Shown piece after piece: positions 1-32,000 of a stretch of DNA of 32,000 nt (within the stretch, counting starts at the first letter, position 1; the number at the start of each line of letters is the position of its first letter). This DNA is from Candidatus Methanoperedens sp. Lineage in GTDB: Archaea; Halobacteriota; Methanosarcinia; Methanosarcinales; Methanoperedenaceae. Below the pieces are notes generated by a model. It saw nothing but the letters and a program-made list of their open reading frames with translations. It was not told the origin of the DNA and ran no database searches. The translations under genes were made by a program, and so were the position numbers. The DNA is taken from the NCBI GenBank assembly GCA_041494705.1, contig JBGQBI010000001.1, forward strand, positions 90,001-122,000, in the 5' to 3' direction.

Positions 1-1086
1 TTGCAAATCCCCGCAATGGGCTGAGAAATCATATAGTTCAAGCCTGCAATTAAGCTTTATCGTGTCCCTTCCATCTACTATATACCCGCTTTGCAGCGCT
101 TTTCTCCCGTTTGTATCTTCTGCCTGGTAACCTGTGAGATGGATTTTGGATTTCGGGTCGTCATGAATTTCGCTCAAGTAATAAAGTACCGGGCCCCCGT
201 TTAGCATCCCGGCGCTTGTCACGATTATTGACGGCTCGTTGATAATCTTTTTGCGCTGTTGCGGCTCTACAATACTTGAACTCGAGAAGGCTTTTTTGAG
301 TTTATCAATATCACGCACATTTTCAGGCGACCTTGCTATGAGGTTGAAAACGTCCACTCCCATGCCGTCCACATAAGCAAAGAGACCGTGTTTTTTCAGG
401 ATGAGCATTATTTCCTGCGTTCTCCCGATACTGAAAGCCGGGATTATGGCTTTTCCTCCGCTATCGATTGTCTCTTTTACGGATCCTATAAATCTTTCTT
501 CAAGTATCTTGCGAGGCGTGTGGTTTTTCCCGAAATAAGTGCTTTCGATGAGCAGGATATCGCTCTCAGGCACCTCTTTATCCGCGCCTTCCTGGAGTTC
601 TGTCCGGATTGTGTTTATGTCTCCTGTATATAACAGGCTCTGCTTGTCTTTTTCAAGATAGACCAGGGATGAGCCTGGAATATGTCCTGCATCGTAAAGA
701 CATGCATTATATCCGGATGTCTTGAATTCCTGTTTGTACCCGATTGCCCTGGCTTTGCGCTCGAATTCCTGTATCTCATCTGTATAATAAGGAATGACGT
801 GACCTTTCTTCGCTGCTATTTTGAGTGTATCTCTTGCAAGGAGCGCTGATAAGCGGGCTGTCATGTCCGTGCAATATATTTCAGGTTCAAGGTCCATTAA
901 GTTCGGCACAAGCCCGCAGTGGTCAAGATGACCGTGGGAAATTATTACGGTTTTGGGGCGAAGACCGTTTGAGGGATATTCGGGCGGGTCAGTGGGTTTT
1001 ATCCCGTAATCAAGAAGAAGTTCCTCGTTTACCAGGATGGCAGACCTTCCAACTTCTCCTGCCCCTCCTAAGAATCGTAAATTTAT
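1..1086 (-). CDS. beta-CASP metallo-beta-lactamase-fold ribonuclease (aCPSF2-like); the C-terminal end lies outside the window
   Basis: Absent from the ORF track because it runs off the left edge. My minus-strand translation is stop-free from 1095 down to 1. It reads (I)NLRFLGGAGEVGRSAILVN..VIISHGHLDHCG..YDAGHIPGSS..YTGD..ESTY..HLTGYQ..YDFSAHCGDLQ, i.e. the MBL HxHxDH motif plus beta-CASP motifs A/B/C. There is an in-frame TGA at 1096-1098. No ATG/GTG/TTG precedes the conserved N-terminus; ATA at 1084-1086 is preceded by GAGG 7 nt upstream. Confidence 0.85.
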   Translation of the reverse strand, partial: MNLRFLGGAGEVGRSAILVNEELLLDYGIKPTDPPEYPSNGLRPKTVIISHGHLDHCGLVPNLMDLEPEIYCTDMTARLSALLARDTLKIAAKKGHVIPYYTDEIQEFERKARAIGYKQEFKTSGYNACLYDAGHIPGSSLVYLEKDKQSLLYTGDINTIRTELQEGADKEVPESDILLIESTYFGKNHTPRKILEERFIGSVKETIDSGGKAIIPAFSIGRTQEIMLILKKHGLFAYVDGMGVDVFNLIARSPENVRDIDKLKKAFSSSSIVEPQQRKKIINEPSIIVTSAGMLNGGPVLYYLSEIHDDPKSKIHLTGYQAEDTNGRKALQSGYIVDGRDTIKLNCRLELYDFSAHCGDLQ

Positions 1087-1331
1087 GTTATCGCCTCAGA
1101 TTATTTTTATTTGTTGGCGTAAATAGTTTACATCAGACATAAGTTTAACTCTTGCTTGACATGCATTCTTTCCTATCGAGTTCGCGAATGATTTTAACGA
1201 GCATGCGCCGGTATAGCTTGTGAATGAAGAGGTCAGGAGAGCGGATGGTAGGGAGGGGCTAAGTACACAAAGTCCGTTGGTTGTGTGACCTTGTCGGAAA
1301 GCTTTTAAGTCATTCAACCAGAATTAATACT

Positions 1332-1535
1332 ATGAAAGATGCTTTAGAATATTTCAGAGCAAATCTTGTGAATATGATTGCCAAATACGAAGGGGAGTAT
1401 GTCGCCATCATTGAAGATAAAATCATAGCTCATGGCAAAGATGTAAAAAAGGTCTACCAAGAGGCAAAAGATAAATTTCCTAAAAAGGTTGTGTTCTTAG
1501 GTCAGGTTCCGAGAAAGGAGGCTCTGATTCTTTGA
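1332..1535 (+). CDS. small DUF5678-like protein (67 aa)
   Basis: ORF 1281..1535; the ATG at 1332 gives MKDALEYFRANL..EGEYVAIIEDKIIAHGKDVKKVYQEAKDKFP. This resembles, from memory, small DUF5678-type proteins. Its stop overlaps the next start (TTGA). Confidence 0.55.
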   Translation: MKDALEYFRANLVNMIAKYEGEYVAIIEDKIIAHGKDVKKVYQEAKDKFPKKVVFLGQVPRKEALIL

Positions 1536-1927
1536 GAAAATGTTTCAAGTTTGCAAAGGAAAATTCTTCAAGTCTCGGGATTGTTTATAGACCGATAGCG
1601 AAAGTGGGTTTGAGAGATGCCGGTGGAGATTTGTTCGAATTAAGCATGCTGGTTGATTCCGGTGCCGATATAACGATTCTTTCGAAAAGAATAGGTGATA
1701 TAATGGGCGTGAATGTGGAACAGGGTGAGGCAAAAGTATTCCGGGGAATAGTTGGGGAAATGATAGCTTATGTCCATGAAATACCGCTGTTCATAAATGG
1801 AAAGGAAATTGAAACGAGAGTAGCATTTGCCCTTTCCGAAGTACCAAATTTATTGGGCAGGCTGGATATTTTTAAAAATTTTGAGATAAGTTTCAGGAAA
1901 GAAGAGGATTTTTGCTTCAGCGATTGA
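1532..1927 (+). CDS. retropepsin-like (clan AA) aspartic protease
   Basis: The LVDSGADITILS motif (D-S/T-G-A catalytic signature) sits in a 131-aa protein. The TTG start overlaps the upstream stop. Confidence 0.75.
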   Translation: MRKCFKFAKENSSSLGIVYRPIAKVGLRDAGGDLFELSMLVDSGADITILSKRIGDIMGVNVEQGEAKVFRGIVGEMIAYVHEIPLFINGKEIETRVAFALSEVPNLLGRLDIFKNFEISFRKEEDFCFSD

Positions 1928-1954
1928 TTTTTAGATCAATGAAAGTTGGTTATA

Positions 1955-2245
1955 ATGAAAACACTCAAAGATAGAATGTGTGTTGTATGCGGGCGCAAGT
2001 TCGATGTAAAACTTGAAAAAGGCAATGTAATCCCTATCCAGTTTTTCTATTCAAAGGAACTCGGCAAAGCTCTGACAGGCAAAGAAACGGAATACTGGGA
2101 GTGCGAGTATTGCAGTGGATACATGAAGGAGAGAATGATAGAGTGGATGAATAAAAATTGGGGTACGCGGTGTCCAGATTTTGATGAGAACTGTGCGCTT
2201 TGCAGAGCATGGAAATGTTTTGACTATCTTTTTGAGATGGACTGA
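1955..2245 (+). CDS. Cys-rich zinc-ribbon protein of unknown function
   Basis: ORF 1946..2245, with the ATG at 1955 preferred. It has the CxxC pairs CVVCG and CEYC plus CPDFDENCALC. I recognise no family. Confidence 0.45.
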   Translation: MKTLKDRMCVVCGRKFDVKLEKGNVIPIQFFYSKELGKALTGKETEYWECEYCSGYMKERMIEWMNKNWGTRCPDFDENCALCRAWKCFDYLFEMD

Positions 2246-2304
2246 TGATGCAATAGAAAACCGCAGATGAAGGCGCCCCGAGTCACGCCTCTGGAGGGCG
2301 TGTC

Positions 2305-2417
2305 CACGTATCGCGAAGCGATACGTGTTGTATGGGAGTCGAGAACCGTTAGGTTTCGGTCTGAGAACCCGCAGGGTTTCGGGGTTGGCGCATTCACGTA
2401 TGGCAAAGCCATACGTG
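2305..2417. repeat. composite structured element: two homologous 23-nt perfect palindromes flanking two tandem ~22-nt units
   Basis: CACGTATCGCgaaGCGATACGTG lies at 2305-2327 and CACGTATGGCaaaGCCATACGTG at 2395-2417. Between them are GAGAACCGTTAGGTTTCGGTCT (2341-2362) and GAGAACCCGCAGGGTTTCGGGG (2363-2384). Confidence 0.85.
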
Positions 2418-2499
2418 TCAGAGCGAACAAAAGCAAATAAACAGCAGATTTTAACGAAATACCTTGCAGCGCACCAATATGTTCTCAAAGACGCCTCAG

Positions 2500-2524
2500 C
2501 TTTGCGCTCTTTGCGTGCTTTGCG
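2500..2524 (+). repeat. CTTTGCG x3 tandem (9-nt period), resembling the right half of element A
   Basis: The sequence is CTTTGCGctCTTTGCGtgCTTTGCGgtg. The same CTTTGCG..CTTTGCGGTG module occurs in element A copies at 24080-24098, 25233-25260 and 26019-26036. Confidence 0.85.
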
Positions 2525-2627
2525 GTGTACTGCGCCGCATATTTATTACTTTTTAAATATTAAATCCTCGGCGCCGATATGTTGCCGATGCAACTAAGTC
2601 AGAAGCGCAGCAGAGTTTGAGGCGCGC

Positions 2628-3590
2628 CTATTTCGCAGCTGAAATTCTAATCGCAGCAAGCAGTTCATCAAAGCTATGAGGTTCTTTTAAATTTGTATCA
2701 ATAGTGTGTTTCATAAAATGGAGATTTTTATCTTCTTTTAGGTTTCTTGCAAATTTTGATGCTATTAGAACTCCCGCCAGGCACTCTTCGCCGATGTCTT
2801 TAATGTATTTTTTCAACTGCTCCACATCCTCAAAGCCTGCACTTCCTGATTTTATTTCAAGGATTATCTGCTTTGTCTTTCCTTTCGGATGTACCTCTTT
2901 AATTAATATATCGATGTGCCCTTCTGCAAGCGCTTTTTCGCCGAGAATCTCGAACTCTACACTTTTTTGGCTTGATAATCCAAGATTGTCCAAAAATATG
3001 TCCAGATTATGAGGTTGGGATAGATGCTGACGTATCAGCGATTGCAGGATTAGTTCTCTGAATTGGTATATTTCGGGGGGCTTTCCTTTTTTCGCCCTGA
3101 CAAACTTTGATTTGAAATTTTCATGTAAAGGGAAATCAAAGCTCTCTGCTTTGCCCTTGAAAACCACGCCCATCGCCGTTACATTTGAAAGTGTTGTTTG
3201 ATCTGCTTGGAAGTGAGTTTTCCAATATCCACCTCTCTGAAGCAAGTTTTCGGCAATGTAATAAAACTCTGGTCTCGCCAATGGTTCTTCAAGTTCTCTG
3301 ATGGTTTCCAAGTAAAGGCGGAAAGGGAAATAAACGATTTTTCCTGAATCCTTAAAATGTAGCTGCTTCCAAGGTGGTAGATTTTCAGCATTTGAAATAG
3401 CTTCTTTCTCGATCACTTTGTATAAATTATGAGCTCTTGCGCCATAAAGAAAAGTGATATAATCACCCACGTTTATTTCTGAATATGTCCACGCGCCGTT
3501 GATAGTATTAGGAAATCCTGCAAGAGAGTACTTTTTGCACAAATCCAAGTTTTCACGCGTTGATATCGCAATGAAGAAGTAAGACTCCAT
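2628..3590 (-). CDS. PD-(D/E)XK nuclease-fold protein with a possible N-terminal PUA-like (EVE/ASCH-type) domain
   Basis: ORF 2628..3608 has a TTG start; the ATG at 3590 (MESYFFIAIS) is preferred. The C-terminal EGHIDILIKEV..(10)..IILEIKSGSA fits the D..(D/E)xK motif. The N-terminal reading FIAISTRENL..GDYITFLYGA..NLYKV as a PUA-like barrel is tentative. Confidence 0.6.
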   Translation of the reverse strand: MESYFFIAISTRENLDLCKKYSLAGFPNTINGAWTYSEINVGDYITFLYGARAHNLYKVIEKEAISNAENLPPWKQLHFKDSGKIVYFPFRLYLETIRELEEPLARPEFYYIAENLLQRGGYWKTHFQADQTTLSNVTAMGVVFKGKAESFDFPLHENFKSKFVRAKKGKPPEIYQFRELILQSLIRQHLSQPHNLDIFLDNLGLSSQKSVEFEILGEKALAEGHIDILIKEVHPKGKTKQIILEIKSGSAGFEDVEQLKKYIKDIGEECLAGVLIASKFARNLKEDKNLHFMKHTIDTNLKEPHSFDELLAAIRISAAK

Positions 3591-3608
3591 GGATTGTAAA
3601 TAGCGCAA

Positions 3609-3740
3609 TAACGATCTAAACTTTTCGGTCTATTTAACCAATTTTTTCAGAAGCTGGGTCTTAGTTACAGTTTAATTACACCTTACTTCCAACTTAATTA
3701 TATTCACATAATTAGATCATATTAATTTATATATTATTAA
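3609..3740. promoter_or_regulatory. AT-rich divergent intergenic region between the nuclease and methyltransferase genes
   Basis: This 132 bp is very AT-rich and has several TATA-like tracts (ttaattatattcacataattagatcatattaatttatatattattaa). It lies between divergently oriented starts. Confidence 0.4.
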
Positions 3741-4658
3741 TTGGATCAATATCGATCCTTGCTCGAAATCACAAGGACCGACTACAAACAATTCCTCCAA
3801 TCCCACCCGGAAGTGGAAATCGGAGAAACAAAAATAAAACTCCAGCCAAAGTGGACGATCTCAAAATTCGCCCCCTCCACCTTCACCCCCGAAACCACCA
3901 CGGTATGGAGCTTCCCCGACCGCGGCGACTGGGCTACCCATGTGGGGAATTACAGGGGCAACTGGTCGCCATACATCCCACGCAACCTCATTTTGCGCTA
4001 CACGGCGCCGGGTGAGCTTGTGCTTGACCAGATGGCAGGCTCTGGAACCACGCTTGTGGAATGCAAGCTCCTGGGACGGCGCGCCGTGGGCATGGACATC
4101 AATCCCGATGCCGTCATGGTGGCGCGCAACAGGCTGGATTTTGCTTATACGCCGCTCGATGCTGACTACCAGGCGCCGGAGATTAAAACGTATGTTGGGG
4201 ATGCGCGGTCGCTTGACCTGATTGAGAGTGAGTCCATCGACCTCATCGCCACCCATCCTCCCTATGCCAGCATCATCCCGTACTCGCACAACCGCGAGGG
4301 CGACCTCTCAAGTGTGCACAATATAGCTGAATTCGCAGAGGAGATGCGCCGGGTCGCCGAGGAGTGCATGCGCGTCCTCAAGCCCGGAAGGCACTGCGCC
4401 ATCCTCATGGGTGATTCGCGGCGCAGCAAACATTTCGTGCCCATCACGCCGCGGGTGCTGATGAGCTTTCTTGATGCGGGTTTCATCCTGCGCGAGGATA
4501 TCATCAAGCTCCAGTGGAAGATGAAGAGCACGCGGGAGAAGTGGTTCGGGAAGAAGTACGATTTTTATCTCATTGGGCATGAGCACCTGTATGTATTCAG
4601 GAAGCCGGAGGCGGGGGAGAGGACAACGAGGTTCAGGGAGAGCATGAAGTGGTGGTAG
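3741..4658 (+). CDS. SAM-dependent DNA methyltransferase (N6-adenine/N4-cytosine type)
   Basis: VLDQMAGSGTTLVE is the AdoMet motif I and ATHPPY is a (D/N/S)PPY-type motif IV. The start is TTG. The gene is much more GC-rich than its neighbours: two hand-counted 60-nt lines gave about 60%. Confidence 0.8.
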   Translation: MDQYRSLLEITRTDYKQFLQSHPEVEIGETKIKLQPKWTISKFAPSTFTPETTTVWSFPDRGDWATHVGNYRGNWSPYIPRNLILRYTAPGELVLDQMAGSGTTLVECKLLGRRAVGMDINPDAVMVARNRLDFAYTPLDADYQAPEIKTYVGDARSLDLIESESIDLIATHPPYASIIPYSHNREGDLSSVHNIAEFAEEMRRVAEECMRVLKPGRHCAILMGDSRRSKHFVPITPRVLMSFLDAGFILREDIIKLQWKMKSTREKWFGKKYDFYLIGHEHLYVFRKPEAGERTTRFRESMKWW

Positions 4659-4676
4659 ACTTCGCCTGTAGATTTT

Positions 4677-4703
4677 AATCCTGTCAATCCTGTTAATCCT
4701 ATC
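4677..4703 (+). repeat. AATCCTGTN x3 tandem (9-nt period)
   Basis: AATCCTGTC AATCCTGTT AATCCTATC lies directly downstream of the methyltransferase stop. Confidence 0.85.
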
Positions 4704-4723
4704 AGAAATACTGCACTTTAATT

Positions 4724-4753
4724 GAGTTCGTACGAGTTCGTATGAGTTCGCTG
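4724..4753 (+). repeat. GAGTTCGTAN x3 tandem (10-nt period): partial (left-half) copy of element A
   Basis: The sequence is GAGTTCGTAC GAGTTCGTAT GAGTTCGCTG. It is near-identical to the first 30 nt of the elements at 24027, 25178 and 25964. Confidence 0.85.
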
Positions 4754-4754
4754 T

Positions 4755-4792
4755 TGATTTTTTTCTTTGGAACGGCGCCGCCCTTCGGGCGG
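4755..4792 (+). terminator. oligo-T tract followed by a GC hairpin downstream of the methyltransferase gene
   Basis: TTGATTTTTTTCTTT is followed by CCGCCCttcGGGCGG (4778-4792). Archaeal termination typically uses oligo-T; the function here is inferred only. Confidence 0.3.
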
Positions 4793-4867
4793 GTTGTTGC
4801 CTGGGGTTCTGTTGAAACCTAATAAATACTGATAGCTGGCTATAAATCTGCGTTCATCTGCGGTTCC

Positions 4868-5122
4868 TTATACTGTTACCTGAAATGATTGTCCTATCAG
4901 TTGGAAATTTGACACTTCTTTGCGCTCTAATTTTCTCCTTATCTCTTCGAAGCGTTTGACAGTTTCCTGCAAATAAAGGCGCTCCCCGCAGTGGAGACAA
5001 ACATCTGCTCTGACCCTGATGACGGCGGTGTTGTCGCCCCCTCTCAGAAGCTTCTCAACTTGTTTTTCTACAAGTTCCCCGTCGCAAACAGGGCACTTAT
5101 CGAATGGTTTTGTCTGCGTCAT
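4868..5122 (-). CDS. YgiT/MqsA-type zinc-ribbon protein
   Basis: CPVCDGEL..(27)..CLHCGERLY matches the pattern of YgiT-type zinc-finger (MqsA N-terminal-like) proteins. The protein is 84 aa. Confidence 0.55.
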   Translation of the reverse strand: MTQTKPFDKCPVCDGELVEKQVEKLLRGGDNTAVIRVRADVCLHCGERLYLQETVKRFEEIRRKLERKEVSNFQLIGQSFQVTV

Positions 5123-5270
5123 CGGTTCCTTTTACCGAGCAATCGCGGAGTAGCTCTTCAATAGAGGTTACTTCCTTAACCCGCCCATTTTTTATGTCAA
5201 GGTCGCTTCTGTGCAGCGCTTCCATCGTTTTTGGATTACAGAGAATTTCGATTGTTATCGATTCAGTCAT
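5097..5270 (-). CDS. 57-aa small ORF, possibly antitoxin-like
   Basis: It falls below the ORF-track size cutoff. My translation is MTESITIEILCNPKTMEALHRSDLDIKNGRVKEVTSIEELLRDCSVKGTDDADKTIR. It overlaps the start of the downstream Zn-ribbon gene by 26 nt. It loosely resembles the C-terminal part of the 25643..25834 protein. Confidence 0.35.
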   Translation of the reverse strand: MTESITIEILCNPKTMEALHRSDLDIKNGRVKEVTSIEELLRDCSVKGTDDADKTIR

Positions 5271-5346
5271 GTTTTCAAAATGGATTCATATCCATATAAT
5301 GATTGCTCAAAAAACAGGCGCGGATTCGGAATTTCGCCCCCGCCGG

Positions 5347-6393
5347 CTACCCCTGCGGCTTTAACTCCGGCCTGGGTTCCACATCATATTCATCATATAT
5401 TTCCCCTACAAGCTCCTCCAGTATATCCTCGATAGAAACCAGCCCGATAACCTTCAAGTTATTATCCACTACAACTGCAATATTCATTTTCTTTTGCTGG
5501 AGTTCCTTCAGGATCACTGAAATTTCCCTTCCAGCCTTCACAACAAGAAGCGGGCGCAGAACCTGGAATACCTTAATCTTGGCAAGTTCGTAGTCCCGAA
5601 ACTTCAGGAAATCCTTGGCATAAATCATCCCCACAATATTATCGAAATCTCCCCTGTACACAGGTAATCTTGAATGCCCCGACTTATTAATTAATTCAAG
5701 CGCGATGTCAAGTGTTTCCGATTCCTCGATACATACGATTTTTTCCCTCGGGGTCATGACGCCGTGCGCTTTCCCGTTGGTAAATTCAAAGACCCTGTGT
5801 ATCAGCTCCCTCTCGTGTTTTTCAATAGTTCCCTCCTTTTCCCCGACCTTCACCATCATCTTGATCATTTCCTCTGTAACGAAGGGATGCTTTACCCGTT
5901 CCTTCCCGCCGGTAAGCGCTATAAGGAAATTGACAATCACTGTAAAGAACCAGACAACAGGTCTCAGGATATCAATAAAAATTATTATCGGGTTTGCAAT
6001 ATGCATGGCTATATATTCAGGGTTCCTCGATGCAAGCGTCTTTGGAAAAATTTCACCGAATACAAGAATAAACAGGGTCATTACGCCTGTCGCTATCGCA
6101 ATCCCTGAATGTTCAAAATACCGCAACGCTGCATCGGTTGCCAGGACGGAAGCTGTAATATTGACGATATTATTGCCGACCAGGATAGCTGTAAGGAACT
6201 GTTCCGGGTTTTCAAGTAATTTGGAGACTATTTTTGCGTTTTTATTCCCTGTTTCCGCAAGGTGCTTTATCCTTATCTTACCCACTGAAAGAAGTGCTGT
6301 CTCCGAAAGCGAGAAAAAGGCAGAAAATACAATCAGTACTGATATGATTATTATTTCAATAGTAATCCATGAATCCATTGGATATTTGATCAA
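5347..6393 (-). CDS. CNNM/HlyC-CorC family transporter (DUF21 membrane domain + CBS pair)
   Basis: The hydrophobic N-terminus carries FFSLSETALLS and FGEIFPK motifs, followed by a CBS-pair region (VMTPREKIV..). There is no C-terminal CorC_HlyC domain. Confidence 0.85.
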   Translation of the reverse strand: MIKYPMDSWITIEIIIISVLIVFSAFFSLSETALLSVGKIRIKHLAETGNKNAKIVSKLLENPEQFLTAILVGNNIVNITASVLATDAALRYFEHSGIAIATGVMTLFILVFGEIFPKTLASRNPEYIAMHIANPIIIFIDILRPVVWFFTVIVNFLIALTGGKERVKHPFVTEEMIKMMVKVGEKEGTIEKHERELIHRVFEFTNGKAHGVMTPREKIVCIEESETLDIALELINKSGHSRLPVYRGDFDNIVGMIYAKDFLKFRDYELAKIKVFQVLRPLLVVKAGREISVILKELQQKKMNIAVVVDNNLKVIGLVSIEDILEELVGEIYDEYDVEPRPELKPQG

Positions 6394-6465
6394 TTCTTAT
6401 AATATCGATAAGGTTAAAAATTTAACTGCAAATGTAAATATATAAACGCAGCCTTATCGATAATC

Positions 6466-6720
6466 ATGCTCGTCCTCGCAGAATTCGAATTCGATGCCGG
6501 AAGGAATTCCGGGATAATCTATGAATCATTGCTCCCCGAACTTGCAGAGGATTACCAGAGGACAAAAACAACCCTTACGCTAAAGGATAATTCGCTTATC
6601 CTGAATGTCGAGGCAAATGACCTGGTATCGATGAGGGCTGCCCTTAACGGATGGCTTCGGCTTATTAAAATCACGTATGAGATGTGTACTCTCTCTTTGA
6701 ATACACAAGTTATAAGTTAA
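6466..6720 (+). CDS. KEOPS complex Pcc1-like subunit
   Basis: This 84-aa protein (..IIYESLLPE..LILNVEANDLVSMRAALNGWLRLIKI) has a Pcc1/CTAG-like pattern. It sits immediately upstream of prefoldin beta, as is common in archaea. Confidence 0.6.
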   Translation: MLVLAEFEFDAGRNSGIIYESLLPELAEDYQRTKTTLTLKDNSLILNVEANDLVSMRAALNGWLRLIKITYEMCTLSLNTQVIS

Positions 6721-6759
6721 TGTTGTGCAATACTACACCAGATTTATATGGTGAATTAA

Positions 6760-7116
6760 ATGAGTTCAGAATTACCCCCGCAAATTCAAAACCAGATTGC
6801 CCAACTGCAGCAAATCCAGCAGCAGGCCCAGGCGCTCGCAGTCCAGAAAAACCAGGTCGAAATAAGCTTGAAAGAGACCGAACTGGCTCTTTCGGAACTT
6901 GAAAAACTTGACGCTGATGCCGTGGTATACAGGGCTATCGGCGATTTGTTGATAAAAACCGGACGTGATAAGACCAAGGAATCTCTCATAGAGAAAAAAG
7001 ATACTCTTACCCTCCGCGTTCAGACCCTCGTTCGCCAGGAGGAGCGCATCCAGAAGCGGTTCCAGCAGTTGCAGGAGCAGCTCAAACAGGCAATCGGTAC
7101 TCCAGCCGCCCAATAA
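6760..7116 (+). CDS. pfdB: prefoldin subunit beta
   Basis: This is a 118-aa coiled-coil protein: QIQNQIAQLQQIQQQAQAL..VYRAIGDLLIK..LQEQLK. GGTGA lies upstream of the ATG. Confidence 0.85.
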   Translation: MSSELPPQIQNQIAQLQQIQQQAQALAVQKNQVEISLKETELALSELEKLDADAVVYRAIGDLLIKTGRDKTKESLIEKKDTLTLRVQTLVRQEERIQKRFQQLQEQLKQAIGTPAAQ

Positions 7117-7118
7117 AT

Positions 7119-8081
7119 ATGGAGTTAGACGAATCTCAATTCTATAATCAACTGCTGGATTACAACAACATCCTTTACTTATGCCACAGGAATGCCGACC
7201 CTGACGCCCTGGGAAGCGCATTTGCGTTAAAAGAAGCTGTCGGAGGCACAATTGGCGTCGTGGAAGGATGCGACAGGGTAGCGTCCCAGATTGCCAGGCA
7301 GTTAAATATCGAATTTGTTAACGAACCTAAAGGGGATTTCGACCTTGTTGTAGTGGTGGATACGTCCACGCCTGCACAATTGAACGATTATCCATTAAAA
7401 ACATATGCCGTTATCGACCATCATGCAACCACCTCCCTGAATGAAAAAGCGGCATTTTATCTTCACAGGAACAAGAGCTCAACAGCCGAGATTGTTCTTG
7501 ATGTTTTAAAGACCATGGGGGCGCCGATTATGAGGCGGGCTGCATTTGCCCTGATTTCCGGCATTATCACAGACACCGGCAATTTCAGGCATGCAACATC
7601 GGATTCGTTCAAGGCGGTAGCCGAATTGATTGAGTTAAGCGGTATCGAGTACAGTGAAGTAATGGACATGCTATCATCCGTCCCCCAGGATGTTTCCATG
7701 AGGATTGCATTCCTGAAAGCAGCCCAGCGCGCTGTGATTGAGAGGGTTGACGACTGGATTATTGTCACCTCGCGGGTCAGTTCGTTTGGCGGGGCTGCAG
7801 CTTCTGGTTTAATTTCAATCGGGGCGGATGTTGTATTTGTGGCGTCTAAACAGGATGATGTGGTCAAGGTGAGCGCCCGCGCAAGGAGAGAAGCCCAGAA
7901 TGCTGGCGTGAATCTTGCAAAATTGATGGAAGATATTAGCGTAAAATTCAACGGGACCGGGGGCGGGCATGAAGGCGCGGCTGGAATGGATGTGCGCGGG
8001 GAAACGGAAAATGTGCTGGCTGCTTGCGTGGAGTATGTTAAGAATTCACTTAAGAAAATCCCTGAGCTTGGACATGTTTGA
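7119..8081 (+). CDS. DHH-family phosphoesterase (NrnA-like)
   Basis: It carries HRNADPDALGSA, VIDHH and the DHHA1 motif GGGHEGAAG. Confidence 0.85.
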   Translation: MELDESQFYNQLLDYNNILYLCHRNADPDALGSAFALKEAVGGTIGVVEGCDRVASQIARQLNIEFVNEPKGDFDLVVVVDTSTPAQLNDYPLKTYAVIDHHATTSLNEKAAFYLHRNKSSTAEIVLDVLKTMGAPIMRRAAFALISGIITDTGNFRHATSDSFKAVAELIELSGIEYSEVMDMLSSVPQDVSMRIAFLKAAQRAVIERVDDWIIVTSRVSSFGGAAASGLISIGADVVFVASKQDDVVKVSARARREAQNAGVNLAKLMEDISVKFNGTGGGHEGAAGMDVRGETENVLAACVEYVKNSLKKIPELGHV

Positions 8082-8083
8082 AA

Positions 8084-8146
8084 AACCACAGAGAACGCAG
8101 AGGACACAGAGAAAAAAAATAACAACTCTCTGTGCCCTCCGTGGTT
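8084..8146. repeat. hairpin element B copy 1 (arms built of CACAGAG-type 9-mers)
   Basis: AACCACAGAGAACGCAGAGGACACAGAG..A-rich loop..CTCTCTGTGCCCTCCGTGGTT lies in the convergent 3' gap between the DHH and leuA-like genes. Confidence 0.85.
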
Positions 8147-8168
8147 AATTATCTGACGGGATTGAGAA

Positions 8169-9653
8169 TTAAACCTTGTCCCTTAAAAGCTGGTTGATTG
8201 CAGCCACAAGCGCTTCCACCGATGCCATTACAATATCCTCATTCGTGGCGCGCGCGGAAACAACCCTTCCTTTTTCATCCTCGACGCCTATTATTACTTC
8301 TGCAAGGGCATCCGAACCGCCAGTTATAGCCTCTATCCTGAAATCGCGCAATTTGACATTATAGTCCCCGAGGAGACTTGTTACCGTATTGAGCGCTGCA
8401 TCTACCGGCCCTACGCCGATATGAGCTCCTATACGCTCTTTCCCGTTCACAATCGCTTTTACGGTCGCAGTCGGGGTTATAATATTGCCAGTCATGACCG
8501 ACACTTCCTTCAGGATGATAGCCTGCTCGCCTTTTGAAGTGCTGCCCATTATTGATTCTGCAATCGCATACAGGTCGGCATCCGTAACGCGTTTTCCCTT
8601 GTCGCCTATATCTTTCAGGCGCTTCATTATAGCGTTTAGCTGCTCGTCCGTGGGATGGAGGCCGGCGAATTCAAGAGACTGTTTTACTGCATGCTTGCCT
8701 GCATGTTTCCCGAGTACGATGCGCCTCCTGTGACCCACCATCTCAGGCGTCATGACCCCGGGTTCGAAAGTATCGGTCCTCACAAGGACGCCGTGTGTGT
8801 GAATGCCTGACTCGTGGGCAAAAGCGTTTTCCCCTACAACCGGCATTGTTGGCGGCATACGGACTTTGGTCAGCCTTTCTACCAGATGCGAGGTCTCGAC
8901 AAGATATTGGGTTTTGATGTTGGTCTTTGCGCCGTACAATGAGTGCAATCCCATAACGGTCTCTGCGAGGTCGGCATTTCCTGCGCGTTCCCCGAGACCG
9001 TTTATCGTGACCTGCACCTGGCTTGCACCGGCTTCGACAGCGGCGAGGCTGTTCGCTACCGCAAGTCCGAAATCGTTGTGGCAGTGCACATCAATCGGTA
9101 TTTTCACGTTTGAGGCAATCTCACCGATAAGTTTAATCATAGCCGAGGGCACTATCACGCCTACAGTGTCTGGTACATTAATAATATCGCAATGCGCAGA
9201 TTCTACACCTTTATAGATTTTGAGCAGGTAATCAATATCTGTCCTTGTGGCATCCATGGCAGAGAACATGCATTTAACGCCATGGTCTTTTATGTATTCC
9301 ACGGCGTCTATCGCCATTTTATAGACTTCATCCCTGCTTTTTTTAATGGTCGATATCCTCTGGACATCAGATGTGGAGACAAATGTATGTATCATATCCA
9401 CATCGCAGTCAAGACACGTATCGATATCAGACTTGATGACACGCGCCAATCCGCATACCTGTAAATCCAGCCCGGAGCCGGCTATCCTTTTAACTGATGC
9501 CTTCTCTCCATCTGAAGACATCGGGAAACCGGCTTCAATGATATCAACGCCCAGTTTATCGAGCTGCTGCGCAATGAGGAGTTTCTCATCGTGGGTAAGC
9601 GATACCCCCGGAGTCTGTTCCCCGTCGCGAAGTGTAGTATCAAAAATGCTTAT
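8169..9653 (-). CDS. leuA: 2-isopropylmalate synthase family enzyme (LeuA-like; CimA or homocitrate synthase not excluded)
   Basis: It has HCHNDFGLAVANS, GERAGNA, the EAGFP motif and a C-terminal LeuA-type regulatory domain. The track starts at ATG 9521, but the frame is open up to TGA 9696-9698. That upstream stretch encodes ..KKISIFDTTLRDGEQTPGVSLTHDEKLLIAQQLDKLGVDIIEAGFP before that Met. No ATG/GTG/TTG lies in this stretch, so the start is set at ATA 9651-9653. Confidence 0.85.
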   Translation of the reverse strand: MSIFDTTLRDGEQTPGVSLTHDEKLLIAQQLDKLGVDIIEAGFPMSSDGEKASVKRIAGSGLDLQVCGLARVIKSDIDTCLDCDVDMIHTFVSTSDVQRISTIKKSRDEVYKMAIDAVEYIKDHGVKCMFSAMDATRTDIDYLLKIYKGVESAHCDIINVPDTVGVIVPSAMIKLIGEIASNVKIPIDVHCHNDFGLAVANSLAAVEAGASQVQVTINGLGERAGNADLAETVMGLHSLYGAKTNIKTQYLVETSHLVERLTKVRMPPTMPVVGENAFAHESGIHTHGVLVRTDTFEPGVMTPEMVGHRRRIVLGKHAGKHAVKQSLEFAGLHPTDEQLNAIMKRLKDIGDKGKRVTDADLYAIAESIMGSTSKGEQAIILKEVSVMTGNIITPTATVKAIVNGKERIGAHIGVGPVDAALNTVTSLLGDYNVKLRDFRIEAITGGSDALAEVIIGVEDEKGRVVSARATNEDIVMASVEALVAAINQLLRDKV

Positions 9654-9698
9654 TTTTTTGTTCCTAAGCGATTCAATTGTGTAAAAGACGATCCCTCA

Positions 9699-9855
9699 CG
9701 TTTGTCATGGTTATCGTATCTCAATAGCGTTTTATTGTATAAAGGCTTTTTCTATGATTGTCCAAACAATATTATTATATTATACGATTTAACAATCGAA
9801 TTGTAGAAAAGTATATATATTATAAAAGAAGATTTTTAGAATAGCCAGAGGGATT
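9699..9855. promoter_or_regulatory. AT-rich divergent promoter region (leuA-like / DUF2551 genes)
   Basis: There are several TATA-like tracts, e.g. gtatatatattataaaag about 35 nt upstream of the 9856 start. Confidence 0.35.
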
Positions 9856-10179
9856 ATGATGGAGTCGCTAAAACTTAGAATAAAAAGACGCCTTGAGACA
9901 TATCTGGAGCTTGATATCGATGGTATCAGGAAATCTATAATAGATATATTGCTCAAATTTAAAAAAGTGACAGTAGACATGCTTTACAATGAACTCAGCC
10001 GCAAATTCAAAATTTCCTATAGCGCGGTCGGTTCAACATTGGGATATATCCATTCCAAACTCGGGATTCTTCATGCTTATAAGGAATCCTATAAAACACC
10101 AATTGTATATTCATTGAAAGAAGAATATGTAGATATAATAAAAAACGCATTGAATAAAAGCGTTATTAATCCATCATAG
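9856..10179 (+). CDS. DUF2551-like small winged-helix-type protein
   Basis: The pattern RLETYLELDIDGIRKSI..VGSTLGYIHSKLGILHAY..YSLKEEYVDIIK matches my recollection of Methanosarcinales DUF2551 proteins. Confidence 0.55.
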   Translation: MMESLKLRIKRRLETYLELDIDGIRKSIIDILLKFKKVTVDMLYNELSRKFKISYSAVGSTLGYIHSKLGILHAYKESYKTPIVYSLKEEYVDIIKNALNKSVINPS

Positions 10180-10714
10180 AATTAATTTCGTTATTTAGTT
10201 CTATGAACCTGTGGATTGTTTCGTCATCAAGCTTTTTTTTCCTTAAATTTTTGACCATCTCATCCGGAGTCCCTATTTTATTACCGAAAACAAGATTATC
10301 CGCGTGCGCGACTATTTTCTCTTCAATCGTAACAGGCATGTAATCCTTTTTGGGAAGTCCAAGACCCACCGCTTCTTCTTTTGGGATTCCGGCGCCGATA
10401 TGCCGTTCTATAATATTCACTAATTTATCACCCAGCCCATTTTCATTCGCTATCGCCGCGCCGGCAACCGCATGTCCTATACCATGCGTTTTTGACCTCC
10501 CGATGTCGTGAAGCAATCCTCCCAGATAGACTGCATCCATATCGATATCTATTGACTGCCCTTTTTTCCCTGCGCTTTTTCTTATGTTAATTGCAATTTG
10601 CCTGGCATATTCAGCCACAGTCTTGCAGTGCTCTATCACATCGTGTGGACACCCTGAACTTATAAGAAGCGCTATAGCGTCTTTTTCTTTCAGGTTTTGA
10701 TGGGAATCGCTCAT
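10166..10714 (-). CDS. HD-domain phosphohydrolase
   Basis: It has LLHDIGR, HGIGHAVAG and ERHIGAG motifs. The 3' end overlaps the convergent DUF2551 gene by 14 nt. Confidence 0.8.
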   Translation of the reverse strand: MSDSHQNLKEKDAIALLISSGCPHDVIEHCKTVAEYARQIAINIRKSAGKKGQSIDIDMDAVYLGGLLHDIGRSKTHGIGHAVAGAAIANENGLGDKLVNIIERHIGAGIPKEEAVGLGLPKKDYMPVTIEEKIVAHADNLVFGNKIGTPDEMVKNLRKKKLDDETIHRFIELNNEINSMMD

Positions 10715-11239
10715 TTAAACGGAAGCGCTTGAAATCGTTTCTTCAAGCTGGTTAATTCTTTGTTTCAGGGCTTTAATAACAGGTTCATTTTCCTGGTATT
10801 TCAATTCCCCGCCGCAGATAGGACATTTGAATTCCAGTTCGACCGCCGTTTCAAAAAGAAATCGCCCATCCTGTTTTTCGCATACATAAAATATTTTATC
10901 GTCCTCAAATTCAAGTTTCGTCTTAAGATTTTTCAGAAGTTTTTTGGATTCAAGCTCAAGCTGGTTGTTTAAATTGGACAGGTCAAGCTGCCATAAATAA
11001 GTCAGCCATCCGCTGTCCGTATCCCTTTCCCTGCGATAGATTGCAAGCCTGTTCTCATATAGGATGAATAGCGTACGCCTTACAATATTCAGTAACACGC
11101 CCGTCGCCAGGGCGATTTTTTCATCCGTGACTTCACCTTCGGGCATATTCGACACGACTTTAAACCCTTCTTCCCCGACGAGATTTATGAGATAGCCTTT
11201 AATAACCGGATCATCTAAAACAACCAAAAATATCACCAT
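10715..11239 (-). CDS. tfe: transcription factor E (TFE alpha)
   Basis: It has LDDPVIKGYLINLVGEEG..TDEKIA..LLNIVRRTLFILYENRLAIYRRERDTDSGWLTYLW and the Zn ribbon CPICGGEL. The ATG at 11239 is preferred over the track start at 11344. It abuts the HD gene with no gap. Confidence 0.8.
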   Translation of the reverse strand: MVIFLVVLDDPVIKGYLINLVGEEGFKVVSNMPEGEVTDEKIALATGVLLNIVRRTLFILYENRLAIYRRERDTDSGWLTYLWQLDLSNLNNQLELESKKLLKNLKTKLEFEDDKIFYVCEKQDGRFLFETAVELEFKCPICGGELKYQENEPVIKALKQRINQLEETISSASV

Positions 11240-11386
11240 CTTATTCTTGTTTTTATATGACTTTAAACTTCCGTCTTGTATAGAGTCGGTACATACATTC
11301 TTCCATAGACATTCAATTATTTTATTCGTATTTATACGAACCAAAATCCTTAATATGCCGCACAGCGTTTACATCAATTGTAAAAC

Positions 11387-11545
11387 ATGACACATTGTGC
11401 GAGAAGAAAAACGGCAGACAGATTGCACTGCACATTCAGTGCGATAATCGACATCCTCGAGATGGAAAACAACAGGGAACCGACAGCAGAGGAAGTAAAC
11501 AACCTGATATTTTCGATAGGTGACCGTGGAGCTTTAAACAAATAG
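11387..11545 (+). CDS. 52-aa ORF of unknown function upstream of mcrD
   Basis: It falls below the track cutoff. It reads MTHCARRKTADRLHCTFSAIIDILEMENNREPTAEEVNNLIFSIGDRGALNK and ends 8 nt before the mcrD start. I recognise no family. Confidence 0.25.
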   Translation: MTHCARRKTADRLHCTFSAIIDILEMENNREPTAEEVNNLIFSIGDRGALNK

Positions 11546-11553
11546 GAGATAAA

Positions 11554-12075
11554 ATGTTAAAAACTGCCACAACTGTAGAAAAACCCATCCAGATAAGAGT
11601 GTTTCCACAGCGATTATTAAAGCCCGCTACTGCTGAAAAAGTGTTAAATGAAATTGATCAGGTAGAGGGGGTAATAAGAATGCTCATCAATGGAAAAAAC
11701 CTGCCCAGGAAAGTGACATCAGGACCAGGTACTGGCACAGATGTAAACCATCCTGATAGAATAATCATTCACGTAGGCGACTGCGCATTAGAATTGCACA
11801 TAATGGTTGGAGAGATAGTGGTCGAAGTGGAAGATGAAGGCGCTGTTGAGAACGTCAGAAAAGCATGCGAGAATGTACTTCCCTTCTCATTTGAACTCAA
11901 GCGGGGGCACTTCATAAAGAGAAGACCGACGCTGACCGATTACGGCAAGTACGGGTTCAGGAGCAAAACCGATGAAAGTATCAATCTTGAAGACAATCGC
12001 ATGCTTGGCTTAATAGACCCGCATACAAAAGTGGAAGGCAACATCTGTGTAATCGGAACAGATGGAAAAAAATAA
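11554..12075 (+). CDS. mcrD: methyl-coenzyme M reductase operon protein D homologue (stand-alone)
   Basis: IQIRVFPQRLLKPATAEKVLNEI..LPRKVTSGPGTG..VNHPDR..LPFSFELKRGHFIK..TLTDYGKYG matches the McrD family pattern. GGAG lies 5 nt upstream of the ATG. Confidence 0.8.
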   Translation: MLKTATTVEKPIQIRVFPQRLLKPATAEKVLNEIDQVEGVIRMLINGKNLPRKVTSGPGTGTDVNHPDRIIIHVGDCALELHIMVGEIVVEVEDEGAVENVRKACENVLPFSFELKRGHFIKRRPTLTDYGKYGFRSKTDESINLEDNRMLGLIDPHTKVEGNICVIGTDGKK

Positions 12076-12208
12076 TATTATTCATTTTTGGAGGTTGTAA
12101 GTTACATTATTAATAATGAAGCTACGCATCGTTAAAAATCGAAATGTTTAAAACCAATTATACCTTCTAATTAAAAAAAGGTTATAAACCCCAAAGAAAC
12201 GCTGGTGG

Positions 12209-13243
12209 ATACAAACGAGTAACGTACAAGCCTGTTATCAGTGCGGTAAATGCACATCTATTTGCCCGATGCGCCGAGTTTCAAAGACTTCGCCGCGCAG
12301 TTCAATTTACAATTCCAATGTCTACGGACTTCTGACAAAAGATATATGGACATGCCTTACGTGCGGATTATGTCCACAGGAATGTCCGCAGCAGGTGGAT
12401 TTCTTAAGCTTCATAAAAGAAGAACGTGAGGGGGGACAGCCGCTTGATGTTGTGCATCTTGGCGTTTTCACCGAGCTTGCTGAACTGAGTTCAAAACTCA
12501 ACGGGAGCAAAATCGAGAAAACCAATGATTCAAAATACGGTTACTTCCCCGGATGCGTGGATTCGCTGGGCTTGTTCTTACACGATGTCAAAACAGATTT
12601 CGGGGAGATTACAACCTCATCGCTTAAACTCCTTGATAAACTCGACATCAAACCCCAGGTATTGCAGATGAAATGCTGCGGCCATGATGCCCTCTGGCAG
12701 GGGAAAAAGGATGTTTTTGACAGGCTTAAAAATTATAATACAAAATACCTGAAAGATAGCGGCATCGATACCCTTGTAACAAGCTGTGCTGAATGTTACC
12801 GAACTTTTTCAAAAGATTACGAGCTTGGAATCAAGGTTATCCATATCTCCGAGCTTCTTGATAAACTCGGATTGAAGATAAACGCTGAAGTAACGTACCA
12901 TGACCCGTGCAGGCTCGGGAGACACATGGGCATTTACGATGCGCCGCGAAATGCCCTGACCTCCAACGGCGTCGTACTGATAGAAATGGAACATTCAAAA
13001 GACAAAGCCCTGTGCTGCGGCGTCAGCAGCTTCATGAACTGCAACGAGCAAACAAAAGCCCTTCGCATAGCCAGAATGGATGAAGCGGCGGCGACAGGAG
13101 CAAATACGCTGATAACAACCTGTTCAAAATGCCTTGCGCACTTCAACTGCCTGAAGAGTGAAAAAGATGCAGTGAAGAAATATGATTTTGATGTTGTTGA
13201 TCTTACAGTATTCCTTGCACGGCAACTGGAGGCGGGCAAATGA
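12209..13243 (+). CDS. HdrD-like fused Fe-S / double CCG-domain protein (HdrC+HdrB-like fusion)
   Basis: It has CLTCGLCPQECP and two CCG-type domains (GYFPGC..CCGHD; YHDPC..CCG..TCSKC). The frame is open upstream of ATG 12269 back to TAA 12185-12187 and encodes the first cluster motif CYQCGKCTSICP. No ATG/GTG/TTG lies there, so the start is set at ATA 12209. Confidence 0.8.
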   Translation: MQTSNVQACYQCGKCTSICPMRRVSKTSPRSSIYNSNVYGLLTKDIWTCLTCGLCPQECPQQVDFLSFIKEEREGGQPLDVVHLGVFTELAELSSKLNGSKIEKTNDSKYGYFPGCVDSLGLFLHDVKTDFGEITTSSLKLLDKLDIKPQVLQMKCCGHDALWQGKKDVFDRLKNYNTKYLKDSGIDTLVTSCAECYRTFSKDYELGIKVIHISELLDKLGLKINAEVTYHDPCRLGRHMGIYDAPRNALTSNGVVLIEMEHSKDKALCCGVSSFMNCNEQTKALRIARMDEAAATGANTLITTCSKCLAHFNCLKSEKDAVKKYDFDVVDLTVFLARQLEAGK

Positions 13244-13806
13244 TTAAAACAAGCGAGCTTGACCCGAATTTCAAATATGAGATAGCTAATGAGCCTGGCG
13301 GCGAAAATATCAAACGCTGTTTTAACTGCACAGGCTGTACAGTAGGCTGCCCGGTCACGGAAATTGATAAAGGTTACAACCCTCGCAAGATAATCCGGAA
13401 AGCCCTGCTTGGGATGCGCAACGAAGTCCTGACAGATGACTCGCTCTGGCTCTGCGCTTCCTGCTACATCTGCTACGAGCGATGCCCGCAGGACGTGAAG
13501 ATAACCGAGGTCATGGGCGCGATAAGAGCCATTGCCCAGCGTGAGGCAAAAGCAGGAAAGATCAAGCTCAACAATCCAAAACCACTTTTTGATAATCTTT
13601 TCATCGACTCGGTCAAGAACAACGGAAGATGGTACGAAGCCGGAGTAAGCGGAATGTTCATGCTCAAGACAAAAGGAATTGGCGGCGTTATTGGTTACGC
13701 CCCGATGGGAATGGAATTGTTCAAGAAAGGGAAACTGAGTATCCTGCCACACAGTATAAAAGGCAAAGACCAGATTAAGCGAATATTCGAGGAAGTGGAG
13801 AAATGA
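13240..13806 (+). CDS. hdrC: heterodisulfide reductase subunit C
   Basis: It has CFNCTGCTVGCP and CASCYICYERCP. ATGA overlap with the upstream gene. Confidence 0.9.
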   Translation: MIKTSELDPNFKYEIANEPGGENIKRCFNCTGCTVGCPVTEIDKGYNPRKIIRKALLGMRNEVLTDDSLWLCASCYICYERCPQDVKITEVMGAIRAIAQREAKAGKIKLNNPKPLFDNLFIDSVKNNGRWYEAGVSGMFMLKTKGIGGVIGYAPMGMELFKKGKLSILPHSIKGKDQIKRIFEEVEK

Positions 13807-14735
13807 AACTTGCGTATTATCCGGGCTGCACGCTGCACGGAACGGCGCGGGAGTATGACGCATCCACAAAAGCAGTAAGCAAAGCAGCAGGTATTGAGCT
13901 TACCGAGATAGAGGACTGGAACTGCTGCGGCGCGCTTGAGGCTATTTTCGATAAGGAGCTGTCCATGGGGCTTTCAGCAAGGAATAACGTGCTGGCGCAA
14001 AAGACAGGGCTTGACCTTGTGGTTCCGTGCAGCATATGCTCGCATAATCTCTCAAGGGCCGATAAAGCCATGAAAACCGATGATGCTTTCAGGGCGAAGA
14101 TCGAAAAGGCACTTGGAGAAAGTTATAAAGGCGTTAAGATAAAACATCTTCTTGATGTCATGGTAAACGATGTTGGGACTGAGGCATTAGCCAAAAAGTT
14201 CGTAAAACCATTAAAAGGCATCAAAGCTGTGCCATACTACGGCTGTCTCCTTGTCCGCCCTTCCGAAGTATCCAGATTCGATAACCCGGAAAATCCGACA
14301 TCCCTTGATAATCTTATAAAAGCCACAGGCGCAGAATGTCTTCCTTTTACCCAGAAAACAAAATGCTGCGGCGGGAATCTACTGATGAGCAAACAGGATT
14401 ATGCGTTCATACTCACGAAGAAGCTGTTCGATGAAGCAAAAGCAGCAGGAGCGAATTGCATCGTGGTCGCATGTCCCATGTGCCACATGCTGCTTGACGG
14501 CCAGCAGTCGATGGTGGAGAAGGCGCATAATACCGTCATCGGATTACCAATACTTTATTTCACACAGCTTATTGGTCTTGCTATGGGACTGAGCGAGAAA
14601 GAGCTTGAACTTGACAAGAATATGGTCTCACCTAAAAGTCTTATCGAATCTATCGGAAAACAGGACGGAAAGAAAGTAGAAACTCAAATTGAAAATAAGG
14701 CAGAACCGAAAGCAGAAGAAGAGGTGGCTAAATGA
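13803..14735 (+). CDS. hdrB: heterodisulfide reductase subunit B
   Basis: It has two CCG domains (YYPGC..NCCGA; PYYGC..KCCGG..ACPMCH). ATGA overlap with the upstream gene. Confidence 0.9.
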   Translation: MKLAYYPGCTLHGTAREYDASTKAVSKAAGIELTEIEDWNCCGALEAIFDKELSMGLSARNNVLAQKTGLDLVVPCSICSHNLSRADKAMKTDDAFRAKIEKALGESYKGVKIKHLLDVMVNDVGTEALAKKFVKPLKGIKAVPYYGCLLVRPSEVSRFDNPENPTSLDNLIKATGAECLPFTQKTKCCGGNLLMSKQDYAFILTKKLFDEAKAAGANCIVVACPMCHMLLDGQQSMVEKAHNTVIGLPILYFTQLIGLAMGLSEKELELDKNMVSPKSLIESIGKQDGKKVETQIENKAEPKAEEEVAK

Positions 14736-17700
14736 AAGGCTCGGTAGCAGTCGTCGGAGGCGGCATAGCAGGGATACAGGCAGCCCTTGACCTGGCGGAC
14801 AGCGGGTTCAAGACCTATCTCATAGAATCAAGACCGAGCATAGGCGGAACAATGTCGCAACTGGATAAAACCTTCCCGACCAATGATTGCGCCATGTGCA
14901 TCCTCTCACCGAAGCTTGTGGAAACGGCGAGGCATCCGAATATTGAGCTGCTATCATACAGCGATGTAAAATCCATATCAGGCAAAGCCGGGGATTTCAA
15001 AGTAAAAGTTGTTAAAAAAGCGCGGTACGTGGACGAAACGAAATGTACCGGATGCGGCACCTGCACAGAGAAATGCCCGACAAAAGTACTGGACGAATAC
15101 AATGCAGGTATGAGTAAGCGCAAAGCCATCTATATTCCTTTTGCACAGGCAATCCCCAGGGTTGCGACTATCGATGCTTCAAAATGCATATATCTCACAA
15201 AAGGCAAATGCGGCGTATGCAAGAAAGTATGCGGACCAAAAGCAGTGGATTATGAGCAGAAAGACAAAGAGGTCGAGCTGGACGTTGGTTCGGTCGTTCT
15301 TGCGACCGGCTTTAAACCTTTTGACCCTTCGGTACTGAAACAGTACAGGTTTGACCATCCTGATGTCATCACCTCGCTTCAGTTCGAGCGCCTCCTGAGT
15401 GCGAGCGGTCCGACGCAGGGGCATGTCACAAAGCAATCAGACGGCAAAGTCCCGAAGAAGATCGCTTTTATCCAGTGCGTGGGTTCGCGCAATCCGCGAA
15501 TAGGCAGGAAGCACTGCTCTTCTGTTTGCTGCATGTATGCTACAAAGGAATCCATAATCGCGAAAGAGCATGACTCCGAGCTTGATATTACCATATTCCA
15601 CATTGATATACGTGCATTCGGCAAGAACTTTGAAGAATTCTATAACCGAGCGCAGAGGGAGTACGGCATCAAATACATCAACTCCCGACCGCCTGAAGTT
15701 ATCGTTGACGCAAATAATGCTCTCTCTTTGAAATACGAGGATTTCAATACAGGCGACCTTAAAACCCAGAATTTCGATATGGTAATCCTTTCCATAGGGC
15801 TTGACCCTGCGGATTCTACCCGGACGCTGGCGCAGTCGTCAGGTATCGCGCTTGACGATTTCGGTAACATCGTCACAACCGTTGAGAATCCTGTGGAGAC
15901 AAGCGTTCCCGGCATCTATGTTTGCGGTGTCGCCCAGGGACCAAAGGATATTCCTGACACCGTAGCGCAGGCAAGTGCAGCCGCGGCAAAGGCTGCCGCA
16001 CTTTTATCTGCTGAGCGCGGAACGCTGATAAAAGAGAGAAAGTTCCCGGATGAGAAGCCCCTCTCACCTGAGCCCAGGATAGGTGTATTCGTCTGCCACT
16101 GCGGGATTAACATAGGCAGCGTGGTCAATGTCCCGAACGTGGTAGAGTATGCCAAGACTCTTCCGAACGTGGCGCACGCACAGGAAATGCTGTATGCATG
16201 TTCCTCAGATTCGCAGGTTACGATTAAGGAAACCATAGCAAAGAATAACCTGAACCGCGTAGTGGTGGCGTCGTGCACGCCGCGCACACACGAGCCTCTG
16301 TTCCAGAATACCTGTCGTGAGGCAGGGCTTAATCCCTATCTTTTCGAACTCGCCAATATCCGCGAACACTGCTCCTGGGTACATATGAAGGAAAAGGAGA
16401 AAGCCACTGAAAAGGCGAAGGGAGTCGTGCAGATGGCCGTGGCAAAATCAGCCCTTTTCCAGCCCCTGTACAAGCAAAAAGTATCTCTTATCAACAAGGC
16501 GCTGGTGCTCGGAGGCGGCGTAGCTGGCATGACCGCGGCGCTTGATATTGCGAATAACGGTTATAGCGTGACACTCGTCGAGAAAGAAACAGAACTTGGC
16601 GGGATGCTTAGAGAAATGACAGAGTTGTACGACGGAAAGAAGCCCTCCGATGTATTAAAAGAACTCATCCGGAAGGTCAATGATAATAAAAATATCGTAG
16701 TCGTAAATGAGGCGAAACTCATCAAGGTCGAAGGCTATCTTGGTAACTTTAAGGGAATCATCCAGGCAAAAGGAAAAGAGAAGACTGTGGATTTCGGGGC
16801 TGCTGTTGTTGCAACAGGCGCACGGAACTTTGAGCCTGCCGGATTATTCAACTACGGAAAGGATTCACGCGTAGTTACGCAGGCACAGCTTGAGAAAATG
16901 CTCGGTAATAGTATCAGCGCAAAGAATATCACAATGATACAGTGCGTAGGAGCCCGCAATAAAGAAAGAGAGTATTGCGGGAGAACATGCTGCATCGATG
17001 CAGTAAAGAATGCTATAAGGATTAAAAAAGCAAACAGCAGTGCCAACGTCTATGTCCTGTACCGCGACATGAGGACGTACGGGGTCATGGAAAGGCTGTA
17101 CGAAGAAGCCAGAGACCTTGGCGTAATATTCATCAAATACGATGCTGAGAAACTGCCCGCAGTTCAGGATGGAGCTGTAACAGTTCACGATTCCATGCTC
17201 AACGAAGACATTGAAATCGCATCAGACCTCGTGGTGCTGAGCACTCCTTTAGTGGCCGGAGAGAACGAGGAAATAAACCAGTTGTTCAAGATACCTCTTG
17301 ATAAGAACAAATTCTTCCTCGAAGCGCATCCAAAACTGCGGCCTGTGGATTTTGCCACGGACGGTGTTTTCCTGTGCGGAAGTGCGCAGGCGCCCAAGCT
17401 CATGGATGAGGCAATATCGCAGGCAAGCGCGGCTGCCTCCCGTGCATGTACAATCCTGTCCCGCAAGTTCATAGAAACAGAGGGTGCGGTATCAATTGTC
17501 AACGAGGCAAAATGCATAGGCTGCGGGACATGCGTTACAATGTGTCCGTATAATGCGCCTTCATTGTATGATGTGACCGTGAAAGTGGAAGAGGTCACAT
17601 ACACGACAAAGAAATCAAAAATAAACCCGGCTGCCTGCAAGGGATGCGGTTCATGTGCCGCCGCTTGTCCCGCCGGAGCGATAACTGCCCAGCATTTCTC

Positions 17701-17791
17701 TTCAAAAGAGATAGGCGAGGCAATAGATGCTTTTGATAAAGGTGTCCGGAGCATTTCGTTAGAGAAGGGTGTCGTGGAGGTGACAATATGA
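14732..17791 (+). CDS. hdrA: HdrA-family flavoprotein, 1019-aa tandem (two FAD-binding modules)
   Basis: Module 1 has VVGGGIAGIQAALDLA, FPTNDCAMCIL and the inserted ferredoxin CTGCGTCTEKCP. Module 2 starts near nt 16080 with VFVCHCGINIG, then LGGGVAGMTAALDIA and the C-terminal CIGCGTCVTMCP..CKGCGSCAAACP. Confidence 0.9.
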   Translation: MKGSVAVVGGGIAGIQAALDLADSGFKTYLIESRPSIGGTMSQLDKTFPTNDCAMCILSPKLVETARHPNIELLSYSDVKSISGKAGDFKVKVVKKARYVDETKCTGCGTCTEKCPTKVLDEYNAGMSKRKAIYIPFAQAIPRVATIDASKCIYLTKGKCGVCKKVCGPKAVDYEQKDKEVELDVGSVVLATGFKPFDPSVLKQYRFDHPDVITSLQFERLLSASGPTQGHVTKQSDGKVPKKIAFIQCVGSRNPRIGRKHCSSVCCMYATKESIIAKEHDSELDITIFHIDIRAFGKNFEEFYNRAQREYGIKYINSRPPEVIVDANNALSLKYEDFNTGDLKTQNFDMVILSIGLDPADSTRTLAQSSGIALDDFGNIVTTVENPVETSVPGIYVCGVAQGPKDIPDTVAQASAAAAKAAALLSAERGTLIKERKFPDEKPLSPEPRIGVFVCHCGINIGSVVNVPNVVEYAKTLPNVAHAQEMLYACSSDSQVTIKETIAKNNLNRVVVASCTPRTHEPLFQNTCREAGLNPYLFELANIREHCSWVHMKEKEKATEKAKGVVQMAVAKSALFQPLYKQKVSLINKALVLGGGVAGMTAALDIANNGYSVTLVEKETELGGMLREMTELYDGKKPSDVLKELIRKVNDNKNIVVVNEAKLIKVEGYLGNFKGIIQAKGKEKTVDFGAAVVATGARNFEPAGLFNYGKDSRVVTQAQLEKMLGNSISAKNITMIQCVGARNKEREYCGRTCCIDAVKNAIRIKKANSSANVYVLYRDMRTYGVMERLYEEARDLGVIFIKYDAEKLPAVQDGAVTVHDSMLNEDIEIASDLVVLSTPLVAGENEEINQLFKIPLDKNKFFLEAHPKLRPVDFATDGVFLCGSAQAPKLMDEAISQASAAASRACTILSRKFIETEGAVSIVNEAKCIGCGTCVTMCPYNAPSLYDVTVKVEEVTYTTKKSKINPAACKGCGSCAAACPAGAITAQHFSSKEIGEAIDAFDKGVRSISLEKGVVEVTI

Positions 17792-18291
17792 ATGAGGAAG
17801 CGGTCAAAGCGAACCCCGCGCAGGCGGGGAACGGCTGGGAACCCAATATCCTCGCTTTCTGCTGCAACTGGTGTTCGTATGCGGGGGCAGACCTTGCGGG
17901 AGTAAGCCGTTTCCAGTATCCCCCGACAGTCAAGATTTTGAGAGTGATGTGTTCAAGCAGGGTCGAACCTTCGTTCATCCTGAAAGCATTAAATGACGGA
18001 GCTGACGGCGTTCTGATAGCCGGTTGCCACATAGGTGATTGCCACTATATCGACGGCAACAGGAATGCCGAGGTCAGGATTAATAATACTAAAAAAGCGC
18101 TGGCAAAACTGGGATTTGATAAGAGGCTTCGGCTTGAGTGGATATCAGCCAGCGAAGGATTGCGATTCTCAGAAGTTATTCGAGATTTTACAGAAGAGAT
18201 TAAAAAATTGGGTCAAAACCCGGTCTTTGATGAACCTGTCAAAAAAGACCGGAGAACATTAGGTTCATCAAACAAGGAAGTGAAGAAATGA
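17788..18291 (+). CDS. mvhD: MvhD-like [2Fe-2S] protein (copy 1)
   Basis: It has [38 protein letters not shown] overlap with the upstream gene. Confidence 0.9.
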   Translation: MNEEAVKANPAQAGNGWEPNILAFCCNWCSYAGADLAGVSRFQYPPTVKILRVMCSSRVEPSFILKALNDGADGVLIAGCHIGDCHYIDGNRNAEVRINNTKKALAKLGFDKRLRLEWISASEGLRFSEVIRDFTEEIKKLGQNPVFDEPVKKDRRTLGSSNKEVKK

Positions 18292-20297
18292 GCGATATTA
18301 AAGGTACTGAAAATAAAGGTGCCGTTCCAATAGATAACGACGAAAAGCGGGTAGGTGTGTTTGTTTGCGAATGCGGTGTGAATATCGGAGGCGTAGTTAA
18401 CACAAAAGCTGTGGCTGAATATATCGGAACTCTGCCGGGCGTGAAAGTAACCTCCGTGAATAAATTCACATGCTCTGACTCAGGCCAGGCTGATATCCAG
18501 TCGAAAATAAAAGAACATAATCTCAACCGCGTTGTAGTAGCGGCTTGTTCGCCAAAGACACATGAACCAACATTTCGTGCTTGCATCGAGCAGATGGGAC
18601 TGAACCAGTACTTCCTTGAATTCGTAAATATCAGAGACCACTGCTCATGGATACACATGTGGGAGAAGGAGAAAGCCACCGAGAAGGCAAAAGACCTTAT
18701 CCGCATGGGAGTTGAGCGCGCAAAGCTGCTTGAACCGCTTCAGGCAAGCGAAGTCCCTGTGACTGATAAGGCGCTTGTTGTGGGCGCCGGCGTTGCAGGA
18801 ATGCAGGCTGCTCTTGACCTTGCTGATATGGGTTTCCAGGTCTATCTTGTTGAGAAGGAACCCTCTATCGGCGGCAGGATGGCAAGGTTTGACAAGGTTT
18901 TCCCAACCAATGACTGTTCTATTTGCATCCTCGGTCCAAAGATGGTAGAGGTTGCAAGGAACAAGAATATCAAGATAATGAGTTATTCGGAAGTGAAAGC
19001 GGTTGAAGGGTATGTGGGTAACTTTAACGTGAAAATCGAGCACAAACCAAGATACCTCGATATTGAAAAATGCACAGGCTGCGCAAAATGCAGCGAGGTC
19101 TGCCCTGTCGAAGTGCCTTATGACTTTAACGAGGGCTTCGGGACGCGAAAAGCTATATTTGTCCCCTTCCCGCAGGCAGTCCCACTTCGCGCAGTCTTAG
19201 ACAAAGAGAACTGTATTTCATGCAAAGCGTGCGCAAAGGCATGCGAACGCGGCGCAATCAATTACGATATGCAGCCGAGTTTTACGGATGTCAATGTGGG
19301 CGTCATCATCGGCGCAGTCGGATTCAAGACTTATGACCCTGAACCCAGACACGATTTCGGCTACGGGTTATATGATAACATCATAACAGCTATGGAATTT
19401 GAGCGGCTTCTTAACGCAGCAGGTCCCACAGGCGGGCATGTGGTAAGACCGTCTGACTGCAAAGAACCGATACGCGTTGGATTTGTGAACTGCGTTGGTT
19501 CACGCGATAAGAACACCAACATTTACTGCTCAGGCGTATGCTGCATGGTTACCATAAAGAACGCGCAGCTCCTTAAAGAGAAGCGCCCTGAAACTGACCA
19601 GACGATAATGTATATAGATATCAGGACACCCTTCAGAGGCTACGAGGAATCATATAACAGGTCGCGAAACCTTGGCGTGAAATTCCTGCGCGGAAGACCC
19701 GTGGAAGTGAAAGAAGACCCTGTTACCAAGAATATCAAGGTGCGGGTTGAGGATACACTTGCAAATGAGATACGAAATCTCGAATTTGATCTGCTTGTCC
19801 TTGCAACCGGCATTGTCCCGAATGAAGGAATTAACCAGATACAGCAGTTATTGAAATTATCAAAAGCAGCGGATGGCCTGCTTATGGAAGCGCATCCTAA
19901 ATTGAGACCTGTGGATACGACTATCGATGGCGTGTTCCTCGCGGGTTGCGCTTCAGGGCCAAAGGATATTCCCTATGCAGTGTCGCAGGGAAGCGCATGC
20001 GCAGGCCGCGCCACGATTCTTCTCAAAAATAAGAAAGCCATAACGGAAGGCATCACAGCCGTTGTGAATCCTGATGTATGCGTGGGATGCGGCGTGTGTA
20101 TACCCATGTGCCCGTTCCAGGCAATAAAGATGGATGAGAAAGAAGGCAAGGCAAATGTGATGAAGGCGCTGTGTAAAGGCTGCGGGACATGCGTAACAGC
20201 CTGCCCCACAGGCGCCCTGGAGCAGAGCCACTTCAAGAATAACCAGATCCTTGCGCAGGTCAAGAACGTGTTCAGGTTCCAGGAGGTAGCGGCATGA
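18288..20297 (+). CDS. hdrA: heterodisulfide reductase subunit A (canonical architecture, 669 aa)
   Basis: It has [38 protein letters not shown], the inserted [23 protein letters not shown] and the C-terminal [24 protein letters not shown]. Confidence 0.92.
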
Positions 20298-20755
20298 GTG
20301 CAGAAGCTGTTGCGGCTCAGCCTGCTCCTAAGAGTAATGGCTGGGAACCCAAAATCGTGGCGTTCTGCTGCAACTGGTGCTCATACGGAGGCGCCGACAG
20401 CGCAGGCATGGGCAGGTTCCAGCAGCCGGCATCGACAAGAATCATTCGCGTTATGTGCTCGGGACGAATAGACCCACTGCATGTGTTCAACGCATTTCTG
20501 GAAGGTGCAGATGCTGTGCTTGTCACGGGATGCCATATAGGCGATTGCCATTATGTAAACGGGAACGATAAGACCAAGATTAAATACAAATTCCTTGAGA
20601 ACATGACGAGAGAGTTGGGAATTGAGAAGGAAAGGCTGCAACTGAACTGGATATCAGCAAGCGAGGGAGAAAAGTTTGCCAATTTCATCCGTGATGTTAC
20701 AGAGCAGATAAAAAAACTCGGACCAAGTCCGCTTAAACCCGAGGGGGTGGCGTAA
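20294..20755 (+). CDS. mvhD: MvhD-like [2Fe-2S] protein (copy 2)
   Basis: It has [34 protein letters not shown]. By eye it is roughly half identical to copy 1. Confidence 0.9.
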
Positions 20756-21906
20756 TGCAGAACGGCGAAATGTTCGTTGGCTGGTCAACGAAAGAGGATG
20801 TCAGGAAACGAGGCGGCTCAGGCGGTCTTGTTACGTCCGTACTCGCGGCTGCGCTTGAGAAGAAATTGGTCGATGCTGTCGTGGTATTAAAGAAAATCAA
20901 CGAGTTTGAAGCGGTACCGATAATAACCTCTGATGTGAATGAGGTGCTGAACTCGGCAGGCTCTTTGCACTCAGTTCCGAGCAACTTTGCAAAACTCATC
21001 GCCAATAAGGATATGAAAGTGGCCCTTCCGGCGAAGGGTTGCGATGTGCGCGGGGTTATCGAGCAGAGCAAGCGCAATGCCGTAAATCTTGATAATACTT
21101 TTACAATCGGTCTTAACTGCGGCGGGTCAATGCACCCAGTCGTGACGCGTGAGATGCTTGAAGTCATGTACAAGATCAAGCCAGAAGATGTTCACGGCGA
21201 AGAGATCGAGAAAGGAAAACTCATTTTCGAGACAAAGGATGGAAAAGAGCACGCAATAACCATTGACGAGCTTGAAGAGAAAGGTTATGGACGCAGGGAG
21301 AGCTGCCGGTATTGCACGATCAAGATACCGAACAACGCCGACCTTGCGTGCGGGAACTGGGGCGTGACCGGAGACCTTGTTGGCAAAGCCACTTTTGTAG
21401 AGATAAATTCAGAAAAAGGAGCAAAGCTCCTTCAAAATGCCATCGACGCCGGATATGTGCAGGTGCAAAAGCCTGATGAGAAAGGTGTTGCGGCGCGCGC
21501 CAAGATTAAAGGCGTTATGGAAAGTCTTGGCAAGAAATGGAAGGATAAGGTATTTGTTCCAATCGATAACAGGCTTGAGTATTTCAGGAAAGAGCTTGAG
21601 CACTGCATCGACTGCGGCGCCTGCAAAGCAGTGTGCCCCACATGCTCATGCGGGGATGTTTCAAAATGCACCGAATTCCACTTCCGCGGCGATGCTTACA
21701 AGATGTCCATGTATCATCTGGTGCGCTTTTTGCACCTTGCGGATTCATGTATCGGGTGTGGGCAGTGCAGCGATGTGTGCCCTGTTGATATTCCGCTCAC
21801 AAGATTATATAGGCGCTTTGCAAATCCTGTGCAGGAGCAGTTAAAGTATGAACCTGGCATGGATATGCGAAAGCCCCCTTATTTTGAGGTGAAGTTAAAT
21901 GAGTGA
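20755..21906 (+). CDS. FrhB/FdhB-family (F420-binding type) Fe-S flavoprotein with a C-terminal 2x[4Fe-4S] domain
   Basis: It has the GGSGGLVTSVLAAALEKKLVDAVVV N-terminus typical of the FrhB/FdhB/FpoF family, CRYCTIKIPNNADLACGNWG, and then CIDCGACKAVCPTCSC..CIGCGQCSDVCP. TAATG overlap with mvhD. Confidence 0.8.
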   Translation: MQNGEMFVGWSTKEDVRKRGGSGGLVTSVLAAALEKKLVDAVVVLKKINEFEAVPIITSDVNEVLNSAGSLHSVPSNFAKLIANKDMKVALPAKGCDVRGVIEQSKRNAVNLDNTFTIGLNCGGSMHPVVTREMLEVMYKIKPEDVHGEEIEKGKLIFETKDGKEHAITIDELEEKGYGRRESCRYCTIKIPNNADLACGNWGVTGDLVGKATFVEINSEKGAKLLQNAIDAGYVQVQKPDEKGVAARAKIKGVMESLGKKWKDKVFVPIDNRLEYFRKELEHCIDCGACKAVCPTCSCGDVSKCTEFHFRGDAYKMSMYHLVRFLHLADSCIGCGQCSDVCPVDIPLTRLYRRFANPVQEQLKYEPGMDMRKPPYFEVKLNE

Positions 21907-22303
21907 GGATTTTAGTTTGATTAAACCGCAGATGAAAATAGATGAACGCGGATTTGCTCTGAATTTATGTGAGTCTCTGGAGAAAAAACACGGAGATGCA
22001 GAGGCAAAGGGAGGTTTTTCAGGTTTATCTCCTTTGCGTCTTTTTAGTGAAATTCATGATAAAAATCTGAATGGCGATTCCTTGGATCAGGAGCGTTTAG
22101 CCAAAGAAGACCTAGAAGAACTGAGAAAATCGTCAGGATTAACTCCTTTGCATCCTGGTGGCGAGATTCATAATAGGAATTTGAATAGTGTGTCTCCGGA
22201 AGAAGGATTTCCAGCAGCAGAGAACATAGAAACGCTGATAAATTATTCGGGATTAACTCCTTTGCGGCCTGGTGGCGAGATTTACAAAAGAGGTTTGATT
22301 TAA
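21899..22303 (+). CDS. 134-aa ORF composed of repeat modules; protein-coding status doubtful
   Basis: It fits exactly between its neighbours: an 8-nt overlap upstream, and its stop directly abuts the next ATG. Its sequence consists of modules found elsewhere only in intergenic DNA, plus three ~55-65-nt direct repeats. Confidence 0.3.
   Translation: MSEDFSLIKPQMKIDERGFALNLCESLEKKHGDAEAKGGFSGLSPLRLFSEIHDKNLNGDSLDQERLAKEDLEELRKSSGLTPLHPGGEIHNRNLNSVSPEEGFPAAENIETLINYSGLTPLRPGGEIYKRGLI
22019..22302 (+). repeat. three direct repeats at ~115-nt spacing (GGATTAACTCCTTTGCGGCCTGGTGGCGAGAT-type)
   Basis: The units start near 22019, 22134 and 22249. They encode GLSPLRLFSEIHDKNLN / GLTPLHPGGEIHNRNLN / GLTPLRPGGEIYKRGL. 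The core CCTTTGCGG..TGGCGAG resembles the CCTTTGCGGTGAGCG of element A. Confidence 0.8.
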
Positions 22304-23719
22304 ATGACCGATAATGTTTATTCAACAATATGCCCGGGCTGCAATTTTGGCTGCGGATTATATATTCGAGAGAACGGAAAACTTGAAGTGGATTTCAGGA
22401 AATCCTCTCCTGCCAATGCCGGGAAGCTTTGCAGGTTCGGAATGAGCCTCTTCCGCCTCTATACACCTGTTAAATCGATGGTGGATGGAAAGGAGACCTC
22501 GCCTGAAGAAGCTGCAAAGGAAGCAGCTAAGAGAATATCGGCAAGCAAGGGTTCCACAGCTTTCCTCTCGTTCGGCAACACCACAAGCGAGGAGCTTCTT
22601 GCATTCCGGAAAGTTGCTGAATCCTATTTATGCACGGGAGCAAATTTCGAGGAGCTTCCAAAAGACACATATCAGACCCTGAGCGTGGGAATACCATATA
22701 TTGAAATCGAAGCTGCAAAACATATCGTGCTCTTTATCGACCCATATGAGCAGTATCCGCTGATAGTCCGGCGCCTGCTTTCAGCCAGGAAGAAAGGAGC
22801 GAAGATAACTTCGGTGTGGTGGAAGGATTTACCCTTAGCAGATGAGAACATCCGACCTGCTGATGTTTCAAAGTTGCAGCTCACAAAAGATTCGCTTGTT
22901 ATTGCTGATTTTCACCCGCTTTCGGATATTGAGCAGGTTAAGAGCGTACTGTCTCTTGTAAAGAACGCAGGCGCTAAAGTAACATTCCTCAAGCCTTTTG
23001 TGAATTCAACAGGTGCATATTTATTGTATAAGGATGCCAAGCAAAAATCACTGGCGCAACTGGTTGAGGATATAAATAAAGGGACGATAAAGACATTGTT
23101 CTGTCTCGAATCCGACCCGTCCGCGCTGATACCATCTGAGACTCTTTCAAAACTCACGAATCTTATTGTCCAGACAGGGCAGGCAGTTTCGGCAAATGCA
23201 AATGTGGTAATAGCCCATGAGCCGCTGTATAAGAAGAGAGGCACTCTCATCAACAACGAGGGCAGGGCACAGGCGCTTGGCGGCGCGGGAACGAGCGGGC
23301 TTGATGCGCTTGGAATCATAGCTGGCGCCAAATTTGATTTCAATGTTCTTCATGAATCCGTTAAAAAGTCTATTGGAATTGCGTCAGTCGATGAATTCAC
23401 AATCCCGAAATATGATAGACCTGCTTACGGCGCGATACAGGCAGCGGCGAAACCGGCTGAAGCCAAAACGGCACTTGTAAGCGTGTACAACCCGTTCATG
23501 TGGTTTAATCTGGGAGACGATAACGATTTTGTGGAATTGAATCTGAATGTTGTGAGGGCGCTCAAGCTCCTGAAGGGCGGGACACTCAAGATAAAGTCTA
23601 ACGGCAGTGCCATTGAAAAGAAGTTCAAGGTGGCGCCTGTGCAGGATAATATTTTGCTGGCAGGCAGGAAGTTTGGGATTGAAAAGGGGATTCTCACGCC
23701 GGTTGAGATTTCGAGGTGA
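22304..23719 (+). CDS. compact molybdopterin-oxidoreductase-family protein (FdhA/FwdB-like N-terminus plus C-terminal MopB beta-barrel-like domain)
   Basis: CPGCNFGCGLY..KLCRFG is the N-terminal 4-Cys cluster site. It also has FLSFGNTTSEELLAFRKV, GAKITSV, ANVVIAHEPLYKKRGTLINNEGRAQ and the C-terminal DFVELNLNVVRALKLLKGGTLKIKS. At 471 aa it is clearly shorter than typical FdhA. Confidence 0.7.
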   Translation: MTDNVYSTICPGCNFGCGLYIRENGKLEVDFRKSSPANAGKLCRFGMSLFRLYTPVKSMVDGKETSPEEAAKEAAKRISASKGSTAFLSFGNTTSEELLAFRKVAESYLCTGANFEELPKDTYQTLSVGIPYIEIEAAKHIVLFIDPYEQYPLIVRRLLSARKKGAKITSVWWKDLPLADENIRPADVSKLQLTKDSLVIADFHPLSDIEQVKSVLSLVKNAGAKVTFLKPFVNSTGAYLLYKDAKQKSLAQLVEDINKGTIKTLFCLESDPSALIPSETLSKLTNLIVQTGQAVSANANVVIAHEPLYKKRGTLINNEGRAQALGGAGTSGLDALGIIAGAKFDFNVLHESVKKSIGIASVDEFTIPKYDRPAYGAIQAAAKPAEAKTALVSVYNPFMWFNLGDDNDFVELNLNVVRALKLLKGGTLKIKSNGSAIEKKFKVAPVQDNILLAGRKFGIEKGILTPVEISR

Positions 23720-23724
23720 TAGGT

Positions 23725-24012
23725 ATGGCAGAAGAGATAGCTATTATAAAAGCGGAAGCAGCGCCGGAAGTTAAAGCTGAAGCGCCAAAAGCAAAGGAAG
23801 CCGACCCGAACAAGGAGTTTGTGGACGGCATTATGGGTGAGATGGCTCTAAAAGGCGCATCAAAAAAGAGGCTTGTCAAGAAGCTGGCTGAGCAGTATGG
23901 TTTTGATAAACAGAAGGTGCTGTTTAGGCTAAGGCGAGCGCTGATTACGGAGAGGTATGCCGGAGCATGCGGAAGCGGGGCATTGAGTTCAGTTGGCTGC
24001 GCCGCGCCCTGA
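23725..24012 (+). CDS. 95-aa Lys/Ala/Glu-rich protein of unknown function
   Basis: The ATG at 23725 is preceded by GGTGA with 5-nt spacing. It reads MAEEIAIIKAEAAPEVKAEAPKAKE..KRLVKKLAEQYGFDKQKVLFRLRRAL. The last ~10 codons lead into, and the stop overlaps, the left edge of repeat element A copy 2. Confidence 0.45.
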   Translation: MAEEIAIIKAEAAPEVKAEAPKAKEADPNKEFVDGIMGEMALKGASKKRLVKKLAEQYGFDKQKVLFRLRRALITERYAGACGSGALSSVGCAAP

Positions 24013-24013
24013 C

Positions 24014-24145
24014 ACCGCGCCGCCGGGTTCGTACGAGTTCGTATCAGTTCGTTGTTTTTTATAAAAGATTGCTGCTGGGCTTTGCGCCCTTTGCGGTGAG
24101 CGTACACTTGTGGTTACATCGGTTTCCTATCGGCGCCACAACTGT
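24014..24145 (+). repeat. element A copy 2 (full length, ~132 bp)
   Basis: The sequence is ..GGGTTCGTACGAGTTCGTATCAGTTCGTTGTTTTTTATAAAAGATTGCTGCTGGGCTTTGCGCCCTTTGCGGTGAGCGTACACTTGTGGTTACATCGGTTTCCTATCGGCGCCACAACTGT. Confidence 0.9.
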
Positions 24146-24179
24146 ATAAGTAATTTAAGTATGTTTAATCCCGTCTGAA

Positions 24180-25073
24180 TCAACGATTCCTAAGATACTT
24201 CGTATTTTCTTTCAGGTATCCTTTGAAAAACCATTGAAGAAAAATCATCTCATCCTTTTTTATCTGAGACCGCTCCAGAGCGCTATAATAACCTGCTCTT
24301 TTTTCATAAGGTATATTGAGCATAGGGAAGCCATGCCTATTTAAAACAAAGTTCATCATCAGCCTGCTTATTCTTCCGTTCCCGTCTGCGAAAGGATGAA
24401 TAGTTACAAGTTTCAGATGGACAAGCGCCGCAAGTTCTAAGGTGTGCATTTTGTCTTTATTTTTGCGATACCATCTGAAAAAATCCATTAGCAGAGGATA
24501 TATTTCTGCGGGAAAAGGCGGTGTAAATCTACTTCCTGCAATCGTCACCTGATGCTGCCTTATCATCCCTGCTATGTCTTTTTTCGTGTTCTCAAATAAT
24601 TTTTTGTGAAAATACAATATGAGATCAAGCGATAAGTCCTTTTTGCAATCCAGCGCCTCATAAAATACGCTCCGGTGCGCTTCCGCCTCTTTTACATCGC
24701 GCATAGGTTTTGCATTCGGGGTTATGCTTTTTTCGAGTAGCAAAGAGGTTTCCCTGAATGTCAGGGTTGAGCCTTCTATCCTGTTCGTATCATAAGTGAA
24801 TTTGATAGCAAAGTTCTCCAATTCTTTTTCCTGCGCCGATGGAGGGATTGTTTTTCCCTGCGCTGAATATTCTTCTTTTATTTTGTCAAAAAGGTCAAAC
24901 CATTTCTCCCTGTACATCTCAGAAACAAACTGTCTTTTCAATTCTTCGATGTTTTGCGGCAACGTTTTTCCAAGGTATTTTTCCTTCTTTTCCACCCTGC
25001 CGTTTTCACGGAAGCTGTGCTCGATATAATAATATACCTGTTTGCCTATCGTCTTTTTTCTAATTGCTACCAT
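24180..25073 (-). CDS. Fic-family protein (AMPylase-type) with an internal inhibitory motif
   Basis: It has the Fic motif HPFADGNGRISR. Upstream, TNRIEG fits the (S/T)xxxE(G/N) auto-inhibition motif. Confidence 0.9.
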   Translation of the reverse strand: MVAIRKKTIGKQVYYYIEHSFRENGRVEKKEKYLGKTLPQNIEELKRQFVSEMYREKWFDLFDKIKEEYSAQGKTIPPSAQEKELENFAIKFTYDTNRIEGSTLTFRETSLLLEKSITPNAKPMRDVKEAEAHRSVFYEALDCKKDLSLDLILYFHKKLFENTKKDIAGMIRQHQVTIAGSRFTPPFPAEIYPLLMDFFRWYRKNKDKMHTLELAALVHLKLVTIHPFADGNGRISRLMMNFVLNRHGFPMLNIPYEKRAGYYSALERSQIKKDEMIFLQWFFKGYLKENTKYLRNR

Positions 25074-25086
25074 AAGACTATATTAT

Positions 25087-25130
25087 CCCTACAAGATTAT
25101 AAGTTTTATGGTTTTTTATAAATTGTAGGG
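25087..25130 (-). promoter_or_regulatory. putative fic promoter: a TATA-like box bracketed by an 8-bp inverted repeat
   Basis: The minus strand reads CCCTACAAtttataaaaaaccataaaacttataatcTTGTAGGG, ending 14 nt upstream of the fic ATG. The function is inferred. Confidence 0.3.
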
Positions 25131-25165
25131 GTAAGTAACCAAGGGTATGCCACGCATACCCTAAC

Positions 25166-25306
25166 ACTGCACCGCCGGGTTCGTACAAGTTCGTATCAGT
25201 TCGTTGTTTTTTATAAAAAATTGTCGCCGGAGCTTTGCGCTCTTCGCGCCCTTTGCGGTGAGCGTGGACTTGTGGTTGCATCGGTTTCCTATCGGCGCCA
25301 CAACTG
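25166..25306 (+). repeat. element A copy 3 (full length, ~140 bp, same orientation)
   Basis: It is near-identical to copy 2 over the GTTCGTA x3, TTTTTTATAAAA, CTTTGCG and ..CATCGGTTTCCTATCGGCGCCACAACTGT segments, with one extra CTCTTCGCG unit. The hairpin GGGTATGCcacGCATACCC (25143-25161) precedes it. Confidence 0.9.
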
Positions 25307-25379
25307 TTGAAATAATTTAAGTAATACGTTTGCCAGCCCTTAGTATTAATTAAATATATCCTGACACATAAAGCATGAT

Positions 25380-25639
25380 GTGCCATACGAAATCATAATC
25401 CCCGATAAAATTCAGAGGATCATCGATAAGAAGTGTGATAATCACTTAAAAAAGCGGCTGTTCACAAAATTACTAAAACTCGAAAACGCTCCGCAATCAT
25501 ACGCCAAACCCTTACGCGTTCCTCTCGCAGGCATCTGGGAAATCTATTTTGAAAAGAGATGGCGTGTGCTCTTGAAATAGATGAAAATAACAAATCAATC
25601 ATTGTTGTTGGATTCAAACACAAAGATGAAATGACTTAG
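25380..25639 (+). pseudogene. RelE/ParE-family toxin gene interrupted by a 1-nt frameshift
   Basis: Frame 1 reads MPYEIIIPDKIQRII..LAGIWEIYFEKRWRVLLK and stops at 25578-25580. The expected C-terminus EIDENNKSIIVVGFKHKDEMT continues from 25574 in another frame to TAG 25637-25639. One extra T at 25572-25573 would restore ..RVLFEIDENNK... Confidence 0.65.
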
Positions 25640-25642
25640 AGC

Positions 25643-25834
25643 TTATTCTTTCATTAGTTCATGTAGCGTTTTAAAATTACCAGATTTATAATCTTCCCTG
25701 CTCTCTTTAATCTGCTCTATAAGTTCGGAGTCTGAAAGAACTTCCAGAGTAGATTTCATAGATTCATATTCATCACTGGAAATAGTTACCCACTGTGCTT
25801 TATGTTCCCCGGAAGTTTCAATAACGCTGCTCAT
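25643..25834 (-). CDS. small Phd/YefM-like antitoxin-type protein (orphan)
   Basis: WVTISSDEYESMKSTLEVLSDSELIEQIKESREDYKSGNFKTLHEL fits the antitoxin pattern. It is convergent with the relE-like remnant and only 3 nt from it. No toxin gene lies downstream on the same strand. Confidence 0.5.
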   Translation of the reverse strand: MSSVIETSGEHKAQWVTISSDEYESMKSTLEVLSDSELIEQIKESREDYKSGNFKTLHELMKE

Positions 25835-25952
25835 TATGGTATTATTGCAATACATCATATTTAAACATTGTTTTTGGCAGCAACCCTATCCAAAATCTAT
25901 CCCTATCCGCGCCCCTTCCTTCAAAACCCCAGGCGTGCAAACCCTTATGCGC

Positions 25953-26042
25953 CCGGCGCCGCTGAGTTCGTACGAGTTCGTATCAGTTCGTTGTTTTTTA
26001 TAAAATATTGCTGCCGCACTTTGCGCCCTTTGCGGTGAGCGC
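25953..26042 (+). repeat. element A copy 4 (first ~90 bp conserved, different tail)
   Basis: The sequence is ..CTGAGTTCGTACGAGTTCGTATCAGTTCGTTGTTTTTTATAAAATATTGCTGCCGCACTTTGCGCCCTTTGCGGTGAGCG. It then diverges to GCTCCGATGGCCGCCCCGG. Confidence 0.9.
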
Positions 26043-26126
26043 GCTCCGATGGCCGCCCCGGTCTACATAAGAAGTTGGAGATTTTTTAATTTCTTCTGGG
26101 TAAATGAAATCAAGTAAGGATAATCG

Positions 26127-26194
26127 ACCACAGAGCACACAGAGAGCACAGAGAGTTGCCCCTTTTCTCAGTGTCCTCTGTGCTCTCTGTGGTT
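26127..26194. repeat. hairpin element B copy 2
   Basis: ACCACAGAGCACACAGAGAGCACAGAGAG..loop..CTCAGTGTCCTCTGTGCTCTCTGTGGTT lies 60 nt downstream of the dus stop. Confidence 0.85.
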
Positions 26195-26253
26195 TTTCAA
26201 ACCAGAAAATAATAAAAAGTCTCAGAAGTTGATACCATAATCCAAATCCGAAC

Positions 26254-27207
26254 TCATTCCAATCCTCCGATTATCCCCATCACAGAATCAATATCATTTG
26301 CTTTATTAATCTCTATACGCACAGATTTTATGTTATCTATGCCTTTCGTGAACCACTGCGCATTAAGCTTCAGGTCATTTAAAGCCAGCATGCCATATTT
26401 ACTGCACAAAGCCGTGTACTCATAAAAATCCCGAAGCCGCTCAGCCATTTCCTGGGGAGGTAATAATTCCCCGGTGGAAAGATAATGTGAAAGCCTCCTG
26501 AATATATACGGGTTCCCGATTGCAGCCCTTCCTATCATAAGCCCGTCGCACTGCGTATATTCAAGCACTTCCCGGGCGGTTTTCTCATCGTAAATATCGC
26601 CGTTTGCAATCACAGGAATCGATAGTTCTTTCTTGACACCTTTAATGAATTCAAGGTTGGATTTTCCGGAATAGCCCTGTTTCTGTGTCCTTCCGTGAAT
26701 GGTGATAGTGTCGGCGCCGGATTTTTCGATAATCCTTGCGATTTTTAGTGTCTCCTCAAAACTATTCATTATTCTCATCTTCGCTGTGAGCGGTACATCA
26801 AGAGCAAAAGAAAGCTGTTCTATTATTTCCCCGATGATTTCAGGATTTTTCAGGAGCGCAGACCCGAAGCCGTTTTTGATAACGCTCTGCGCCGGGCAGC
26901 CAAGATTTATGTCAAAAAGGTCCGGATTATATCTTTCCTGCAAGATACGCGCAGAATCGACAAGGTCAGCAGCATCAGAACCCAGTAACTGGATTCCGAA
27001 AGGCTTCTCGTCTTTAGATGTAAGACATCTATCTATGCTTTCGGCATTTCGCCTGACAATCCCGCCGGAACAGACCATCTCCGAATACACAAGCGATGCC
27101 CCGTATTTTTTGCAGAGCAGCCTGAATGGCAGGTTCGTGACATCAGACATCGGGGCAAGAACAAGATTCCTGTCCAGCCTTATTTTTCCGATATTTAGAT
27201 GAATCAT
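26254..27207 (-). CDS. tRNA-dihydrouridine synthase (Dus family)
   Basis: It has LAPMSDVTNLPFRLLC, DINLGCP and ITIHGRT motifs. Confidence 0.85.
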   Translation of the reverse strand: MIHLNIGKIRLDRNLVLAPMSDVTNLPFRLLCKKYGASLVYSEMVCSGGIVRRNAESIDRCLTSKDEKPFGIQLLGSDAADLVDSARILQERYNPDLFDINLGCPAQSVIKNGFGSALLKNPEIIGEIIEQLSFALDVPLTAKMRIMNSFEETLKIARIIEKSGADTITIHGRTQKQGYSGKSNLEFIKGVKKELSIPVIANGDIYDEKTAREVLEYTQCDGLMIGRAAIGNPYIFRRLSHYLSTGELLPPQEMAERLRDFYEYTALCSKYGMLALNDLKLNAQWFTKGIDNIKSVRIEINKANDIDSVMGIIGGLE

Positions 27208-27253
27208 ACGTTTTAATCCTTGAGAGAAAACAATTTTCTTGATTTTATTTAAG

Positions 27254-27685
27254 TCATTGTGACTTTAATTTTCTAAAATATTCCATCAAGCTTTCAAGAC
27301 TCGTAACCTCTTCTTTTACAAGAGAAATTTTTGCAGTAATATTCTTGAACTCGGGAATCCCTTTTCCTCCCGTATCGCCCGATACAAGAACATTTGACCA
27401 CGGGCTGTTCACCATGAAGGCTACACCGCCGGGTTCATCTCTTTTAGACTCCCTGACCTCCACGACGATGCTTCCATTATTATTGGCGACCTTTACTCTG
27501 TCTCCCGACTTCAATCCCATTTTCGCCATGTCGTTTTTACTCATCATGATGCAGGCGGACAGTTTTTCATAATCCTTTCCAAACCTGTCGCGTTCCTGCG
27601 CCTCGACCTGGAAAATATCCCTGTATGTAGTGATTTTTATCTCGTATTCCGGATTTTTCAGGAACTTTCCGACATCGATTCCCAT
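27254..27685 (-). CDS. fwdD: formylmethanofuran dehydrogenase subunit D (MopB beta-barrel domain protein)
   Basis: The 143-aa protein has GLKSGDRVKVANNNGSIVVEV..PGGVAFMVNSPWSNVL. TAATG overlap with fwdB. Confidence 0.75.
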   Translation of the reverse strand: MGIDVGKFLKNPEYEIKITTYRDIFQVEAQERDRFGKDYEKLSACIMMSKNDMAKMGLKSGDRVKVANNNGSIVVEVRESKRDEPGGVAFMVNSPWSNVLVSGDTGGKGIPEFKNITAKISLVKEEVTSLESLMEYFRKLKSQ

Positions 27686-28896
27686 TAAAGCGCCTCCATC
27701 AATCGAGTGAGCAGTTCCTCATCAGTTGGGTAATCGCTTTCAATCATCTTTGACAGCCCGACTTTTTTCCCGTCCATCCTGACGGCGGTGCCGCCTGATT
27801 CAACTCCCGACACAGCGCATGGGATTGTTACAGCGGCTATTTTTGATGTCATGGTAACACACGGGTCTATGCATATCACCGGTATGGATGCAAGGTGCCG
27901 GATTAATGAACGCGGCAGGCTTGATAGCGGGTCAGAACCTGCAACGAGCAGGGCGTCTATGCTTTTTTCCCGAAGCGCCTCAATGATTGAATATTTATCG
28001 TCATGAACCGCTGTGTCATGAAATCTAACCCGGTTCACGAACCCGGTTTCTTTGAACAAATTCTCGTTAAAGCCGCGCATATTGTAATGGCCCACCATGG
28101 GCATAATGTGGAAATTCGGGAGCTTATCTGCCAGTGAAACCAGGATATCAAAATCCTCTTTTATCGAATATGTTAGCCCGATGCCCACACAAATCACCCC
28201 GAACTCGGCTTTTTTCAATATGGCTGCAAGCTCAAGAATCTTTTTTGGCTCATACGCGGGGACTTTTCCGGAGAGAGCGTCTATCAGGGCAAGGATAAAT
28301 TCCCTGTCGCCCTTTGGCTGTATCCTGTAAAAGTGCCCCTTGCATATCTTTGCTGTATTGGATTCGCGCACATCTATCGCTATGGCAATCCTGTCTTCTT
28401 CGTAGCCACGCTGTCGGGATTCTCCGCGGGGAAAATATGAGAACCGGGAGAGATGCCGCGGCTGTGAGTCCTGAGCATCCGACCCCCAATAGACAAGAAC
28501 ATCAGCTTTGTTCCTTACATCTTCAAGCGTGCATGTTCTGAATTTTTTCCGGAGTATCTTTTCTATCAGGAGCCCCTGGCAAAATGATGATGTATCGTCG
28601 ATTATCGCGCCCAGTTTCTTTGCCAGTTGGATTCCTTTTACCTGGGCTTCACATGTTGAGTTGCTAAAGCCAAAAAGCATTGGCGCTCTGGCATCCTTAA
28701 GTATCCCGGCAGCTTTCTTGATGGCACTTTCAATATCAACAGGCTTTTGGGCTATGGTCGGCGCCAGCCTGTTAGTGCAGCCCTTTATCCGCGCAGCCCC
28801 CCGCCTGCATGCATGTCTCGTCTCTTTTATCCTGTTGTTTTCAACTGTGACCTCAATATCATCGCATAACAGTGCGCATCCGGGGCAGGTTGCCAT
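27685..28896 (-). CDS. fwdB: formylmethanofuran dehydrogenase subunit B (Cys form)
   Basis: It has the MATCPGCALLCDDIEV N-terminus and a DDTSSFCQG region. The ATG at 28896 (GGTG 5 nt upstream) is preferred over the GTG at 28905. There is no in-frame TGA. Confidence 0.8.
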   Translation of the reverse strand: MATCPGCALLCDDIEVTVENNRIKETRHACRRGAARIKGCTNRLAPTIAQKPVDIESAIKKAAGILKDARAPMLFGFSNSTCEAQVKGIQLAKKLGAIIDDTSSFCQGLLIEKILRKKFRTCTLEDVRNKADVLVYWGSDAQDSQPRHLSRFSYFPRGESRQRGYEEDRIAIAIDVRESNTAKICKGHFYRIQPKGDREFILALIDALSGKVPAYEPKKILELAAILKKAEFGVICVGIGLTYSIKEDFDILVSLADKLPNFHIMPMVGHYNMRGFNENLFKETGFVNRVRFHDTAVHDDKYSIIEALREKSIDALLVAGSDPLSSLPRSLIRHLASIPVICIDPCVTMTSKIAAVTIPCAVSGVESGGTAVRMDGKKVGLSKMIESDYPTDEELLTRLMEAL

Positions 28897-28905
28897 TAAA
28901 AACAC

Positions 28906-29364
28906 CTACACGAACTCGATTGCACCGGTCGGGCATGGGTCTATGCATGCATAACAGAGCACCCTGTTCTTCCCAAAGCGCCTGCATTCCTTTATATTTG
29001 AAGCCACTATTTTGCCGTCAACCACTTTGAAGATCACTTTATCGTTTGTGGGAGCGCATCCGATAGCTGCGCCTTTGGGGTCGTTTGCCACATCCACAGG
29101 GCATGCAACCACGCAATTACCGCAGCCTGTGCATAGTTCGGGATGGACTATCATGCCTGTTTCCCCTGCCCCGGCTGAAGGTAAAAGAAGAGCTTCCAGT
29201 TTTTCTTTCTGTTTTTTAAAATTTTCTTCAAGAATGGGAGTACATTCGGATATGTTTCTTTTCCTTCCCAGTAATGCAACCGAAAAAGCCATGCATGTGG
29301 ATTCACCGCATATCTTGCAGTTGGTTTTTGGCAAGAGCTGGTAAATCTCCATTACTGTAACCAT
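28906..29364 (-). CDS. Fe-S protein: N-terminal CdhE/RnfB-type Fe-S cluster domain plus 2x[4Fe-4S] ferredoxin domain
   Basis: LLPKTNCKICGESTCMAFSVAL resembles the N-terminal Fe-S domain of corrinoid Fe-S / RnfB proteins. It also has CTGCGNCVVACP and CYACIDPCP. Confidence 0.7.
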   Translation of the reverse strand: MVTVMEIYQLLPKTNCKICGESTCMAFSVALLGRKRNISECTPILEENFKKQKEKLEALLLPSAGAGETGMIVHPELCTGCGNCVVACPVDVANDPKGAAIGCAPTNDKVIFKVVDGKIVASNIKECRRFGKNRVLCYACIDPCPTGAIEFV

Positions 29365-29458
29365 GGCTCGGAAATTGGTTTTATAATGGATAAATGTTAT
29401 GATTCCGGCACCTTGAGAATAAAAAAAATATAAATAGTAGAATTACCAATCAAATATT

Positions 29459-29740
29459 ATGAAAGTAGTTTTCAGAATTATTGGCGGAGAGGAAGACCTC
29501 AACGATATTGATGGGAAAGAAGAAAATGTACATTTTTGTTTCAGGCCGTCTGAAAAAAACATTTTTGAGCTTGTGACAAAAACCCCAAAACTGAAAAGGA
29601 TACAACTGCCGTCGTCGTATCATAAAACGATATCAGGCACAACGAAAACGCTTTTAAAAATGAAAAATATCAAATTGTTAACCGGGGATATCTGGGGTCA
29701 TCGGACTGACATAGACAGGTTTGCCGAGATAGAAATTTAA
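29459..29740 (+). CDS. DUF1699-like small protein
   Basis: FRPSEKNIFELV..RIQLPSSYHKTIS..LLKMKNIKLLTGDIWGHRTDI matches my recollection of archaeal DUF1699 proteins. Confidence 0.5.
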   Translation: MKVVFRIIGGEEDLNDIDGKEENVHFCFRPSEKNIFELVTKTPKLKRIQLPSSYHKTISGTTKTLLKMKNIKLLTGDIWGHRTDIDRFAEIEI

Positions 29741-29768
29741 AATCCGGGGTGAAGGCACAGGGTTTGGC

Positions 29769-30347
29769 TTACACTTTAGTGCCGACTATGACAGTAAGCT
29801 GCTCGAACATAAATCTTTCATGAGCTATTTCTTTAACCGCATAATTCAGCGACCTCATCTTCGATTTCACCTCTTCTATTCCGGTCAATGACGACACCAC
29901 CATCAGAATCCTTCCGTTATCAACAAGGTGAGGCAGCGCATCCCCAAGAAACCTGAATATTATCTCCCTGCCGTCATGTCCCCCGGTCAGGGCAACGTCA
30001 ATCCAGTCCTTTTTTGCCCCTTCATGACCTGGAAGATACGGCGGATTAAATATTATAATATCGAATTTCCCTTTAACACAGCTTAACAAATCGCCCCTGA
30101 TTGCATCCACGCCATTTTCTTTCGTGCATGCCGCTGCGTATGGGTTGATATCAATACCTGTTATTTTTGCTTTTGTATTGGCTTTTATGACCGCGGAAAT
30201 TATCCCGCTCCCGCAGCCTACTTCTAAAATCCTCTCCGAGTCTTTTATTTCTGATAATGCTGCCTCTGCGAGCAGGAAAGAGTCTTCGGAAGGTTCATAG
30301 ACCGAATCCGTATATTTTATGACAGTATTTTTATAATGAATATTCAT
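29769..30347 (-). CDS. HemK-related class I SAM methyltransferase (NPPY type)
   Basis: It has ILEVGCGSGIIS (motif I) and IIFNPPY (motif IV). The ATG at 30347 (MNIHYKNTVIKYTDSVYEPSEDSF) is preferred over the track start at 30428. Confidence 0.75.
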   Translation of the reverse strand: MNIHYKNTVIKYTDSVYEPSEDSFLLAEAALSEIKDSERILEVGCGSGIISAVIKANTKAKITGIDINPYAAACTKENGVDAIRGDLLSCVKGKFDIIIFNPPYLPGHEGAKKDWIDVALTGGHDGREIIFRFLGDALPHLVDNGRILMVVSSLTGIEEVKSKMRSLNYAVKEIAHERFMFEQLTVIVGTKV

Positions 30348-30558
30348 CGGGGGATTCTGACATTGGCTGTTAAACTGATAATGATATCCATGCAATTTAA
30401 ATATAATGGATGATAATGATAAATACAAAAACGTTTAAGTACATTGATGTGAATTAGGGCTTAAAGCCATATCCGTCAATATCGGAAAATTATAATATTA
30501 TGAGAATTAGTCTGGGTAGGAAAGCATGCCATGTAAATCTAATCATCGGAGATATTAA

Positions 30559-32000
30559 ATGATAGTTAAAAAAGGAAGTTTTGTAATAGAAGGATTGGAA
30601 AACGTCCAGATAAATATTGGCAAAATCGGCGAGGGGCAGGAAGAAAAGGTAGAAGGGCCTACGCCCCGTCCCGACATTATCAGTCTTCGGAACTGGGATT
30701 ACCGCCTCCTTGACAGGTACAACCCTGTTTATACACCCACAAGCGATTTGTGCGATTACTGCACGTACGGGAAATGCGACCTGACAGGCAACAAGGAAGG
30801 GGCGTGCGGCATTGACCTTGAAGGGCAATCAGCAAGACAGGCGCTCATGACAAGTATAATGGGGGCGGCATGCCACACCGCGCACGGTCGTCATCTTCTT
30901 CATTACCTGATAAAAAAATACGGCGAAGACCGCCTGATTGATGTCGGCCCGAGCAACCTTAAAGCCCCGCTTACCGAGACGATAATGGGTATCCAGCCGC
31001 AAACCATTGGCGACTTTCTCCCGGTACTTGATTATGTGGAAGAGCAATTGACCCAGCTTATAGCCGCAGCCAATACGGGACAGGAGGGTTCAGCCCGGGA
31101 TTTTGAGTCCAAAGCGCTTCATGCCGGGATGCTTGACCTCCTGGGAATGGAAGTGGCTGACATAATCCAGATTTCATGCATGGGGTTCCCTAAATCAGAT
31201 GAGAAAACACCTCTGGCAGAAGTGGGGATGGGCATTCTTGATTCCAAAAAACCGGTTGTAATATGCGTGGGACATAATATCGCTGCTCCGGCGTACATAC
31301 TGGATTACATGGACAAAGGCGGTCTTTTTGATAAAATAGAGATTGCAGGGTTGTGCTGTACCGCCCATGATATGACCCGTTATAACAAATCCGCAAAAAT
31401 CATCGGTTCCATGAGCAAGGAATTGAAATATATACGCTCAGGGATTCCCGATGTACTGGTCACTGATGAGCAGTGCGTAAGGGCTGATATATTGAAAGAA
31501 GCACAAAAACTTCATATTCCGGTAATTGCCACTAACGAAAAAATCACATACGGATTGCCTGACAGGTCAAATGACAGTGTTGATGTTATCATAGATGACC
31601 TTGTGAGCGGAAAACAGGCAGGGGTACTGCTTCTTGATTTTGAAAAAATCGGGGAACTCGTCCCTAAACTTGCAATGAAGATGGGACCAATCAGGAAAGC
31701 CAAAGGATTAACCGCTCTTCCGAATGATGAGGAATTCAAGAAACTTGTTTCAAAATGTACAAAATGCCTCCAGTGCACAAGGGATTGCCCGCAGAGCTTG
31801 CCAATATCAGATGCCATGGTGGCTGCCGTGAACGGCGACCTTTCGCCTTTTGAGATACTCCATGACAAATGCGTGGGCTGCGGACGGTGCGATTATAGCT
31901 GCCCTGTGGATATACCCGTACTAAATGTTATCGAAAAGGCATCGCAGCGCGTAATCAGGGAAGAAAAAGGCAAGGTGAGGATTGGAAGAGGACAGATAGG
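30559..32000 (+). CDS. cdhA: acetyl-CoA decarbonylase/synthase complex subunit alpha (CODH catalytic subunit); the 3' part lies outside the window
   Basis: Absent from the track because there is no stop inside the window. My translation reads MIVKKGSFVIEGLENVQINIG..CDYCTYGKCDL..GACGID..MGAACHTAHGRH..ICVGHNIA..IAGLCCTAHDMTRY..DEQCVR..CTKCLQCTRDCP..CVGCGRCDYSCP..GRGQI. GGAG lies upstream of ATG 30559. Confidence 0.9.
   Translation, partial: MIVKKGSFVIEGLENVQINIGKIGEGQEEKVEGPTPRPDIISLRNWDYRLLDRYNPVYTPTSDLCDYCTYGKCDLTGNKEGACGIDLEGQSARQALMTSIMGAACHTAHGRHLLHYLIKKYGEDRLIDVGPSNLKAPLTETIMGIQPQTIGDFLPVLDYVEEQLTQLIAAANTGQEGSARDFESKALHAGMLDLLGMEVADIIQISCMGFPKSDEKTPLAEVGMGILDSKKPVVICVGHNIAAPAYILDYMDKGGLFDKIEIAGLCCTAHDMTRYNKSAKIIGSMSKELKYIRSGIPDVLVTDEQCVRADILKEAQKLHIPVIATNEKITYGLPDRSNDSVDVIIDDLVSGKQAGVLLLDFEKIGELVPKLAMKMGPIRKAKGLTALPNDEEFKKLVSKCTKCLQCTRDCPQSLPISDAMVAAVNGDLSPFEILHDKCVGCGRCDYSCPVDIPVLNVIEKASQRVIREEKGKVRIGRGQI

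Follow-up and report, generated by a model that had tools for sequence, protein, structure and literature searches.

The operon that we analyse here is an already described soluble heterodisulfide reductase operon of Methanoperedens and not a new discovery. The cluster is treated in PMC4683180 (Arshad 2015), PMC5690323 (Berger 2017), PMC9012536 (Chadwick 2022) and PMC12054007 (Lyu, Yu & Lu 2025), the last including an 'expanded' form with extra HdrA and HdrD, and also in PMC13079737 (2026, Nat Commun). Moreover, the functional proposal in PMC4683180 and PMC12054007 is the same as ours, and the novelty that the first-pass annotation had implied does not survive, cluster and F420-linked confurcating role having been published in these papers between 2015 and 2026. 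Among characterised enzymes, ElpABC-HdrABC, whose FdhA homologue contains no molybdopterin, carries out an F420H2-dependent bifurcation (PMC12350162), and HdrA2B2C2 is reported to bifurcate electrons from F420H2 (work cited in PMC6019823).

The window, by which we mean the whole 32,000-nucleotide stretch of DNA that was analysed, lies on the chromosome of a Candidatus Methanoperedens (ANME-2d), and the operon occupies positions 12215-24012 of its plus strand. Eleven tightly coupled genes follow one another in the order hdrD-like, hdrC, hdrB, fused double hdrA, mvhD, canonical hdrA, mvhD, fdhB/elpB-like, repeat ORF, cofactor-less MopB and small ORF. All ORFs were found, in content, order and strand, where the first-pass annotation had put them, and the profile check that it had proposed gave Pfam, NCBIfam and PDB assignments that agree with its labels. 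Its claim of coupling also holds, since neighbouring genes overlap or abut, with junctions of -4 nt six times and then -1, -8, 0 and +5 nt, and a GGAGGTG-like Shine-Dalgarno sequence precedes every start. With a single promoter-like element ahead of them and a T-run behind, the eleven genes, real and intact, most likely form one operon; judged by synteny, the arrangement is not due to chance, because at least 13 Methanoperedens species show the same order, as do more distant lineages. The upstream element CGAAATGTTTAAAACC is likely the operon promoter and the T-run TTGTTTTTTAT likely its archaeal terminator, the next gene downstream running convergent, and the palindrome ATTATTAATAAT upstream of the promoter is a possible regulator binding site. 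Two starts had to be moved: the first frame does open at 12188, as annotated, but homology places the start at 12215, and the last gene, although present, most likely starts at ATG 23725 and not at GTG 23716. Similarly, mcrD does lie upstream but is placed by synteny outside the operon unit, because no more than 6 of 13 species have it next to the cluster and because a conserved promoter-like element separates it from the hdrD-like gene. The presence of fwdBD and cdhA in the window was confirmed by assignment, and no hydrogenase subunit occurs among the ORFs assigned within it (MvhA and MvhG are absent), as had been claimed.

Table 1. Features of the operon and its surroundings, in window positions.
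Feature	Positions	Strand	Basis or remark
mcrD	11554-12075		
Perfect palindrome ATTATTAATAAT	12106..12117	.	kept in upstream alignment of 13 Methanoperedens species; duplicated in some
Archaeal BRE/TATA-like element CGAAATGTTTAAAACC	12140..12155	+	near-invariant in 13 species, mcrD upstream or not
hdrD-like, 342 aa from ACG	12215..13243	+	N-terminal 2x[4Fe-4S] ferredoxin motif; Pfam CCG x2
hdrC, 188 aa, 2x[4Fe-4S] subunit	13240..13806	+	TIGR03290 HdrC, E 1e-26, under equivalog cut-off
hdrB, 310 aa	13803..14735	+	TIGR03288 HdrB, E 9e-59
Fused 'type II' hdrA, 1019 aa	14732..17791	+	three-segment match to HdrA 5ODC_A
mvhD1, 167 aa, [2Fe-2S] adaptor	17788..18291	+	Pfam FlpD, E 4e-53
Canonical full-length hdrA, 669 aa	18288..20297	+	end-to-end with 5ODC_A
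mvhD2, 153 aa, adjoins fdhB	20294..20755	+	Pfam FlpD, E 4e-51
fdhB/elpB-like, 383 aa	20755..21906	+	Pfam FrhB_FdhB_N, FrhB_FdhB_C; PDB matches
SSGLTPL-repeat ORF, 134 aa	21899..22303	+	three copies of 38-aa unit, direct repeats 114 nt apart
ElpA-like MopB, 471 aa, without molybdenum ligand	22304..23719	+	sole Pfam hit Molybdop_Fe4S4
Small basic three-helix (ITERY) protein, 95 aa	23725..24012	+	conserved '...KRALITERY' core
T-run TTGTTTTTTAT	24052..24062	+	40 nt past last stop codon, read from sequence
fwdB/fwdD	27254-28905	-	confirmed
cdhA, partial	30559-31998		confirmed

What could such an operon do? Our preferred reading, to which we give a probability of roughly 60%, is that it encodes an F420-linked confurcating heterodisulfide reductase of Methanoperedens, with a non-catalytic MopB protein, that expanded from a core like that of Methanosarcina mazei. 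The operon would then probably connect ferredoxin and the CoM/CoB thiols with coenzyme F420. From the homology with ElpABC-HdrABC and FdhAB-MvhD-HdrABC, we expect hydride to be exchanged between F420 and the FAD of the FdhB/ElpB-like subunit, while one branch would pass HdrC on its way to the non-cubane clusters of HdrB at the CoM-S-S-CoB / CoM-SH + CoB-SH couple and might also reach the fused HdrD-like protein, the MopB protein acting, like ElpA, as a non-catalytic scaffold. In a methane oxidiser the direction would be that of confurcation, reduced ferredoxin and CoM-SH/CoB-SH together reducing 2 F420, and the F420H2 would then be re-oxidised by the membrane-bound Fqo complex. To our knowledge, no enzyme of this composition has been purified, nor do we know of any biochemistry for this form. 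Of the characterised complexes, the closest, ElpABC-HdrABC (Nomura 2025), had been overlooked by the first-pass annotation.

The hdrD-like product is predicted to be a fused HdrC+HdrB-type thiol/disulfide module; its best NCBIfam model is the C-terminal part of TfrB, far under cut-off. As start codon, the gene has a clade-specific ACG in the window's clade, where 7 of 13 related species have ATG instead; its first Cys motif, which sits 5' of the first ATG, shows purifying selection. The hdrB product contains two complete CCG motifs, read from the sequence, and scores 199 bits against TIGR03288 (cut-off 345), with an SdhE model scoring nearly equal. None of the operon's Hdr proteins reaches its NCBIfam equivalog cut-off. 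In view of these low scores, and of the likeness of HdrB to SdhE and of the HdrD-like protein to TfrB, CoM-S-S-CoB is the presumed substrate of both disulfide modules. As for the flavin modules, the earlier count of three HdrA FAD modules was right, but the two halves of the fused HdrA make an asymmetric pseudo-dimer that has a single full set of accessory domains: its residues 6-371, 447-600 and 846-999 match residues 147-509, 3-156 and 502-647 of 5ODC_A, and its first half is a thioredoxin-reductase domain that carries the Cys197 motif and into which a ferredoxin domain is inserted. The PDB holds no structure of a fused HdrA. The canonical HdrA has all four domains, its residues 18-663 matching 2-651 of the same chain with E 5e-260.

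Outside Methanoperedens, the expanded layout is found in three MAGs (loci L084, L087 and L090) and in Syntropharchaeia (L086), where the two halves of the fused hdrA are encoded apart, by genes for 432 and 571 aa; the MopB proteins of the more distant expanded loci are 41-48% identical to that of the window. Methanosarcina mazei, Argoarchaeum and Methanimicrococcus have a 'minimal' form of six genes, and their MvhD is 62-75% identical to MvhD2 as against 53-56% to MvhD1. The two adaptors belong to distinct orthologous groups, and mvhD2 is the orthologue of the one MvhD that the minimal clusters have. Since this orthology ties the minimal-cluster MvhD to MvhD2, it indicates which genes were added: the ancestral core would be hdrCB, fused hdrA, mvhD2, fdhB and MopB, as in Methanosarcina mazei, and the Methanoperedens form would have gained mvhD1, canonical hdrA, the hdrD-like gene and the small conserved protein. 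In particular, the evidence points to MvhD1 and HdrA1 as gains of the expansion. The added genes make up a second flavin/disulfide module without its own donor module. An adaptor of the MvhD1 type comes after fused HdrA in many lineages, and Methanoperedens further carries the lineage-specific repeat ORF.

Could the FdhB-like and MopB-like proteins instead be a genuine formate dehydrogenase, coupling formate/CO2 to heterodisulfide and ferredoxin as the Fdh-Hdr-Fmd system of Methanospirillum hungatei does? The pair has its homologues in FdhAB. In PMC13079737 the last genes of the cluster are annotated as fdhAB, and formate production is suggested; PMC9012536 discusses formate confurcation in ANME and also reports that ANME FdhA homologues retain a cysteine ligand. 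However, the MopB protein, at 471 aa, is shorter than FdhA, which has about 675-690 aa; its best PDB matches, ElpA 8RVU_D and FdhA 9T1S_L, are limited to the N-terminal ~170 residues, and the Pfam Molybdopterin domain is not among its hits at E <= 0.01. It retains the N-terminal [4Fe-4S] cysteines C10, C13, C17 and C43, but Thr122-Tyr123 align, with low confidence around this position, to the Sec/Cys-His molybdenum ligand of formate dehydrogenases, and Phe45 (C+2) replaces their conserved lysine. Its AF2 model has a pLDDT of 41. AlphaFold3 models in PMC12054007 likewise argue against a formate dehydrogenase, and the nearest relative with a solved structure, ElpA, lacks formate dehydrogenase activity (PMC12350162). 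Because dyad and lysine are lost in all 20 of 20 representatives of its small family, the protein is most likely, to judge from these residues, a non-catalytic scaffold like ElpA that keeps only the N-terminal [4Fe-4S] cluster; electron entry by a 'MopB-linked' route, which the first-pass annotation had allowed, is contradicted by the same replacements, and we regard a formate dehydrogenase as very unlikely. The other alternative of that annotation, an F420-linked bifurcating or confurcating reductase, is the best reading, since the FrhB-family subunit, predicted to carry an F420/FAD site and FeS clusters, matches FdhB (7BKB_E, 9e-99; 9T1S_M, 1e-93) and ElpB (8RVU_E, 2e-92) over its full length. 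Our tests thus support F420 and speak against formate.

The genes might also encode two separate enzymes and no super-complex, namely an Elp-Hdr-like F420-dependent complex of fused HdrA, MvhD2, FdhB-like, MopB-like and HdrBC, and an enzyme of MvhD1, canonical HdrA and HdrD-like with another donor or another disulfide/thiol substrate. This would fit the six core genes standing alone in the minimal clusters, the distinct groups of the two MvhD, the TfrB rather than HdrD score of the HdrD-like protein, and the recurrence of fused HdrA, MvhD1-type and HdrD-like modules without FdhB or MopB in Thermoplasmata, Methanomassiliicoccales and bacteria. We nevertheless consider it unlikely: the added genes sit inside the core operon, translationally coupled between fused hdrA and mvhD2, the added module lacks a donor subunit of its own, and the expanded order is kept as a block across distant lineages. 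Somewhat unlikely, in our judgement, is that the two small ORFs are not enzyme subunits at all, the repeat ORF being a functionless spacer or orphan and the ITERY protein a DNA-binding autoregulator acting at the conserved palindrome 5' of the promoter. The repeat ORF is, by comparison of the loci, Methanoperedens-specific and fast-evolving: it is missing in two Methanoperedens species (L006 and L010) and in all other lineages compared, matches nothing in Pfam or NCBIfam, has just 2 relatives in the database, and is 39-51% identical between species (the near-identical L014 aside) where neighbouring proteins reach 82-97%. Yet it is open in 10 of 11 related loci reaching the MopB gene or beyond (nine examined species, with the window's own contig, L001, as tenth row), at 96-163 aa, and despite indels keeps its coupled start, MSE(D/Y)/MIED, overlapping the fdhB stop, and the SSGLTPL motif, which is confined to it. 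The ITERY protein is basic, with three helices (core pLDDT 70-81 in AF2) behind a disordered, Ala/Lys/Glu/Pro-rich N-terminus, and its best fold matches are helix-turn-helix or homeodomain proteins, but none is significant (all E > 0.5). It has 204 database relatives, is kept after the MopB gene in Methanoperedens and is present in L084, L086, L087 and L090; it is absent from the minimal clusters compared. Since it tracks the MopB gene even without nearby Hdr genes, as in the ANME-1c locus L088, a protein partner fits better than an operon regulator. In the window's genome its C-terminus looks frameshifted.

How, then, does the F420-linked operon compare with known systems? The type II HdrA-FdhB-Molybdop cluster of ANME/Methanosarcinales (PMC12054007) is the same cluster in the same genus with no difference in kind, sharing hdrBC, fused hdrA, mvhD, fdhB and a distinct Cys-less Molybdop clade, and its expanded form carries extra type I hdrA and hdrD, as here. 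Details beyond the available portions of PMC12054007, PMC4683180, PMC5690323 and PMC9012536 are the ACG start of the hdrD-like gene, the ITERY protein, the Methanoperedens-only repeat ORF and the finding that MvhD2 and the MvhD of the minimal clusters are orthologues. MvhAGD-HdrABC (5ODC) has the HdrABC core and MvhD adaptor in common with our operon, its HdrA matching the canonical one end to end, but has the MvhA and MvhG hydrogenase subunits. HdrA2 of Methanosarcina acetivorans (Yan, Wang & Ferry 2017, cited in PMC6019823) is the best NCBIfam model of both HdrA and both MvhD, all scores under cut-off; it is a single HdrA with a C-terminal MvhD fusion that needs no FdhB/MopB subunits, whereas our operon has two stand-alone mvhD genes and one of its HdrA proteins is a double fusion. 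FdhAB-MvhD-HdrABC-Fmd of Methanospirillum hungatei (7BKB-7BKE) has the same architecture of the electron-input arm, and no PDB entry matches our FdhB-like subunit better than its FdhB, but its FdhA is a catalytic molybdo/tungstoenzyme of 686 aa, whose ligand residues are lost in our MopB protein, and it includes Fmd, whereas our operon holds no fmd/fwd, fwdBD being located on the opposite strand at a distance of 3 kb. Of the characterised enzymes, the closest is ElpABC-HdrABC of Methanothermobacter marburgensis (8RVU, 8RVV, 8RVY), likewise hydrogenase-free, with an FdhB-type F420H2-oxidising subunit and an MvhD-type adaptor, the canonical HdrA matching its HdrA with E 2e-257. However, ElpA has 342 aa, belongs to a different clade from our MopB protein and is about 20-24% identical to it; Elp-Hdr has one canonical HdrA, the fused HdrA, HdrD-like protein and second MvhD being present only here, and the elp genes of M. 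marburgensis lie apart from hdrABC, whereas here all stand in one operon, whose physiological direction, in a methanotroph, would be reversed.

Our analysis confirms an unbroken chain of open reading frames on the + strand, from 12188 to 24012, in which profile searches recognise, in order, a two-CCG-domain protein (hdrD-like), HdrC, HdrB, a 1019-aa double (fused) HdrA, MvhD, a 669-aa HdrA and a second MvhD, then an FrhB/FdhB-family protein, a 134-aa ORF without a family, a 471-aa MopB Fe4S4 protein and a small ORF without a family. Six of the junctions are 4-nt overlaps, the others being overlaps of 1 or 8 nt, abutting ends or a 5-nt gap, and a GGAGGTG-like Shine-Dalgarno sequence lies upstream of every start. 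The first-pass annotation had claimed this chain, without a hydrogenase and with mcrD, fwdB/fwdD and cdhA in the same window, and all of this is borne out: the genes lie where it placed them, cdhA being partial, the profile assignments agree, and no hydrogenase family occurs among the assigned ORFs of the window. The synteny comparison that it proposed shows the gene order recurring. A scan with the fused HdrA, taking one genome per species, returned at least 13 Methanoperedens-family loci with the common order hdrD-like, hdrC, hdrB, fused hdrA, mvhD, hdrA, mvhD, fdhB-like, MopB-like, small ORF, and the order is found in other lineages as well. Three public assemblies, NCBI GCA_041489935.1 among them, contain the identical contig, and the closest relatives of its MopB protein all carry the name Candidatus Methanoperedens.

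The conserved BRE/TATA-like element and palindrome upstream of the operon are kept with or without mcrD nearby, a T-run lies 3' of the last stop codon, and the gene beyond it runs convergently. From these elements we predict a transcription unit running from ~12100 to ~24060, with mcrD outside it. Membership of mcrD in the operon is ruled out, since it adjoins the operon in no more than 6 of the 13 Methanoperedens species and the conserved promoter lies between it and the hdrD-like gene. The palindrome, present twice in several of the 13 species, may be an operator for an unrecognised regulator.

Of the other neighbours, the Fic/DOC-family gene directly downstream weakly matches 'mobile mystery protein B' and adjoins a 102-aa ORF without a family; these two genes may form a pair of toxin-antitoxin-like or mobile type. 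Further on, fwdB reaches 438 bits against NCBIfam TIGR03129, with no Pfam match at E <= 0.001, and no other fwd subunits adjoin it and the fwdD-like gene. The NucS-C-domain protein and the DNA methylase next to it could be a restriction-modification-like pair.

Features of the operon and its surroundings, in window positions unless a residue range or another locus is named (L084, L087 and L090, metagenome-assembled genomes; L086, Syntropharchaeia; L088, ANME-1c Methanoxibalbensis)
Feature	Position	Strand	Length	Remarks
NucS-C-domain protein; N6/N4 DNA methylase	2628-4658	-; +	326 aa; 305 aa	adjoining
mcrD	11554-12075			no mcrABG in the window; between divergent TFIIE-alpha gene and hdr operon
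Palindrome ATTATTAATAAT	12106-12117			upstream of operon; conserved in 13 species
BRE/TATA-like element	12140-12155			upstream of operon; nearly invariant in upstream alignment of 13 Methanoperedens species
hdrD-like gene, 5' region	12188-12270	+		ACG at the start position
Fused HdrA, thioredoxin-reductase domain	residues 6-371			FPTNDCxMC (Cys197) motif; inserted ferredoxin domain
Fused HdrA, N-terminal FeS domain	residues 447-600
Fused HdrA, second flavin domain	between 447-600 and 846-999			divergent
Fused HdrA, C-terminal ferredoxin domain	residues 846-999
SSGLTPL-repeat ORF	21899-22303		134 aa	three 38-aa units, SSGL(T/S)PL core
Small ITERY protein	23725-24012	+	95 aa	ATG 23725; after MopB gene
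Its C-terminus	23960-24012			...YAGACGSGALSSVGCAAP, against family consensus ...YAAAHAEAGH
Fic/DOC-family gene; ORF without a family	24180-25386	-	297 aa; 102 aa	adjoining
fwdD-like; fwdB; RnfB/CdhE-N-terminal-like FeS protein	27254-29364	-	143 aa; 406 aa; 152 aa	together
Split hdrA halves	L086:3032-6046			adjacent genes
Small-protein homologues	L084:11473-11679; L086:11434-11634; L087:11383-11598; L090:9941-10129; L088:11607-11864

Is this complex linked to F420 or to formate? The FrhB-family protein has full-length homology to FdhB of the solved Fdh-Hdr complexes and to ElpB of the Methanothermobacter marburgensis ElpABC-HdrABC enzyme (E 9e-99, 1e-93 and 2e-92), its residues 10-377 aligning with residues 7-375 of ElpB (8RVU_E, E 2e-92). 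As an ElpB-type subunit it is predicted to oxidise F420H2 and to carry FAD and four [4Fe-4S] clusters. For the MopB protein, matches to formate dehydrogenases and to ElpA are confined to the first ~170 residues. Its four FeS cysteines at the N-terminus do not vary among close relatives, the fourth being only nearly invariant in the wider 32-sequence alignment. At the Sec/Cys-His position of FdhA it has Thr122-Tyr123 (HMMER alignments to 9T1S_L, 7QV7_S and 7BKB_D, and the 32-sequence alignment), and the dyad is absent from all 20 of the family representatives aligned with ElpA-like and FdhA-like sequences. Phe45, the second residue past the fourth cysteine, takes the place of the FdhA lysine; the aligned motif reads CRFG in the window protein and C[RK]FG in almost every family member, whereas four of the seven FdhA-length sequences have CxKG. 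Cys110 is not conserved and its position differs from the ligand site. The TIGR01591 score is 37 bits against a cut-off of 666, and Molybdop_Fe4S4 is the sole passing Pfam family, with no full-length formate dehydrogenase alpha match that includes Molybdopterin and Molydop_binding.

With both dyad and lysine absent, a catalytic formate dehydrogenase is rejected. The F420-linked, hydrogenase-free bifurcating or confurcating heterodisulfide reductase proposed in the first-pass annotation is upheld by the FdhB/ElpB match, and its MopB-linked alternative falls with the ligand residues. The case against a molybdenum ligand is made from sequence because the AF2 model of the MopB protein with 20 close homologues was unusable (mean pLDDT 41). 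ElpA is the best single-sequence PDB match; at 471 against 342 aa the window protein keeps more of the MopB body than ElpA, a difference that the AF2 model is too poor to judge. The family is small, with only ~27 clusters among 1.84 billion representatives in an exhaustive profile-free search, and has members also in Methanosarcina, Argoarchaeum and Syntropharchaeia. Our reading of these residues agrees with Lyu et al. (PMC12054007); it is at odds with the statement of a retained cysteine ligand in PMC9012536, and with the fdhAB/formate reading of PMC13079737.

Turning to the Hdr modules, the 669-aa HdrA, with four of four domains, is matched from end to end by the crystallised HdrA 5ODC_A (E 5e-260). 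The 1019-aa HdrA, with two GxGxxG/FAD regions, matches the same chain in three segments, and this piecewise mapping makes it an internal pseudo-heterodimer with one full set of accessory domains only. Chadwick et al. (PMC9012536) describe complementarity of this kind for fused and tandem HdrA; in the window protein, however, it is the first half that lacks the N-terminal domain. The Syntropharchaeia locus has the halves as separate genes (432 and 571 aa), aligning to residues 5-428 and 444-994 of the fused protein; an 864-aa GltD-like/pyridine-nucleotide-disulfide-oxidoreductase/CCG protein precedes them. A PDB search with the fused HdrA found no fused chain among solved structures. Full-length relatives (~50-57% identical), each with an MvhD gene after it, are widespread in the scanned loci, their hosts being Bathyarchaeia, Jordarchaeia, Asgard archaea, Thermoplasmata, Methanomassiliicoccales and several bacterial phyla, and several loci carry two to four tandem copies beside HdrD-like, HdrCB or distant FrhB-like genes. 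Two complete CCG cysteine sets are present in HdrB and likewise in the HdrD-like protein, the latter also having a 2x[4Fe-4S] motif. All Hdr proteins score below their NCBIfam equivalog cut-offs (HdrB 199 against 345, HdrC 93.5 against 160), and the best NCBIfam score of the HdrD-like protein is to TfrB. With CCG and FeS motifs intact, HdrB and HdrC belong to the expected fold family; because of these scores we infer rather than assign the Hdr substrate.

Gene callers start the HdrD-like protein at Met28 (324 aa), losing its first CxxCxxCxxxCP motif. Seventeen codons upstream, 7 of the 13 species have an ATG (MSNVQxCYQCGKCTSICP); the codon there is ACG in the window and in its five closest relatives, with a Shine-Dalgarno-like GGTGG 6-7 nt upstream as in the ATG species. 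Distant lineages have ATG, GTG or TTG starts 5' of the cysteine motif. Could the upstream part be a pseudogene remnant? The perfectly conserved cysteine motif and mainly synonymous changes rule this out: within the ACG clade the 17 codons differ by ~10 synonymous and 4 non-synonymous changes, with all cysteines kept. Given this conservation and the TAA immediately 5' of the ACG in one species of the clade, the data suggest a stable non-canonical ACG start and truncated public 324-aa gene calls, the most economical reading being initiation at ACG 12215 to give 342 aa.

Two small proteins also appear to belong to the operon. The repeat ORF is confined to Methanoperedens, inserted between two genes whose ends abut or overlap in every lineage outside the genus. 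It stays open, with its conserved coupled start, at 96-163 aa despite 39-51% identity, is absent from two species, and diverges far more than its neighbours; a protein search with it returned only itself and one relative. It is probably translated. Neither small ORF has a family in Pfam or NCBIfam. The ITERY protein has 204 database relatives, the informatively named ones coming from Methanoperedens-family or other archaeal metagenome assemblies, bar one Acidobacteriia bin. A disordered Ala/Lys/Glu/Pro-rich N-terminus, which in Methanoperedens varies over ~25-160 residues, precedes a conserved core (...LKGxxKKRL...KRALITERY), predicted as three helices (pLDDT 70-81); the protein is basic, and a Foldseek search of the model against PDB gave generic three-helix matches only, all with E > 0.5. 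Since a different frame still gives the family's consensus C-terminal ending, this genome seems to carry a small frameshifting indel. Homologues of 62-85 aa lie 3' of the MopB gene in every expanded cluster (described below) and are absent from the minimal ones; in ANME-1c Methanoxibalbensis a homologue lies 3' of a MopB gene without Hdr genes. The distribution suggests that the protein is probably a partner of the MopB protein, the alternative being a small regulator.

How is the operon put together? Clusters outside Methanoperedens were retrieved with MopB family representatives as entry points, since most loci from the fused-HdrA scan were bacterial or came from Bathyarchaeia, Asgard or Thermoplasmata, and the ANME-2a and Methanolobus clusters were missing from it. 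Methanosarcina mazei, Argoarchaeum ethanivorans and Methanimicrococcus blatticola have a minimal set of six genes (hdrC, hdrB, fused hdrA, mvhD, fdhB and MopB), and three metagenome-assembled genomes and the Syntropharchaeia locus have the expanded form. The MvhD of the minimal clusters is the orthologue of MvhD2, with 62-75% identity against 53-56% to MvhD1. Comparison of the two gene sets, together with this orthology, indicates that the expansion consists of MvhD1 and canonical HdrA, placed after the fused HdrA, and of the 5'-terminal HdrD-like gene. In Bathyarchaeia, Asgard archaea, Thermoplasmata and bacteria, fused HdrA is followed by an MvhD of the MvhD1 type, often with an HdrD-like gene or hdrCB after it. 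Core and added module are clearly split, and the core is present in a cultured and genetically tractable organism, Methanosarcina mazei.

A flavin and a disulfide site are present in the added module, which lacks its own donor subunit. Such a make-up suits the serial 'two bifurcations' idea of PMC12054007, and suits equally a second independent enzyme. A fuller picture, which we consider rather unlikely as a whole, would be one asymmetric super-complex with two flavin sites in series: MvhD1 would wire the fused HdrA to the canonical HdrA and to the HdrD-like protein as second disulfide site, with no link to the donor, the ITERY protein would be a structural subunit on a cofactor-less MopB scaffold, and the SSGLTPL-repeat protein would serve as a flexible tether in Methanoperedens.

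By what route reduced ferredoxin and CoM/CoB thiols are re-oxidised in anaerobic methane oxidisers without a hydrogenase is an open bioenergetic question, for which this operon is the main candidate. Our analysis adds no new system; the gain is independent evidence from sequence, in favour of F420 and against formate. What remains of value is the biochemistry of the expanded complex and its small unannotated components, a literature search having found no purification study of the cluster. The two conserved small proteins and the mis-called start codon should be included when the complex is purified or modelled.

The cluster is real but already known, since earlier papers describe it. Arshad et al. 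2015 (PMC4683180) propose that a Methanoperedens HdrABC-FrhB confurcates the electrons of ferredoxin and those of CoM-SH/CoB-SH onto F420 and report no mvhABG cluster detected in the M. nitroreducens MPEBLZ genome, Berger et al. (PMC5690323) note the cluster with frhB and two mvhD, and Chadwick et al. (PMC9012536) catalogue HdrA paralogues and FdhAB-like genes across ANME. The novelty implied in the first-pass annotation does not survive comparison with PMC12054007, where the expanded form is already published. The type II HdrA-FdhB-Molybdop cluster described there has an HdrA with two thioredoxin-reductase domains from fusion of two HdrA classes. The window shares the fused HdrA, with hdrB, hdrC, mvhD and fdhB in one overlapping chain; its MopB protein fits the distinct Molybdop clade without the Mo/W-coordinating cysteine, and its additional type I hdrA (the canonical, 669-aa one) and hdrD-like gene make it an exact fit to the expanded form. 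Unlike MvhAGD-HdrABC, it lacks the [NiFe]-hydrogenase subunits MvhA and MvhG among the window ORFs. The closest characterised enzyme, overlooked by the first-pass annotation, is ElpABC-HdrABC (PMC12350162; PDB 8RVU), with an F420H2-oxidising ElpB, an MvhD-like ElpC and a molybdopterin-free ElpA, a truncated FdhA without the molybdopterin-binding region; the enzyme carries out F420H2-dependent reduction of CoM-S-S-CoB and ferredoxin.

Follow-up and report, generated by a model that had tools for sequence, protein, structure and literature searches.

In the HdrA homodimer, cryo-EM places the mobile arm of one protomer (its N-terminal and C-terminal domains together with MvhD) at the service of the partner's flavin core (PMC13580544). 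An hdrA gene in the window analysed here, a 32,000-nucleotide stretch of Candidatus Methanoperedens sp. DNA, raises the question of whether one polypeptide could fill both roles. The gene (14732..17791, plus strand, as are all genes described below) is an intact ORF, open throughout, encoding 1019 aa. A first-pass annotation had read its product as two complementary, individually incomplete HdrA modules forming a covalent pseudo-heterodimer. Both halves were aligned to the operon's own canonical HdrA (669 aa), and the whole protein was also compared with solved HdrA (5ODC), to which it matched in three pieces (query residues 6-371 to 147-509, 447-600 to 3-156, and 846-999 to 502-647). As in type II HdrA, two thioredoxin-reductase-like FAD cores lie within one polypeptide, marked by the flavin motifs GGGIAG (aa 9-14) and GGGVAG (aa 594-599) and by Pfam Pyr_redox_2/FAD matches in both halves. 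The Cys pair providing the Cys197 ligand and the inserted ferredoxin are confined to the N-terminal half, and the N-terminal domain, like the C-terminal ferredoxin, to the C-terminal half. The annotation thus proved right in every detail: module 1 consists of a FAD core, the FPTNDC motif and the inserted ferredoxin only, and module 2 of an N-terminal Cys domain, a second core and the C-terminal ferredoxin, with neither FPTNDC nor an inserted ferredoxin. NCBIfam equivalog models scored below their cut-offs (HdrA, 1009 versus 1100 bits; HdrA2, 755 versus 1400; hdrA_Methbact, 714 versus 1300), each match falling in three stretches; the protein belongs to the HdrA family without being equivalogous to canonical HdrA or HdrA2.

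Module 1 (aa 1 to approximately 426; 14732..16009), delimited by alignment and Foldseek, matches the core of 8rvu_a with a TM score of 0.92 and 49% identity; on alignment to canonical HdrA, neither an N-terminal domain nor a C-terminal ferredoxin is present. The residues E356 and K409 of 5ODC, the signature of bifurcating HdrA, occur twice in the protein, and their module 1 equivalents, E219 and K272, are each 100% conserved among 99 fused proteins. The same degree of conservation applies to Cys53 and Cys56 in the motif FPTNDCAMC (14873..14899), which is found in module 1 only. This pair corresponds to Cys197/200 of 5ODC and Cys202/205 of M. marburgensis, where it is located between MvhD and the partner's FAD (PMC13580544). 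The inserted ferredoxin (15023..15241; Pfam Fer4) carries two [4Fe-4S] motifs (Cys105/108/111/115 and Cys152/160/163/167), all eight cysteines being invariant in the 99 proteins, as is the core [4Fe-4S] motif CVGSR...C...CC (15476..15532; Cys249/262/266/267), which aligns with cluster HA4.

The two modules are joined by a poorly conserved linker of ∼20 residues (aa 427-446; 16010..16069), placed from the structure model and from split genes. It contains no helix or strand in the AlphaFold model, and its pLDDT is lowered (62 for residues 431-440). In split relatives (20 related places), the second gene opens with the N-terminal domain motif. The N-terminal, MvhD-like domain of module 2 (aa 447-585; 16070..16486) begins close to nt 16080, where the annotation had put the start of the module. 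It matches 5ODC residues 3-156 with 203.6 bits, contains VFVCHCG, and all four ligands of its "shuttle" [4Fe-4S] cluster (Cys455/457/490/515) are 100% conserved in the 99 fused proteins. The second flavin core (aa 586-912; 16487..17467), identified by alignment to canonical HdrA, retains GGGVAG, E617 and the core cluster (Cys738/749/753/754); its dinucleotide-binding motifs and core cluster are strictly kept throughout the 99 fused proteins. LREMTELYDGKK occupies the FPTNDC position (nt 16607-16642) and contains no Cys pair, and only six residues stand where the ferredoxin is otherwise inserted. Module 2 thus lacks part of the ligand set of a normal HdrA, and the complementarity stands. The signature residues E721 and K759 are present here, but are only 83% and 75% conserved, respectively, in the 99 fused proteins. 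The C-terminal 2x[4Fe-4S] ferredoxin domain (aa 913-1019; 17468..17791), supported by Pfam, the 5ODC match, alignment and the model, has a β-hairpin insertion of ∼20 residues between its two cluster motifs.

Module 2 alone also carries an H-x-K-L-R-P motif (aa 866-871, equivalent to His522-Pro527 of 5ODC). Its five fixed positions (H, K, L, R and P) are 98-100% conserved in 99 near relatives, but in a broader set of 114 representatives, just 33% keep the motif. The model places it in a loop of low confidence (residues 865-875, pLDDT below 50), and a literature search on Lys524 of the motif found nothing. On these grounds, the notion that it acts in trans on the module 1 flavin was dropped.

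The AlphaFold2 model of the fusion (pLDDT 80.2, pTM 0.82) has a confident global arrangement, and each module matches solved HdrA by fold (TM 0.77 to 5odc_A and 0.92 to 8rvu_a). No fused HdrA was among the matches when the PDB was searched with the 1019-aa sequence.

The same architecture recurs widely. More than 50 Ca. Methanoperedens homologues are 1017-1027 aa long and 83-94% identical, and loci with the fused architecture and the same module order span numerous phyla of archaea and bacteria. Of 80 related loci, 79 have a single colinear ORF, whose first half contains one Cys-pair motif and whose second half contains one N-domain motif, and the half with the Cys pair comes first in the window protein and in all 99 aligned fused homologues. 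A split, two-gene form occurs in 20 places, where a ∼430-aa gene adjoins one of ∼555-760 aa (most 555-626 aa), most of them 1-10 nt apart; the pairs have the same complementary features, in the same order, as the fused halves. Separate but adjacent halves are classic fusion/fission evidence and support a joint function. The E/K signature is constrained unequally: in addition to the difference among the 99 fused proteins, both residues are retained in module 1 of 94% but in module 2 of only 54% of 114 cluster representatives, an alignment-based count that replaced motif regexes on 150 cluster representatives, which had under-called distant members. The bifurcation signature is thus under stricter constraint in module 1, where it is invariant among the fused proteins, than in module 2, where it is relaxed. 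Identity between the two cores is about 27-30%; compared with the neighbouring canonical HdrA, module 1 is ∼42% and the module 2 core ∼33-41% identical. A recent internal duplication was rejected because the cores are just ∼30% identical, and the halves would stem from different HdrA classes rather than from a recent tandem duplication. Fusion probably joined a core-only class, as the N-terminal half, to a class that has both terminal domains but lacks the Cys pair and the inserted ferredoxin.

The genomic context is that of an electron-transfer operon in the order hdrD-like, hdrC, hdrB, hdrA3 (the fused gene; see below), mvhD, hdrA, mvhD, fdhB-like and degenerate fdhA-like. Upstream lie the hdrD-like (324 aa), hdrC (188 aa) and hdrB (310 aa) genes (12269..14735; Pfam CCG and Fer4, Cys patterns), the 324-aa protein having one CxxCxxCxxxC and two CCG domains. 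The mvhD gene that follows the fusion (17788..18291; 167 aa; Pfam FlpD, 4.4e-53) overlaps its stop codon (ATGA), and C29, H81 and D84 of the product correspond to MvhD Cys16, His68 and Asp71 of PMC13580544. Next, at 18288..20755 (Pfam, alignment, NCBIfam), come a type I hdrA of canonical form (669 aa, complete in its five parts) and another mvhD (153 aa). Genes at 20755..23719 (Pfam) then encode an FrhB/FdhB-like, F420-type subunit (383 aa; Pfam FrhB_FdhB_N/C), a repeat protein of 134 aa and an FdhA-like protein that is degenerate (471 aa). ATGA start/stop overlaps join hdrB, hdrA3, mvhD, hdrA and mvhD, while a single base is shared between the frhB-like start and the stop before it. The sole Pfam match of the 471-aa protein is Molybdop_Fe4S4, and it scored 37 bits against an Fdh-alpha cut-off of 666; it appears to match the "non-catalytic Molybdop" of PMC12054007. 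The operon therefore has the content of type II HdrA operons: hdrBC, mvhD, an fdhB-like gene and a molybdopterin-family protein predicted from its scores to be non-catalytic. The F420 assignment and the direction of electron flow are read solely from this gene context. The annotation had asked whether the fusion always accompanies a second hdrA-mvhD pair, which is not the case: the order hdrA3-mvhD-hdrA-mvhD-fdhB was seen in only four Methanoperedens-family loci (L001-L003 and L009), and Methanosarcina, Methanimicrococcus and others have hdrCB-hdrA3-mvhD-fdhB-fdhA-like without that pair. Minimal clusters contain one hdrCB per fused hdrA, and a single mvhD directly follows 86 of 105 fused genes.

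We consider it likely that the HdrA3 chain is an intramolecular mimic of the HdrA dimer with exactly one complete bifurcation unit (in the methanotroph, a confurcation unit), because on the cryo-EM mechanism the arm is precisely what module 2 contributes and the core precisely what module 1 contributes, and one mvhD gene is attached. The distribution agrees with the protomer assignment of PMC13580544, where MvhD and the shuttle cluster HA3 belong to one protomer and FAD', Cys202'/205', HA4' and HA5'/6' to the other. The proposal of a covalent pseudo-heterodimer is thus supported in silico, by complementarity in 79 of the 80 loci, the 20 split pairs, the single mvhD, the pTM of the model and the matching sets of arm and core elements. 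The single chain would fold back on itself, module 2 acting as the mobile arm, with the N-terminal shuttle cluster, the C-terminal ferredoxin and a docking site for the one MvhD encoded by the adjacent gene. Module 1 would be the working core, comprising the FAD with E219/K272, Cys53/Cys56 and the HA4 core cluster as the route towards HdrC/HdrB, and its inserted ferredoxin would exchange low-potential electrons as their exit. We infer the packing of the modules, the identity of the module 1 flavin as the bifurcating one, and the substrates. Counted against this reading were that module 2 here keeps E721, K759, the FAD-binding glycines and the core cluster, which makes a second active flavin conceivable, and that the operon has genes for two HdrB-type proteins plus a further complete HdrA-MvhD pair, so that the complex may be larger and work differently.

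Lyu et al (2025; PMC12054007) favour two bifurcation sites per polypeptide, both flavin cores being competent and carrying out two FBEB/FBEC reactions; with the type I HdrA next to it and the HdrD-like subunit taking part, the potential would possibly be lowered in two stages. GxGxxG, the E/K pair and the core [4Fe-4S] motif do occur in both modules, and the two HdrB-type proteins and two MvhD of the Methanoperedens operon fit this proposal. However, the module 2 flavin lacks the Cys pair and the inserted ferredoxin, and it is out of reach of any mobile arm, both terminal domains being absent from module 1; on the mechanism of PMC13580544, it would have neither an entry route nor a low-potential exit. 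Across the family, moreover, module 2 can do without the E/K signature, whereas module 1 cannot, and most loci provide a single mvhD per fused gene. Two bifurcating sites are, in our estimate, unlikely.

The uncovered module 2 flavin could instead be a site of hydride exchange (F420H2 or NAD(P)H), or a plain 2e/1e converter for its own core cluster, while module 1 bifurcates. This would accord with the strict retention of its dinucleotide-binding motifs and core cluster. In M. acetivorans HdrA2, a missing partner arm has been suggested to free space near the FAD for F420 (PMC12054007), and the two-core HdrA of Sporomusa ovata, which has no predicted NAD(P)H-binding domain, shows weak NADH:benzyl viologen activity (PMC9430772). 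Yet a direct F420 site is not needed when the operon encodes an FdhB-like F420 subunit, no motif for binding nicotinamide or F420 was recognised within module 2, and the argument is purely inferential; we regard this role as very doubtful. That the spare flavin, uncovered by a partner arm, is a second functional site of either kind (hydride entry or second bifurcating flavin) seems improbable overall. The missing Cys pair and low-potential exit and the family-wide relaxation of E/K lean against a canonical second site; a non-canonical one is conceivable because E721, K759, the FAD motifs and the core cluster are kept in this protein. If it existed, the Methanoperedens complex, with the adjacent type I HdrA-MvhD and the HdrD-like subunit, would be a two-stage bifurcation/confurcation machine. 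Finally, a tandem hdrA pair joined artefactually through a missed stop codon or frameshift, for which natural split versions with gaps of 1-10 nt in other lineages offer a precedent, was rejected as having next to no probability, since the frame is open, the Methanoperedens homologues are independent sequences of the same length, independent assemblies, among them complete chromosomes (for example, that of Methanimicrococcus stummii), contribute 98 further fused ORFs, and the linker region aligns colinearly.

From its homologues, named Ca. Methanoperedens, and an operon content equal to that of published clusters (PMC12054007, PMC9012536, PMC13079737), the gene is identifiable as "HdrA3" of ANME archaea (Chadwick et al, 2022; PMC9012536), that is, "type II HdrA class A3" (Lyu, Yu and Lu, 2025; PMC12054007); in Ca. 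Methanoperedens BLZ2, the operon is named hdrCBA3-mvhD-hdrA-mvhD-fdhAB (PMC13079737). Descriptions of the fused HdrA of methane-oxidising archaea, and of its interpretation as self-pairing, date from 2022 and 2025, and no biochemistry exists for type II HdrA, as stated in PMC12054007. There is no substantive difference from class A3: two flavin cores per chain, an N-terminal half resembling class A6 (without N-domain and C-terminal ferredoxin), a C-terminal half that carries the two terminal domains and lacks Cys197 and the inserted ferredoxin, and an operon with an FdhB-like gene, a degenerate molybdopterin protein, an extra type I hdrA and an hdrD-like gene. The text of PMC9012536 puts the N-domain half first, whereas the window protein has the opposite order, in agreement with Lyu's A6-then-A12 (PMC12054007). 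The tandem split HdrA5/6 and 12/13 of Chadwick have the same complementary halves in the same gene order, with mvhD next, but as two polypeptides instead of one. With the canonical homodimer of HdrABC-MvhAGD (PDB 5ODC, 7BKB, 8RVU, 9SW2), HdrA3 shares domain folds and cofactor motifs and, as we infer, a functional unit in which one arm serves the other core. Unlike the homodimer, it has a single arm, a single Cys pair and a single inserted ferredoxin rather than two of each, its cores are only ∼30% identical and covalently joined, and its electron partner is likely an F420-type FdhB module, not a hydrogenase.

HdrA3 has already been flagged by the field for structural work, and the window adds another member rather than a discovery. 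Because each accessory element is present once, the two-fold ambiguity of the canonical dimer is removed, and a naturally asymmetric, single-unit HdrA would suit the dissection of flavin-based electron bifurcation. The enzyme is probably central to the recycling of ferredoxin, F420 and CoM-CoB thiols in the reverse methanogenesis of ANME-2/Methanoperedens. The modest additions of the survey are that the architecture reaches well beyond methane-metabolising archaea, that split and fused forms coexist, and that selection constrains the bifurcation signature of module 1 much more strictly than that of module 2.

A related arrangement is found in bacteria, in the HdrA of the acetogen MetFV-HdrABC-MvhD methylene-THF reductase (Moorella thermoacetica, 1487 aa; Sporomusa ovata, 942 aa). 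As in HdrA3, an additional flavin core at the N terminus precedes an MvhD-like N-domain, which is followed by a second core devoid of the inserted ferredoxin and then by a C-terminal ferredoxin (PMC9430772). In contrast to HdrA3, the Moorella protein has a GltD/NAD(P)H insertion in its first half, that of S. ovata lacks the inserted ferredoxin, and the partners are MetFV, not FdhB-like proteins. In S. ovata HdrA, the E/K signature is reported in only one of the two cores, as E160/K216 in the N-terminal part (PMC9430772).

The gene for the fused HdrA (14732..17791, + strand) is uninterrupted by stop or frameshift, and its intact reading frame encodes a product of 1019 residues. Pfam placed two separate FAD/Rossmann regions in this protein (approximately residues 4-46 and 589-719); ferredoxin motifs were located at ∼98-167 and 922-985. 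Its top match among solved structures was HdrA of Methanothermococcus thermolithotrophicus (5ODC), which aligned in three pieces and thereby revealed the architecture: residues 6-371 correspond to HdrA 147-509 (flavin core with the inserted ferredoxin), residues 447-600 to HdrA 3-156 (N-terminal domain and start of the core), and residues 846-999 to HdrA 502-647 (end of the core and C-terminal ferredoxin). This result fits the domain split described in the first-pass annotation. Each half was also aligned to the canonical 669-aa HdrA of its own operon. Module 1 (residues 1 to ∼426) carries FPTNDCAMC, with Cys53/Cys56 corresponding to Cys197/Cys200 of 5ODC, the eight-cysteine inserted ferredoxin and the core cluster motif, and is devoid of either terminal domain. 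Module 2 (∼447-1019) contains the N-terminal domain (VFVCHCG), GGGVAG, a core cluster motif of its own, and the C-terminal ferredoxin; LREMTELYDGKK is found at the place of FPTNDC, and six residues at that of the inserted ferredoxin, so that the ligand set of a normal HdrA is incomplete. Thus, the earlier description of two complementary half-HdrA modules in one chain was matched point by point.

A further motif conserved in canonical HdrA, H-x-K-L-R-P (aa 866-871; nt 17327-17344), is present only in module 2 of the fused proteins. The conservation of its five fixed positions is 98-100% in 99 near relatives, yet only 33% of the broader representatives retain the motif; in the AlphaFold2 model it sits in a low-confidence loop.

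How the two modules might work together is suggested by a recent cryo-EM study of Mvh-Hdr-Fmd, which establishes what constitutes a functional unit in the canonical HdrA dimer (PMC13580544). There, the mobile arm of one HdrA, consisting of the N-terminal domain with its shuttle cluster HA3, the C-terminal domain, and MvhD, feeds electrons into the partner HdrA, where they pass a conserved Cys pair on their way to FAD′. The high-potential electron proceeds from FAD′ via the partner's core cluster HA4′ to HdrC/B, and the low-potential electron moves from FAD′ to HA3; this cluster then swings back to the inserted ferredoxin (HA5′/HA6′) of the partner (PMC13580544). The elements present in module 2 are exactly those of the arm, and the ones in module 1 exactly those of the core; with both sets on one polypeptide, each fused chain encodes one complete unit, with the flavin core of module 2 to spare. 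The contrast in conservation between the modules favors this assignment. Across 99 fused proteins, module 1 shows 100% conservation of the E356/K409 equivalents (5ODC numbering), of the Cys pair, of all cysteines in the inserted ferredoxin, and of HA4, whereas in module 2 the E equivalent is found in 83% and the K equivalent in 75%, with GxGxxG and HA4 at 99-100%. In a more distant set of 114 representatives, the full E/K pair occurs in 94% for module 1 versus 54% for module 2. Both MvhD copies retain C29, H81, and D84, corresponding to Cys16, His68, and Asp71, residues implicated at the arm-core contact. Foldseek aligned an AlphaFold2 model of the fused HdrA, built from a 32-sequence alignment (pLDDT 80.2, pTM 0.82), with 5odc_A at a TM score of 0.77 (on the target) and 36% identity, and with 8rvu_a, a core chain lacking the arm, at 0.92 and 49% identity. 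The proposal that the protein is a covalent pseudo-heterodimer is supported by sequence, comparative, and literature evidence, and this class of HdrA makes a good structural target.

The module 2 flavin may, as a speculation, have a non-canonical role, for example in hydride exchange or as a 2e/1e converter. That it constitutes a second bifurcation site, as Lyu, Yu and Lu (2025) suggested possible in allowing for two bifurcation events (PMC12054007), appears unlikely: E721 and K759 are kept in this protein, but the module 2 flavin is without entry arm, Cys pair, or low-potential exit.

Neither the fused HdrA nor its reading as a pseudo-heterodimer is new; both have already been published. Arshad et al. 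(2015) were the first to propose an HdrABC-FrhB confurcating complex in Methanoperedens (PMC4683180). Chadwick et al. (2022) recognized that ANME HdrA homologues of >1000 aa consist of two fused HdrA genes, with Cys197 and the N-terminal domain distributed in a complementary manner, and found the HdrA2/3-FdhAB cluster across ANME and Methanolobus (PMC9012536). Lyu, Yu and Lu (2025) classified 1,152 HdrA sequences, named type II HdrA (class A3, 139 sequences), and derived it from the fusion of a class A6-like with an A12-like protein; they described exactly this operon, with the extra type I hdrA and hdrD being optional, and made the case for a non-catalytic molybdopterin protein (PMC12054007). 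The cluster of Ca. M. BLZ2, designated hdrCBA3-mvhD-hdrA-mvhD-fdhAB in 2026 (PMC13079737), is the same as the one here. Chadwick et al. assign the N-terminal cluster domain, without Cys197, to the N-terminal half of the fusion (PMC9012536). However, the half with the Cys pair comes first in the protein studied here and in all 99 aligned fused homologues, which is the reverse of that text, fits the A6-then-A12 scheme (PMC12054007), and is the same order as in the acetogen HdrA of MetFV-Hdr complexes (PMC9430772). The published statement looks like a wording slip.

The closest relatives of the fused HdrA (1017-1027 aa, 83-94% identity) all stem, where the source is named, from Candidatus Methanoperedens, followed at ∼60% by proteins of ANME-2 (Methanogaster) and Methanosarcinaceae. 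When GTDB was scanned with one genome for each species, at least 599 related stretches were obtained, and the best 80 loci were analyzed. These derive from Methanoperedens-family archaea, ANME-2, Methanosarcina, Methanimicrococcus, Bathyarchaeia, Asgard archaea (Thor-, Hermod-, and Promethearchaeota), Thermoplasmata, Methanomassiliicoccales, and Archaeoglobi, as well as from Chloroflexota, Desulfobacterota, Clostridia, WOR-3, and others. A single ORF aligned colinearly over >800 residues in 79 of these 80 loci. In nearly all of these ORFs, the Cys-pair motif occurs once, in the first half, the N-domain motif once, in the second, and the ferredoxin motifs lie where expected; mvhD directly follows 86 of the 105 fused genes. 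At 20 places within the best 80 loci, the halves are encoded by two neighboring genes, with their order unchanged and a spacing of mostly only 1-10 nt. The first gene (∼430 aa) carries the Cys-pair motif in 16 and the ferredoxin motif in all 20 pairs; the second contains the N-domain and, in 19 pairs, also the C-terminal ferredoxin. Its length is 555-626 aa in 18 pairs, while the remaining two calls are larger and overlap with the first gene. Most of the best 150 representatives from a library of 1.84 billion proteins (50%-identity clusters) were likewise colinear at ∼1000 aa; others reach 1300-1500 aa owing to an insertion in their first half. An assembly artefact as source of the fusion is ruled out by the many intact homologues from independent sources, and recent duplication is ruled out as origin of the halves by their cores being only ∼30% identical to each other.

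Constant association of the fusion with a second hdrA-mvhD pair, as raised initially, was not borne out: among the best 80 loci, the pair occurs only in four of the Methanoperedens family, the minimal cluster elsewhere, for example in Methanolobus and Methanosarcina, being hdrC-hdrB-hdrA3-mvhD-fdhB-fdhA-like. Locus L023 (Methanomassiliicoccales MAG chromosome CP070739.1) harbors four fused hdrA (1003-1021 aa) head to tail, each with mvhD, and a fifth copy cut off at the locus start. Multiple copies (two or three), or the combination of a fused copy with a neighboring split pair, are present at several Bathyarchaeia, Thermoplasmata, and Desulfobacterota loci. Three contigs with fused hdrA-mvhD are labeled Bacteroides salyersiae (L057), Burkholderiales MAG (L061), and Enterobacteriaceae MAG (L078); they are probably mis-binned because these hosts are improbable for this anaerobic enzyme.

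The operon begins with a gene (12269-13243, + strand) for a 324-aa protein with one CxxCxxCxxxC (Cys29-39) followed by two CCG domains, which is HdrD-like rather than a plain second HdrB; its best NCBIfam similarity, TfrB, lies far below cut-off. HdrC, HdrB, the fused HdrA, MvhD, the canonical type I HdrA, a second MvhD, and an FrhB/FdhB-like F420 subunit follow in a run of overlapping starts and stops, with ATGA joining the genes from hdrB to the second mvhD and the FrhB/FdhB-like start overlapping the preceding stop by one base. Between this last gene and that for an FdhA-like protein lies an ORF of 134 aa (21899-22303, + strand) in which a motif resembling SGL(T/S)PL(H/R)PGGEI(H/Y)xRxL occurs three times; the ORF had no family match in Pfam or NCBIfam, and homologues occupy the same position at two Methanoperedens-family loci (L002 and L009). 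The degenerate FdhA-like protein (22304-23719, + strand; 471 aa) contains only the N-terminal Fe4S4 domain according to Pfam and scores 37 bits against Fdh-alpha (cut-off 666), in agreement with the published proposal of a non-catalytic scaffold for such a subunit. Next comes a 98-aa ORF (23716-24012) with no family match.

Directly 5′ of the operon is a lone mcrD (11554-12075, + strand; Pfam MCR_D, 8.4e-52), the only mcr gene within the window. On the opposite strand (27254-29364), genes for formylmethanofuran dehydrogenase FwdB (406 aa; TIGR03129 above cut-off) and an FwdD-like protein (143 aa) adjoin that of an Fe-S protein of 152 aa whose N-terminal FeS domain is RnfB/CdhE-like. At 2628-4658, a NucS-like nuclease gene adjoins a DNA methylase gene, which may form a restriction-modification pair, and at 24180-25386, a Fic/DOC gene with a small 102-aa ORF upstream may represent a toxin-antitoxin pair.
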